The position numbers and the translations under genes are program-made. From positions 1 through 64,000 of the forward strand of contig JAUCBJ010000118.1 of NCBI GenBank assembly GCA_032718475.1: a DNA stretch of 64,000 nt. The letters are read 5' to 3'. How positions within the stretch are numbered: the stretch's first letter is position 1; every line of letters begins with the position of its first letter. Source of the DNA: Nemertoderma westbladi. Its lineage: Eukaryota > Animalia > Xenacoelomorpha. The notes under the pieces are model-generated. The model worked only from the letters and a program-made list of their open reading frames with translations, searched no databases and was not told where the DNA came from. Shown one piece after another: positions 1 to 64,000 of the stretch.

Positions 1-1
1 A

Positions 2-1441
2 ATTATCGATATATAAATTTCTCGGATTATGATCAGTTCTATAGGGAATATCATTATCAACAGGTCTATAATTACCCTTAATAGGGTTCACTATAGGAGT
101 TTCTACTTCGCTAGCAGTATATATGCGTGTAGGCTCCACACCTTGCGCATGAGATACTTCAGACCTAACAGGTTGACACATTGTTACAGAGGGTGGTGGT
201 ATACCTCTTTGAGTATTTACTAATTTATCGCGTTCTAGCGCGATACTTTGCTGCACTTCTTGCAACTCTAGCCTACTTTCCCTCACTGTTCCCTTTAAAT
301 GTTGGACAGTCCCTTCCAACTCTCGGACCTGTTGGGAGGAGCGTATCCGATTCTCCTTCATCTCTCCGAGGAGAATATCCATCCCCCGCCGTCTCTCGTC
401 TACCCAATCAAGCGCCGAAACGGGATCCGCCAACGTCGTAGCGGGCAGACGAGGGACAACGGGCGACAAATTTGGAATATTTCGCTCGGGGTCCAGGACC
501 TGAACTGTCTCCTGGGCAGTTCTATGGGGCACAGGTAGCTTAGTGCTATGCAGAGGGAATTTATAGGTAGCTTCAGGGAGCACAGGTGTATCTATTATCG
601 AAGGGGTGATTTCAAGAACAGGCCTACTTATTTCAGGCTCATCTACTATAGTAGGGAGTCTTTCTATTGTAATTATTTGGTCTGTGGGTTCTGTACTCTC
701 TAAGTTGGTGTTATTTAGTTGCCTTCTAACAGCTGGAGGCAAATCAGGCAATTTCTGACGGTGGAATGTTCTTTTACGTCTGCTTAGGCGGGATCGATTT
801 CCTCCGCCTTCAGTGTCGGTGGTATCGCCTTCCTCAGATGATGTATATCCCTGTCGTTTGGGAGTAGATCGATTCATCATCTGCATATTACTAGCTGCTA
901 ACTGTTTACTGAAGTCGTCCCGCTTCTCTTGAAGACCCTCCAACTCCAGTTGGATGATCTCTTCAGCCGCTTTTCGTTCTACTTCCGCCACTGCTGCCGC
1001 TTTTGCCTCTGTTCGTTCTGCTTCCGCCACTGTTCGTTCTGCTTCCGCCACTGCTGCCGCTTTTGCCGCTGCCGCTGCCGCTTTTGCCTCTGCCGCTGCC
1101 GCTTTTCTTTCTGCCTCTGCCACTGCTGCTATCTTTCTGTCTTCTATACGCTTTTTCCTTACTTGTTCTTCCCTTTCTCTAGCGATGCGGAGTTGTTCAT
1201 CGAATTTAGCTTGGTTCGCCGCTAACCTATCCACATCAATCGCATCTAACACAAGTTTGGCTCCTTCGCTATTAGGGCTAAGTCCCTCCAGCCTTCTCCT
1301 CAACTCGTCATCTCCTAAAAAACGCTGATAGTCTGACAGATAGATGTCAATGGCATCCCTCTTATGCGGTTTCTCTGCTGTCACTTCGCTCTCGGTTGTA
1401 TCTAGTAGACTGTCTGACAGGTTCTGCTTTGCGTCAGACAT
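2..1441 (-). CDS. Partial Gag-like/coiled-coil protein (>=480 aa, open to window edge)
   Basis: Manual translation from ATG at 1441 (MSDAKQNLSDSLLDTT...) finds no stop down to position 2; Ala/Glu/Lys helical repeats (AEAERKAAAAEAKAAAA), Pro-rich linker and a second coiled coil. Absent from the ORF track because it has no stop in the window. Confidence 0.6.
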   Translation of the reverse strand, partial: MSDAKQNLSDSLLDTTESEVTAEKPHKRDAIDIYLSDYQRFLGDDELRRRLEGLSPNSEGAKLVLDAIDVDRLAANQAKFDEQLRIAREREEQVRKKRIEDRKIAAVAEAERKAAAAEAKAAAAAAKAAAVAEAERTVAEAERTEAKAAAVAEVERKAAEEIIQLELEGLQEKRDDFSKQLAASNMQMMNRSTPKRQGYTSSEEGDTTDTEGGGNRSRLSRRKRTFHRQKLPDLPPAVRRQLNNTNLESTEPTDQIITIERLPTIVDEPEISRPVLEITPSIIDTPVLPEATYKFPLHSTKLPVPHRTAQETVQVLDPERNIPNLSPVVPRLPATTLADPVSALDWVDERRRGMDILLGEMKENRIRSSQQVRELEGTVQHLKGTVRESRLELQEVQQSIALERDKLVNTQRGIPPPSVTMCQPVRSEVSHAQGVEPTRIYTASEVETPIVNPIKGNYRPVDNDIPYRTDHNPRNLYIDN

Positions 1442-2762
1442 GCTTATGTGTACAGTTGAATGTCTACTGCTGTATTACAGTCTGAGCAAGTCTAGTAACT
1501 CAGTATTAACTGCTAGCCTAGTAATTAATTACCGGTACTGCTACTCAGTGTAGCGTGATATATATAATATATTAGAATACCGGTATGCTTATAGTATATA
1601 TAACTATTATTACAGACTAGGTTTATCACAGAATACCGGTATAATTTTAGCACAAATATATATAAATATATAATAGGCCTATCGGAATACCGGTATGCAG
1701 TTTACACTTATAGTGTATATATATAAGTATAATTACAAACTAGAATTAATTACAGAATACCGGTATGATTTCAACCTAAAATTTATAGAAATAAATATAA
1801 TAAGCCTATTGTAAATACCGGTATATCAATTATTTTAAATAACTGAATTTCTGAATTTCAAGGGTTACTTGGTTACCTTACTTACTTTATTACCGTTATT
1901 TGAGCAGTAATCCAACTGATATTGAGACCTAATGGTTGTATGGTAGGCCTACTATTTATAAATCGTTAGATTTGATTTATAATATATATATACCCGTTTT
2001 AATGGGTTTTGTCAATGTTTGAAATAAATGTTATTATTTCTGGGGAGTAATCACTACACAAAGCGGTGCGCTTTCAGTGAAGTGTTACTTATAGGACACT
2101 AAAACAAATAATTCTAATTTACCTAAGTTACTTAATACTACAAATTACGTACAATTCGGGTGAGATTACAATCTCTAAATAAACACAAAAATTTACAAAA
2201 ACATAAAATACGAATTTTCAGGGTAATTTTACAAGAAGTCTACAAACCAGCCTAACAAAGGGTTAGAATTCTGGTTATTACAACGGACAGGGTACTACGG
2301 TATTTGAAATAATAAGTAGTAGTAAATACACTGCGTTGTCCAGATAGGAAAATACCACCGCCTGACGACCTATAGCCGTATCGCTATAGGTTCTACGTTA
2401 TGTATCACGGAGTGTTCCTACCTAGAAGTTAATAGAGCTAATCGAACGTGCCTATTAACCACTTTATAACACAAATATAATGCCTACACTAATTACTTTC
2501 GGAAAGCACTGTACACTAAACCCTAAATTAGGTACGAGTACTTGTACAACATATAATCAGTAGTTAAATATACTTGAACAGCTAAAAGAACCACGGCATC
2601 TGCTGGAGTGACCGATGCACAAAATCACCAGTCTTTACCTACGCCAAGCAGCCCGTGTAGTACCGGGGTTAATTTAACTATAGCGGTATGTATAACAAAC
2701 ACAATTACTGTAGGAACAAACTTGGGGAATGAATGTTGCGGATAATCGCATAAACTCTGAAT

Positions 2763-3335
2763 AATAAATATTACGCTACGCGTACAAACTACTCAAACAA
2801 AATGCAGACCAAATACCGACAGACTACCATCAAGCCTAAACAAACTACGGTATATGCAGACTCCGAAATGATTAGGCAGTATGCGTTCTAACCCAGTAGT
2901 ACGACTTATTCTTTAATTGGGGGTTTACCTTACCGCATTGGCTGCCCCTACTTCCTAACCGTACTTAATCGGACAGAGGCTCTACACACACTACAATCCG
3001 TTCAGACCTAATAACAGCCAGACAACTATCCAGTCTACAAATTATCTAAATAAATATTATACGCTACCTGTACGGACTTACACAAACAAAGTACAGACTA
3101 AACGATGGCAGACTACTCTCAAGCCTAAATAAACTACAGGACATGCAGACTCCGAAATGATTAGGCAGTATGCGTTCTAACCCAGTAGTACGACTTATTC
3201 TTTAGTTGGGGGTTTACCTTACAGCATTCGCTGCCCCTACTTCCTAACCGTACTTAATCGGACAGGTGATCTACACACACTGCAATCCGTTCAGACTTAA
3301 CAGCAATCAGACAACAGCTCAGCCTACAAATTGTC
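2763..3335. repeat. Tandem duplication, two ~287-bp copies
   Basis: Block ATGCAGACTCCGAAATGATTAGGCAGTATGCGTTCTAACCCAGTAGTACGACTTATTCTTTA...CTTCCTAACCGTACTTAATCGGACAG occurs near 2854 and 3143. Confidence 0.9.
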
Positions 3336-4913
3336 TGTACAATCTGATCAGGCTTACACGCCTTCTGTTCAATACTGGCCTACAAACAAATAAAACTTGA
3401 CAGAAATAAGTAAAAATCTCAATAAAAAACCAGGGCTGCAGTCCCTGATTAATTATTAAGGCCTACCGGTATACAACAATCAAATCGAATAATACTAATG
3501 TACTTATACGGGAAGTACCGGTTAGGACAGTTAGGCCTACGGACCTACAGAAGTACCGGTTCTGGCAGTTGGACCTACGGACCTACGGCAGTACCGGTTC
3601 TGGCAGTTGGGCCTACTGACCTACAGATGTACCGTTCAGGTTTACCGGTTGACCGGTACTTTCAACTTTATTGCTTACTGCAATAAAGAAGCTATATCCG
3701 TTATTGTTCGCGCTTTCAGACCTTTGGCAGTTTAACCCGCCAAATTAGGATGTCTTCTAGATAATAAATCACCTTTAGTCTATGACAAGTATTTAATTCA
3801 CTACACTAGTCGAAACCAATCTGTGCGCGATCATTCACCCGCTGGATATACCCGGGAGATTGGGTTCGACGGCTTAATTTTATTGCTATGTAAGCCTAAT
3901 GTATTATTCGACTGACTGTATTATATAATCTCTGACAATATTATTCACCTTCGGGAAATATTAACAGTTCCTTTAGGACGTGGCGCTCTATCTATACAAA
4001 CAGAGTTATGACTTAAACTACTCACAACGATATGGCTTAGTTACAATTCACATATATGGCGCATTCTTTAGGAAATGCTTCGTTATCAGTCTCACTCATA
4101 CACAATGCTGCACAATACTGCACACTGATCTGCCGATCTTCACTGATTTTAGTCACATATAAAAGGAACACGGACCGAATCATGTAGGGTCTATCAAATA
4201 ACATTAGATTCACTTCAAACCACTCAACATAGGTCGCAATCATTTATCTGTAACCTTTCTCTCTTACCTTCGGTATATCAAGAATATTGGGTTTCGGGGT
4301 TATTTATCGTTATTCCAAATATAATAATTCATCAACCATATTATGAAGAACTGACAGCAAATAGCAGTATAACAATATAAAGTATGCACAGTGTTACACA
4401 GTATGCAGTGTATGCAGTACTGCAGTATGCAGTATGCAGTATGCAGACATCAGACATCAGATAACGGATATATGTCCTTATAATTAAGCCTACTAGTGTA
4501 AGACTAAAAACTGAAACACGGAGGTGCCAAAAGCCAGTTCTTAGGCTCTGGGCAAAAACATAACACTGAACTACTGAGTTTCTGTATACACCTCCAACAC
4601 AGAGACAACAAACGCTCTGATTGGTCAACCTGAACAACGAGAGAACAAAGAAACAAAGAAACGTCGACGTGGCAATATCAGCTGCTAGCCGTCGTCATGG
4701 TAGCGACACTGTTTTCAAGAGTATCGAGCTTTTACGTCACGGAATTACGGATTATGTCCTCTAAAGTACAAATACAGAAGAAATAGCTTTTATGTCCGCT
4801 AAAACACCAGTACAGCAAGGACACGGCCTTTTTATGCCTGGTAAACCAACTACAGAGTATTTTACGGGAAAAATAAGGAAAAATAACCGGACAATTCAGC
4901 AAAAGCTTTTACA

Positions 4914-5095
4914 AACGACGACGTGGCCACCAACTACACACATATACCCTCCCTCGATATTATATTATATTATATCGATTGCCAACTCAACGATTTAGCC
5001 CCCGCTAGCTAGCGCTACTCCTCGACGGCTGTCACCAACCTCCTAGTATGATACATGAAATTCCATTCCGTTCCAGCTACGTGTATACGAGCATT
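4914..5095 (+). repeat. Polinton left TIR (imperfect, truncated)
   Basis: AACGACGACGTGGCCACCAACTAC, ATATTATATTATATCGATTGCCAACTC, CATGAAATTCC and GTATACGAGCATT match, in order, the reverse complement of 22567-22724. Confidence 0.85.
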
Positions 5096-5326
5096 AGTGA
5101 TTATTATTATTACGCAATAATTTTTGTTTAAACTGCATTTCCCTACCGGCTAATCAACCAATCAATAAACCGAATTTAGGCTATTTCTCAGTTTAAGACC
5201 TGTATTATTTTTGAAAATATCTTATATATATAATCTCTTGCTTTAATCACAATTAATCATTTGTAATGGTTTTAGTTTAAAAGTTTTTACTTTGTTTGTT
5301 TGATTTACAATAAAATAAATTAAATA

Positions 5327-5749
5327 ATGTCTTCTGATTCCGATATGGTTATGCCAATAGTAAGGCATTCATTTTTTGCAGAAGATGGTCAAACCTATAT
5401 TGTTATTGATTATACAATTTACCGTCAGGGAGATGATAAATATAAAATTGAGTTTTCTGAAAAAGCCAGGAAAGTTTTAAGCTCAATTGATATTGATGCT
5501 TCTGATAATAGTTTTCATCTCTTAGATTACAACCTGAAAGTTGAGCATGAGGGAAAATTAATCAACATCTTACTATTATCCATGATAGAGGGGTTTATTG
5601 TTATTACACAATACAACGAAGCTGGTGAAAAGTTTGAAATACGGCTAAATCGGCATAGCCCCTACGAAATTATGTCTTTCTTTATTGTAATGATTTCAAA
5701 AGAATCCTTTATCGAACCTGAAGAATCAACAGATAATGTTGAATATTGA
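5327..5749 (+). CDS. Hypothetical Polinton protein (140 aa)
   Basis: ATG-initiated ORF with globular composition, first gene inside the left TIR; no motif recognised. Confidence 0.6.
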   Translation: MSSDSDMVMPIVRHSFFAEDGQTYIVIDYTIYRQGDDKYKIEFSEKARKVLSSIDIDASDNSFHLLDYNLKVEHEGKLINILLLSMIEGFIVITQYNEAGEKFEIRLNRHSPYEIMSFFIVMISKESFIEPEESTDNVEY

Positions 5750-5937
5750 TAATATCATTGATTCTTGACTTTTCCCTCTATATTATAAATATTTTATGAT
5801 TATTTTTAAAATTTTAATGTTTTTAAATAATCGAAAATTGTAGTAGTAATTGTATATACAGTATAACAGATTTGTTTGTTGTTGTTGTTGTTGTGTATTG
5901 AGGTAATTATTTTCAATTTACTTTAAAATTTGGAAAA

Positions 5938-6390
5938 ATGGATATTTTAAATGAACAATGTCCAGTTTGCTATTCTAAGTTATTGCAACAACATCGAGAT
6001 TATTATAAATGTGAAAATAAACATGCAACTTGCGTACAATGTATTGTACAATATTCCGAAATGAATAATTATTGTTCTAAAATTTGTCCTATTTGTCGCG
6101 CACCCATATCTAAGTTTAATATAAAGTTGGCAAGTTATCAACCCTATTATTGGAAAGAGCTTCGAAATATAACTTATATTTCTGCGGAAAGTAATGATCC
6201 GGGAGATTTATTTACAATATTGGAGAATATTTTTTATAGAAATGTAGTACGACGGTGTTGCTACTATATTCCTTATTTTTTTAGCAGCGAACATAAAAAA
6301 ATCATTAGTGCGAAATTCTCGGGAAGTGATTTCCAAACCGCCGATGTTACCTATCATTATTTCGCGTATAAAGATGCTCACCATGCTTGA
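5938..6390 (+). CDS. RING-finger (C3HC4-like) protein, putative E3 ligase
   Basis: CPVC-x13-CENKHATCVQC-x13-CPICRAPI spacing with the typical CPxCR ending. Confidence 0.8.
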   Translation: MDILNEQCPVCYSKLLQQHRDYYKCENKHATCVQCIVQYSEMNNYCSKICPICRAPISKFNIKLASYQPYYWKELRNITYISAESNDPGDLFTILENIFYRNVVRRCCYYIPYFFSSEHKKIISAKFSGSDFQTADVTYHYFAYKDAHHA

Positions 6391-6606
6391 AATTACATCA
6401 GTCTATACTATAATTGGAAATAGCACCTTTTGTTGCAGCGAGCGTCACATACTGTAGTTGTGTCATATGTTAATTAAATATACAGTACTCTAATATTGTA
6501 GTTGCCTCAATTATTGTTATATACATAGTAATGGTGATGGTTTATTGATATTGATATTTATATTATATTATATTGTATTGTTGATATATCTTAATAATAA
6601 TAATAA

Positions 6607-7290
6607 ATGGCTGACTTTAATTCAGGTCCATGTAATTTAAACTTTCAAATGGGAACGAGTATGATAATTTCTGGGCCATCTGGTTCTGGAAAGTCAACCT
6701 TTGTAAGCAATTTAATTAAACACAAGAATGGTTGTTTCAACGAAGCCCCCTTGCGAGTATTGTATTGTTACGGGAGCAATCCCCCGACTATTCCCGGTAT
6801 TACTCACCTTTACAAAGGTTTGCCTGAAAATATAGATAGTTTAGTGAATAGTCGAGATTTATTAATTATAGATGATTTATTAACAGAAACTGAGTCCAGT
6901 ACAGCTTTAACTGTATTGTTTACTAAGGTAGCTCATCATTCCAATATATTTATTTGTTTTATAACGCAAAACATGTTTTACGGTGGGAAGCATAACCGCA
7001 CAAGATCAATTAATAGCCGTACTTTAGTATTAATGAAAAATCCGCGAGACAGTTTATCGGTTTTAAATTTCGCGAAGCAGATGTTACCAGGGCAGACCAA
7101 ATTTTTAGTTGATTCCTATCAAGATGCAACTATTGAACCATTTTCGCATTTCTTAATTGATTTACGACAGGAAACACCCGAACATTTAAGATTTAGATCG
7201 GATATATTTCGTAATCATAATTGTTACATTAAAAATTACATTGACTATAAACGTAGTGAAAATAATAATAATAATAATAATGATAAATAA
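6607..7290 (+). CDS. Polinton DNA-packaging ATPase (A32/FtsK-HerA family)
   Basis: Walker A GPSGSGKS, Walker B LLIIDD, LFTKVAHHSNI..ITQN motif, KNPRD. Confidence 0.93.
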   Translation: MADFNSGPCNLNFQMGTSMIISGPSGSGKSTFVSNLIKHKNGCFNEAPLRVLYCYGSNPPTIPGITHLYKGLPENIDSLVNSRDLLIIDDLLTETESSTALTVLFTKVAHHSNIFICFITQNMFYGGKHNRTRSINSRTLVLMKNPRDSLSVLNFAKQMLPGQTKFLVDSYQDATIEPFSHFLIDLRQETPEHLRFRSDIFRNHNCYIKNYIDYKRSENNNNNNNDK

Positions 7291-7327
7291 TTATTATTTT
7301 GTAACAATTTTCAATAATGTTGCAACA

Positions 7328-7710
7328 ATGAATAGACTTGTGCAGAAATATCGTAACGAACTGGAATTTCTACGCAGCGCTACCCCTCAACAAAGAACTT
7401 ATTTTATAACCATACCGTGAGTAACGAATTAATACGGCTCATTGTAAATACTGCATTAAATGTTCTAAAAGGTAACGTACAATTAACCCCTCATTCATTT
7501 AGAAATATTCGCCGCTATAAGAAGGTATTGAAATCACTCAACCGTAAAACAAAAAATATATCAAGTTACAGAAAAAAGTTAAGCAATCAATCTGGAGGTA
7601 TACTACCATTTCTAATACCCTTACTCGGCATTGGTGCGAAACTCGCCGCGAGTGCCGGTGCCGCCGCCGCTGGAGCAGCTATTGCGAAAAAAATTAACCG
7701 CGGACGGTAA
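7328..7710 (+). pseudogene. Polinton basic virion protein with adenovirus pX-like C-terminus; N-terminus probably frameshifted
   Basis: C-terminal QSGG|ILPFLIPLLGIGAKLAASAG resembles the adenovirus pX GG|ILPLLIPLIAAAIGA cleavage site and amphipathic peptide; upstream MNRLVQKYRNELEFLRSATPQQR (ATG 7328) is in a different frame from 7417-7710. Confidence 0.65.
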
Positions 7711-7934
7711 TAATGGTTAAAACAGGAGTAACATTTAGAAAATTATATTTAGTATCGAGTAAACCGTTAGCTACTGATTTAAAACCTCAAGATATACCTA
7801 GAGTAAATACTACAAAAAGAAAACCCTTTAAAACATCAACTTCAAAGAAAATAATTAAAAAATTTCAGTTGTTCTTACGGTGATGCCCTTTATAAGAGAT
7901 TTGAATATACATATTACTTGCGGTTGTCGAAAAG

Positions 7935-8992
7935 ATGCCACGCAAGATGAAACCAATTTTAAGCCGAAGCTTAGACAAAAAACTGTTAAGAATTTATTTA
8001 GATCCTTCATCCCCCGCGGGATTTGCAAGTGTTGCAAAATTAGCAAAAGCTGCAAACATCAAACCAGCACAAGCCCAGAAATGGCTGAGAGGGCAAAAGA
8101 CATACACCCTTCACGCTCCACGTAGACATCATTATCCAACATCTAAAATATTTACGGGAGGCTTAAAAGATATATATATGATAGATCTGGTGGATATGCA
8201 GCAATATAAATCGCAAAATAATAATTATAACTATATATTAACATGTATTGATGCCTTTAGCAGGCTTGCTTTTGCCTATGGTATGAAAACAAAAAAGGGT
8301 ATTGAAATTATTAGTATAGTAGAATCGCGACTGATCAAGGTTCTGAGTTTCTAAATAAATCTGTAAGGAAATATTTAGATACGTTAGGTATACAGTATTA
8401 CGTAATGTATTCTGTGAATAAGGCGGCTATTGTCGAGAGATTCAATAGAACATTAAAAACAAAGATGTTCAAAATTTTCACGCAACGAGGAAATAATGTT
8501 TGGATTAAAATTTTACCAAAGCTCATTTATGCTTATAATAGGTCATATCATAGGACAATAAAAATGACACCTATTGAAGTTAATAAATTTAATGAAACTG
8601 AATTACTGAATAGATTATATGGGAAATATAAACAGATTAATCATAAGAAAATAAAATTTAAAGTTGGAGATACAGTACGATTATCTATCGCACGTACTGC
8701 TTTTGCTAAAGGCTATCGAGAACAATGGACACGTGAATTATTTATTATTCATCGTGTCAGGTTGGATAGAGTACCAGCGGTAATGTTCGATATTAAGGAC
8801 AGCGCTGGAGCTATAATAAATGGCTCATTTTATTCTCACGAACTCCAAAAGGTCCACCCGAATAGTAATATTTATCTACCAATTGACAAAAATATTGGCA
8901 AACTTAAAGAACGTGTACGCAATGGGAAGAAAGAATATTTAGTCCGATTCATCGGATCCAAGAAACAGTCGTGGGTACAGCATATTCAATAA
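7935..8992 (+). pseudogene. Polinton retroviral-type (RVE) integrase, frameshifted near 8315-8325
   Basis: YLDPSSPAGFAS, YTLH, IDLVDM, TCIDAFSR in the first ORF; ATDQGSEF and VERFNRTLK in the second frame; C-terminal chromodomain-like KEYLVRFIG..SWV. A short deletion separates the halves. Confidence 0.92.
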
Positions 8993-9242
8993 GCTTAGGT
9001 TTATACTGTATATTAATTCATTTTGGTTGCATATGACCGTAATTAATCAATATTAACTCGAATGATATTACTATATCTATAGTTCATCAGCTTTAAATAA
9101 AGCCAGTAAAATATTGATCCCTCGCATATACTGTAGAAGATGCGACAATGAACGTGGTCACAGATGTCTATAATTTAACATTATACTGTACTGTATGTAC
9201 AATGGAGTCAAGTAGAGAGAGAGAGCTTAAATAATAATAATA

Positions 9243-10115
9243 ATGGCCACAGATACATATATCACTCTACTTTCAGATAGCTCATTAAACACTTACCCCA
9301 ATAATAATCCTAGCGAGTTTACTGTTGATTTAGCCGAAGAATTATATATTGGTCCAAACGCTAAAATTTGGCTTGCCGAGCTACAATACCAAGCAACATA
9401 CAGCAATATTACGCTGCAAACTCAAATCTCGCTGTCAATCGGGGTAGATGCAAAAGATGCCAAATTATATTGTTTATTTCCTGGTATGCATAGCTCTATT
9501 CAAGTGATTATTGATGATATAAATAAACTGTTTAATTCTGAAGCGAAATATAGAGATTTCGAATTCATTTTTAATACAAATAATTCTAGAATTAAATTTA
9601 AATTTCCTAAAAAGTTGAAAAAAATACAATTAAGTCTACGTGGTGATTTAATACAAATTCTAGGCTTAAAACCGTTATTGGATCGGAATCATCCGGGTAT
9701 TCCGAATTGGGATATATACAGTACCACTACAGTAGATGAATTAAGCAATATAGAACAGCCGATATTAATTTTAAATTATAGCGGACCAAAAATTTCGGAA
9801 ATTGGCATTTTAGATTTTACAGCTCCCACGAATATAACACGTAATAAAGACACTATTTTTATATATACTGATATTATTAAGAGCTCATTTGTTGGTGACG
9901 CTTTAGCTCCGCTCTTAAGAACCTGCCCTTTAACGCAATTAAATCGAAAATATATTAATCACGAATACGAGAGCATTTGCTATTACCCGTTGTTGAATAA
10001 AAAACTAAAAACAATCTTAATTACTTTACGTGACGGACAAGGCGAATTAATTAATTTTAGCGGAGGTCGCACTGTTATAACACTTAAGTTAATACGCGGT
10101 GGGGATGATGGATGA
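9243..10115 (+). CDS. Minor capsid (penton-like) protein, copy 1
   Basis: N-terminal YITLLSDSSLNTYPNNNPSEFTVDL..LAELQY and C-terminal FIYTDII..VGDALAPLLR..YYPL..ITLRDGQGELINF, typical of Polinton minor capsid proteins. Confidence 0.85.
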   Translation: MATDTYITLLSDSSLNTYPNNNPSEFTVDLAEELYIGPNAKIWLAELQYQATYSNITLQTQISLSIGVDAKDAKLYCLFPGMHSSIQVIIDDINKLFNSEAKYRDFEFIFNTNNSRIKFKFPKKLKKIQLSLRGDLIQILGLKPLLDRNHPGIPNWDIYSTTTVDELSNIEQPILILNYSGPKISEIGILDFTAPTNITRNKDTIFIYTDIIKSSFVGDALAPLLRTCPLTQLNRKYINHEYESICYYPLLNKKLKTILITLRDGQGELINFSGGRTVITLKLIRGGDDG

Positions 10116-10953
10116 ATTCTACGTAAGACTACCAAGTAACTCCTGTCCAATTGATTTTCCCCGCAATAGCGCTAGTAATTATCAGATCAATTTCCATGGC
10201 GCCTTACCTATAAACCCAAACGAAAACTGGGTGGTAGGTATAAAAAGTATATTTTACTTAGCAACGTTGCCGTCCATGTATAACAATGTAGAGAATGTTA
10301 TTTTATTAAAAAAAGGGAAAAAAAATTTTGAGGATACACTTCCATTCGGTTTGTTCTACAGTATCAATGACATTATAGATTATTTTAACACTGGGGCATT
10401 GAAAGATAAATTACAAATAGTTGAAAATACTCAGCAAAATAGGTTGCAATTTATTTTAGGGAAAACTGTGCGAGAGTTATTTATAGGTCAACAATTAGCC
10501 TATTATTTTGGAATTAATGAAAATAATCTCGGCGCGAATTTAAATCCAAATTTTAAAATTATTTTGAAGACGAAAAATAACATAAAGGGTTATTTAATAA
10601 AGGTTATCGGAAATGGAGAAAAAGCTTACCAGATGGTATTTTTATGCCCTCAACCGCCCAATTCTATTCCAGAACCTAAGTCGAACATGTACGTGACTAC
10701 TAATATAATTGAAAATCAATATATTAATGACTTTGGTTTAGCTTTACTTCGTCGTGTTGCGATACCTGATGATGTGAAATATGGTAGCGTAATAAATAAA
10801 GAATTTGTCAAGGATACAATTCATTATATCCCTGTAAAAAAATCATATAAGATAACATACATTCATATTGAAATAACAGACAAAGAAGGAAAAGATTTGA
10901 ATTTTGAATACAGGACAACATCTATTACATTACACTTTAAACAAATAAATTAA
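10105..10953 (+). CDS. Minor capsid (penton-like) protein, copy 2
   Basis: FYVRLPSNSC..FPRNSASNY..WVVGIKSI and MYVTTNII..ALLRRV..HYIPV..IHIEITDKEG..LNF..TSITLHF; paralogous to the preceding ORF. Confidence 0.82.
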   Translation: MMDEFYVRLPSNSCPIDFPRNSASNYQINFHGALPINPNENWVVGIKSIFYLATLPSMYNNVENVILLKKGKKNFEDTLPFGLFYSINDIIDYFNTGALKDKLQIVENTQQNRLQFILGKTVRELFIGQQLAYYFGINENNLGANLNPNFKIILKTKNNIKGYLIKVIGNGEKAYQMVFLCPQPPNSIPEPKSNMYVTTNIIENQYINDFGLALLRRVAIPDDVKYGSVINKEFVKDTIHYIPVKKSYKITYIHIEITDKEGKDLNFEYRTTSITLHFKQIN

Positions 10954-10954
10954 A

Positions 10955-11515
10955 ATGGATTCTGATTTATTTCAAAGATACAGTAAACCTCAATATGGTG
11001 GTGCCGACTCTAATCTTGCTGTTTTTAAAGGTGGTAGAAGTACGAGAGGCTCGACGCAAGTTCCTGTTTTTAGAGGTGGTTCATATATTGACCCTTACGG
11101 TCAACAAATTGGTGCATTTGGTCCAAACTTAAAACAACGTCGTTTTCAGCGTTATCGTAGAGGTATGCAGGCAAATCAACACGGAGAAGGTATATTTACA
11201 GACGCTTTATCGACATTGAAAAAATTTGGTAAGCCATTAGCTAAAAAAGTTTTACAAAAAGCTTTACCATTTACCACAAAATTTATGAGACAACACGTAA
11301 TACCAAAAGGTAAGCGGGTCTTACATCAGCAGGCTAATACGGTTATTAATAAAGCATTAAATAAAATGAAACCGTCAACAAGGTCAGTTGTAGAAAAAGT
11401 TTATAGAGAGTTAAAGCGACCCGCTAGACCATTGTCTATGAACATACATCATCGACGTAGTAAAAAGAGAAATATAAAAGGCAAACTGAAACACTGCGAA
11501 AAAAGTATTTTTTAA
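10955..11515 (+). CDS. Basic core/membrane-active virion protein
   Basis: Arg/Lys-rich, repeated xGG candidate protease sites (QYGG, FKGG, FRGG), QHGEG followed by an amphipathic helix IFTDALSTLKKFGKPLAKKVL; sits immediately before the MCP. Confidence 0.65.
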   Translation: MDSDLFQRYSKPQYGGADSNLAVFKGGRSTRGSTQVPVFRGGSYIDPYGQQIGAFGPNLKQRRFQRYRRGMQANQHGEGIFTDALSTLKKFGKPLAKKVLQKALPFTTKFMRQHVIPKGKRVLHQQANTVINKALNKMKPSTRSVVEKVYRELKRPARPLSMNIHHRRSKKRNIKGKLKHCEKSIF

Positions 11516-11517
11516 TA

Positions 11518-12742
11518 ATGTCAATTATTAAGGAATTAGATTTATTTTCTATACAGCCAATACAGACTGAATTTAAAGCAAAGCATTATGAAACAATTTA
11601 CCCCATATCTAATCTCGGAAGTGAGTCTAGGGAAGTCACGTTCCTTGTACCGAGATCCAATGAATTCTATACGAAACTGCAAGATGCGTTATCAATTACA
11701 AAATGTACTGTACGGTGGGATAGACGACTTGAAAATTCCCATATATATATGCTGAATTACCCTGCTGAAACTATGTGGAGTGATATTAAAATAGACCTTA
11801 ATGAGAAGCAGGTTGAAAATAGCAATAACCATTATTTCTACAAGTCGTACTTATCCAATTTATTATTTACAACTTACGAGGATAAAAATGGGCTACTGGG
11901 TGCGGGTGGCTTTCATTAGCCTTTATCTGAACACGGAAATGAAATTGACCCCGGCGCGCATCCTATTGGCGATGCCTTTAGTAAACAAATGCAATTTGTA
12001 AGTGGATTGACGATTGATTTTGATACTGAAAGCAAAATAATACAACCCGGGTATGATTTAAGAATGCATTTTAGAAAAGTATCAAATTCGTTTATTTTTA
12101 AAATCACTCCAAATGCAAACGCGGTGACAAATCTTCGGCTAGAATTAGATGAAATAAAGATCCTAATCCCTAGAATGGAGGTTAATCCGGTAATAGAAAG
12201 CAGTCACCTAAAAGGTTTAGACAGTTACAACATTTACTATTCCCGCTCAAACCACAAATTATACCCAAACAAACATATTTGATGGTAAAAAACCCAAATT
12301 AGTTATTATCGGCTTCATAACAAATAACGCTTATTCGGGAGAATTAATTAGCAATCCCTTGAAATTTGAACATTTTAATCTTAGACGCGCGGAACTGATT
12401 GTAGACGGTCTTCCAGTAGGTGGTGTAATATACGAGCCTAATTTTACAGATGGAACATATATTTTTGAGTATACTCAATTAATGAACAACATTAATACAT
12501 ATATTAACGGTTATGGAGGTAATAATATAGACCATGAAACCTACTTAGGTAATTGTCCCCTCCTATCCTGGGACTTAACCGCCGATGGCTATGTTAGAGA
12601 TCCGCAACCGTCAATATATACTAACGGCCAATTAAAATTAAGATTTGCCGAACCGTTGGTTGAAACCATAAATGTAATCGTTTTTAATATTTATGATCAA
12701 TCATTAAGTTTAAATAGTAGGAAAGAAATACATATCGATTAA
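11518..12742 (+). pseudogene. Major capsid protein (double jelly-roll), disrupted
   Basis: KELDLFSIQPIQT..YPISNL, YFYKSYLSNLL, NIFDGKKPKLVIIGF..NAYSG..NPLKFEHF, LKLRFAEPL; in-frame TAG at 11917-11919 and a frameshift/deletion near 12240-12270. Confidence 0.88.
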
Positions 12743-12744
12743 GT

Positions 12745-13199
12745 ATGTTATCTACTGAGGACCTTGATATGTTTCCAGTGGGTGGTCACTATTTGGGTGC
12801 GTTTCCAGCTAATAAATTACCTAAATTAGATAATAATAATAAGCGGAGAGATTATGGGTTAATAGTAAATACCGATAAAGAGCATCTGCCCGGGATTCAT
12901 TGGATCGCAATATATATACGAGATAATGAGGCTGAATTATTTGATTCATTCGGATCAAAATATCCAAACAGATGCATCGAAAAATGGCTTGAGAAAAATT
13001 CCGCAAGATGGCGTACTACTCGCAAACAATTTCAAGACCCAAGGAGGACCACATGCGGCCTATACTGTCTTTATTACTTGGTAAATCGAATTCACACAAA
13101 CTATCCAATGAGTGCTTTACAAATAATGTGGAAATAAATGAAATAATATTATATAAATGGCTTGTTAATTATTATAAAATAAACCAACAAGCGTTGTAA
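12745..13199 (+). CDS. Adenain-like cysteine maturation protease (C-terminus probably frameshifted; called ORF ends 13137)
   Basis: YLGAFPANKLP, IVNTD..PGIHWIA (His), FDSFG (Asp), QFQ, TCGLYC (Cys); a plausible tail FTNNVEINEIILYKWL lies in the overlapping frame ending 13199. Confidence 0.9.
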
Positions 13200-13230
13200 T
13201 TAATCATTTAGCTTTTGTTTATCAGATAAA

Positions 13231-13833
13231 ATGGATAATATTATTTTTGTTGATTTTCAATATTATAAGATAGACAATAAAGAGTATCCGGTAGTATTTA
13301 AAGAATTTGCTATATTCGATTCTAATTACACCAAAACTAATGTAAAGACGTTTTTAATTAAAGGCCCACCTAATATTAAGTTATCAGCTTTAGATGTAGC
13401 TCACGTAAACAATTTACGATTCATGACTTCTCATTTGCCCTGGGACTACGGTGACATTTCGCAAGATGACTTTAAAAAATATATGAAGAGACATTTAAAA
13501 TATAAAAAAAATATACATGTATTTGGGTTGATGAAGCGGGCAATATTAGTTTCCCAACTCGATGTTCTCGTGCCAAATTCGGTGGAGAAATTGGGAATAT
13601 ATAAGCAATATCATGATTATTTAACCCCCTGTCGCTTCCACGATCAATTTACTACAGTAGAAAATAAATGTGCATTCCACTTAAACATAAAGGATAACTG
13701 TCTGCGGTATTGCTCAGCAAAACGCGTTGGGGGGTATGAGATGCTACACTTTTTCATGAGAAAGCGTTTAACTGCGACTGATGATGATAAACAGAAAGAA
13801 ATAACTGCGGTGGAAGATGTACTCATACTGTAA
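13231..13833 (+). CDS. Polinton accessory protein, possible DEDD/DnaQ-like exonuclease fold
   Basis: IIFVDFQ..VFKEFAI..FLIKGPP..HLPWDYGDI pattern resembles ExoI-like starts of an uncharacterised Maverick family; Cys/His cluster at the C-terminus. Confidence 0.55.
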   Translation: MDNIIFVDFQYYKIDNKEYPVVFKEFAIFDSNYTKTNVKTFLIKGPPNIKLSALDVAHVNNLRFMTSHLPWDYGDISQDDFKKYMKRHLKYKKNIHVFGLMKRAILVSQLDVLVPNSVEKLGIYKQYHDYLTPCRFHDQFTTVENKCAFHLNIKDNCLRYCSAKRVGGYEMLHFFMRKRLTATDDDKQKEITAVEDVLIL

Positions 13834-13871
13834 GTTTAACTGCGGTGGAAGATGTACTCTTACAGTAGGTT
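13802..13871 (+). repeat. 35-bp tandem duplication spanning the stop codon
   Basis: TAACTGCGGTGGAAGATGTACTC(A/T)TAC(T/A)GTA(A/G)GTT twice. Confidence 0.9.
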
Positions 13872-14431
13872 TACTCTAAGCTTGTAATGTGATGGGATAA
13901 TATATTTGTTTTAATGTCAATAAAAAATAATAAAAACATTAAAATCTTTTTTTATATCGCTGTTTACACTCACAAACACACCACACCTACCGGTAGCCCT
14001 CTGTTGTATCAGAGTTTAACTACCAGTAGCTAGCTGAATTTACACATACAGACATATAGAATGGCAGAATGGCGCCCTTCTAGACTATCAGCAACCACAA
14101 GGTTTTAGCATTACTTACTAAATTAACTCAACATGGAGGGTTCGTGAATGCTGCATTAGAGAGGCCCTCCTAACAATAGGCCTACTGGTACCGATGGCCC
14201 TGTAGCCCTCTTCCAACTGTATACCGGTACTTGAGGATAGAGCAAGGGCATACCGGTTTCTTTGATTTAAGGATTACACTATTACACTTGAATGCTTCCA
14301 ATTTTCTGTTTACAACTTTAATTGGTCTAATCTACATTACTGCGGGCTATTACTGTCGCATAGGTAAGCCTATACAGCTATAGTTAACTTTATGGGGGGC
14401 CCTTTTTCGAATGTTGACCCAATATGGTTTA

Positions 14432-14812
14432 TGGTTAACCTTTAGTACTCGCGGATAGGTAAGGTACACTTTCATTCGGTTAGGCATATAGGCCTAATGA
14501 CTACTCCTCAACTGAAAGTTGACTAGCTCATTGATACAATAGGTGTGGTTAGGTACCGGTAGGGCTATAGGTCCTATAAAATCCCCTCGCACTCTCTGTT
14601 ACTAACTTTCTACATTCACTCTATGTTGTATGCTTCTTTACAGTTAACCTTTAGAACTCTTGGTTAGGGGCGCCATCATTCAACCAGTCATATAATAGCT
14701 CCACTCGGATACAATAGGTGTGGCTCGCGGTATACCTAACTAAGCCTATATAAAATCCATCCCATTCTCTGTTACTAACATTCACTCTATGTTGACGGGG
14801 GACTATATAAAA
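14432..14812 (+). repeat. Diverged ~180-210 bp tandem duplication with TATA-like boxes in the central intergenic region
   Basis: GTTAACCTTTAG, GATACAATAGGTGTGG, CTATA(TA)AAATCC, TCTCTGTTACTAAC and ACATTCACTCTATGTTG each occur twice in the same order. Confidence 0.75.
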
Positions 14813-14968
14813 CATAGTTAATTTATTTATGTATTCGCTTTTTTTTAAATTATATATAAAATAGGTTCGGTCTACTAAGTTTTATAAGCAACAATAACTG
14901 ATAACAATAACAATAACAACAACAATAACAACAACAACAACACTAAATTTATTACTGTATTATACTTT

Positions 14969-15388
14969 TTATAGTCCTATATGTGGGTCCCTCAGTGGAG
15001 TTTCCTCCATTACCGGTACCTGTAAATGGTTGTTTATAGGCCTAACTTCTACCGGTCTTTGTGTTGGTATATCGAAGTGAAGCGTATTATCAACATCATT
15101 CTCCCAATTTTCGCTAGAGGGTGAGCTTCCCGATATTCGCGATGGTTGTATCTTTATATCAAGTGTGAAATCTTTTGAAATTTCAACCTTTGTAGGCGAT
15201 AAAGGTAGACCATCTACTTGACCTACTCCATATTCTACCGAAGTAAACCCGATCTCAAATTTTTGGTTTATATATCGCAACTCCATCTCAGCAATATTGG
15301 ATGCTGAGAGATATGTTTCGTCGCTTGATTGCAATTCGATTTTGATACAACTTTTCAACTCTCGGTTATTGAAAAAGGCGAATGTCAT
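14969..15388 (-). CDS. Hypothetical Polinton protein (139 aa; may be a last exon)
   Basis: ORF at the end of the minus-strand block; no motif recognised. Confidence 0.45.
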   Translation of the reverse strand: MTFAFFNNRELKSCIKIELQSSDETYLSASNIAEMELRYINQKFEIGFTSVEYGVGQVDGLPLSPTKVEISKDFTLDIKIQPSRISGSSPSSENWENDVDNTLHFDIPTQRPVEVRPINNHLQVPVMEETPLRDPHIGL

Positions 15389-16068
15389 CTTCGAGTCGAG
15401 GTAAGTTGTCGTCGTCGTCGTAACTAGGTACCGGTAAGAATATCTTTAAATTGAATAGGTAGGCCTACTGATATTTTTTTCTTCTTTTGTTTAACAAAAT
15501 TATAGTTCACTGTCAGAAAAATTGAGTTTATATATATTTTTGTAGAGGGTCGCAGATGTGTACATTACAAAATTCTCATAGTTAACAAAATGCACAACAT
15601 AAACCTTTCCCAGGCGGATTAGCGATATATGCTCTGTTTGTTGTTCTATTCTGAATGTAGGGAGATGCCTAGCCGATGTTTTAATGATATGTACCGGTAT
15701 ACAGACTAGTAACAGATAGGAGGGCATCGTCTTTGACTATGAATACCAGCACATAGCCCTAATCTTTTCTCACCGAGCTTAGCGTTGCCCGCCGCACTCA
15801 CGCACACTCATAAGTAACAGATGCGCTATTGTAACTCACTCGTGAGCAACAATGCCAAGTTAGCTAGCTAGCTACAGCCCCTGAGTATACTATGCCTACT
15901 TGAGTGTTACAAGCAGCAATCGCACTACCGAAGTTAATTTCCCCTCAAACTAGTTGTTGATTTTAAAAAAATATTCATAATTTTTTTCCAACCAATTTAA
16001 TATATATATATTTTACAGTAAAAATCTCCACCACCAAACAGCAACAACAACAATAAATTTCACTCACA

Positions 16069-16617
16069 CTAATTATATTTTACAACAAAAACCCTCGCAC
16101 CAAACAATAATAAATTATTAACCAGTTTGTTGAATATAGGGTAATATATATGAAATTTAAACGGGGAACACATTAATGTACATTTACCGGTGTAGAAGCA
16201 GCAAACAACAACATTATTATTTATTCTGACTTTACAGTTATTGAATATTTCAGGTTCATATATAACTTGAAGTTGCACATTATCAAAGACAACATAAAAC
16301 CCGGTATTGTTTATCAATAACCTATAGACTACAGACTTAATACTAAAAATATAAGTACATAAATTAACAGATTTTAAAATCAAATTAATACTAGTTTTAT
16401 CAAATATATGCTTTTTTACTTTTTGGAAATTATACTTACTGCCTAATAATGTAATACGACCATTTTTAAATATTAATAATGTGGCACCAAATATCTTATA
16501 TATAAACTGATTTGGTTTGAGTATGTGTTTACCAGATAATTGATTTTTTAATTCTTTAAAATTAATCGCTAACACTTGCTGGCAACTTACATTTTTATTT
16601 ACTATTTGATAATTCAT
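16069..16617 (-). CDS. Divergent TATA-box-binding protein (TBP)-like protein
   Basis: Two-repeat TBP core: YQIVNKNVSC..INFKEL, ATLLIFKNGRITLLGSK (cf. TALIFSSGKMVCTGAK), YEPEIFN (cf. YEPELFP), VVVCCFYTGKCTL (cf. VLLIFVSGKVVL). Likely ATG at 16617 overlaps the pPolB end; ORF track starts at 16647. Confidence 0.8.
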   Translation of the reverse strand: MNYQIVNKNVSCQQVLAINFKELKNQLSGKHILKPNQFIYKIFGATLLIFKNGRITLLGSKYNFQKVKKHIFDKTSINLILKSVNLCTYIFSIKSVVYRLLINNTGFYVVFDNVQLQVIYEPEIFNNCKVRINNNVVVCCFYTGKCTLMCSPFKFHIYYPIFNKLVNNLLLFGARVFVVKYN

Positions 16618-19600
16618 CACCAATACCATCGTCTTTTGGTTCTTCATAAATTGGTATATTTGATATTTTTATAGGTTTTTTGAGGTTTGTTTTATAGTGC
16701 CCCCAAGGAAGCGAATGATTTTTATTAACCCAATAAAGTTTATCGTCAAAGCTACTGAGTGCAAATTTATTTTGCTTTAAGGTATAAATACGATGTAATT
16801 TAGATTGACATCTGTGTATGTTTTTTTTTATTTCTTCATTTGAGTTATATGCTTTTAAATATTCTTCATGTGTAATATTCGTTTCCACAACAGCTCTTGT
16901 AATACCTTTTGCTCTACGAATATTTTTGTTATTCCATTCCAAAATTGAATATAATTTTGTTCTTAAAAATACTGCTTGTTTAATTTCATGTGAGGCTAGT
17001 TCGTCTTTACAGTAATAGAGTTGGGATTTATTTTTATCGCTGTAGAGAGGGTGATCCTTAGGGTAATTGGAAGTATCTAAAATATTATTTTTAATTAATG
17101 CTTTTAAAAAATTATTCTGTGATGTATTATAATAACAACCTATTAAAGAGTCAGTGTCTGATGCAGAAATTTCAATACGACAGTTTAATTCTTTCTCAAT
17201 AGGTAGCAATTTATTGTAAAACAGCTCATACATATCCAATTTAGCCAAGTCCAACACAGCGCTACCAATAAATATAGGCTTATTGAGAGTTACAGAGTCT
17301 TTCACTAATAAATGTCCCGATAATGTATTATTGTATATTATAAATTGTTCATGATTAATACGATTTACCAATTGATCGCATTTATCGTTGCTATTTGCGA
17401 TACAAAAGTTACATCGATCTCTTATCTTTTCTATTGATTTGCCAAACAGTGAATTATTGAGCAATTTCGCGACAGCAGTTTCAATGTAACTTTTTGCTAG
17501 GCGCCTTTGATTAATATTAAAATCTATATAATTTTTAAATACAAATTCTTGTTGAAAAGAATATAATTTATGTAGTTTAGTAACAATTAATCCATGTTTT
17601 ATATAAAATTTTAACAGTTTCAAATGTAAATGATAAAACTCTTTATCAAATTGCGTCAGCAAGAGTTTTGGTGTAGACATCCTATATTTACGGGAGGTAC
17701 CTTTTTGTATCGATAAATTATTAAATTGTTCCCTCATATAAGGTGAAAGCATTGATTCATTTATACTTAAATGCTCTGGAGCTAACGGTAATTGTAATGT
17801 TTGATCGTGAATAGCTTTAGGATAATTTAAATCACATATTAAAAAATATCCAGTAGATCCATCAATGTCTAAATCTACCAAGTACTCGATTAGTTTTTCT
17901 GGAATTGCATTCTCTAAATGTTTAATACTTACTTCTTTGAATTGCGAGGTGGGTAGTTTTTTACTTAAATTCCCTGAATATAAAGAGTTGAAATCAATAT
18001 TAAAAATATGGCATTCTTCCTTAGTAGAATCATATGTACTTGTTCCTGGTATATTTGATTCTATATAATGCTTTCGACAAAATGAAACACCACCCCTAAT
18101 TGATTTTTCAAAATCTCTATATGTCTGATAATCCTTTATTAATTCTATTTTACATTTATTATATTTTAGTGCGCAATCATAGGTAAATGACTTGATACTA
18201 CAGTAAAAAACCACTTCTAAATCGTAATTTTGTTTACAAACATTCCTAAAATTCTCAAATATATCAGCAAGCAAACAAACATCGAGTTTTAAATAGGCTA
18301 AAAGATAATCTTTGAGATTCACACAGTCGAATTCAACCCATGATAATTCCGCAAACCTATAATCTTCTATTGTACATGTTTTTTGACTTAAGTTACTAAA
18401 AAAATTATTTATAGATGGCAAACTAGTATCATTAAATTTATTAATATCTGTCAAGTACTCGTATGGAAATACTCCTTTCCGTTTAATTGTTGAGTTATTC
18501 AAGTTTGGATAAAAATATTTCATTTCTTGTAGAGTAATAGGTAAAATTGAGCTTATATCATGACTCGCTACATCCTTTGTTGAACACTCAACTAAATTAC
18601 TTAAAGAAAAGCTTAAAAATTGATATGTGTCCAAGAAACGTAACTCAATTTTTTTAGAAGTGTTTTTAATTGGGATAAATACACTCGGTGAAATATATCG
18701 TTCTGTATTTCTCGGTATAACCTTTATATCCCAATCTGTGTATTTCTTATCTCTAAATCCGGTTTGTAATATACAATGTATATCGTAGTTGTTGGAATTG
18801 TGCCCGCAAAGTACATACAGGTATCGTTTCAATGATAAACTTCGGTTACAACTATTACAGGCTGCCGCAATATATTTACCTGTAATATGTGAATGATGTC
18901 TGTTTTTCCCAACATTATTATTTAAAGTAACATTACAATAGAAACAGAATTTTGCTTGTTCAAAATTTACAAAATCAATATTAGTAAATGACATGGTTTT
19001 ATGAGTGTATATATCTGACCAACAACATAATTCAGTTAAATCAGTATATAATGAATCTAAGAAATCTTGAATACAATTATTATTATTATTATTTGTCGTT
19101 AAAAATGTTTTCAAATGACATTTTGGTGGGTCAATTAATTCAGTATTGGGAACAATTAAATAACTCACAGCACACGGTATATGCTCCTGTATAAATTGAT
19201 TATTAACTGAAGGTTGTAAGATACATTCTATATCAAAGTAGGTGACAAACAATGGGGATAAGGTTCTATCTAAATTTGTAAAACTGATGTGTGTTCTTTT
19301 TTTATTAGGTAGTTTCTCGCGCTGACTTCTTCCTTGGTAGCATACGAGACGGTGTCTATGAAGAACTTCCGCTCGAAAAAAATGAGCCAGGCACCTTTCA
19401 CAAAATTGCCTACCTCGGGTATGAAGAGCTCTCGTATTCAGCAATCGATTCAAGTTAGTTATGCAAACATAATGATTCAGTTTAGGTACATTGTTATTTT
19501 TTACTACAAGTAATATATTTAATAACTGTTTATCAGGTGTAATTTTACTAAACGGAGGTTGTCTTAATATAGATACAGGAGTGTGTTTGTTGTCGTTATT

Positions 19601-20659
19601 CCAACATAGTAAATTAATTATATATTTTGAATTTTGTTTTTCAAAAAGTTTAATCGCTAACTGCCACTCTGTTGGATAATATTTGTTCCCATTGTCAAAA
19701 ATGATATGACTCATATAATTTTTGTACAATGAAGTATGGTTTTTGTTGTTTTTCACTTTGCTACCAAATTTTGCGGATATAATAGCCCATTTGAAACAAT
19801 CATTATCAGCTGTTTGTATATTTATTGTACATTTTTTAGCTGATAAAGCCTTAGGTAATTCCATATATCCATGCCCCTTATATAGTAACGACCTAAACTT
19901 AGATTCAGCTAATTTAATTTCAACCCTTAATAAAGATTTAATACGCCACCCCGAACCACGTGTGTTAAAGATGGCTATTTTTTGTAATATATTTCCCAGC
20001 ACATACTCAAACCATGTGTCAAAACTTTGCGGCGAATCTACAGTATTAATAGCACCACCGGAAGAATTAAAATAAAAGGTTTCCAATTGCTCGCCTTCTG
20101 AAAAATGTGATCTGTACATTAATACATTTAGACCTAACCACAGTCTAAGAACATTCATTTCTTTCAATCTATCTAATATTAACTGAAGAATATTACCTCG
20201 AATTTGTGCTAAAGCTGTTTCTACATCGGGATAATCTCTAGAAGTTGGGAGGTCGTGGACATAAATTTCAAGACGATTATCGTGAGCTTCTTGTTCCCGC
20301 GTAAAAATTGTTGCGCATGTACCAAGAGCCACCCTTAAGTTTTTTCTGGATATTATATTTTTATGTTGCGGAAATTTACGCTTTCTTGTGTAGTAACATT
20401 TCAAGTGACAGTCGTGTCGTATATAATTCTCATATGTATACTCTTTATTACAGGTAGAACAAGTCAATTGATAGGTGCGGAACTCCATTTCTTTACAACC
20501 AGTAGTTGATTCATGTCGTTTACAAATTTCGCTGCATGAAGTCACGACATGACACTTAAAACAAGAATAACCTTCAAAATGTGACCATAGGTGGCGTAAG
20601 TAATTATGTCTAGTTACATTCATATGACAGAATGAACAACATATTGTTATTTTATCCAT
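16595..20659 (-). CDS. Protein-primed family B DNA polymerase (pPolB), intact, 1354 aa
   Basis: ExoI YFDIE, ExoII HNSNNYD, ExoIII YLKLD; Pol A DFNSLY, B KLLNNSLFGK, C SDTDS; KGVFPYEY; N-terminal C2H2-like fingers, vOTU-like DNDCFKWA...NHY, EndoVII/HNH-like insert CFYC..RHHSHITGKY..CNSCN. Confidence 0.97.
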   Translation of the reverse strand: MDKITICCSFCHMNVTRHNYLRHLWSHFEGYSCFKCHVVTSCSEICKRHESTTGCKEMEFRTYQLTCSTCNKEYTYENYIRHDCHLKCYYTRKRKFPQHKNIISRKNLRVALGTCATIFTREQEAHDNRLEIYVHDLPTSRDYPDVETALAQIRGNILQLILDRLKEMNVLRLWLGLNVLMYRSHFSEGEQLETFYFNSSGGAINTVDSPQSFDTWFEYVLGNILQKIAIFNTRGSGWRIKSLLRVEIKLAESKFRSLLYKGHGYMELPKALSAKKCTINIQTADNDCFKWAIISAKFGSKVKNNKNHTSLYKNYMSHIIFDNGNKYYPTEWQLAIKLFEKQNSKYIINLLCWNNDNKHTPVSILRQPPFSKITPDKQLLNILLVVKNNNVPKLNHYVCITNLNRLLNTRALHTRGRQFCERCLAHFFRAEVLHRHRLVCYQGRSQREKLPNKKRTHISFTNLDRTLSPLFVTYFDIECILQPSVNNQFIQEHIPCAVSYLIVPNTELIDPPKCHLKTFLTTNNNNNNCIQDFLDSLYTDLTELCCWSDIYTHKTMSFTNIDFVNFEQAKFCFYCNVTLNNNVGKNRHHSHITGKYIAAACNSCNRSLSLKRYLYVLCGHNSNNYDIHCILQTGFRDKKYTDWDIKVIPRNTERYISPSVFIPIKNTSKKIELRFLDTYQFLSFSLSNLVECSTKDVASHDISSILPITLQEMKYFYPNLNNSTIKRKGVFPYEYLTDINKFNDTSLPSINNFFSNLSQKTCTIEDYRFAELSWVEFDCVNLKDYLLAYLKLDVCLLADIFENFRNVCKQNYDLEVVFYCSIKSFTYDCALKYNKCKIELIKDYQTYRDFEKSIRGGVSFCRKHYIESNIPGTSTYDSTKEECHIFNIDFNSLYSGNLSKKLPTSQFKEVSIKHLENAIPEKLIEYLVDLDIDGSTGYFLICDLNYPKAIHDQTLQLPLAPEHLSINESMLSPYMREQFNNLSIQKGTSRKYRMSTPKLLLTQFDKEFYHLHLKLLKFYIKHGLIVTKLHKLYSFQQEFVFKNYIDFNINQRRLAKSYIETAVAKLLNNSLFGKSIEKIRDRCNFCIANSNDKCDQLVNRINHEQFIIYNNTLSGHLLVKDSVTLNKPIFIGSAVLDLAKLDMYELFYNKLLPIEKELNCRIEISASDTDSLIGCYYNTSQNNFLKALIKNNILDTSNYPKDHPLYSDKNKSQLYYCKDELASHEIKQAVFLRTKLYSILEWNNKNIRRAKGITRAVVETNITHEEYLKAYNSNEEIKKNIHRCQSKLHRIYTLKQNKFALSSFDDKLYWVNKNHSLPWGHYKTNLKKPIKISNIPIYEEPKDDGIGDELSNSK

Positions 20660-20845
20660 GTTGAAGTTTGTTTAGATAAATAATAATAATAATAATAATA
20701 ATAAAATATGTCCAAAGATTAAAATAAAATGAAATGATATGATATTGACTATATCTAAACATTTATATGCTAGCGAGGGAAATAATTTTAAACCAATCAC
20801 CAATCGCTTATGGCTATTGGAAACCACAAAGAGTTTAACTTATGA

Positions 20846-21916
20846 TCATGGGCTCATGTAAGAATAATAATCAGGTTTCCATGGAGAATTAGTAACTGGA
20901 TCTACTGGAACTAGCTGACCGACAACTTTCTGTTTCTTTGCAGGTGATGCGTTGGTTAATTTACTCGATGATCTTGGCTTCCGAGGTAATATTTCAGGAA
21001 AGACCTGTTGCGGTTGAGAGCAACTCTCTTCAACATCCGGATTAGGTGATGGGATCTCTACGAATGCTTTAGGTTTATCCAAAAGGACAAAACCGTCAAC
21101 ACGGGCTTCAGTAAGAGAAACGCCATCCATCGATTCTTTGAGAAAACTAATATGGGCTTTATCATTCAAGTAATGCAACTCGATAGAATTTCCACCGGCA
21201 CCTACTTCAGTAGAATTATCGGTGTTGGTGATAATAATTTTTTTATTATTGGTTTTAATCATTTTGAGCCGGTCTGATAATTGAATGATATTTTTATCAA
21301 AAAGATGCTTGTCTGTTTCATCGACTTGGTTGTCCCACTCTCGCAACAAAACGGTTAGTTCCTGTTTTGACAAATTGAAACCCGTATAATAGTTAAAACC
21401 AACACTATCAGCGTATCTGATGCTGATTTTCCATAAGCCAACATAGTTGGTTCCTTTAAAAGCTGTTACAAATCCAATAAACTCTGGATTTGATAATTCA
21501 ATGTAGAATTGATCGCTAATAATCTCTAGCGGTGGAGAGAGAAATTGCAATAATTTCCCTCTGTATTGAATTAGAACTTCAGTAAAAGCTTTGTTGAGAA
21601 CTTTACATTTGCCTTGTTTCTGAACGTAAACATCACCCGATGTGGAGTTGATGGAAATGTTCAAATTTCCCCGCGCAAAACGAAGAGTTGGATATATCCT
21701 ACCTGGTATAATTGCTGGTCTGGATTGATGTTGGTTGTTGTTGGTTGTTTCTAGAATGTCTAACAAATAGCGGGTATCTTGATGGGAAAAACAAATTGAT
21801 TCGTTGTCCTCCTGAGATTCCACAATAAAATACTTGCTGTGAACGGCGGTACAAGTATATTTATTGTAAGTAAATTTCCAGCTATTTGCTGCTCCGGTTT
21901 TTTGCGTTAAGGCCAT
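20846..21916 (-). CDS. 356-aa protein with a PC4/Sub1-like ssDNA-binding domain and C-terminal NLS
   Basis: aa ~136-200 GFVTAFKGTNYVGLWK...TGFNLSKQELTVL aligns by eye to PC4 YVSVRDFKGKVLIDIRE...KGISLNPEQWSQL; SPAKKQKV NLS-like motif in a disordered tail. Confidence 0.55.
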   Translation of the reverse strand: MALTQKTGAANSWKFTYNKYTCTAVHSKYFIVESQEDNESICFSHQDTRYLLDILETTNNNQHQSRPAIIPGRIYPTLRFARGNLNISINSTSGDVYVQKQGKCKVLNKAFTEVLIQYRGKLLQFLSPPLEIISDQFYIELSNPEFIGFVTAFKGTNYVGLWKISIRYADSVGFNYYTGFNLSKQELTVLLREWDNQVDETDKHLFDKNIIQLSDRLKMIKTNNKKIIITNTDNSTEVGAGGNSIELHYLNDKAHISFLKESMDGVSLTEARVDGFVLLDKPKAFVEIPSPNPDVEESCSQPQQVFPEILPRKPRSSSKLTNASPAKKQKVVGQLVPVDPVTNSPWKPDYYSYMSP

Positions 21917-21976
21917 AATAATAATAATAGTAAATACGAAAAATATTACAAGTGATAAATTTTAAACCGTATCGCT

Positions 21977-22273
21977 GTAATAAATTGACACCATAGTTCT
22001 CACTCTAAAATTGTGTTGGTCGGAAGACGACGCCTGATAAAAATGATGCTGAGTTCGACATTAGGTATCGACTCAAAAACAAAAATCGGGTGAGACATGT
22101 AGCTCAGATTTTCGTTTTTAGGTCGATACCCAATGCTGGAATCAGTATCATTTTATGTGGTGTCGTTTTCCAACCAATGAATATACAACGAGTAAGATAA
22201 TGTAGAAATTATTAAGGAAATAACACAATTTCAGAGTGAGAACAAAAAATGAGATATGGTATCAATATATTAC
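21977..22273. other. Long imperfect hairpin flanked by 22-bp direct repeats
   Basis: 22016-22087 pairs with 22107-22177; 21996-22017 with 22222-22243; 21977-21995 with 22255-22273; ATTACAAGTGAT(A/G)AATTTTAAA at 21945-21966 and 22281-22302. Confidence 0.85.
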
Positions 22274-22566
22274 CATGAAGATTACAAGTGATGAATTTTA
22301 AATAAAAACATTCAGTTATATAAGTTTCTGAATATGTGATGTGGCATAGTCAACGTAGAAGAGATGGGATGTGGCATAATGGACGAATAAGAAAAGAGAT
22401 GGGTTGCAATGTGGATAGGAAATACGTGAAAGAATATGAATCATAGGGTTGTGTGTAATAATAATCAATAATTATAATAAAAACGCACAGTATAATGTTA
22501 GTAGTAGTAGCCTTTCAATATGGCACAGATGCTGAGGGATCGGTTAGCTTGAGTAACTACTATGGA

Positions 22567-22724
22567 AATGCTCGTATACGTGTAGTTGACACGAGGCGGA
22601 ATTTCATGCACATGTATCGTACTGAGTGGTTGGTTTGTTGGTTTGGCGACGGCTGTCGTGGAGTTGGCAATCGATATAATATAATATATGCTCGATGCGA
22701 GTAGTTGGTGGCCACGTCGTCGTT
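22567..22724 (-). repeat. Polinton right TIR (portion matching the left TIR)
   Basis: Reverse complement of blocks in 4914-5095. Confidence 0.85.
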
Positions 22725-23981
22725 GTCGCCATCATATACAGTATACAGCGGTGGTGGTGGTGGTGGTGACATGGCGAAAAGGTGAATAACATTAGGGTTA
22801 GGGTTAGTTAGTCAGTCAGTAAGGCGGGCATCGCGAGGTTAGGCTTCGCTACGCTACGATTGGTTGATGGCAACTGCCGATCGATGGATGGTGACAGATG
22901 TGGCACGCACCGCAATTTAGCACCGGAATTTGGCATTTTTTAATAGCCCTCCGAATGGAATGTGCATAGCCCAGGCTTAGGGAGGACTATGTTGGGGGCC
23001 ATGCTTTATCTACTACTGTTATATTACACAACTCTTCGATATGTTTGACATAGATGAATAAACCTTCCCAATGAAATCAGTACAAGTGACCAAACTGTAT
23101 GGCCAATTTACCACATTTGAATAAAGTGCTACTTGCACTTTTGGTGCTCTTTTAGTATCTATTGAAAAAAAAATGAAAATGTTGCTTTTAATCTTGCTTT
23201 CGATTACTAATAATGAGTTCAACAAACCAAAAAATCATAGTATGGCTTCATGTTTATACCGAAGTCTTTGAAGGGTGATGTTTTTTGTGTAATTTTATCA
23301 ATTCCGAAAAGTGCTGATATGGTATGGGTGTCAGGAACTCCTCATATCTCGAAAACTACTGGAGGGTTCACTAAATTTAGGGGCTTTGCAGCAGCTTGGT
23401 GGGTCATTATTTATATAGCTTGGTGGATCTATAGTAGATCATGTAACTTATGAAGTTTCATTTTTTATTTGAAAATGTTCTTCGATAATTTTTTCATCTA
23501 CAGCCCAAATTTCGTAGCATTTCCTTGGATGATTACAAAAATGAAATTTGAAACAGGCGTAGGCAACATGCTTCTGTCATCTGTCATCTCCCTCCACCGC
23601 CGTGGTGGGTGAGTCAGAATTTTGTATATTATTCTTTAGCTACTGTACAACCGTTTGAAAAAAGTCCGTCTTATTCTATAACCTTATAGTGATTTATTGG
23701 TATTGTTAGAAAGCCACGCGAGGATTCCAAATATGTAACACATTCTGAATTTCGATGAAAAATAGCTGAGATATGGGCACTCGAATGTTGCATGGTTTTG
23801 CAGTTAGCGAGGCTATACAGTATTTTATTATAATTAACTAATACAGTACACCATATTCTGGCAGGCCTACAGTATGTGCAATTGTGTAAATGTCCATTAA
23901 CAAGAGTTCGTGTTAATTAATATGGTATAGTTTAGTTAATTTATATTGCTTCGCAAAGTTTCAAGTCATCATAGGGCCGTC

Positions 23982-24617
23982 CTACTGTACAACTAGAACA
24001 AGAAGTGTCGCAACTAACAAGCATCTTGGTGCGATGATATTATTGGAACTGCCCTCAGTAACCAACCAGACAGTAGCACCAGTAGTAGTACCATCTGGTG
24101 TCGATGTGGTTTGTATTACATTTTCTTTCCATTCAGCTGGAGGTGAACTACAGATGCCCTCACAACATCGCAACTGGCAAGAGAAGTGTGTTACGGTCAG
24201 GTCGATTTTGATCCAGTTTAATATATTTAACATTCTCACTGTTTCGTCGTCTCGGTATTCCGATTTGGCCTCAGGAAGAACTACCTCGATCATGTAGATA
24301 CATCCATCTTCGTTTATTGGTACACACTGGCTGTCGCAGAAGTCATACTGATACTCGAACGTTATTTCTCCTTGGTAACCTTCTCGTCGCCCAGACAACA
24401 GCATGGATGTCGCACCGCAAGCAGAACATTCATGATCTGTCATATTACGACGAAGGTACGGGTTAGATTCTAGAAAGTCCGCGATCTTATCTTTATAGAA
24501 CTTTAGTAAGTTGTCGTTGTCTGAGGTGATTCTTGAAGGGTATTGGTATCGGCAGGTATAGTTCGAAGTGACTATTGATACTTGGAATGTAATTAATGCA
24601 GCTGAAATAATTTTCAT
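23982..24617 (-). CDS. Intronless, predicted GPI-anchored Cys-rich surface protein (Ly6/uPAR three-finger-like)
   Basis: Signal peptide MKIISAALITFQVSIVTS, 10 Cys ending in RCCEGICS, Thr-rich stalk, small-residue omega region (GSS) and hydrophobic C-terminus LLVATLLVLVVQ. Confidence 0.65.
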   Translation of the reverse strand: MKIISAALITFQVSIVTSNYTCRYQYPSRITSDNDNLLKFYKDKIADFLESNPYLRRNMTDHECSACGATSMLLSGRREGYQGEITFEYQYDFCDSQCVPINEDGCIYMIEVVLPEAKSEYRDDETVRMLNILNWIKIDLTVTHFSCQLRCCEGICSSPPAEWKENVIQTTSTPDGTTTGATVWLVTEGSSNNIIAPRCLLVATLLVLVVQ

Positions 24618-25613
24618 TTTAAATATTAGATTTTGACTTCCAATTGCTATACAGCAAATCAACCCAGTTTATCGAACTCTGTTATACAGTAGTTAACCAC
24701 TCTATTGAGTGGGGGTGGGTGGGATTCTCTTTTTCTATTGAGTCTTCTTACTTAGGATATAAATTAAATTTGTCGCGAAATTTAAAAAATGATGTAGTTT
24801 AAGTTAAAACAACAATGAATATAATTCAATGTAATGTTGAAATGTTGTGTTAATCTACACTACAGGACATGACGTTTTTAATATATTTCTTATGTTTTAT
24901 GTATATATGCAAGGTCATCATCCCACTGTAACCTGAACCTACATACAGTATGTTGTGTAAATGAGTTGGTATCCCCCATGGAGAAACAATTGATGGGTAT
25001 CCAATTGAGCCTAGCTCAACCCTCATGTATCTGTTACCCCAGTAGTAAGATAGGCGTGAGTACAACAATAATATTGGCTTGTTTTCTTTCTACATCGTAA
25101 TTCTAATTAAACTCCACTGCTACGGAAATAAACAAAGCAAATTACATTCTCGGCACAAATGAGATTAAGAAATGTGTGCCCCAGCATTGACTATACTGTA
25201 TTAGTTATCTTTGAGCCGTGTAATTTCAGGTTGAAGATTTGTTTTGGTCTGCGCAATATACTACACACACACCCTGCGCAATATTCTGGTATAATTATCA
25301 TTCAGAGATCTAGTGTCCTTAGTTGAAGACGCACAGCAAGAACTGCCTGCCGTAGAGCAGAACGGGCTCCCTTTAATTACCTTTTATTAAGGATTGTGGC
25401 ATGATAATGGTTTTAATAAGTATTAATAAAAGTTAGAGGAAAACACGGCCTTTTATCATTCGTTTTCTTTAGCGAATTCAGATATTTTGCCCTCATGTAT
25501 TGAGTTTTCCACTCATTGGCATTCTAGCACTCGCTTCGCTCGGGCTAAAAACTTGCCAACTCGTGTAAAACTCAACCACTCGGACAGAATTAGTTGAATT
25601 TCGTAAAACTGAA

Positions 25614-25952
25614 CTACTACAGTACTACTAGGATCGGTATGCTGCATTGCAGCTGCATTTTTCAGAATGGTGTGCCGGCTTGCGACAAAATTACGCCGCC
25701 ACAACTCCCTATCACCCAAGATATTTGCTAGATCATCCGCATCTTCAAGGCCAGTTTCCTTTAAGATGCGTCTCAAGAAAGGCATGGGCTGTCCAGTGTC
25801 CACCATGCTTATTCACTCCATGAGGCTGCCAAAGCACAAGATTAAGCACTGGATGGTCCTCACGGCGAAAGCAATGTCCTGCAAAGTGGATGCGACTTTG
25901 TTCTAGTGTCAAGCTTGGGGGAACCAATGAGACACCTCCAATGTTATATAGT
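25614..25952 (-). mobile_element. RTE-clade non-LTR retrotransposon, short 3' fragment
   Basis: HFAGHCFRREDHPVLNLVLWQP and DRELWR; (TAG)n tail; near-identical to copies at 28 kb, 33 kb and 55 kb. Confidence 0.88.
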
Positions 25953-26614
25953 GAAAATTAGTGAAAAAGGAGGTGCTTACCGCTTATTCTTTTTTTTTTT
26001 ATCGAAAGGCAGTGTGAGTTTAAAGCTTTAGGGCATACCCTCTTGCTCTTCTCATAGACGATATACCTCGACTAGCACTGGTCTATGGGACATCTTTTGT
26101 GAGTAAATTAATATATAATATTGATAAGAAATATAGTAAATTATAACAGATACTATTAGTAAAACCGCCCATCAATGCCATGAGAGGTACAGGAGCAAAC
26201 AGTAGTAAATAATGATATACCAACAGAATATCCAACTGAGGAACTCACACACTACCCCAATCACGCCCGCCATTTTTATTAACCATTTCATTTTGAAATT
26301 CAATACAGTGTAGTTAGAACACGAGGAAAACAACAACAACAACAATACATTTAGTAGGAATGGGGGGGGGGGGATAATCTTATTAAATTCTTAGCATAGA
26401 GTAACGAATTTACAGTAGTACGGATTAGACTAAAACACTTGAGGCGAATTCGAATTGACAAATTGTTTATAATAATAATAATAATAATATTTATGTAGCA
26501 CTATGACCGGGTTATGAAATGATGAACAATTCAATGGAATGTACTTTGCTTATTTCCTATGCTGGCAGAAGAAGAGGGGCGCGCGGCCTAAACCCTATTT
26601 AAAAATGTCATGGA

Positions 26615-27777
26615 AACTTAATTTAGAATCGCCAATAATTGAATGCCACCCCAAATTAGATGATTTAACACCAAAATAAATTATTTTACACCAAATATAT
26701 TTTTTTTGTAGCACCAATTCACATCCCCCAATATTGAATATCCTTCTCACCAAAAACAATTATTCATCCCCCAAAAACAATTATTCATCCCCCAAAAACA
26801 ATTATTTGTCCCCCAAAAACAATTATTGATTCCCCAAAAACATTTATTCATCCCCCAAAAACAATTATTCATCCCCCAAAAATAATTACTCGTCAACCAA
26901 AAAAAATTATTCTAGCACCAAATATTTATATTAACTACGCTTTGGTCACTTGCTATACTTCAGTTACAGTATTCGTACCGATAGGCCTATTGCCTTCATA
27001 ACAACGTATTCTGTTATTAGGTTTCGTACCGATGTACCTACAGTATTAGTCCTACTTCAGTTTCAGTATTCGTACCTATAGGCCTATTGCCTATCTATTA
27101 TTGCCTATGGCATATTACTTATTCTGTTATTAGGTTTCAGTATTACGGCAGTAAGTCTTTGTCTAACTTCCAGGAAGTGCTAGGCCTATTGCTGCAGTAT
27201 TATAGTATTTATTTTGGGGGATTATGTATTTATTTTGGGCAAAAATGTATTTGTTTTGGGGGAAAATGTATTCATTTTGGGCTAAAATGTATTTGTTTTG
27301 GGGGAAAATGTATTTATTATGGGCTAAAATGTATTTGTTTTGGGGGAAAATGTATTTATTTTGGGCTAAAATGTATTTGTTTTGGGGGAAAATGTATTTG
27401 TTTTGGGGGGAAATGTATTTATTTTGGGCTAAAATGTATTTGTTTTGGGGGAAAATGTATTTGTTTTGGGAAAATTTGTAATTATTTTGGGGGTTTTGTC
27501 ATTTATTTTGGTGCAAATAATTGGTTTTGAGGAGCATTTTATTTATTTTGGTAATAAATAATTGGTTTTGGTATTGAATAATTTTTTTTGATTTTGAAAA
27601 TTTATTTTGGTGTTTGAATAATTTTATTCTGTTATTTGGGGTGACATTATTTTAATAGGTGTTGAATAATTTTTTTTGTGGTCACATTATTTAATTTGTG
27701 ATAAAATAATTTTTTTTGGTGAAATTTTCATCAATTTTGGGATGACTTTAATTGGTAGCCATTTAGAATTAAGTGGG
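26615..27777. mobile_element. Foldback/MITE with 21-bp subterminal tandem repeats in opposite orientation
   Basis: CCCCCAAAAACAATTATTCAT arrays on the left, AAATGTATTTGTTTTGGGGGA arrays on the right, loose inverted ends. Confidence 0.7.
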
Positions 27778-27985
27778 ACCTAGGTAATTACCCCAACTGT
27801 AGGCCTACACCAGTTTGAGGAATATTCTTTGAAGGTTAACATCAATAATTCGTTTGGGGAAGTATTTAAGTAGTAAGTACCGGTAGTGTAGGCACAAGAG
27901 TCGAGTGGTGGCACCAATTGAGGCTCTTAATTCAAAGTATTTTTTAGAAAAGCGAAACGTCAGAAAAAATGTTGGTTAGGCCTAC

Positions 27986-29474
27986 TAATAGGATCGGTAT
28001 GCTGCATTGCAGCTGCATTTTTAAGAATGCTGTGCCGGCTTATCGACAAAGTTTCACCGCCACAACTCCCTATCACCCATGACATTTGCTAGATCATCCG
28101 CATCTTCAAGGCCAGTGTCCTTTAAGATGCGTCTCAAGAAAGTCATGGGCTGTCCACCATGCTTATTCACTCCATGAGGCTGCCAAAGTAGAAAATTATG
28201 CACTGGCTGGTCTTCACGGCGAAAGCAATGTCCTGCAAAGCGGAGGCGATTTTGTTCTAGTGTCAAGCTTGGTGGAACCAATGAGACACCTCCAATGTTA
28301 TATAGTGTCTGGTTGGAGATGTGTGCATAGTACTTGACACAATGAACCCGGCGTAGCATTCTTGTGAATGTGCCATCCAGAGATTTGGTGTCCTCAGCAG
28401 TTAGAGCCCAGCATGGACTCCCATAGAGGATTACTGGAACTACTGCTGCTCTAAATAATCGGACCTTAAGTTTCCGATTAATTCTCGGTGACTTCCAAAT
28501 CCTGGAAAGCCTATTCAAGGCTGCCCATGCCTTTCCCTTACGTATTCCAAGGTCCTCAACTGACTTCCGGATCCATGATTCCAGGTAACAGAAGTCATCC
28601 ACATGCTCAAGCATACCATCGTTTGAGCTTATGCTCATCCAATCAGAGACTTGCTGAGGACTTTCGAAGTTAACTGTCAAAATTTTGGTCTTTCTTGAGT
28701 TAATAAAAAGACCAACATTAGAAACAGCATGTTCAAATTAGCTGAGGAGCCGTTGGACTCCCTCTAGTGATTCTGAGAGTACTCCTACGTCATCAGCAAA
28801 GTCTAGATCAGTTAGGTACTTGGCAGGATTTCCTCGACTTCTGGAGCCAGTAGGTGGAGTTATCATCACCCCCATCATCATTATGATGATCTAAGGAGAT
28901 GCGTAAAACATACTCAACAACAATTATGAACAAGAATGGTGCATGTGTGTCTCCCTGGAGGACGCCCCATAACACTTCAAATGGTTCTGTCAACAGTTCA
29001 CAGTCAACAGTTCACCGTCAACAGTAGACACAAATGTTGTCGAACCATCGTATACTAATCTGATTGCTGCAATAATTTCATCAGGATTCCCATATATTGA
29101 AAGTATGCTGAACATACGTGAGCGAGAGACTGAACCAAAGGCCTTGAAGAAGTCAACAAAGATAACAGTCAGATGCCTGTCTTTCTTTTTTGTTAACTCT
29201 TCAATTATCCTTCTAAGTGCCAAAATGGGCTCAATGGTCCCACGACCTTTACGGAACCCATTCTGATTTCCACGGAGCAGTCTCTCAATGTGATCCCTGA
29301 TGCGATTTAATAGAATTCTATTGTATAGCTTTGCAGCAATCGAGATCAATGAGATTCCCCGAAAAAAACCATAGAGTGTTAGGTTGCCCTTCTTGGGAAC
29401 TGGCACCAACTTATTTGTTTTCATTTCTTGTTGGACTCTTGTTGTTCGGTACATGTCTACTATGTTGGGAATCC
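27986..29474 (-). mobile_element. RTE-clade retrotransposon, 5'-truncated, disrupted RT
   Basis: VPVPKKGNL, NQNGFRKGRGT, GVLQGDT, DLDFADD region, FAGHC tail; 20-bp TSD AAAATGTTGGTTAGGCCTAC at 27966-27985 and 29475-29494. Confidence 0.93.
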
Positions 29475-30419
29475 AAAATGTTGGTTAGGCCTACCGGTAC
29501 ACCATAATAATAAATCAATCAATCCAATCCAAAAATCATCAAATCATCAAACAATCCAATGATCAAGCTGTCAGACAATTACTGAACGGCGAGCCGTGAC
29601 ATTGGCGGGTGAGACCTGTTTTCTGGGCTACTTTAACATAATACCAAATAGTCGACGATCATTTTCATATATCCAAAAGTACCAATGATGATACTTATGA
29701 AAAGGGGTTGCCTGGTGCACAAAAAATAAACAATTATCATTTTGATTGGAAAAATACAAAATGTAATCCAGAGAATCGCCAGTTGCATTAAATTTAATAA
29801 TTTTTTCAGTTTCCATATTCAGATATATTAGTATAAGTTGAGTAAAAAAGTTGCTGCGATCCACATTCAGAAAGTCTCTCTAAAGGCAAGGCATACATGC
29901 CAAATCTCCCTACGTGCCAAATTTCCCTGGTCTCCTCTACATTTATTAATCTCGCAAGTAGCTTGGCAATAATGTATTAACTCAGTAATCATCAAGGCGT
30001 CTTAAACTAGTTTTAAGGCGCCTTGCTAATCGTACTATAGTACAGTAGTACGTAGCTATTCAATATCATACATAAACAAAATGTTCCAGAGTAATGTTTC
30101 GTCCGCTACTAACACTACTAACAAACCTCACCGAACTTTTTGAATATCCTGACCAGGAAGCGGTCGCTGCATATATTCTATTCACGCGGTATTTCGCGAG
30201 GTGTCGATGTTGTAATTAGCCAATAACTACATTAAACCATTGTCAAATTTTTGTATTTGTTAGATTCAGAAGATAATTAGTCAGTTTAACTGTAAGTAAT
30301 TATCTTTGTATATGAAATATTTTTTACAGTGATGAATTTAACATAGTTAATTGCGAATATTTGGTAGATATGATATATTTCATAGTGATTATTAATTTAA
30401 CAGAGTTAAATTTTAGCTT

Positions 30420-32090
30420 AACCAGATCAAAAGGGACTCACATAAAGCCATAGTACACGGCGGACCAATGCTACCCTCAGCGAAATAAGGAGAACTTATT
30501 GGGTACCCCAATTGAGGAAGTTGGATGGTGAAGTCAGTTGTGGCGAACTGCGGGCGTTGATAGATGCAGAGAGTCCTTCGATTTTAGAATCCCAGTTGCC
30601 GAAGGGAGTGCAACTACGTGATGGCTCCCAAAGTAGAGAAGAGTATGGTGAAGGTCATGTTTAAAAAAGTTGATTTTGAGTGAAAGCGACAACTGAGTTT
30701 ATTTTTAATAATTCGATGAATAATAAGGAAATAGAAGAGGAAGCAATTAAATCACTAAACTTTGAAGCAGGGGTTTGCACAAGGAAAGGGTTGTCGACTT
30801 GGAAGTGAGGAAAAAGTGGCGAGCAGCTCCTTAAATACCTTAAATACCGTCCGGATTGGGTAGCCAAGGAAACTGCTGAGTGGCGAGTTTGTTACGTTTC
30901 GATCCTAAGAAGGCCTGCCAACCTTCCCGCTAGAGGGAGGTTGGACAGAGTGCTGTAAAGACAGCAGATTAGGTTTCGATCCCAAAAAAAGGGTACAGAA
31001 AGTTAGAAAGTTCGGTCGACAACCTGGCGATTATTTACACAGTGGTGGGGCAGTGTCAGACTTGTCGACGATTAAGAAAAACAAGGGCCGTGCAAGTGAT
31101 GGTACCATTGCCGGAAATGAAGGTGGCGCATCACATACTACCATTCACATATAGCGGTGTCGACATGTTCAGTCCAATAATGTGACACACAGATAAGTGC
31201 TACGGGATAATCTTTTTGTGTAACAACTCAAGGGTGGTAGCGATAGAACTGGCATCGGCCAACGCAACGGCGCGGCATTGGCATTTATGATTGCCTTAGA
31301 ACGATTCGTAACCTGGAGAGGCAGGATGGTCAAGGTCCTCTATTCTGATAATGGGACCAACTTCATCAGAGCCGAAAATGAGTTGGCGGAGGCCTTTGAC
31401 ATCCTGGAAGGAAAGGAATTAAAGGGAGCAATATTGAAGCACCTGATAATGTGGCAAAGAGGATGCCATACGCAACACACACGCTGGGATGCGTAGAGTG
31501 ATTGGTCGGCAACACCAAGACGCTCAAATGACGACGCTCTTTAATAACCACATGGTGATGGACGATGTACTCAGAACAATGCTGATGAAGTGCAAGGGGG
31601 TAATCAACAGCAGACCGCTGTGTCCCTTAATGATGATCCGAGTCCTTGGAGGCTCTGACATCGATGCACCTTCTAAGGGAGAGGCCAGCAGAGATAGACA
31701 TGCGGTACATCGACAAGGACGATATATACATGAAACATAGTTGGAAGGTTGCTATGCGATTGGAGCAGAGTATTGGGAGAGGTAGCTCCAAGAGTACTTA
31801 CCAACGCTGCACAAGAGGAATAAGTGCAGAGACAACCACAGAGAGTTGAGGAAGGACGACTTGATTATAGTGACAGATGACACGGTCATCGATAAATTAA
31901 TGGAGGTTAGCCAGGGTCGTAGAATGGTATCCTGGAGAGGACGGAAAAATAAGACCCATAGAGTTCACGATTGGTTTGAAGATTAGGGCGAAAAACAGGA
32001 AGACATGAGGGCAGTGGGAAAGTGATGCCTTATGGAGGAATCGCCCTAAAGTGTTGAATCGTCAAATACATTGGATTGAGGGGGGTGGGA
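30420..32090 (+). mobile_element. Degraded BEL/Pao LTR retrotransposon (RNase H-integrase remnant)
   Basis: ALERFVTWRG..LYSDNGTNFIRA, GVINSRPL, YPGEDGKIR motifs in broken frames; purine tract near 32078. Boundaries approximate. Confidence 0.75.
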
Positions 32091-32610
32091 TTAAGGGCGA
32101 TACACCCTTCTACCCACAAATAAAAATAAATAAAAAACAAATAAAATAAAATAAATAACTAAGTACGTATGAAGAAAATATATGTACTGCTGCTGGATCA
32201 ATAGGATCACATTTAGGATTAGTAGAGTATATATGTACTATCCCATAGATAGAGTGTACTATGTGGGGCTGGATCAATCGGATCAGATTTTATATACAGG
32301 ATTAGAAGAGTACATAGCCTGTAGGTGGAATGTACTGGATGAATAGGATCAAGATTTAAATACTAGTACATACATACTATTGTGGGCATTGAGGGAACCA
32401 CGTGAGGAATTAGAGGGGATATGTAACATAGTGGGCTAGATGGTGTAGGCCCACAAGCTAGACTGCTATAGTACATACCCATGGAATACTAAATATACAC
32501 GGAACCAGATAGATGTCCGATTTCACGAGTCATTCTTTTTATTGCTTTAATCTATTGTACTCGATGCATGAATAAAAATTTTGAAAAAAAAATAGGTGGT
32601 CATCGATCTC

Positions 32611-32624
32611 GTTGTCATGGCAAC
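32611..32624. promoter_or_regulatory. RFX X-box-like motif in left TIR
   Basis: GTTGTCATGGCAAC. Confidence 0.5.
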
Positions 32625-32865
32625 AGAGATTAAATTGTTGCGTGCATCACTATCTAAATCGCTATATCGTCAACACTACTTGGCTAAGTAATTCCATAGT
32701 AACTGTGATATAACGCATTACTGTAGTTCTAGAAGGCCTTGGTTGTACAATACAATTTCACAAGGTTAAACGACACGACAGTGCGAAATCAGATTAGAAC
32801 ATACAGTACTGTATACCACACCTCTATAGCTAAGATTAAAACACACCTTGTCCTACAGTACCTAC

Positions 32866-33300
32866 GGCTGGGCTCTAACTGCTGAGGACACCAAATCTCT
32901 GGATGGCACATTCACAAGAATGCTACGCCGGGTACATTGTGTCAAGTACAATGCACACATCCCCAACCAGACCCTATATAACATTGGAGGTGTCTCATTG
33001 GTTCCCCCAAGCTTGACACTAGAACAAAATCGCCTCCGCTTTGCAGGACATTGCTTTCGCCGTGAGGACCAGCCAGTGCATAATCTTGTACTTTGGCAGC
33101 CTCATGGAGTGAATAAGCATGGTGGACAGCCCATGACTTTCTTGAGACGCATCTTAAAGGACACTGGCCTTAAAGATGCGGATGATCTAGCAAATGTCAT
33201 GGGTGATAGGGAGTTGTGGCGGTGCAATTTTGTTGACAAGCCGGCACAGCATTCTTAAAAATGCAGCTGCAATGCAGCATGCCGATCCTAGTAGTAGTAG
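32866..33300 (+). mobile_element. RTE 3' fragment nested in the P element upstream of the transposase
   Basis: (TAG)n tail; 12-bp TSD TACAGTACCTAC at 32854-32865 and 33301-33312. Confidence 0.93.
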
Positions 33301-33337
33301 TACAGTACCTACAGTACAGTATATAAATTAATAACGA

Positions 33338-36300
33338 ATGCCTCGTGTTTGTTGTGTACCTAATTGTGGGGTGAGGGCCGGGCCTAGTGCTACGGTATAC
33401 TGTATACCCAAGGACACATCAACTAGGGACAAGTGGCTTAAAGCAGTGAGAAAGCCAGGGGTGTTTTCCTGCGACAGTTTTGGTGTCTGTTGCAGACATT
33501 TTTCACAAAGCGACTTCATTGCTAAGCCATTTAAAAGAAAAGAGCTGAGAGATTCCGCTGTGCCATCATTAAATCTACCAGGATCAGAGAAGAGTGAAAC
33601 AACACTTTCTAAACGTGATAACTTCTATGGTAGACGCAAAAAACCAACAAACCGGATAACACTGACAAAGGACTTCGATAGGGACCAAGAGTCAAAATTT
33701 AGAGACTTGGATCAACTGGTGGGTGTGACAGTTACTTACAAAAAGTATTTCAGTACCCATTTTAAGTAAGCTAAGTACGCTAAGGCGAGCCTTAGTGTAC
33801 TGGTATCATTAGGCAACGGTGTCTGTCTGGTTAATTTTTGAGAGCCTTCTGCTCGGCTGCTATTGATGCTTATTCAATTCAATTCAATTCAATTCAATTC
33901 AATTCAATTCAATGTAATCGTTTGTAAGTTGTACCATCTGTCTCGGATCAATGCAACAGTATGCCGCTAGGGGGCGCTAACGATCTGAATGTTTTTCTTA
34001 ATATGGAATTTTAAAAATTTTGGCATGCGTAGTATACTGCTTACTAGTAATCGTTCTTATTCTCCACGGTCTGTCTGCGGGGTGAGCCTGTCTGTCTGTC
34101 TACGCGTTTGAAACCTTGATAGAGTATATATAGAGTATATAGAATATAGACCAATATTTCTCATTTTGCAGACTTGGGATGCTCAAGCTATAAACAAATG
34201 GTTTAGAGAGGATGAAGTGTTTAACAATCGGAATGTAAGCATATTTTGCTATGGCAAAGAAGGAGCTATGTGTATTTCGGAAACATTCCCAGAGGCACCT
34301 GAATGTAGCTACATAATCAATGTATCGCATGATGTCTTTGATGTTTACCGTAATGGGAGTACAATTCCATTATCAAATTTCAGTTTTTTGGATAGAAGGC
34401 TCTGCGGATTTGAAAAAGTCAAATGCAAGAGTGTGTTATACAGACTGATGAATGAAATAAAAAACTACGAAGATCCAAAGTATGATAACGAAATCATCCG
34501 CTTCCTTGTGAGAAACAAGCATCGCCGTCGGGTTTTAAGTTTCGAACCTTCATTGATTAAGAAAGCACTTATGATTAGATATAGAAGTAAGGCAGCCTAC
34601 GAGGAACTCTTGTCTGTCTTTCCTCAGTTCCCTAGTCTATCTGTTTTGGAGAAAATAACTAAAGGATCCATCGATTCATACAAACTTCTCCAGAAAATGA
34701 AGATGGACAAAAACGTTGTTGTGTATTTGGACGAAATTCACTTGCAGAAAGAGGCGGTTTTTGCACAAGGTGGTGTTACAGAATCGGATATAGGATCTTT
34801 GAATAGTTTTATGGTTAGAGGTCTGAGTCATGGGCAACCATTAGTAGTGAAATATGTACCCACTGCAACCGCTATGACAGGACGGGAGATAATTAGTAAC
34901 TTAGAAGAAGTTTGCAGCAACCTAAGATCAGTCCAAACATCGCCACGAGTGGTGACAAGTGATAATTCACCAACAAACGCTAATGCTATATTTAAGCATT
35001 TTGACAATTCAGAAATTTTACAAGGTATCATTCCGCTCTTCGATTATAACCATCTATTAAAGAATACCAGGAATAATTGGTTCAAACTAGGCATCTTTGT
35101 TTTACCACAGTTCAAGTGGCAGTTTAAGAATGATACGATTGAACTTTCACCAGGTAGTGAAGCAAAGGTTAGTGATGTGGCCGAAGTTTATTGTTTGGAC
35201 ACTTCTCATAATACTACCGCTCATTTACGACGAGCACCCAAGCTAACATTCTCGACATTACATGTCCAGAAGAAAAAACAAAACACTCAGCTTATGCTAA
35301 ATCTTTACAGCGATTGTACAGAGAGTGCTCTGAGATATTATATTGACAGAAACAGTCCGACAGCAAATTTTGTGCGATTGATGAGGTTATTTTGGGCATT
35401 TATGAACACCAAAACTAGGAATCCGAAGACATCCACTAAGTATACTGAGACACACCACAAAAACCAGATTGAGAGACGAAGTTTCTTGAAATACTTTGGC
35501 GATTGGGTGGAGGCATGGCGAGATTCGGGAAAGCCAGGTCTATCACCTCAAACCTTTAACGCCCTCCTATTGACTGTGCGCAATACAGAGAAAGTGTTTA
35601 AACTCGTGTTTGAGGAACTGGGATACAGCTTGTTTAACACTCATGTCCTTGGAGACGATGCATTGGAGTTACATTACTCTAAATAGACAAATGTCTGGTG
35701 GCCGGTTTCTAATTGCTCTTCGAGACGCTCTAAACTCCAATAAAATTTTATCAATACGACTAATCATAGATGAAGACCTCGAAGTATCCGACTTTCTGTT
35801 GAAGAAAGATTTCCACAATGAAGCCGCGTTGTTATTCGATGAAGTGTCTGAAATTGTGGATGAAGATGAGTTTCGTTGTCTAACTGTCAATGAAGAATCT
35901 CTAGATATTGTTGAATACATCTCAGGATGGATTGTGAAAACAGTAGGGGTCAACTGCCTACACTGTAATTTAAACGGTACAAATGACATCATTAGCGATT
36001 CTAAAAGAAGTGGGTCTACATCTAATGAGTCATCTCGCCACTTTCTACATGATATAAATCGCGGTGGTTTAACCATTCCACATCAAAATCTTGTCAACTT
36101 CGTTTGTAATTGCCTCGGTAACCTAGAAGTAGCATATAAATTCCTGCAAAAAAATATTAAAGATGACAAATTCATATCAGCCAAAGTTCTCTTTCAGTAC
36201 CTACAAATGCTTCCAGTAGATTCTTTGCATACAAGATCAATAATTTGCGATATTCACTCCAGTCATTCCTCGAAATTTTTACGCAAAATTATCAACGTGT

Positions 36301-36416
36301 TTCTGAAGGCACAGAGAAATCACTTGGCTGAGCTAATAGCTGAGAAAGAAAGCTACAAGACTGGGTTGGACGGTTTTAAGGCGCCTCAGCGAAACAAGGG
36401 AAGGAAATTGATCTGA
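33338..36416 (+). pseudogene. THAP-domain P-type transposase; predicted exons 33338-33718 and 34172-36416 with one frameshift at ~35684
   Basis: THAP MPRVCCVPNC..P..W..VCCRHF..AVP; catalytic YLDE, VTSD, FDYNHLLKNTRNN, DDALE; phase-0 intron CTG|GTGGGT...TTTTGCAG; LELHYSK / RQMSGG split across frames. Confidence 0.9.
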
Positions 36417-36588
36417 AGCGCCGGTTGGAGGAATAAGAAAAATAATGCTGGGTTACAGAGCAGATCAGGCAACTTATTGATGAAACGGAAGCTATAGTGT
36501 ATGTATATTGCTTTAACCTTTGAACAAATTTGGAAGCAATATTTACTGTATTTTCACTCATCGTTGTCTCAAAAAATGAAAAATGTCT

Positions 36589-36602
36589 GTTGCCATGGCA
36601 AC
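36589..36602. promoter_or_regulatory. Perfect palindromic RFX X-box in right TIR
   Basis: GTTGCCATGGCAAC. Confidence 0.55.
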
Positions 36603-37965
36603 GAGATCGATGACCACCAATTTTTTTTTCAAAATTTTTATTCATGCATCGAGTACAATAGATTAAAGCAATAAAAAGAATGACTCGTGAAATCGGACAT
36701 CTATCTGGCTCCGTGTATATTTAGTATTCCATGACATACCCCAGGGGTAACAGACCTATGTACAGTATTCTTACAGACCCAGAAAGATGTCTGGATGAAA
36801 GCTAGTATAACAATAGGTTATAGAAAGTAATTTTAGCTAGTCTTTTCTGTAAGTATACAATAGGTAGTGAGGAATTACTTACAATGTAATTAATGAAGCG
36901 TTCCTTAATGAGTAACAAAAATGTAGAATAATAATGATTATTAATAATCACGAAAAGATAGCAACTAGAAATTAAAAAATTCTAGAAACATAATTAAAGT
37001 AAAGGATAACAATTGCTAAATAGGGGAGAAAATCACATAACTGTAATTTGTAATTTGATTTAGAAAATTGTAGAAATTAGACGAGAAAATAGAGTGTAGT
37101 CCATCTCAGATCTGATTGAAACTTAAATTAGTTATCTGTTCATCCAGCTGACTGGATGGCAGAGAAAAGCGTGAAAAAGCGGAAATCGGAAATAGAGAAA
37201 AGGATATGATAATCGATTGGATGAAGAGGAAGCTGGAGGAGAAAACGAGGAATTACTACGAGTGACTTCCTAAGACTGAGAGAGCATACGTGGTTCAAGT
37301 CCAATATTGGGACATGCACGAACGGCAGTTGGTGGGGACATAGGGATGGTGTCACTAGACAATGCGAAAAACGAGTATTTCGGCTCGAATTCCGTATGTG
37401 CCAACATTTTCAGTTTGCTCTAAAATGTGTTTAGTTTACTAGCTACTACTTTTTAATGTTAGTGTGAAGTATTCTAGGATATTTCGAATTATTTTTTTGT
37501 TAAATAATGTTCTAGAACATATAATTTTTTGTTCTAGAAATTTTTTTAAAAATTGTATTTTTTTGTCGTGAAGGGTAAGGAGGGTTCCTTCAGGATTCCG
37601 ACCCACAAGAAGGACTACTCGAAGAAGTAGTGGAAGAAGTTTGTGGACTTTATATATAAAGAGGGCTATATGGTCCTGGACAACGAGGGCACTATTAAGG
37701 ACTACAAGAACTCGAGTAAGGGGTCAGCGTGACCAAGCAAGGCCATTTTGCTACATATGTGGCGTGACACCTAGAAAAGGGATTAACTGGTCATCAGGAA
37801 GATTTTGAGTTATTCATAAAAGTGAATAGAAAATTTATTTACCTTTCGAATGCGCTATAATACTTGCCTTGAATGTTATTTTAATAAGTATTCGAAAAAT
37901 GAAATTGAAGTAGTCGTGTCCATCAAAAATTCATTTACGAGACCCCATTTCCAGAGGTTAAAGTG

Positions 37966-38786
37966 GGTACTAGTGTGTTATAGGTACAACCCCCCCCCCC
38001 CCCTCAAATTTTTTTACAAGCTAGTTTTTGCTATTTTTTTTATGAAATGTTCTAGAACATGAGATACATTAAAAAAAAAATGTTCTAGAACAAATATTTT
38101 TTGTTCTAGAACAAATTTTAAAAAAAGCTTTAAAATTTTATTTTTTGTTAGTTATGTTTTATTTAATGTCGAGGAAATTAAATTTTCTAGAATATTCGAA
38201 ATTCTACAGCTAAGAGTTTCATTGGAAGCTTCTACACAAAGAAAACCCATTTTCTGCTCTGTTGGATTTGATCAGAAAATATTACCCGCTGTCTGCTAAA
38301 TAATAAATATTATACAGTATACGTATTCTAAGCATATCATTAATTTCTGAATATAATGACCTCAATACAGTTAATTTTTTAATTTTAATTAGCTATTAAA
38401 AAAATACTAGCTAACCCCTCCCAAACCCATCTTGCCAGCAACGATTAAAAATTATATGAAACAAATTCTAAATAAAAATAAAAAAATAAAATTTTATATT
38501 TTTTGAACTGTTCTAGAATAAAAACTATTTGTTCTAGAACTTTTTTTTCTAGTTCTGAATAGCTAAAATGTTCTAGAACATTATTAAAAAATAAAAATAG
38601 TACCGGTACATTTATTTTTTAAATTTTTTTTTAATTGTTCTAGAACAAGAAATATTTTTTCTAGAACATATATATATATATATTTTTAATAGCTAACGTG
38701 TTCTAGTACATGTTCATAAAAAGAAATAGCAAAAACTAGCTAGTAAAAAAAATTTAAGGGGGGTGTACCTATAACACACTAGTGCC
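37966..38786. mobile_element. Foldback MITE, possibly Merlin-type
   Basis: Inverted ends GG(T/C)ACTAGTGTGTTATAGGTAC; 8-bp flanks TTAAAGTG / TGAAAGTG; internal TGTTCTAGAACA repeats. Confidence 0.7.
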
Positions 38787-39814
38787 TGAAAGTGAAATCA
38801 CGCAAATTATTCTATAAATTAAGTTGTTTGTTATTTTCTGATGTCAATTCTAAGTGTAGTTAGATTTTTTGGGGTCCTAATTCCACTGGAAATTTTAAAA
38901 AAATTTGTCTGATCGAGAAAATTTTTATATTTTTGGCCAAATTTTGGTACGAAGAGTGCAAGTAGTCGTCGAATGGAGACATCTTTCTGTTCGAGTTGGT
39001 GATGTATGAGAGGAAGGATGGGCCGAAACTAGATCGTCTGCCGGACTCTGTGCAATGACTAGTTAAAAAGGAGACGTCGTGGATGCGTCGAACCTCCTGG
39101 ACATGCAGGTGATCTATATGGCTATGGCGAGGCCAGGAGGGGTTGTGATTGGTGGAGAATATGGGACAGTGCGGTGTCGTGGCCATGGGGCTGATGATGG
39201 GGCTCATGGCTCATAAGCCAATGGAATGGAAGAAGTTCCGGGAAGAATATAGAGCAGAACTAACAGAGTCGCTGAAGTGGGAGGCAAGATCAAGGCGGCA
39301 AGAATTATATATGTGACTTCTGGATGGTGAATATTTGGCTGTACCAAAAGAGGTAAATCCTACAGGAGGATTGGGTGATGATTGGGTTGATAAATGTCGG
39401 GGTTAGTGACCGCTATGGGTCATATGTGACTTCAGAAGTGAAGATTGCCCCCCATCGTTTCTCTGTCCCCCTTCCTCGTGTCACGTACATAGGCCCCCAG
39501 TAGTCACATCCACAGTAGATAAAACAGGGTTCGAATGCGGTTATCCTGTCTAGAGGTAGGGGCGCCTTCAGTTGTTTCATGGCTCTGGGGTGTATTTTTT
39601 TACAGGTTATGCATCTAGATAGGATTTTCTTGACTAGTGCTTGTCCACCTATGATCCAAAAACGCTTCCTAACGCTTGCCGCGGTATGCTCTCGGCCTGC
39701 GTGCAAGTTGTGTCGGTGCAGCTGCGTGATGACCATTATGGCCATAAGACCCTCTGAGTGGAGGATTATCGGCTCCTTCATGTCGCGGTCTACCGGAGCC
39801 TGTACAATTCTACT

Positions 39815-41062
39815 CAGTGGCGTGGTGGGACCCAGTAAGGGGCCCAGGAAATCCCAAAATAAGGGCCCATACATAAATGCTAGATCACCTCGAATTTTGA
39901 CCAACCCCCCCCTTCACAGCCTCATGCACAAAATATTTTCTAGAAAAAGGCTATTATAAATTTTTAAAGAAACATATATAATGGCACAATTAATCATAAT
40001 AATACTGTATAAGTAGTGATAGGGCAGTACACAATATATTTATTTAAACTTTTGACTTTTTACTGCGAAGTTTCGATTTAGTTCTATTTATAGTTGTTGC
40101 AAAGGCTTCAAAATGTAGAGCTTCCTTCGTAAAGTTTTTCAATTATAACAGATGGTTCAAATTCCTTGGTACAACACCTGTTTAAATTCATCAGGAGAAA
40201 TGCCTCCAAATGTTAGTGAGATTGCATGAAACTTGAAATAGAGGTAGAATCACGCAACTCCTGGGTGGATCGTGGGTGAGTCAGACTTTCAACTATTAGA
40301 GTACAAGTGTTTAAAAAAAGGTCGACATTGCACCAGTTACACCATACACCGCAGTTATTCTTCAACCTTATCTGCCTATAATAGTAACAGTCGTTGTCTC
40401 CTCTAAATCCCGTAATAATTAAGGTAATCGCAACATGAAACGGTGAAACGTGTTATAAGTCCTCGGCTTCGCCTCGGACATTATAACAGTCTTTGGACGA
40501 AATAATAGTTACTCGTATAAAATATCCGTACAAAATAACAAATAACAGTTCAATAAAGATAGTTGTAAAGGGAAAAAATTTACTTTTGAACCCAGAAAAC
40601 GTTTATAGGCAATAAAATAAAAATTAACCAAAAGGTAATACAACATTGTTGCGCGGGTGTTGCCTGCATGTATTTTACACGTTTTTGTGTGGTATTGTCA
40701 AATAATTTACAATAGTTTTTGAGTTATTCAAAAAAATCAAGTCTCCCTTACTCTCCCTAGTGAAGGAAAGCTGGAGAAAGGGATTCCAAATATGTAGAAT
40801 TTCGTTGAAAAATGGCCGACATATTCAATAATTAGGGCGTTCAATAATGTTGCATATAGTGTTGAACCTCTACATTCTTAAAGTGAATTAAGCCATGGGA
40901 CTGGGAGGCACAATAAAACACGATAAAGTGAATAAATAATAAATTAAATTAAAAGCACCGTCACTTAGATATACTGAAGTAGAGTTGATGAATCAGGTGG
41001 AGATTCTATTTAATAAATAAACCATATTCTGGAACATTTTGTTAATGTATGAATAGCTACAT

Positions 41063-41128
<66 letters not shown>

Positions 41129-42685
41129 CTTCCTCAGGACATTGACAGTATATTATATTATATTCATCTTTAAAAATAAAACACAAAGCACAAAAATTAC
41201 TGGACAAACATAATTCAACCACCACCAGCTGTCATTACCCATCACCTAGCAACCGTATGAACACAACAGTAGAATATTGCCTACAGGACTGCAATACCAG
41301 TACTGTCTGCAGCTAATACCTGAATACTGCAGTACTGTAATGAACTAGCCCATCACACCGGATTGCTGTCGGCGTTACTGAGGACGATAGACGTTTCCCC
41401 AACATCGCACCTCACCGGTACATAGCTACATAATAGTATGATTAAAGAGTTATTGCATAGTTGCCCATCTACGTATTGATAAACAAAATGTTCCAGAATA
41501 TGGTGTATTTATTAAATATAATAAAATAATCTCACAGAGGTGCAAAACTATGTAACATTTGAACGATCACATCTCGGCTATTGTTCAACGAAATTCAGAT
41601 TGTGTTACATATTTGGAATCCTTGCATGTCCAGCTTTCCATCCGTACAATCATATCTCAATAACGTTAAATAAAAACTTCGGTATAACTGGTGCAATAAC
41701 GACCGAGGCACCTTTCTTAAACGCCTTTAACTAAAAAATGAGAACAAAAATAACAATTCTTACTCACCCACCCAACCCACGAGGGTCAAATTTCATTCAA
41801 ACCCATTCAGATTTATATAAAAACTATTATTTTTTTGGGGGGGGGGGGGGGGGTGTAGCTGAATAACGACACTATATTCCAGGAAATGGTGTACTGTAAT
41901 CAGGTAGGTGTATAACAATGAGTGTAATATGAAGACTGACAGGACATTGGGAATTAACAGTTATTACATACTATCCAATGACTTCTAGACTAACTGACCA
42001 ATCAGACAACATGTTGACCAGCGTTCTCAGATAAGATTACATCATTTTTAATACATTAGAGTACCTACCTACCTACCTCTATTTCATGGGAGATGACTGG
42101 TATATTGAACTCTGCTGGTGGATGGTCAGCTCAGGTGAAACGAATGCATTCCCAACTATATAGTTATGTACATACACAGCACACAGCATTAGAAGGGAAG
42201 AGTAACAACTCAATATTTACAGACAGACTACTGCTAAAGAAAGGCTGGCCATTATTGGGTAATGAATGAGGCAGGGCATAGAACAGGTGTAGTTGGAGTA
42301 TGTCTCCATCGTGAATTCCATCTGGTCTGGCGGGCTGGCACTAAATGTAACTTCAACACAGTTTGCCTTGCTTGACGCCTGGGAGAATTTTTCAATATAG
42401 AATAATACTGGTATGAGCTCCTATCAACGTTTACTACCCCCCCCCCCCCCCATCATCCTCTCTAACCCTCTTAGATTAGTGCTGTGCTTGGTAACTGCGA
42501 CATGGGGCCTTTATAACTATTGTTTTGGTTTCGTTGCTTATATTTTATTGGAAAAATGTAATACCTACTACTATATTTTTTTATAACATCAATATAATTT
42601 TCTACCACTGGGGGGCCCGAGGGGCCCAGATCGTCAAGGGGGCCCGGGAATTTTCCCGAATAGATGTATGGCCACCACGCCACTG
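39815..42685. mobile_element. Non-autonomous hAT element
   Basis: 14-bp TIR CAGTGGCGTGGTGG / CCACCACGCCACTG; 8-bp TSD ATTCTACT at 39807-39814 and 42686-42693; GGGCCC subterminal repeats. Confidence 0.92.
41066..41421 (-). mobile_element. Short poly(A)-tailed retroposed insertion
   Basis: ~62-nt pure T run on the + strand; 13-bp TSD ATAGCTACATAAT at 41053-41065 and 41422-41434. Confidence 0.8.
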
Positions 42686-45258
42686 ATTCTACTCCCCATT
42701 CGTAGTATATGATTTTCATCCAGGAAGGGATTTAGTTTATATAACGGGCTGGATTTAAGTACAGCTGCTCCACCTCGTAGTTTGTTTAACTCAGTAGGAA
42801 ATTCAATTTCCTGTGAATGTTGCAGTAGTTGCCTTTCTGCCAGCAGACGTTCTCTTACGCTTAGTCTACCCTTTCCCCAACTGTTTGGCATTGTTTTCAT
42901 TATGGAGTCTGAGTAATATTGCAGAGGTCTACGGTGAGTTGTTGCGGTTGTCTCGAAATTTACTTCGTGCTCTTGACGTTCTGCTTAACTAACCAGTGCG
43001 ACTTGCTGCATCCATATTTTATATCTAGAATGCCATGCCACACGTTGGATGGCCTTTTCCAGTTTTTCGTTAGAGTTCAAGATTTTTTCCAATAGGTTGT
43101 TTTCAGCTAGCGGTCTCTTCGTTGCTAACATAACATCTACCTTCTGCTTAGACAGTACAGACTCTTCATAGTCTATGAGATCCTGGTAAGACATTTCGTC
43201 CACTCTCCTCTCGTTGTCTCTTAAGCGGTCGTCTGGTTTAAACGCAGTATGGTCCCCAACCGCTTCCGTGAGTGGGTGATCCACGATTGTATCGTTTATT
43301 AGAGGCTGTAGAACCCAAGACATTGGGTCACCAACATTGTTTGTCCCATTTGGATTACGCAGTTCCGTGGCAGCCAGCGGTTCTGGCTCTTTGGTATCTG
43401 CTGCGTGGTCCTGCTCGTGAACTATCGTACCTTCTTTGATCATGACTAACGCACATGCTTTACGTACTTCTTTCTACTTTGTGTTGGTTCTGGGATTCTT
43501 TTTAGTTGTTTTCGGCGAAAATCTGTTCGTGCCTCCACCGCATTGTCTAGTTCAGGTTCATGTATGTATGGTACGTCGTCCCTTGGGTTCATGTCCCCTG
43601 GCAAGGGGTTTTTCTTTAGCTCCATACCTAGCTCTGGCTGCTTCCCCATATACATGAAGTCTGCTGATGGCCATTCTGTCTGACTGGTTAGAAGAAATTG
43701 TGGCCCTTCACTCCATATCTTGAAGCTTTTGATGAACTCTCGCGGGAATGCACCCCTACTTGCCATATCAGCTGGGTTGTCCTTACCCCTAACGTGGTGC
43801 CATTGGTCTGGTCTCGATACGGATGTAATTTCGTGTACTCGGTTCAGTATGAAGGTGGGATACCTCCTTCCCTCGTTTGCTATATAGTTTAAGGTTGTTC
43901 GTGAGTCACTCCAGTAGTGTGCTTGGTTGATTTTAATATCTATTTCCTCCAGGATGGTTCTTGCAAGTTGGATTGCTAAAACGGCAGATTGGAGTTCCTT
44001 CCTTGGTATTGATATAAACTTGTAGTGAGATGTCCGTGTTTTCGAGGCTACAAAGGCAGTCATAGCTGTGCACTCCAGCTCATCAAGTTGCTCAGTCAGC
44101 ACTGGCTCTAATGGTATAGGTTCCTTCATCATCAACTTCCTTAAATACGCTACTGCTCCATAGCCAGTCTCACATGCGTCGCAGAATGTATGCAGCTCTA
44201 TCGAATCTGAGTCATCCCTATCTGGAAAATACGGTCTTGCAAACTTGACTTGATTGACTAGATGCAGGGGTGGCAGGCAGATGATCTGATGCAGGCAGAT
44301 GATCTGCCTGATGCAGGCAGACGCTATGGGTCATATGGGTAAAACTGTGAGGACCTGGCGAATATATCTCCCCGTAGATAATACACCAGGCGAGTAGCGG
44401 CCCACTGGTTGGCTTGGATCTCCAGCCCGACTGCCCGATGTGCCGTGCAGCAGCCTAGAGTCAGCGCAGCGTCACTGGTTCACGCGCACGAATTGTGAGG
44501 CTGGGGATGTGTTTGGTTCAAACTCTTACAGCGGGCTGCTAGGGATCTGGCTATGGGGATAAGGATGTGAAAATTGCAGAGTGGTTCATTGTATAAAAAT
44601 GTATCTATAATATCTTATAAGCAGAATAAGCCTAGACACTAATGTCCCACATTTACATTTACAAACATAACAATATTGAAAATAACAGAAAGGTGACTTA
44701 CCGGCATTTAATAATCTGCACAGCACAATGAAAACCCAGCACAACAGACAAGAGAGACACGGCTTCCAAAGTTTGTAATTTATTAGATTCTCCAAACTGC
44801 TCACGCTGACAAAGAGATAATAGCACCATTGAACAACAGAACTGCATTTGAATATAGTTCGGGCGTGCGTGAGCGCTTGCGTGAGCGCGTGCGGTAACCA
44901 AATTAAGTGACCGCTATGACTGTAGGCCTTAGATGGCCAACGTACTGCACTGCTAAATAGATGACAGCACAAACCGACAAGCTATCTACCTACATACTGA
45001 CAACGTGAATTAATGACACCTGAGAAATAGAGTATACTATACTTATGGGAGCTACTCTGTACAGGGGTCAACCTGTTGTATGAAGTGTAACATTAAACTA
45101 AGTATAAACCCCTGCTATTTGCTCGGCTATTAATTATCGAGTTTGTTAGGCGCCGGAACCAAAGCTAAAGGCTACCTCTAATCAGAGCAAATATAATCGC
45201 ACGATAATATTATGGGCCTAGGATTTCGTTGCTAAGTAGATATCACCAGTAAATATAA

Positions 45259-46507
45259 ATGGAATACATATTAGTTCGCGAAAAGCTTATTGGAGAGAGG
45301 ATGGACAATACAATAAACGTGTTCATGACAGTGGTCATTGGCAGACAGCCGACGGCATTTCTACTTGCAGGATCACCATTGAACCACAGGAGAGCATTCA
45401 AGGTAGCTCTCGAAGGTCTAGTAGACCACCTGGCATGGAAGGGTGAGCCGGTATATTATAACACCTGGCATCTTATGGACAAAAGCATATATACTCTGGG
45501 CCAAAGATGGGCAAAGGAGGAGGCGGAGCAGGAGGAACTACGGAGGGAGGAAGAAGCGGCCAGGAGGGACGCAGGAGGAATGGAATGGGCAGAAGAATAC
45601 GGATTCGGCGAGCAGAACCTGGACGAGTTGGAATTAATCTTGGACATCTCAAGCGAGTATCAGAATCAGGAGGGAGAATGGTGGACGATGATGGGCTATC
45701 CAGAGGAGACACCAACTCAATCAACGTATGGGGCACAGAGCAGTATGCCGATACTGTGAGGGTGCGAGGGTGATTATAGGAGGAAGAAACCGAGGGCGAC
45801 TTCGAGTGAAAGGGGGGGTTTCAGGCGGGAATTGACTTGAAGAGTATTATAAAGAAATAGGATTAGGGAGTTTGGCAATACCGGATCTGGAACCACCCCA
45901 AGGAGAGAGGATGGAGGAGGATGAGTTCGGGGAGGTGCCGCTGATTGAGAGGATAGGATGAGCAGATACGGATTGGGTAGATAGAAGATCGTGATGGCCA
46001 GTGGGGCGAGGAGTTTCTGGGACATCCCAGCCAAATGGTCCTGGGAACACAAACTGGCTCTTGACGTCCCGTCAGCAACGATCATGTTGGGAGAGCAACC
46101 AGGGATGGCACCGCCTGTTTTATTTTATAATTGCTACTGAGGGAAGAGGCCGAAATCGATGTGGGTCTGAACAGGGCTGTGGGTATGTTTACATACCACA
46201 AGCTCCATAGGCCCAAGCGAATGGGTATGCAGAAGGACCAGTTCGGAGGCAAACAAGGATAGATGGGTGCAACTATTGTGGGCAACATACCCATCAGAGA
46301 AAGAACTGTTTGTACCAGTTCGATAGGGGGGCGAGATGTACATATTGCCGCAAGACAAGCCACACCCTGGGTGTGTGTCTGGAGTTGCATAACAGATGCA
46401 TGAAGTGCAGCTTCCGCGGCCTCTACGAGAACCACTGCTACAGCAGTAACAGCACTAGACAACAGCACTTTAGACGCGCAATAGGAACCTGCTTTAGCTT
46501 TTGCTAA
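45259..46507 (+). pseudogene. Disrupted Gag-like/nucleic-acid-binding ORF with tandem zinc knuckles
   Basis: 166-aa acidic ORF followed by broken frames ending in CTYCRKTSHTLGVC (CX2CX4HX4C) and a degenerate CMKCSFRGLYENHC. Confidence 0.45.
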
Positions 46508-46797
46508 AGAGTAAATAAAGGTTTTGGGTAGTTATGGAGTGTTGTACATATTTAGTTTATTTATTATTCCCCCCCCCCCCCCCCCCTCCCCCCCAACTTA
46601 CAGGTGGTGTATAAATACGAACGAACATAGTCCAAATTAAGATACGAGATACACATTTCTTCATAATAATTATAATTACGAGATTAAGTTAAATATAATC
46701 ACCATTAAAAACTCAATCACCAACAAATTCAATATAAATCAACATCAAACAAATAACACCAACAACATGTAATGATTACGACGAGCCAGGCGGGATG

Positions 46798-47431
46798 CAT
46801 ATCGTCCCTTTCATTTTGAAGCCATTTTTGCTGAAATGGAGATTGCTGCATTTCTTTATGTTAAAATGTATTCTGAATCCGATTAACACACTTAGGAGGC
46901 CACACTCCCACGTATAACTGAGATATTTAACGTTTCAAAACCACCTATATGCCAGTTTTGTATAGACCGCATGAGAACGAATTTTTTTTAAAACAACCTA
47001 TATAATACATTTTACTATTATAAATAAGGTAAGGCCAGGAAACGTTGATATTATAAAATAGGAAACAACGAGTCATGAGGTAGAATTGTTGTTTATTATA
47101 ATAGGGGGAGATTTTGATTTATATTTTAAAACTTAATAATCGAATTTTTCTTAAGGGTTTTAATGCTTTTTGAGTAATCATTGTAAAAAATTTAGTATTT
47201 TTTTTTAAACAACCTATATCCCTATACATTGTTTCCTACCTAATATGTTACATAATTCCAATACCAAAACTGTTTTTGTTTAAAATCGTTACATTTAATG
47301 TATTTTTTAAAAGTAAATAAGACCAAAATCCTGGAGTATTACTTGCAAACAAAATTAGAATCAATAATGCTGTTTTGCAGGAAAAGTCAATTTTGTCATT
47401 TAGGGTGTTTGAAAATGAAAGGGACGATATA
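46798..47431. mobile_element. MITE with 7-bp TSD, probably P-superfamily
   Basis: TIR CATATCGTCCCTTTCATTTT / AAAATGAAAGGGACGATATA; TSD CGGGATG at 46791-46797 and 47432-47438. Confidence 0.8.
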
Positions 47432-47476
47432 CGGGATGGAGCAGCAATAGACCTTCTCCATGCCGCACATAATTAA

Positions 47477-48383
47477 ACCTATTAGTACCGGGCTATAAAA
47501 TCCCCCCCCCCCCCCTCTAATATCTACAAATACATGTTTTACATATAATTTACATTTGAAAATCCCCCCAATTACAGAAAATTGGCGGGAACGTTTGAAA
47601 CTCTCATAACTTGAAAGGCGTTTTTCTCAAAACTTTGTTAATATTTGGTCATAAGACTACTAATTTTCAAAACTCCATATCTCGACAACACTTTATCGGA
47701 TTTGAAATCTGTTTTCAGTGTTCGATTCAGCATAAAAATGTGTATTTGAATCAATAAAAAAACACAAATTTATTCTTAGTAACCGTAGGTCGGTTTCTTG
47801 ACCAAACCTCACAAATTCGGAAGTTACAATTTTCTGCTAATCTTTTTTTTAATATAGGTTTTCTGGGGCGCCGAATCCATTGGAAGAATTTAAAAATTAT
47901 TTGATTTCTATAAATGGCCGTTTTAGTCCTTTACATAGGCATCGAAAAATAGCTTCGAAAAATACAAGTTTGATACGCGTGGTGCAACTCGTATTTATCT
48001 CGAAAAAAGCAAGTTTGAAATTTCTAAATTAATTTATATGAATTCCAACTAATGGAAAACACCAAAAAATCGGTGTAAATCAAAAATATATATGTTACAA
48101 ATCATATGCAAATGTGATTGTTATGTATGAAATCTTAATTTACAAAAACGTCTCAAAAAATGCCACAAGTAAGGTTAAAAAATGGTGCTACAGTATAACT
48201 CAAAAACTACCCAATATTTTTGAAAACCGTTTTTATTATTAGGAAGACAATAGATGTTTAGGAAAAGTCGTACATTTCCAGAATTCCAACTGCGTTTGTT
48301 TCAGAGTTATATATTAAAAACCACGGGGTGTCATATTGACCCCCCCCCCCCCCCCCCACGCCCGCACCCTGGGTTTAATAAAG
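47477..48383. mobile_element. piggyBac-type MITE, deleted relative of 56708-58274
   Basis: TTAA flanks; ends CCTATTAGTACCGGGCTATAAAA ... GGGTTTAATA; shared internal sequence. Confidence 0.75.
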
Positions 48384-48525
48384 TTAAATAATTTAACCGT
48401 AAGAGAGGTATTTGGCATACTTTTGTGGGTTTATGGTACAGTAGGAATTCGAAAAGTACAGTAGTACATGTTCCACCCACTAATTATAATTAAATAGCTT
48501 CACTTCGAATCTCTTAGTGAAAGAG

Positions 48526-50478
48526 TCAAATTCTTATTGAACTTAGGGTGGTATTCTGTGTAACCTTCTCATTACACATCTGAATACCGTCATTTACTGT
48601 GGTGCATAAATTCCCAGTGGGAATTGATTCTAATATACCACTAGCTTTAAGAGCTCTTTTAATCTTTTTATTGCAACATGCAAAGATAAGGCAAATAGAT
48701 GCCTTTTCACAATCATCAATAAGAGTTTTTATTGTATTTATCGCAACAATGTCTATAAATGTAAATGAAGTACAATCAACTATTATAGCTTTTAGCGATT
48801 CATCAGACATGTCTACATCAACATCTTCAATATGTTTTGTAGTATTGAGAGGAATAAAATCGTGCTTTACTGGGTTTTTCTCACCCTTTAATTCTTTTAC
48901 TTTTAAAAGATCTTTAAGGCCAGTTCTTTTCCGCAATTGTTGTTCAAAATATGCGGCATTGATAAAACAAATAGAGGATGTCATTCTGAAGATGACCACC
49001 CCTGGAAATGGTATTACAGGTGTTTTAGTTGAGTCAGGAAGTAGTGTGGTTGAACAATGAGGTCTTTGAGATCTATAAATAACGCCCAACAAGTTGAATC
49101 CGACACCACAAGCAAGTCCAAGATTTAAACCCAACAATGTATTAGAAACGAATGTAACTAGAAATACCGCAAAGTCAAATCGGCAAATTCTCCAAATCTT
49201 TGGAAGATCTAAAATTTGAATATAAAGATTATGAAGAGCGACAATAACAATAGCTGCTAGAACAGCGTTGGGAAGAGAATAAAAAAGTGTACCAGCTGCT
49301 AAAAGCACGATGAGGACCACACAGCTGGAAAATATGCTAACAAGTTGGGTCTTTCCACCGGCGTCAACCTGTATCGATGTCAATGAAACGCTCGCGAAAG
49401 AAGTGTAACACTGAAAGAATGAGCCAACAATACCGGTAATTCCTTGCGCAATCAATTCCTGATTACCATCCAATGGGTAGTTGAGTTTACGGGCAAACAT
49501 TTTCGACATGGAAAAGCCAACGAGGAATGCCACTAGTCCTATTGGAATGCTGTTAACTATTAATTCAGAGAGATTATCAGCAATAAATTGAAATGGTGGC
49601 GGTTGAGGTGAAGGCAGTCCAGTTGGAATGAAGCCCAAGACAGGAACACCAAAATTTTTTGCAAAATCGAGGTAATGGGATATTAAAGTCACTATAATCA
49701 AAACAACAAGTTCTCCAGGTAGAGGGACTATAAGCCTTTGTTTAAACCGTTGATTGCAATATCGCATCGCATATAGAAAAGATATACACACCAAAGATAT
49801 AATCAAACATGCAACGTTTGTGTCTTGGATTTGCATGGAAATATCAGCTATTTTATAGCCGACTGACAGAATTCCGTTGCGTGTTGGTACCACCAGCCCC
49901 AAAACGTGCTTCATTTGGCTAACGGCAACATGAATAGAAATACCTGAGGTGTAACCTTTAATAAACGGATCCGAAAAATAAATTGTTGTGAAACCAAGGC
50001 GAAAAACTCCCAGGAGAAGGTGCAAAAGTCCAATAATGAATGCCATAGCCATCGCACAACCAATGTAAGCTGCCATGTACTCAGAATTTGTTCTTAAAGT
50101 AGTGGAATCTGTGGCTGAAATTTCTTCAGTTTTCAATGGAACTAATTTGTTAATTACGCTGCCATACATTATACTAACAACTGGTGGAACTCCAAAAGCC
50201 GCATGGCGAGATGTACCGAAAGGGAAGTAAAGTAAAGGAGCGAGGAACGCCATGTACAGACCAAATATTGGTGGGAGACCAGCCAACATCGCGTAGGCCA
50301 TGTCCTGCGGTATGTGCATAACTCCAACAGTCAGTCCCGCAATCAAATCCCCAAGAATATCCTTTTTCACATTGTATTTCGGCAACCATTTCACGGCGGG
50401 GATCTTGTTGGCAACCACTTTAACGAGACTCTTGGTGTCACACTGGAACTTGTTATTCAATCTGCCATCCATATCCAT
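48526..50478 (-). CDS. SLC26/SulP anion transporter (prestin/SLC26A5-A6-like), single exon, with STAS domain
   Basis: WLPKY..GDLIAGLTVGVMHIPQ.MAYAMLAGLPPIFGLY, FGTSRH, NQELIAQG, AGGKTQL, STAS IIVDCTSFTFIDIVAI. Confidence 0.95.
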   Translation of the reverse strand: MDMDGRLNNKFQCDTKSLVKVVANKIPAVKWLPKYNVKKDILGDLIAGLTVGVMHIPQDMAYAMLAGLPPIFGLYMAFLAPLLYFPFGTSRHAAFGVPPVVSIMYGSVINKLVPLKTEEISATDSTTLRTNSEYMAAYIGCAMAMAFIIGLLHLLLGVFRLGFTTIYFSDPFIKGYTSGISIHVAVSQMKHVLGLVVPTRNGILSVGYKIADISMQIQDTNVACLIISLVCISFLYAMRYCNQRFKQRLIVPLPGELVVLIIVTLISHYLDFAKNFGVPVLGFIPTGLPSPQPPPFQFIADNLSELIVNSIPIGLVAFLVGFSMSKMFARKLNYPLDGNQELIAQGITGIVGSFFQCYTSFASVSLTSIQVDAGGKTQLVSIFSSCVVLIVLLAAGTLFYSLPNAVLAAIVIVALHNLYIQILDLPKIWRICRFDFAVFLVTFVSNTLLGLNLGLACGVGFNLLGVIYRSQRPHCSTTLLPDSTKTPVIPFPGVVIFRMTSSICFINAAYFEQQLRKRTGLKDLLKVKELKGEKNPVKHDFIPLNTTKHIEDVDVDMSDESLKAIIVDCTSFTFIDIVAINTIKTLIDDCEKASICLIFACCNKKIKRALKASGILESIPTGNLCTTVNDGIQMCNEKVTQNTTLSSIRI

Positions 50479-50621
50479 CCAATATTTACAGTAATAATTG
50501 AGAAACGGAGATGATTACTTTTATATTATGAGTTACGGAAGAATACTGCCTGCTCTGTAGAAAGTATGTTGATTTTGTAGTTCTCTCCTCAGTTGCGCGG
50601 CAACTGTAACTGTAAATTACT

Positions 50622-50921
50622 GATAATATATTCCAGTTGTCATTTTAATATAATCTCCCTTTTCCTGGCTGTACCATTATCAGCTACTTGTACACAATGC
50701 ACGCACGCACAGTCCCATTAACATGACTTTACATCTGTTGTTAGTTCAGACTACAATTTGCAGTACTTTATGGATGGTCTAGGGACTTGTAGTCTGAACT
50801 AACAACAGATGTAAAGTCATGTTAATGAGACTGTGCGTGCGTGCATTGTGTACAAGTAGCTGATAATGGTACAGCCAGGAAAAGGGAGATTATATTAAAA
50901 TGACAACTGGAATATATTATC
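50622..50921. repeat. Near-perfect 135-bp inverted repeat with 30-bp spacer, 144 bp upstream of the SLC26 ATG
   Basis: 50622-50756 vs 50787-50921, one mismatch seen. Confidence 0.95.
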
Positions 50922-51271
50922 GTCACAACCGTTACACTTATAATAATAACACTGTTACATATATTTAATTATTCGCATATGCTTACCCTATCTGCCTCAA
51001 TGAAGTGTGCAGAAATAGCCGTTGAATGTATAACACATGGCCACCCACATGCAGACAGCAGAATGACATTGAAAGGGGTACTAAATATCAAATTGATAGG
51101 AAAATAATGATATTTGCGGACGGCAGTCTCTAAAAATACTGAAGTTTATATATATATATTTTTAGTATTATACAATATTCAATACTAGTGACGGGCCTAG
51201 CGGCCCGATAAGGAACCGACTTTTTATTTCAAATAATAAAGACAATGAGAAATAGTATAGAACTAATAAAT

Positions 51272-51470
51272 ATAATGAACGATATCGCCAAAGAAATAAT
51301 TATCCACTTCATTTCAAATCAAATTAATATTAAATTAAATAATAACAAATACATAATAACACATACAGACATGAACCAACGGTTCAACATTTAATTTCAA
51401 CGTTTAATTTAATATTAATTTGATTTGAAATGAAGTGGAGAATTATTTCTTTGGCGATATCGTTCATTAT
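51272..51470. repeat. ~68-bp inverted repeat / small MITE
   Basis: ATAATGAACGATATCGCCAAAGAAATAATT..AATATTAAATTAAA and its reverse complement. Confidence 0.9.
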
Positions 51471-51478
51471 TCTATTAA

Positions 51479-52620
51479 GGAGGGGGGGGGGGGGGGGGGG
51501 GGGGGGGTTCACCTCCAGTCTTTTTTTCCTCATTGTTTTTTTTCATGTGTTTTCCGATGTAAAATTTCATGGTGATTCCGAATCTGAAATCAGTTTTTCG
51601 ATAAGGTGTTTTGTTCTCGAGTTATGGTAACTTTTGTAATTTTCACTCAAAATTTAAATTTTTTTAATTTTGGTGCAGCACCAAATTTGACACCAAAAAA
51701 ACCATCAAACACCCATAAATGTGAAAATATTTTGCCATTTGCGGAATCAGCGCCGAAAATTTGGCTATTGGTATCAAAACCACAAAAGTAGAATATATTT
51801 GAAAAATTTGAAAACATTTTCACTTTTGGTGCATGTTTGGACAGTTGTAATCAGGATGAAATTTAAATGTCATTTTTCTAGCATTGGCTATTTTTGGGAC
51901 ACTTTCTCTATCTACTTTTTAACTACTCCACAGATTTTCGTTCTGTTTGCAGAATTATGTAGAGGAATATTCCCCGCAAAAATTGTATGGACAGAATTTT
52001 GAAATTTTTTTCAAAAAAAAAGTTATAGCATTTTTTGTGTAAAAAATCGCTTAATTTTGGATTTTTTCGATTTTTCGGTATTTTTGAAACGAAAAATGCT
52101 ATAACTTTTTTTTGAAACAAAATTTCAAAAATCTGTTTATACAAATTTTGCCGTTGAGTTTCGAGTTGAATCCGTTGAGTAGTTAATAAGTAGATAGAGA
52201 AAGTGTCCCAAAAAAAGACAAGGGACAAGCGAGAAAAATGACATTTAAATTTCATCCTGATTACAACTGTCCAAACATGCACCAAAAGTGAAAATTTTCT
52301 CAAATTTTTCAAATATATTCTACTTTTATGGTTATTTTGATACCTATAGGCTAATTTTCGGCGCTGATTCCGAAAATGGCAAAATATTTGCACATTTATG
52401 GGTGTTTGATGGTTTTTTTTGGTGTCAAATGTGGTGCTGCACCAAAATTAAAGATTTTGAAATTTTGAGTGAAAATTACAAAAGTTACCATAACTCGAGA
52501 ACAAAACACCTTAACGAAAAACTGATTTAAGATTCGGAATCACCATAAAATTTTACATCGGAAAACACATTATAAAAAAAATTATGATGAAAAAAAAGAC
52601 TGGGGGTGAACCCCTCCCAC
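51479..52620. mobile_element. Almost fully palindromic MITE, Kolobok-like
   Basis: TTAA at 51475-51478 and 52621-52624, G-rich termini, ~450-bp TIRs plus a palindromic centre. Confidence 0.78.
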
Positions 52621-54044
52621 TTAAGATTTCCCTCATCAAAAACTATTTCCGAATGCATTACTAATAATTATGTAAAAATAAAATCATATTTCATACAATA
52701 ATTATTTATAAATTCGATCTATTATTACTGTAGTTGCTCAAATCTAGAACAAAATCGACCTGCAAAAAGTGAAGACCTCGTTTTGGAATTTCGAAACCAC
52801 GCTGGTGCGATGCGCGATATCGCGTTTAGTTAATAAATTGAAAACTCCATCAATTCATTTGCACCCAGTAATAAGAAATCGCGATAAATGTAATTAAATA
52901 CAAATTATTCTAGAAAAATTTTCCTCAAAAAGTATGAAGTATTGGCATTGGTGACGCGAAACTAGGCTAGTGCGATTCAGGTATTGGCAATTACTCAAAT
53001 CAGTCAAATCCATTCACCTGAATGGCACAGTAGAATAAACTAAAGTAAATTTCCCCAACAATGTTTGCCTATGGTCTGAAGGGAAGCCGCTAAATGCAAT
53101 TCACCTATAAAACATTTTGAATGCCACAGTGTGTAACCTGACACAGATACAGTAATAAGCATTGATTTGTACATTTCAAACTACAGTATAATGTTAGCCA
53201 ATGGAGAATCATGTGGCTGATTCCAAACTAAACCTTGGGAAGAGTTATTTAGCTGATGCGGTAATAGATTTCAAACTAAACCAACAAGTTGGCAACCTCA
53301 TTTTGATTTAAGGAGCCCTAAAAATTAATAGAATCACTATTTCCTGATTGGTTTTAAATTGGGTACCTAGCAACGCCGTCAGCTGATTTCCAAATGCCAT
53401 ATTGCTGATTTGGCGACAGGAAATAGTGATTCTAGTAATTTTAAGGACTATTTTAAGGGTCTTAAAACTACTAGAGTCACTATTTCGGAAGCCCTTAACA
53501 CAACCAGAGGCACCATCCGGTAACACAGAGCCAGTGACAGAACTGACAAGCACCAGTTAAATATACTAACACTGTGGGGCGAGCCACGAAAGTGAGCGAG
53601 TTTTGAATACGGGTACCAATCTCAACTTCGCTTCTATCTGTCGGTCTGCCTGGCGATTGGTCGGTCGGTCCGTCTAATCTTTGAATGCTAATACAGTAAC
53701 TCAGCGAATCTTTGATGAAATTATACCAAACGTGGTACACAAGTAGTACGTCAAAAGTTTAGAAAGTTTTCAGAATTTTGGCGTCGTGCATTTAAATGGT
53801 CCGCCTCTAGGAGGCGCTAAATATCACTTCGTCTAGGCTTAATAACTTTTGAACCACTTCATTGATTTTGAATAACCTATGGATGGTTCTCAATTAATTA
53901 TTATGTACGGTTGGAGACATAAAACATCAGCATCGGTTGCTAGATGGCGTTCAAATTTACCGCTAGTATTTAAGTTTTGAATTAAGAATATTACATATAA
54001 CCAATTAAACTAATATTTATTACTATGACTTTGTGTTAATTTCA

Positions 54045-55271
54045 TGGAACCCATTTTGGCACTTAGAAGGATAATTGAAGAGTTATCAAAAAAGAAAGAC
54101 AGGCATCTGGCTGTTATCTTTGTTGACTTCTTCAAGGCCTTTGATTCAGTCTCTCGCTCACTTACATATGTTCAGCATACTTGCATTATATGGGATTCCT
54201 GATGAAATTATTGCAGCAATCAGATCAGTATACGATGGTTCGACAACATTTGTGTCTACTGTTGACAGTGACACAGAACCATTTGAAGTGTTATGGGGCG
54301 TCCTCCAGGGAGACACACTTGCACCATTCTTGTTCATAATTGTTGTTGACTATGTTCTACGCATGTCCTTAGAGCATCATAATGATGATGGGGTGATGAT
54401 AACTCCACCTATGGCTCCAGAAGTCGAGGAAATCCTGCCAAGTACCTAACTGATCTAGACTTTGCTGATGAATTAGGAGTACTCTCAGAATCACAAGAGG
54501 GAGCCCAACGGCTCCTCAGCTCAATAGAACATGGTGCTTCTAGTGTTGGTCTTTTTATTAACTCCAGAAAGACCAAAATTTTGACAGTTAACTTTGAAAG
54601 TCCTCAGCAAGTCTCTGATCGGATGAGCATAAGCTCAAAAGATGGTATGCTTGAGCATGTGGACGACTTCTATTACCTGGGATCATGGATCCGGAAGTCA
54701 GGTGAGGCCTTCGAATACGTAAGGGAAAGGCATGGGCAGCCTTGAATAGGCTTTCCAGGATTTGGAAGTCACCGAGAATTAATCGGAAACTTAAGGTCCG
54801 ATTATTTAGAGCAGCAGTAGTTCCAGTACTCCTCTATGGGAGTCCATGCTGGGCTCTATCTGCTGAGGACACCAAATCTCTGGATGGCACAAGAATGCTA
54901 CACCGGGTTCATTGTGTCAAGTACAATGCACACATCTCCAACCAGACACTATATAATATTGGAGGTGTCTCATTGGTTCCCCCAAGCTTGATACTAGAAC
55001 AAAATCGCCTCCGCTTTGCAGGACATTGCTTTCGCCGTGAGGACCAGCCAGTGCATAATCTTGTACTTTGGCAGCCTCATGGAGTGAATAAGCATGGTGG
55101 ACAGCCCATGACTTTCTTGAGACGCATCTTAAAGGACATTGGCCTTAAAGATGCGGATGATCTAGCAAATGTCATGGGTGATAGGGAGTTGTGGCGGCGC
55201 AATTTTGTCGACAAGCCGGCACAGCATTCTTAAAAATACAGCTGCAATGCAGCATGCCGATCCTAGTAGTA
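54045..55271 (+). mobile_element. RTE-clade retrotransposon, 5'-truncated, frameshifted
   Basis: GVLQGDTLAPFLF, DLDFADE, FAGHC; (TAG)n tail; 10-bp TSD GTTAATTTCA at 54035-54044 and 55272-55281. Confidence 0.93.
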
Positions 55272-55905
55272 GTTAATTTCAAACGTCTGTTTCCAATTTT
55301 CAAACTCTGTCATATTATTTAAGTGGACCTCTACATTTTCTCCTCCATTTAGACGTATGGGTATATGCACCTTTGTCCTTTAAATTACCTGAATATGGTA
55401 TTTGGGTATTCAATGATCTTTTATTTTTATAATGCCTACCGCAACTAATACATGATTCCATATTAATATTATATATTTTGACGCCAAACACTTTTGAAAC
55501 AATTCGTTTGTTAACTGTATTAACTGCAATAACTCCTGCAGTACTCTACAGTACAAAATGGACTAGTTAAAGAGATACTATTGTACTGTAGTACAGTAGT
55601 ACAGGCCTACATCATACATGCTTTTCAATTTAGCACAGAGCACACTACTGCACATGGCAAAAAACGCAATCAAATAATGGAGCGAAATGAGATGATGAGA
55701 GTAATTAGATCGTAATTACGAAAAACCGGAAAACTATAAATGCTAGGATTTCCCTAATATCCTTAACATGACGCACAAAACTAATCAAGTTATACTGCAC
55801 AGATATTAATTCATTTTAATTGTGTATTCAATTCAATACTTGGAGACGGCCCGGTGTACTGTACAATGCTTAGATACTGTAACTCCTTCTTGAATTGACT
55901 CCCCC

Positions 55906-56032
55906 GTCGTCTCAGCGTAGGCTGAGAACACTCCTCAGTCGTCTCAGCGTAGCCTGCGAACACTCCTCAGTCGTCTTAGCCTAGGCTGAGAACACTCCCC
56001 AGTTATCTCAGTCTAGGCTGACAACACTCCCC
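55906..56032 (+). repeat. 32-bp minisatellite x4 with internal palindrome
   Basis: GTCGTCTCAGCGTAGGCTGAGAACACTCCTCA units, head to tail. Confidence 0.85.
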
Positions 56033-58640
56033 TCGATATATTGAAAAATATCGAGACATGAAAAATATCGAGAGTAAAAATAACGCGAGTAAAAATATCG
56101 AGTGTGGAAAAATAACGATAATATCGAGAGTTCAAAAAATATCGAGCGTAAAAAAATCGAGAGTAAAAATATCGACTGTTGAAAAATATCAAGAGTAAAA
56201 ATATCGAGTGTTGAAAAATATCGAATTTTGAAAATTATCGAGAGTAAAAATATCGAGTGTTGAAAAATATCGAGAGTAAAATATCGAGTGTTGAAAAATA
56301 TCGAGAGTAAAAATATAGAGTGTTGAAAAATATCGAGAGTAAAAATATCGAGTGTTGAAAAATATCGAGAGTAAAAATATCGACAGTAACAATTTTTTTA
56401 ACTAAGGGTTGTATGATAATTGTTTTCTTAAAAATGTTCTAGAACCAAAAAATGTGTTCTAGAACAAAAAATATTTATCAACATTGGTAGCTAACACGTG
56501 TTCTATAACATTTATAAAAATAAGTAGAAAATACTAGCTAACTATTTTAAAAAATTAAAAATATATTCTAGAATTAAAAAATGTGTTTTAGAACAAAAAT
56601 ATTTATCAAAATTGATAGCTAGCACTTATTCTATAATATTTATTAATAAAATAGCAAAAACTAGCTAGTATAATATATCTGGTGAATGGGTACCCAAGGT
56701 GTATTAACCCTATTAGTACCGGGCTATAAAATGTTGTACAAATACCGGGGGGGGGGGGTCATATTGACCCCCCCCTCTAAAACCTACAAATATTTACGAA
56801 AACGTCTGATTTTTTGTTTGTACGTAGGTATCACTTGTCTGGATCCGACCGAAAAAAAAATTTTCGAAAAAATGTACTGGCGTGGTTATATTGCAGCACC
56901 AAAATTACAAGTACAGTGCACAATTTTCACAAAATTTGAAAGTTACATTTTCGGCCAAATATTTTTCAATACAGGTTTTCTGGGGTGCAAAATACATTGG
57001 AAAATATTTAAAAATGATATGATTACTATAAATGGCTGTTTAGTCCTCTCTGCGTAGGAAAAAAATGAAAAAAACAAGTAACCAGCACTTTTCAGTTAGA
57101 ACACAAAATTTTTAATTCACTTATACGACGCTATAAATTCACATTTTCAGGTTTTCGAGGGCACTGATTCTAATGGAATACATTTCTAATATGCCAGATC
57201 ATTGCTACTTGTATTTTTCGGCGTTATTTGACAAATTTTGGTGCTAGCACCAAATTTCGTACCCATCAGCAAAAAGTACAAGTTTGCGATGTCCAGTGCT
57301 GTTTTTATTGATTCCATCGGATTCAGGACCCTCATAAACCCGTATAACGCAAGAAACAAGGTGATACTATCTACTTATCAATTTGCATATTTTCCAAAAT
57401 TTGGTGCTGGCACAACAATTTTCACCCACCGGCGAAAAATATAAGTTTGAGAAGTCTTAAGAAATTTTTACTGATTCCATTGATTTCAGAACCATCACAA
57501 ACCCGTATAACGCAAGAAACAAGGTGACACAATCAATTGATATATTTGATGGTTTTTAAAATTTGGTGCTAGCACAACATTTTGCACCCACATCCGAAAA
57601 ATACAAGTTTGAGATGTCTAGTTCGATAATTATATTTTCCATTGAATTCAGAACAGCCATAAACCTCTAAAACGCAAGAAATAAATTGTCACAAGCAATT
57701 TTATCTATTGAATGGATTTTCAAAATTTCGTGCTAGCACCAAAATTTGCACACAGCACCGAAAAATACAAGTTTGATACGCTTGGTGCAACTCGTATATA
57801 TTTCATCGAATCCAGAACCCCAAAAAAACCCCAATTGCGTAAAAAACAAGTTTCAAACAATCAATTTACAAAATTGACTTATTTCAAAATTTGGTGCTGG
57901 CACCAAAATTTGGCACCCACCGAAAAAAACAAGTTTGAAATTTCTAAATCAATTTATATGAATTCCATCCAATTTCTAACACCAAAAAACCGGTGTAAAT
58001 CAAAAATAGAGATGTTACAATTCATATATAATGAAATGTAATTTTCAAAAAACGTCTCAAAAAAAGTGCCAAAAGTAGGGTTAAAAAATGGTGCTATAAC
58101 TCGAAAAGTACCCAATATTTTTGAAAACGGTTTTCACTACTAGGAAGGCAATAGATTTTTAGGAAAAGTCATAAAATTTCAGATTCCCAACTGCGTTTGT
58201 TTCAGAATTATAATAAAAAAACCACGGGGGAGGGGGTCATATTGACCCCCCCCCCCCCCCCGGGTTTAATAGGGTTAATGCCATTTACTTGCACTTGCAC
58301 TGTTGTAACCCATGCACTGAAATATTGTCCCATAATTCTAAATAAAATGCTCAAGCAAAAGGCAATATTTTTACTCTCGATATTTATCAACACTCGATAT
58401 TTTTCAACACTCGAAATTTTTACTCTCGATATTTTTCAACACTCGTTATTTTTATATTTTTCATCTCGCGTTATTTTTACTCTCCATATTTTTTAATTGC
58501 GTTAATTTTCAACACTCGTTATTTTTACTCTCCATATTTTTTAATTGCGTTAATTTTCAACACTCGTTATTTTTACTCTCGATATTTTTACTCTTGTTAA
58601 TTTTACTCTCGATATTTTTCAAGTCTCAATATTTTTCACC
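56033..58640. repeat. Foldback structure with AAAATATCGAG(A/T)GT arrays in opposite orientation at each end
   Basis: Array 56033-56390 mirrors 58365-58640; encloses nested MITEs. Confidence 0.75.
56708..58274. mobile_element. piggyBac-type non-autonomous element with internal ~160-bp tandem repeats
   Basis: TTAA-CCCTATTA...TAATAGGG-TTAA; repeated TTTGGTGCT(A/G)GCAC..ACAAGTTTGA units. Confidence 0.85.
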
Positions 58641-58959
58641 ATTACCCTCCCCTTATGCTGAGGTGACTCCCCTTACGCTGTGATGACTCCCCTAATTGAG
58701 TTATAATTAATATCCGTACCAGTGTTATTTTCTTATATTGCAAAAATAAAACTGTAACCTATGTTATTTTTTTTTTTTTCTGAATTTTCTCGAATTATTC
58801 GAGAAATTTATTTTTTTTATTAACTTGCCATAGAAAATGTATTATATAGGTCATGATTGAGATCAAATTAACTAAATAAATGAATACGAGTCCATGTTCT
58901 CTATAACGAATACAAGTAAATGTTTTCTGATACATAACGTCTAAAACTGTTGCGGGTCC

Positions 58960-59089
58960 TTACGCCCTCTTGCCTCTGATCCTACGGGCCAGTTTGGATA
59001 TCCTTCGGCATTATGGTAACTCGATTGGCGTGGATAGTGCACAGATTCGTGTCCTCAAACAATCCAACGAGATAAGCCTCAGATGCTTC
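58960..59089 (-). pseudogene. H3: Histone H3 3' fragment (approx. residues 94-135), frameshifted
   Basis: [32 protein letters not shown] then, after a 1-nt insertion, [10 protein letters not shown]-stop. Confidence 0.93.
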
Positions 59090-60188
59090 ACTACACCTCC
59101 CTTCAGTTAATGATTCGCTGGTTCCCAATATCGAAGCGGTGTTTCCGATCAGGATAGCTATCAGGATACGCTGTAGTAAGAAGCGATGAGAACTGGGCTC
59201 ATGTGTGTTGGCGTGGAGCCTCATCCCGACTTCTTTGAGGAAAGCGGCTGTTCTCGGACCGGGGCAGCCAAATGTCTCAAAGGCAACTGATTCGAAGTGA
59301 TAGCCCCGATCAATGAACTCCTGATACTTCCTAATCTTTACGTTCTCCTGATCCTCGGCTATGCGACCACCAATGGTTTGGCTTATTCTGAGATGGCTGG
59401 GGGCTAGCGGGTCGACTACTGTGGCATCCCAGGTAAGTGTTCTTCCCTGGCTCCAAGGAACTAATGTTACACCATCTACCTGCTTCCCATTGCTCAAACA
59501 GAGACCTGGCGGTTCACGCAGGGATGGCACGCCGCAGCTGTTTAGTGATCGCTTTACGATATCGTTCAACATGCTGTGGCGTGCTTGTCGACCTGCGCTC
59601 TTACTGCACGAGAGACCATGGAGACCGTCAGATTTAACGGGTTGCTATTGAAATACGGAGCTGGGCATCTGTTAGTTTCAGGCCTAATGATGATACTGGG
59701 ATCGCGTTGATCCAACAGCCAGGGATTGGGTCGTCTAAAGCGTTTAGCCGGGCCAGATCATTACCGACAGCGGATTCGTGGAGGCAACCACGGTTGAACT
59801 CATGGATTGGAGCCATCCATGAACTCTGTTTGGAATCGGTTGGTGCGATGACGTCAGTGGTGGTGTAGGACTGCCACAGTTCTAGTGCACTGCGAGAGGT
59901 GATGTTATTTGCGATGGGTTGGGGGTGAAGGGCTCCCGGGATATCTCGTACCGAGTAAACTTCTGGAGTGGAAAGGAGATTCGTGAGAGATCCCGCACTT
60001 CCGTCCTTCCTCGATAACTGTCTGGAGATCCTGTAGCACGATCTCATATTTGTCTGCGAAGTTTCCATCATCGAGATACCAGACGTTAAATTTAGATTTC
60101 AGCGAGTGGTTGAGATCGTTCGTGACATCTCCAAACAATGCAGGACCTTCGGGGTCTCCCTGTTGCGGACCTTCTTCGGAGAGGATTA
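59090..60188 (-). mobile_element. CRE-like RLE-type non-LTR retrotransposon fragment (internally deleted)
   Basis: RT motifs GPQQGDP and WYLDDG; [47 protein letters not shown] of the restriction-like endonuclease region. Confidence 0.85.
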
Positions 60189-60699
60189 CTAAAAAGTACT
60201 AAAATTACTAAAAGTATTTTTAACATGAAAGCGAATTCCATCTGAGCGTTAATGTAATGTAATGGCTGACCGGTGTTTGAGTACTGTAGGGTTTACTGCA
60301 TCCTGATAACTCCTTTAAATTTAATAATAGTGTTTATAGTTGTTTTATAGTGACTCTAGTATTTTTAAGGCCCTTAAAATAGTCATTAAAATACTAAGCC
60401 TATGTAGAAATCCACAAACTAAACCAACCAGTTAATGTTTGCTTTGCCAGAGAGTGGTGGGTCCTAAACAAACCGTATGGGTGGGTGTACTAAGTACAAT
60501 AATCGTGGCCACCTCATCGCTTTATACTAAGCCTTGTGTATAAATCCATTACATAAGCCACTTTTCATCAGCACACCAGCTGTTATTGGTGTTATTTTAC
60601 CATTGCATCTATGGCGTTTTTTAGTTTATGTCTATTTTTCGAGACCAGAGGCCTCGAGACTAGCCAGCCAGCCAGCCAGTCATACAAGCACCCCATGAT

Positions 60700-61400
60700 A
60701 CAAAAAGTTGCTGATGACGATACTAATAAGCTATCAACCTAACCATAATTGGTGGAATACCAATCTGAATTAACCTATTGAATAATATTAAATGGTTTAC
60801 CCTGTCAAGCGCTTTGCTTGCATCAAGCATACAGCAATAAACTGGTGTGTCGTTCTATAAATAAAAGTTTACAATTTCTTTAAAAGCATAAATACAAAAC
60901 TCTATACCAGAGTTACTCTTAAACACAAATTGGTTATCACTTGTGATTAAATATATCTTAATACGACAGATAATAATTAATTCCAATATCTTAGATATAA
61001 TAGTAGGCCTATACTGATCCCAATTCCTCTATAATTGCCTTTGTTAGTAACATCGCCCGTTTTATCCTTAATTAATGGAATATTCTTAGCTTCAATAATA
61101 CGTCAGTTACGAACCCGTGACTAATACATAATTTAAATAATTGCGTTAAAAATGTACATAATAGATCAGTACAACAGTATTTAAAATGTTCAGCAGATAC
61201 ACCATCTGTGTAAAAATGTACATAATAGATCAGTATAACAGTACTTAAAATGTTCAGCAGATACACCATCTGTACTGACTGCTTTACCAACTTTTAAGTT
61301 CGATATTGCCTCTTTATTTCATTACTAGATATCTACTGTACTGTAGTTAAACTGTTCCAAATTAATGGAATTAAAAATTTTGTCAATGTGTGGTGTATTT
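60700..61400 (-). mobile_element. Degraded non-LTR RT fragment (L2/CR1 group-like)
   Basis: DGVSAEHFKY, PLIKDKTGDVTNKGNYRGIGIS, LDASKALDRVNH in broken frames; 64-bp tandem duplication at 61147-61273. Confidence 0.7.
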
Positions 61401-62383
61401 GTATCGGTATTTCTGCAATTAAATAAGTTGCAGAAATGGTCCTTCCAGAAATTTACTATATCCGCTCCTCCCCAACGGCCTTCCCAACCTTATTCGGGAG
61501 AGAGGTAGAACATTTTTGTTCTCCTTTTTACTAGAGACCAAACCTTTTAACAATGATTCCGCTAGACCGTCATCACGAAGTTTTAATACATATAATTAAA
61601 CAAAAACCAACTAATTAATTGTATATCTTGATTCTTTCGTTTTATTTAGATTAAGTTTAAGTGCCTTGGCCACCTCGACTATTACAATGGCAATGATGAC
61701 AATACAACCCCAACCTCTAATGTTACCAGTACCACTAGCCCTGACATTAATGAGGATTGACTTACCTACTTTTGAAGAAGGAGGGAGTGGGAGATGCAAA
61801 CTGGAAGACAATTCGATTCATCTATTTTATTATAAATTAGCTAGTCATCGGATATTATTATTATTATTGGTTATTTGGCATTAATGTTTATGGTATACTA
61901 ATGTTTATAATTATCTACTACCAAAGGCATTGCTATGCCTACTGTACTGTCAGAACTGATTCAAAATATTTTAATAGCCCCGGTCCACTGGTTAATCCCA
62001 TGGCCCTGGTCCACTGGTTAATCCCATGGCCCTGGTCCACTGGTTATTCCTATGTTTATTGTTCCACTGTGGGTCATCAGATTAGCCATCTATTAAACGA
62101 GTAATGCCGTCCCGAAATGACCAAGTTTGGCTTAGTAGAAGTGGAATATTACAGGTTAACAGTATAATAATATAGTTTCAAGATTTACAGAACCTTATAA
62201 GCGAAATATCCTCAATATTAAAGATACAGTATTATAAGTAGTACCGGCGGTACCCGTATGTTGTGTTACCAGTATGGTTATATGGGCAGGCCTAATAAGG
62301 GTTGAAGTCCAGCCAACTATAATCCCAACCAAAATAATAAACCAAATATAATATCCAAGTACTAAATACACCACAACCTGTAT

Positions 62384-63174
62384 TATAGTGTAATTTTCTG
62401 ATGACACGGACCCCCCCCCCCCCCCTGATTTTTCTACAAATCTTTATCAAATTGCTTAAAATTTGAAACACAACTAGTTCAACTCACCGTCGATGTCCAC
62501 ATGAAGCAGAATTTTCGATTTTGCCTATAAATTTTTTTATGAGCGTTTTAAAAAGTGTATTTTGCGAAATCGCACTCCCCCCGTCTCGTGGCCATTGTTC
62601 ACAGTAGTCGTAATTTTTCATATCATTATAAAGCTTGCGTTGCAAGGATTCAATATATGTAACAATATCTGAATTTCGTTCGGAAATAGCATGTGTTACA
62701 GTATTTTTTTTTTATGAGTTGGTAGGGAACAGCGGTATTCCTCTCCAATATCTATATTCTGTAGCTATTCATACATAAACAAATACAGTAGTTCCAGAAC
62801 ATTGGGATTATTAAATATAATAAATAGCCTTCGGCGAACAATTTTTCTTGCAATTTTTGAACGCATCACATCTACTGTATTTCTTAACGAAATTCAGATA
62901 TTGTTACATATTTGGAATCCTTGCTTGCAACGCAAGCTTTCTAATGATATCTACAAACCGATTGGCCGAGAAGAATGGCGACGATAGCAGATGTGCAATT
63001 TTGCAAAAGACACTCTTTCAAAAAGCTTATAAAAAAATTTACAGGCAAAATCGAAAATTCCGGCTTCATGTGGACATCAACGGTGAATGGGGTAGTTTTG
63101 TTTCAAATTTCAAGCAATATGATAATGATTTGTAGTAAAAGTGGGGGTCCGTGTCATCAGGAAATGACCCTATA
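62384..63174. mobile_element. Foldback MITE with long imperfect TIRs
   Basis: TTTCTGATGACACGGACCCCC..GATGTCCACATGAAGC mirrored at the right end; related pieces at ~23.6, 40.2-40.8 and 41.5-41.9 kb. Confidence 0.8.
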
Positions 63175-63539
63175 TTACGGGTCATGGTTTATATTTAGCC
63201 ATCCCTCTATTAACCACCTCTGCTGACTATATTTTTCGTTTTTTTTTTTGGAATGTAATCTAGATATTATTAGAACCGCCTTCATGCAGATTCCGAATCT
63301 GAAAACCGTTTTAAATTTCAACAAAAATTGCCGGTCATATTAGAAACTTTTTAGATCTTGGCAAAAAAATTACAATTTTGATGGTAGTGTATTGCAGTGA
63401 TTATACAAGAAACAGATCAGCAGGCGAGTTAAACTGTTTGATATTCGTTCAATTTGTTGGGTATATACTCAGACCTTTCGTATGGTACTGTACTTTACGT
63501 TCAAAGATTGCATATAATAGTGATATATGCAATCCAACC

Positions 63540-64000
63540 TTCTTGGCTGTGTGAATCCCAGATCTTCACCCTTTGTGACCGTGCTTATTGCGTAATCCAG
63601 TACAGTTAAGAATTTTAATGGCGACAATGTGTCACCAGGATTGAGAAAAACTCAGTGTCACCATCTGGTGAGAGTACCTGTGCTTCTGTGTCACAATATA
63701 ACAATCCAAATGCCAGCGACAATTACTTCTGGTATTCAATAATACCAAACTTTTTGACTTTTTGATTTTTTGGGGAGATTCTTTGACTTAATTCCTTCAA
63801 TCAGTCTCCGTAGTGCAAGTATCTGAGGTATTGTTGATCTACTGTATTTGGTCGAAATCCGTTTTGGCTCTTACGCAGTAGTTTCTCTATGTGAGGCCTA
63901 ATCCTATATAGAATCATTTTATTGTATATTTTGGCAGCTACCACAAGCAGACAGATCCCACGATACTTTGTTGGTATGCCGAGGTCTCCTTTCTTGGGGA
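63540..64000 (-). mobile_element. Degraded RTE-like RT fragment (second family), runs off window end
   Basis: PKKGDLGIPTKYRGI..AAKIYNKMIL..SQNGFRP..QILALRRLIEG and SPDGDTEFF. Confidence 0.8.

What the first reader, a model, noticed from the sequence alone, without database searches (positions are those of the whole stretch)
5938..21916. Candidate viral transcription/host-control kit: TBP-like + PC4-like + Zn fingers + RING + vOTU
Seen: the minus-strand block reads PC4-like > pPolB (N-terminal C2H2-like fingers, vOTU-like Cys/His) > TBP-like; a RING gene sits near the left TIR. Known: host PC4 is a Pol II coactivator acting on the TBP/TFIIA preinitiation complex. Inference: two preinitiation-complex mimics flanking the polymerase could form an early cassette that switches on the convergent virion block after replication, an arrangement I do not recognise from described Polintons.
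Basis: inference. Interest (0 to 1): 0.78.

Follow-up and report, generated by a model that had tools for sequence, protein, structure and literature searches.

The report
Polinton with its own TATA-binding protein
A virus-like Polinton transposon carries a divergent TATA-binding protein gene that is under selection and likely helps switch on its particle-building genes, while the other pieces of the proposed 'kit' are routine polymerase parts, a separate ubiquitin-ligase-type gene and an unproven, likely DNA-copying, single-strand-binding protein.

Summary
Window 4914-22724 is a decayed copy of a multi-copy Polinton/Maverick. The TBP-like gene (16069-16647) is real. It passes the Pfam cut-off, models as a TBP saddle, keeps four intercalating Phe and the TFIIB-contact glutamates, and varies mostly at third codon positions. 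The RING is real. The vOTU Cys/His are invariant in 36 of 36 related polymerases, so they are standard, published parts. PC4 identity of the 356-aa ORF is plausible but not significant.

The 'kit' is not supported. Among 108 related loci, TBP occurs in 2 and PC4 in 2 others, never together; most loci are fragments.

One relative, L072, has a TBP with the same indels as the window's. It carries CATAAAC upstream of 7 of 12 genes, in the slot where relatives without a detected TBP have TATAA. No private box was established in the window itself.

Best reading: a one-protein viral promoter factor that works with host TFIIB and Pol II, plus a separate replication SSB. A TBP in a small linear DNA virus is named in one published figure legend. 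This scan noted TBP-bearing Polintons before on other DNA.

The parts
4914..5095 (.). Left arm of a diverged terminal inverted repeat; true terminus and target-site duplication not found
   Evidence: blastn 72-79% identity to 22567-22724
5327..5749 (+). 140-aa ORF, no family
5938..6390 (+). RING-HC (C3HC4) protein, predicted E3 ligase accessory gene
   Evidence: pattern at aa 8-53; zf-RING_2 18.1 bits, below cut-off 27.3
6607..7290 (+). Packaging ATPase (A32/FtsK type)
   Evidence: Pfam P-loop hits; E down to 3e-49 to ATPases of related loci
7328..7883 (+). Two small basic core-like ORFs; the first is interrupted
   Evidence: sequence; core role is inference
7935..8992 (+). Retroviral-type integrase, broken into two ORFs between about 8320 and 8405
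9243..10953 (+). Two tandem minor-capsid (penton)-like genes (9243-10115, 10105-10953)
   Evidence: similar to ORFs in the matching position of related loci, E to 9e-17; penton label from typical Polinton order (recalled)
10955..11515 (+). Basic core-like protein
   Evidence: role is inference from composition and position
11518..12742 (+). Major capsid gene, broken into three ORFs
   Evidence: pieces match ~440-aa ORFs of related loci; stops listed; MCP label from position and size
12745..13137 (+). Adenovirus-type maturation protease
   Evidence: Peptidase_C5 23.6 bits > 21.3
13231..13833 (+). 200-aa ORF with weak relatives in L053 and L072; exonuclease-like label is recalled, untested
14969..15388 (-). 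139-aa ORF, no family
16069..16647 (-). Divergent two-repeat TBP; its 5' end overlaps the pPolB 3' end by 53 nt; TATAAAA boxes 27 and 50 nt upstream of its ATG
16595..20659 (-). [quoted passage not shown]
   Evidence: 192 homologues
19445..19850 (-). vOTU domain of pPolB (Cys288, His396); boundaries approximate
   Evidence: 36 of 36 conserved
20405..20638 (-). Three N-terminal C2H2/C2HC-like fingers of pPolB (aa 8-85)
   Evidence: sequence; variable among homologues
20846..21916 (-). 356-aa ORF with three predicted strand-strand-strand-strand-helix units and a Pro/Lys-rich tail; aa 149-205 (21302-21472) PC4-like, unproven
21977..22273 (.). Long imperfect hairpin upstream of the 356-aa ORF
   Evidence: z = -9.4, 0 of 100 shuffles as stable
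22567..22724 (.). Right arm of the terminal inverted repeat

Best explanation
This Polinton encodes a real, selected, reshaped TBP that likely binds TATA-type boxes in front of its virion genes and likely recruits host TFIIB and RNA polymerase II, whereas the 356-aa protein is likely a separate single-stranded-DNA-binding replication helper and the vOTU, zinc fingers and RING are standard or independent parts. Shown: TBP fold and key residues, purifying selection, a second Polinton (L072) with a TBP carrying the same indels and a non-standard CATAAAC box in the TATA slot, and independent occurrence of TBP and PC4 genes. Inferred: host TBP first transcribes the pPolB-TBP strand (canonical TATAAAA upstream of the TBP gene); the element TBP then takes over virion promoters, so late genes need less host TFIID; the PC4-fold protein coats the displaced strand during protein-primed replication; vOTU releases the terminal protein; the RING is a host-modulating E3.
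For: TBP identity: Pfam above cut-off. The sole phmmer hit among 1.84 billion representatives, P0001, is itself a TBP. Model pLDDT 73.8; VIA Z 10.4-13.7 for the 38 TBP entries, next 6.5. F48, F60, F135, F151, E131, E133 and N17 are kept; human E286 in this stirrup is the TFIIB contact (PMC3287176, passages). Selection: 23 of the 40 listed variable sites are third-position (p=0.0014), 17 of 23 in codons 46-192 (p=8e-5), and none alters a first or second base of 13 key codons. Window and L072 TBPs share spacings of 19 and 23 residues where 61 of 61 database TBPs have 24 at their first matched repeat, and group at SH-aLRT 89. L072: CATAAAC 11 times on the sense strand of the virion block, 0 on the antisense or polymerase strands; 7 of 12 genes, six at -36 to -73; empirical p 0.003-0.007. 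Loci without a detected TBP have TATAA mostly at -39 to -56: L084 4 of 9, L100 4 of 7, L099 3 of 3. Independence of TBP and PC4.
Against: No private box was established in the window. The best candidate, ANATACAT, lies before 5 of 10 virion genes with empirical p 0.013 in one of six settings (0.13 and 0.37 in the other two 8-mer settings), at scattered distances of 19-100 nt. Plain TATAA lies before 7 of 10 against a background of 0.36 (p 0.03, post hoc), so host TBP could serve. L103 (TBP+) shows no significant k-mer. In L072, 4 of 11 boxes overlap a stop codon and AATAAA is rare there, so a 3'-end signal is a rival. Only 21 of 49 columns conserved in TBPs are identical in this protein; the second Asn, both central Thr and Pro136 are replaced. 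The TBP model was folded with an alignment of TBPs, which biases it. The tree was the quick one, with very long branches. The site table showed 40 of 84 rows, best-supported first. L075 (2 of 7) and L036 (2 of 6) show no significant TATAA. PC4 fold unproven.
Confidence: 0.5

Rival explanations
1. One reading: TBP-like and PC4-like proteins act together as pre-initiation mimics in an early cassette around the polymerase.
For: Both flank pPolB on one strand in this element. Earlier scan notes report other elements with both genes (unchecked). Host PC4 is a transcription cofactor (PMC7549692, passages).
Against: No co-occurrence in 108 loci. L072 and L103 have TBP with no PC4 hit among all 18 and 13 ORFs scanned; L084 (14,319 of 14,868 nt) has PC4 and no TBP. 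The TBP position differs in L072. The first-repeat loop is five residues shorter and its conserved Glu-Tyr is replaced; that this is the TFIIA side is recalled. PC4 identity is not significant.
Confidence: 0.12
2. The element TBP is a decoy or general booster: it soaks up TFIIB or TBP inhibitors (NC2, Mot1/BTAF1, TAF1) or supplies extra TBP on ordinary TATAA boxes, without a private promoter code.
For: The TFIIB glutamates are kept while several DNA-reading residues are replaced. Window virion genes mostly have TATAA-type boxes. A TFIIB- or DNA-defective TBP acts dominantly in mouse cells (PMC3287176, passages).
Against: All four intercalating Phe are kept. The relative with the same TBP indels has a specific non-standard box in the TATA slot.
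Confidence: 0.25
3. The TBP fold is reused for DNA replication or packaging: it bends AT-rich terminal or origin DNA and works with pPolB and the ssDNA-binding protein.
For: The gene overlaps the pPolB 3' end. TBP-like folds occur in replication initiators (4cwe, Z 6.3).
Against: In L072 the gene sits among virion genes. The TFIIB-contact residues are conserved. TBP is undetected in 106 of 108 loci with the same polymerase type.
Confidence: 0.08
4. The TBP is a captured host gene decaying as a passenger.
For: Extreme divergence (at most 28% identity). This copy has broken integrase and capsid genes.
Against: Open frame, third-position bias, the listed insertions within the gene sum to three in each run that shows them, and a relative with shared indels.
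Confidence: 0.05

Closest known systems
Polintons/Mavericks (adintoviruses, MELD viruses; PMC8502044, PMC11161782, PMC8097293)
   Same: Inverted repeats, pPolB with vOTU, rve integrase, packaging ATPase, protease, capsid genes in two convergent blocks.
   Different: Carries a TBP gene. In the papers read, TBP appears only as a label in a figure legend on MELD viruses with adintovirus-like PolB (PMC8502044 Fig. 5, in the section on non-animal datasets), with no function or promoter analysis. VLTF3 is the transcription factor reported for some polintoviruses (PMC11131425, passage).
Beta/gammaherpesvirus viral TBP (KSHV ORF24, EBV BcRF1, HCMV UL87) with the TATTWAA late box (PMC12529657)
   Same: Viral TBP mimic with four intercalating Phe and an altered DNA-reading face; a variant box before structural genes (seen in L072).
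   Different: The herpes protein is large, binds Pol II directly, needs five partner proteins and lacks the TFIIB acidic residues. This one is a bare 192-aa core that keeps them, and no partners were found.
Cellular and giant-virus TBP (PF00352)
   Same: Two-repeat saddle, YEPE stirrup.
   Different: At most 28% identical; shorter loops in both repeats; second Asn, two Thr and the specificity Pro replaced. The element encodes no RNA polymerase or TFIIB.
PC4-like fold family (PC4/Sub1, Pur-alpha, T5 PC4 homologue; PMC7549692)
   Same: Predicted four-strand-plus-helix units, three in tandem as in Pur-alpha; weak motif likeness to the PC4 of Polinton L084.
   Different: No significant sequence match; the model is low-confidence.

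Membership tests
Polinton/Maverick | Protein-primed PolB with intact catalytic motifs | tested here: met
Polinton/Maverick | rve integrase | tested here: met
   present but broken
Polinton/Maverick | Packaging ATPase, protease, capsid genes | tested here: met
   capsid labels rest on similarity to related loci and position
Polinton/Maverick | Terminal inverted repeats with target-site duplication | tested here: inconclusive
   diverged arms at 72-79%; termini and duplication not found
TBP (PF00352) | Two-repeat saddle fold | tested here: met
TBP (PF00352) | Four intercalating Phe | tested here: met
   F48, F60, F135, F151
TBP (PF00352) | TFIIB-contact acidic stirrup | tested here: met
   E131, E133
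TBP (PF00352) | Both base-reading Asn, both central Thr and the Pro after the third Phe | tested here: not met
   only N17 kept; alignment near residue 100 is uncertain
TBP (PF00352) | Binds TATA DNA and supports initiation | not testable with these tools
   needs biochemistry
Herpesvirus-type viral pre-initiation complex | Variant late box before structural genes | tested here: inconclusive
   clear in L072, not established in the window or L103
Herpesvirus-type viral pre-initiation complex | Large vTBP with Pol II-binding domain, lacking TFIIB residues | tested here: not met
   192-aa core only, glutamates kept (PMC12529657)
PC4-like (PF02229) | Significant profile match | tested here: inconclusive
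   E=0.23; 66 of 2000 shuffles as good
PC4-like (PF02229) | Four-strand-plus-helix fold | tested here: inconclusive
   model pLDDT 35.9; 7 of the top 50 VIA rows are PUR/Sub1/T5-PC4 chains at Z 3.9-5.2, within noise
PC4-like (PF02229) | ssDNA binding | not testable with these tools
   needs assay
RING-HC E3 | C3HC4 ligand spacing | tested here: met
   Pfam score below cut-off
vOTU of pPolB | Catalytic Cys and His | tested here: met
   36 of 36; assignment to vOTU by position, after PMC11161782

The most novel reading that the evidence does not exclude
A lineage of Polintons has a one-protein late switch. Each family carries a minimal TBP whose DNA-reading face has co-evolved with a private TATA variant (CATAAAC in L072; possibly NATACAT here, matching the lost position-1 proline), and it plugs into host TFIIB and Pol II. 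These would be natural orthogonal TBP-promoter pairs and a convergent, much simpler version of the herpesvirus late complex.
Probability: 0.4. Interest if true: 0.8.

Novelty: new variant of a known kind. Interest (0 to 1): 0.58.

Why it matters
I found no description of how Polintons time their virion genes in the papers searched, and whether animal Polintons make particles is argued mostly from selection (PMC8097293). A small, selected, element-encoded TBP, with a variant box in a relative, gives a direct handle: one protein and a few upstream regions can be tested in reporters, and natural TBP-box pairs would show how TBP specificity can be rewired. The wider 'host-control kit' adds little, since its other parts are standard or independent.

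Tried and rejected
No whole genome is held, so sibling families in the host could not be compared.

356-aa ORF: no homologue among 1084 candidates. No Pfam family, whole or in parts. Atlas hits under 0.9 and unrelated. Nothing useful in PDB sequences, phages, PHROGs or BFVD. No significant internal repeats. Complex prediction for two copies of residues 128-225 gave no answer, score 0.00; it is not used as evidence.

Direct scans of viral contigs with the window's pPolB and TBP, the Polinton TBP alignment, L096 PC4 and the PC4 alignment found nothing. PF02229 was found in 0 of 7 searchable viral records; 21 were not held.

No RNA holder was listed. X5 is only guessed to be RNA, and contigs cannot show expression or start sites.

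Promoter motifs rejected or left open in the window: shared exact k-mers, TACAGTA (as common outside the element), CATAAAC, TATAAG and TTAAG.

The careful TBP tree did not finish; only the quick tree was seen.

Literature: 'polinton + TATA-binding' 5 papers and 'polinton + PC4' 1 (irrelevant), 'maverick + PC4' 6 (5 listed, irrelevant), 'polintovirus + TBP' 0, and 'maverick/polinton/TATA-box binding/late promoter' 6, none on this by listing and abstract start. Text searches of six Polinton or small-virus papers found no TBP or PC4; one search found no TATA or PC4; one supplement of PMC8502044 had no hit. bioRxiv supplements and figure images could not be seen and may name TBP genes.
Full report
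The element. ORF and repeat scans show a 17.8-kb, AT-rich unit between diverged inverted repeats at 4914-5095 and 22567-22724 (72-79% identity). The plus strand carries a packaging ATPase, an rve integrase, two penton-like genes, a basic core-like gene, a capsid gene and an adenovirus-type protease. The minus strand carries a 356-aa ORF, a 1354-aa protein-primed polymerase with 192 homologues, the TBP-like gene and a 139-aa ORF. Integrase, capsid and one small core gene are interrupted in this copy. Contigs of three probable DNA runs cover all 30 bins with thousands of diverged pieces in two of them (26,605 in X1, 8,310 in X3, 490 in X4), so this is a multi-copy family; depth is no copy number and X1 may be the source sample. 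The host is a eukaryote and probably an animal (named polymerase homologues are from mites, insects and anemones); that is inference.

TBP is real. It passes the Pfam cut-off with two stretches. A full search of 1.84 billion representatives gave one hit (E 3e-4), a 171-aa protein that matches solved TBPs at E 1e-28. A model built on 61 database TBPs (62 of the 120 listed rows were hand-picked for length and diversity, counting the query) matches only TBPs at the top and viral TBPs in BFVD; the alignment biases that model. Of 49 columns at least 80% conserved, 21 are identical, including all four intercalating Phe, both stirrup glutamates and the first Asn. The second Asn, both central Thr, the Pro after the third Phe and the first-repeat Glu-Tyr are replaced. 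PMC12529657 (passages) states that the four Phe bend DNA and that this Pro favours T at TATA position 1; PMC3287176 (passages) identifies the C-terminal stirrup Glu as the TFIIB contact. Variants among related copies fall at third codon positions in 23 of the 40 listed sites (44 more not shown), and in 17 of 23 in codons 46-192. Codons 1-45 show no such bias.

vOTU, fingers, RING. Cys288 and His396 are invariant in 36 of 36 aligned polymerases (37 rows picked from 120 listed). PMC8502044 (passages, section 10) reports an OTU domain on both adintovirus PolB classes, and PMC11161782 (passages) proposes that it cleaves off the terminal protein. N-terminal C2H2-like fingers occur in 12 of 36 homologues. 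Both are polymerase features, not a separate host-control module. The RING has full C3HC4 spacing but lies on the other strand 10 kb away. It has no homologue in the 108 loci; an unrelated RING was seen in L028, which has no TBP hit (230 of 745 candidate ORFs were scanned with Pfam).

PC4. The motif at residues 149-205 resembles the PC4 domain of Polinton L084, and hhalign places the three-domain profile exactly there (52 columns, 35%), but at E 0.23; 66 of 2000 shuffles score as high. The single-sequence model is poor (pLDDT 35.9). It shows three four-strand-plus-helix units, and PUR/Sub1/T5-PC4 chains make up 7 of the top 50 structural rows at Z 3.9-5.2. I put a PC4-type fold at a little better than even. 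PC4-fold proteins are general single-strand binders with roles in replication as well as transcription (PMC7549692, passages). A strand-displacing protein-primed replicon needs such a protein (established knowledge of phi29 and adenovirus, recalled).

A TBP profile over all 8,322 six-frame ORFs hit 2 of 108 loci, L072 and L103, both confirmed by Pfam. PC4 was found in L096 and L084, and a profile built from them found no further locus (a weak profile). No locus has both. L084 is nearly complete and lacks TBP; L103 is nearly complete and shows no PC4; L072 lacks about 4 kb of its contig; L096 is a fragment. Only 36 loci reach 10 kb. In L072 the TBP gene precedes the ATPase in the virion block. 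The numbers are small, but all point to independent assortment.

Promoters. Earlier scan notes (AI notes, not evidence) reported variant boxes in TBP-bearing Polintons, which led me to look. In L072, whose TBP shares two shortened loops with the window's (19 and 23 residues against 24; SH-aLRT 89 in a quick tree with long branches), CATAAAC was seen by eye and then tested. It is the top 7-mer, with empirical p 0.007 (6-mer 0.003, 300 random sets). It occurs 11 times on the sense strand against 0 on the control strands, and precedes 7 of 12 genes, six at -36 to -73. Elements with no detected TBP have TATAA in that slot (L084 4 of 9, L100 4 of 7, L099 3 of 3; weaker in L075 2 of 7 and L036 2 of 6). 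Against this: 4 of the 11 overlap stop codons and 7 lie near gene ends, so a 3'-end signal is possible, though two sites have no gene ending close before them. In the window no box is established. ANATACAT reaches p 0.013 in one of six settings with scattered spacing, four earlier exact-word settings gave p 0.13-0.67, and TATAA precedes 7 of 10 genes at background 0.36. L103 shows nothing significant.

Mechanism. Host TBP likely transcribes the minus strand first (TATAAAA at -27 and -50 of the TBP gene). The element TBP likely then binds virion-gene boxes, bends DNA with its four Phe and recruits host TFIIB and Pol II. The 356-aa protein likely coats displaced single strands, vOTU likely processes the polymerase, and the RING likely modulates the host. 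Binding, timing and expression are untested. Confidence 0.5; decoy or booster 0.25; joint kit 0.12.

Known and new. The element is a Polinton. The protein works like the herpesvirus viral TBP but fails that family's architecture. In print I found TBP only as a label in a MELD-virus figure legend (PMC8502044 Fig. 5; preprint 10.1101/697771, passages); the figure itself could not be seen. The searches listed under Tried and rejected found no paper on Polinton TBP function or on Polinton PC4. Papers seen only as search listings or abstract starts are not relied on. This scan noted similar elements in seven earlier notes on other DNA. Verdict: observation partly confirmed, kit not supported, TBP real and worth testing; new variant of a known kind, interest 0.58.

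Noticed in passing
window 21977-22273: About 300-nt imperfect hairpin just upstream of the 356-aa ORF (z -9.4), no second copy in the window; a small inserted element or a regulatory/origin structure.
   Followed up: partly
L072:11153-18662: CATAAAC repeated 11 times on the sense strand of the virion block of a TBP-bearing Polinton; 4 overlap stop codons.
   Followed up: yes
L103:8426-8911: A third, differently shortened Polinton TBP; TTAAG before 5 of 12 genes (p 0.035, post hoc).
   Followed up: partly
L096:6229-6849 and L084:12439-13191: Polinton PC4 genes: a tandem double PC4 (53.9 bits) and a single PC4 with an AT-hook-like tail (18.3 bits, below cut-off).
   Followed up: partly
L072:13037-13486: 150-aa ORF without a family that by eye could be an OB-fold single-strand-binding protein filling the slot of PC4; untested guess.
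   Followed up: no
L029:5447-6085: VLTF3-like late transcription factor in another related element: a different solution to late transcription.
   Followed up: no
window 48526-50478: Intron-free 650-aa sulfate transporter plus STAS domain gene amid repeats.
   Followed up: no
window 33338-36416, 43446-44132, 58982-59572: THAP/P-element-like transposase pieces, a Pao retrotransposon piece and a histone-domain ORF.
   Followed up: no
window 9243-10953: Two tandem penton-like paralogues where related loci show one matching ORF.
   Followed up: no

Follow-up and report, generated by a model that had tools for sequence, protein, structure and literature searches.

Results

The Polinton element and its genes

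The window, meaning the whole 64,000-nucleotide stretch of Nemertoderma westbladi DNA analysed here, holds an element of ~17.8 kb that is bounded by inverted-repeat pieces and carries the complete Polinton/Maverick (adintovirus) gene set—pPolB, integrase, ATPase, protease, and major and minor capsid genes—as well as accessory frames:

4914..5095 (+): left inverted-repeat region, 79% over 80 nt and 79% over 42 nt
6607..7290 (+): packaging ATPase; weak P-loop and Pox_A32 matches, E 3e-49 to related-locus ATPases
7935..8992 (+): retrovirus-type integrase, spread across two frames here
9243..10953 (+): two tandem minor-capsid-like genes
11518..12742 (+): major capsid protein gene, broken into three pieces here
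12745..13137 (+): adenovirus-type maturation protease; Pfam Peptidase_C5 23.6 bits, cut-off 21.3
16069..16617 (-): divergent two-lobe TATA-binding protein (TBP) family gene, 182 aa; Pfam TBP match, query-free profile match and silent excess among siblings
16595..20659 (-): protein-primed DNA polymerase B (pPolB), intact, 1354 aa; 569 homologues at E<=1e-20, the best 39% identical
22567..22724 (-): right inverted-repeat region, from the same inverted-repeat comparison

The inverted repeats include an A/T-rich core; exact termini and a target-site duplication of the element were not found. Named relatives of the pPolB, from a sea spider, a pseudoscorpion and a sponge, share 31-38% identity with it. 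In this copy pPolB and TBP are intact, and the integrase and major capsid genes are broken. Nucleocytoviruses mostly encode their own RNA polymerase. For this element, the sequence-only reading's statement that it has none agrees with the Pfam scans of its frames (18 frames, then 16 window frames), where no RNA polymerase or TFIIB family match appeared at E<=0.1, although Pfam could miss a viral TFIIB that is very divergent.

Several further features accompany these genes. Just upstream of pPolB, a 356-aa ORF (20846-21916, minus strand) has no Pfam, NCBIfam, PHROGs or PDB match; by eye, its residues ~145-200 resemble what we take to be a PC4-type single-strand-binding/coactivator domain, but profile and structure searches gave this reading no support. 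A RING-finger-like ORF with weak Pfam matches under the cut-off lies near the left end (5938-6390, plus strand), and a 48-bp inverted repeat (81%, with a 19-nt spacer) occupies 22040-22154 within the right end. Just outside the right repeat is a 211-aa cysteine-rich ORF with hydrophobic ends and no Pfam match (23982-24617, minus strand), and many tandem and dispersed repeats extend across 25600-64000.

A divergent TBP-family gene

The minus-strand open frame 16069-16647 encodes 192 aa from its first ATG and 182 aa from the ATG at 16617; residues are numbered here from the ATG at 16647, which makes the start at 16617 M11. Open stretches of 150 codons arose in 0 of 5000 shuffles of this 75% A+T DNA. 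Both sequence signatures singled out in the sequence-only reading, LLIFKNGRITLLGSK and YEPEIF...CFYTGKCTL, lie inside this frame, and its description of an intact ORF of ~182 aa with both TBP half-repeats holds, as does the profile match it had called for. Pfam PF00352 recovers the ORF in two stretches at 32.6 bits (E 7.4e-8), above the curated cut-off of 22.9. A profile of 120 TBPs found with P0001, with the query left out, gives residues 5-157 a score of 28.4 bits; none of 2000 shuffles did better than 10.5 (1827 scored). P0001, a 171-aa TBP (Pfam E 2.5e-44, and named TBP by its source), was the one protein matched in a HMMER scan of 1.84 billion representatives, at E 3e-4.

Other routes returned little. 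A word-based protein search with the window TBP found no relative, phmmer against solved structures gave chance myosin matches only, and viral contigs searched with TBP queries, and also with a single pPolB, yielded no match. The single-sequence fold was uninformative (pLDDT 34); folding with the TBP alignment, which steers the model, gave pLDDT 73 and pTM 0.62, with solved TBPs matching at E 1e-10 and giant-virus TBPs among the top structural matches.

The protein shares with cellular TBP, TRF and archaeal TBP (PF00352) the two-lobe repeat, the F-x-x-G-[KR] turns, the YEPExF stirrup, the first asparagine and a strongly basic charge (pI 9.8). Its identity to the 54 comparison TBPs placed in our tree does not exceed 28%, and it differs from cellular TBP in lacking an N-terminal extension. 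It is close to certain that the gene is a real, selected member of the TBP family.

Selection among sibling copies

This Polinton family is present in four public runs, in which 543, 163, 2 and 6 contigs aligned to the TBP region. The TBP gene and the end of pPolB are linked on one 650-nt contig from run X4, which carries 64 differences. The sibling data are contig fragments, and selection was assessed by a test of silent excess, rather than a formal dN/dS, among the differences listed (40 of 78), of which 38 lie outside the pPolB overlap.

Among these siblings the TBP gene is under purifying selection. Conservation across sibling copies, on which the sequence-only reading had made its claim depend, is seen in the 18 silent differences among the 38 listed, where the same types of change would lead one to expect 9.4 (p 0.0013, rough ratio 0.37). 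For one-change codons away from the insertion, 12 of the 19 listed differences are silent against 5.1 expected (ratio 0.21). The pPolB control gives 13/21 silent against 5.2 expected (ratio 0.20). The signal is significant for the C-lobe alone (10/16 listed differences silent, p 0.006), and the N-lobe alone shows no significant excess (6/16 listed, p 0.12). The listed differences include no stops and no non-silent change at 12 key codons; the protein retains F60, F135, F151, N17 and an F-x-x-G-[KR] turn in each lobe, and none of these is touched by the listed differences. Listed in-frame insertions total three bases per diverged contig, so that the reading frame is kept.

Relation to pPolB

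The TBP frame shares 23 nt with the 3' end of the 1354-aa pPolB frame, and the following signals lie at the junction:

16594..16599 (-): AATAAA overlapping the pPolB stop, candidate polyadenylation signal, its function presumed
16618..16647 (-): in-frame 10-codon extension with two further ATGs, within the pPolB tail; absent from one X4 sibling contig
16667..16673 (-): second TATAAAA box, 56 nt before the TBP start
16690..16696 (-): TATAAAA box, candidate own promoter, in the pPolB tail, 79 nt before the TBP start

The start at 16617 is favoured because one run-X4 contig matches up to that ATG and then continues for 19 letters without the two upstream in-frame ATGs; the 10-codon extension is probably unused. 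The pPolB coding strand (4065 nt) holds three TATAAAA words, two of which precede the TBP start, and these two boxes in the pPolB tail may, from their position, constitute TBP's own promoter. Together with the AATAAA at the pPolB stop, they suggest separate transcripts for the two genes. TTG-rich tracts follow genes at 5856-5894, 14922-14960 and 16030-16060, one of them directly after an AATAAA, and are candidate downstream polyadenylation elements.

TBP genes in other Polinton loci

The comparison set comprised 121 loci with a related pPolB (78, 14 and 29), from which 8314 frames, the window's included, were scanned. A TBP gene was found in three of these other loci, L013, L005 and L072 (Pfam 56.7, 46.2 and 32.6 bits); among loci at least 12 kb long, with duplicates counted, the share is 3 of 22. 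Each of the three also has integrase, ATPase and capsid-type genes. In L005 the TBP gene lies ~1 kb after pPolB; in L072 the distance is 3.2 kb, and in L013 it is 5.5 kb, with TBP just before the ATPase. In no case do the two frames overlap. The sequence-only reading had described TBP as coupled to pPolB and had proposed a search for TBP next to pPolB in other Mavericks; given these distances and the AATAAA and TATAAAA words at the junction in the window, such coupling is not supported as a general or functional link. Translational coupling to pPolB as a general rule is thus rejected, and the overlap is a case of local packing.

No TFIIB match was detected in the accessory frames of L013, L005 and L072, loci that are cut at an end. 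Accessory genes lie at 11783-12643 and 13727-14128 in L013 and at 9037-9426, 9649-10203 and 10437-10850 in L072, and together they include KilA-N, phospholipase A2-like, dUTPase-like, weak F-box and DUF4326 genes. L005, like the window, has two minor-capsid-like genes (1130-2686 and 9017-10525). An ORF opening with a hydrophobic-D-x-[EQ] motif, which presumably resembles that of DEDD exonucleases, occurs at 13231-13833 (plus strand) in the window, 8389-8943 in L005 and 11226-11690 in L013, all three of which are elements that carry TBP; the window and L013 copies match pairwise only at E 0.047, and a profile built from the three found no further member in other loci. The 29 Polinton-type pPolB loci L093-L121 come from prokaryote-labelled genome bins and are probably mis-binned eukaryotic or viral contigs.

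The tree, of 58 rows with 54 of the 120 comparison TBPs, includes no labelled giant-virus TBP, animal TBP or TRF2. It places the four Polinton TBPs on one side of a branch (96/97) at which long branches meet; the end branch of the window TBP alone measures 4.2 changes per column. The best pairwise match of the window TBP is P0001, ahead of the other Polinton TBPs. Given the long branches, this pairwise result and the composition of the tree, we claim neither a single origin nor a donor. P0001, P0002 and P0003 group in a separate clade (96/97); these minimal TBPs, 171-175 aa in length and encoded on contigs of 1.0-1.7 kb, are possibly of viral origin.

An altered DNA-contact face and a conserved, predicted TFIIB site

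Cellular TBP inserts four intercalating phenylalanines into DNA, and its paired central N-x-V motifs read TATA. In the four Polinton TBPs the cellular N-x-V of lobe 1 becomes N-x-[N,N,H,K] (N17-K-N19 in the window), and the lobe-1 stirrup is shortened in 4/4. In the window TBP, the second asparagine, in lobe 2, is replaced by T98 or S105 depending on register, and FNNC follows the stirrup in place of FPGL. We take these altered positions (N-x-V, second asparagine and FPGL) to be the TATA-reading sites of TBP structures. The sequence-only reading had remarked that the first repeat lacks a clear NPKRF-type motif and that DNA specificity might differ; the repeat indeed reads LKPNQF-IYKIF, ~5 residues under the canonical loop, and the divergence of the face extends to the other positions just named. 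Of the phenylalanines, F60, F135 and F151 are clear, and F48, in the shortened loop, can be paired with the stirrup Phe or, alternatively, with a strand position, where L013 has Leu. The conserved Phe ahead of the x-x-G-K turn is present in both lobes (F60 and F151), at what would correspond to the L5.1 positions of Ravarani 2020 (PMC7221094).

The C-lobe stirrup, YEPEIF, is kept, and with it, by alignment, both TFIIB-contact glutamates, E131 and E133. YEPE[IL]F is found in the window, L013 and L005 TBPs; L072 reads YNIEIF and has lost the first stirrup glutamate. Ravarani 2020 (PMC7221094) describes the two C-lobe glutamates as contacting TFIIB, TFB or Brf and the first as ~40% conserved in viral TBPs, most of which vary there; it also reports that almost all viruses with a TBP carry a viral TFIIB. 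As far as alignment can tell, then, the DNA-contact face is altered and the predicted TFIIB docking site is kept.

Promoter words

Within 200 nt of window genes, TATAWAW precedes 6/7 non-structural and 1/7 structural genes (one-sided p 0.015, integrase left out). At -60..-10 of structural genes it occurs in 22/92 cases in loci without a detected TBP (background 0.04) and in 2/26 in the four TBP-bearing elements, a difference that is not significant (p 0.097). The split is confounded, since most structural genes have coding DNA upstream and since many of the loci without a detected TBP are truncated and some are near-duplicates, a relatedness by which the p-values overstate independence.

A second word appears before structural genes. 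TTAAG is the top 5-mer there in L005 and L072 (7/14, p 8e-6 before correction for 1024 words); the window has 2/7 (p 0.06), L013 0/5 and the other loci 6/92. When CTTAA, added after the window had been inspected, is counted as well, the words precede 4/7 structural and 0/7 other window genes; with the word so widened post hoc, they precede 12/26 structural genes in TBP-bearing elements against 11/92 where no TBP was detected (p 3e-4). CTTAA lies 17 nt before the ATPase start (6590-6594), a gene with no canonical TATA within 200 nt, and 17 and 22 nt before the starts of the two minor-capsid-like genes. A TATA-type box sits ~30 nt before the start site of transcription; at only 17-22 nt before the ATG, CTTAA fits an initiator-type element better. 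The evidence for a (C)TTAA(G) word is thus clear in two relatives and weak in the window element.

Two other words were considered. TATAAGA precedes 2/9 structural or integrase genes within 120 nt (p 0.01) and 1/9 within 60 nt, is found before none in the three relatives, and is likewise weak. Beta- and gammaherpesvirus late promoters use a TATTWAA box; here, unlike in herpesvirus late genes, it lies within 200 nt of 0 of the 15 window genes examined, and it was rejected as a late box.

Discussion

The sequence-only reading left open whether a TBP gene in a Polinton had been reported before. It had, in name: for MELD viruses whose PolB is adintovirus-like, the legend of Fig. 5 in Starrett 2021 (PMC8502044) marks a 'TBP' gene as 'similar to TATA binding proteins', and a figure legend in the preprint of that study carries the label too. 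This is a TBP in a polinton-like element, as in the window; the label stands in a section on non-animal datasets, and the text, in the part available, gives it no residue, selection or mechanism analysis. The one supplementary file of that study searched has 0 matches to TBP or TATA, and in the literature covered, with subscription journals and Repbase outside its scope, no study of a Polinton TBP was found beyond this figure-legend label. The word 'Polinton' does not occur in the main text of Ravarani 2020 (PMC7221094). Viral TBPs are known; a lone mini-TBP that keeps the host-TFIIB site within an 18-kb integrating element appears to be uncharacterised.

Two better-documented viral systems offer comparison. 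Like the TBPs of nucleocytoviruses, as described in Ravarani 2020 (PMC7221094), the window TBP is divergent, keeps its DNA-binding aromatics and has a changed N-lobe. Unlike those viruses, nearly all of which are reported there to have their own TFIIB, this is an 18-kb element with no detected TFIIB and with both host-type glutamates kept. KSHV ORF24, a viral protein with a TBP fold, guides host Pol II to late genes; the glutamates that contact TFIIB are missing from it, and in models it clashes with TFIIB (PMC12529657). ORF24 has further DNA-binding regions and viral partners, whereas the window TBP is a lone 182-aa domain with E131 and E133.

These observations suggest a one-protein promoter-selectivity factor that would use host TFIIB and Pol II for the late (structural) genes, a proposal to which we give even chances. 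In this scheme TBP would be an early product, transcribed from a canonical TATA promoter of its own. It would recognise a non-canonical A/T-rich word ahead of the packaging and capsid genes, and through the kept YEPEIF stirrup would bring in host TFIIB and RNA polymerase II. That the protein is expressed, that early and late phases exist, that it binds DNA and TFIIB, and which word it targets are all points that we infer from sequence. The proposal draws support from the selection on the gene, the TBP genes of three other Polinton loci, the retention of E131 and E133, the lack of a detected TFIIB or polymerase gene, the altered DNA face, the split of TATA between gene classes and the higher share of CTTAA or TTAAG in TBP-bearing elements. 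It is weakened by the faintness of the late word in this element, by CTTAA lying too near the ATG for a TATA-type box, by the non-significant 2/26 against 22/92, by the N-lobe p of 0.12, and by the L072 TBP, which lacks the first stirrup glutamate. The sequence-only reading had offered redirection of host Pol II and a TBP decoy as alternatives; the former is the likelier of the two, the latter less likely.

Other roles should also be considered. It is possible, if unlikely, that the protein boosts all element genes through host TFIIB by relaxed A/T-rich binding, escaping host N-lobe regulators and involving no early/late switch. The retained glutamate pair, the basic protein (pI 9.8) and the want of a single convincing late word in the window element would suit such a role, and viral TBPs have been suggested to evade Mot1/NC2-type regulators via a changed N-lobe (PMC7221094). 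However, uniform boosting sits poorly with canonical TATA boxes that are unevenly split between gene classes, and with the TTAAG that recurs before structural genes of two relatives (7/14).

A decoy or repressor, which would titrate host TFIIB or Brf or block TATA promoters—those of host defence genes or of the element's own early genes—without initiating transcription, is a still more doubtful reading. The TFIIB-contact stirrup is indeed the best-kept part, and one intercalating Phe position, one Asn and several DNA-contact positions have changed; yet F60, F135, F151, N17 and both F-x-x-G-[KR] turns are kept, as expected of a DNA binder, and a decoy offers no reason for the promoter differences.

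Perhaps, though improbably, the function is not transcriptional, and the protein bends or marks A/T-rich terminal-repeat DNA for protein-primed replication, integration or packaging. That TBP directly follows pPolB here, and follows it by 1 kb in L005, would fit, as would the A/T-rich core in the inverted repeats; bacterial TBP-lobe folds also occur in non-transcription proteins (PMC7221094). But adjacency to pPolB is not kept in L013 and L072, TBP occurs in just 3/22 loci of at least 12 kb, and the glutamate pair has no known role beyond TFIIB-family contact.

It is more improbable again that the partner is Pol III (Brf1/Brf2) or an unrecognised element-encoded protein instead of host TFIIB and Pol II. 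The same glutamate is used by Brf1/2 (PMC7221094), and several accessory frames have no family match; against this, the structural genes form long protein-coding units, with AATAAA after some of them, and no TFIIB-like match was found in the element or its three relatives. Finally, a decayed, functionless capture of a host TBP, for which one could cite the extreme divergence (end branch of 4.2 changes per column) and the broken integrase and capsid genes of this copy, is very improbable and largely refuted by the silent excess, by the lack of stops and the presence of only frame-keeping insertions among the listed sibling differences, and by similarly altered TBPs in three distant elements.

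Returning to the promoter-selectivity factor, a stronger and more general form may be proposed, to which we give rather less than even odds: in some animal-type Polintons, a single TBP of 160-195 aa, its DNA-reading face rewired and its stirrup for host TFIIB intact, would let a private (C)TTAA(G)-type word take the place of the canonical TATA at structural genes. An integrated element of 18 kb would then run a genuine early-to-late programme with host Pol II. No smaller transcription switch encoded by a virus would have been seen so far, and the protein would be a natural altered-specificity TBP.

A self-encoded, selected TBP provides a named and small candidate for the timing of Polinton capsid and packaging gene expression, and argues for a regulated viral cycle in such elements. 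It also differs from the two known viral solutions: giant viruses supply a TFIIB themselves and herpesviruses do without the TFIIB contacts, and the Polinton TBP appears to change how DNA is read and to keep the site for the host adaptor. A natural TBP of altered specificity, if that is what these elements carry, would inform how TBP reads DNA.
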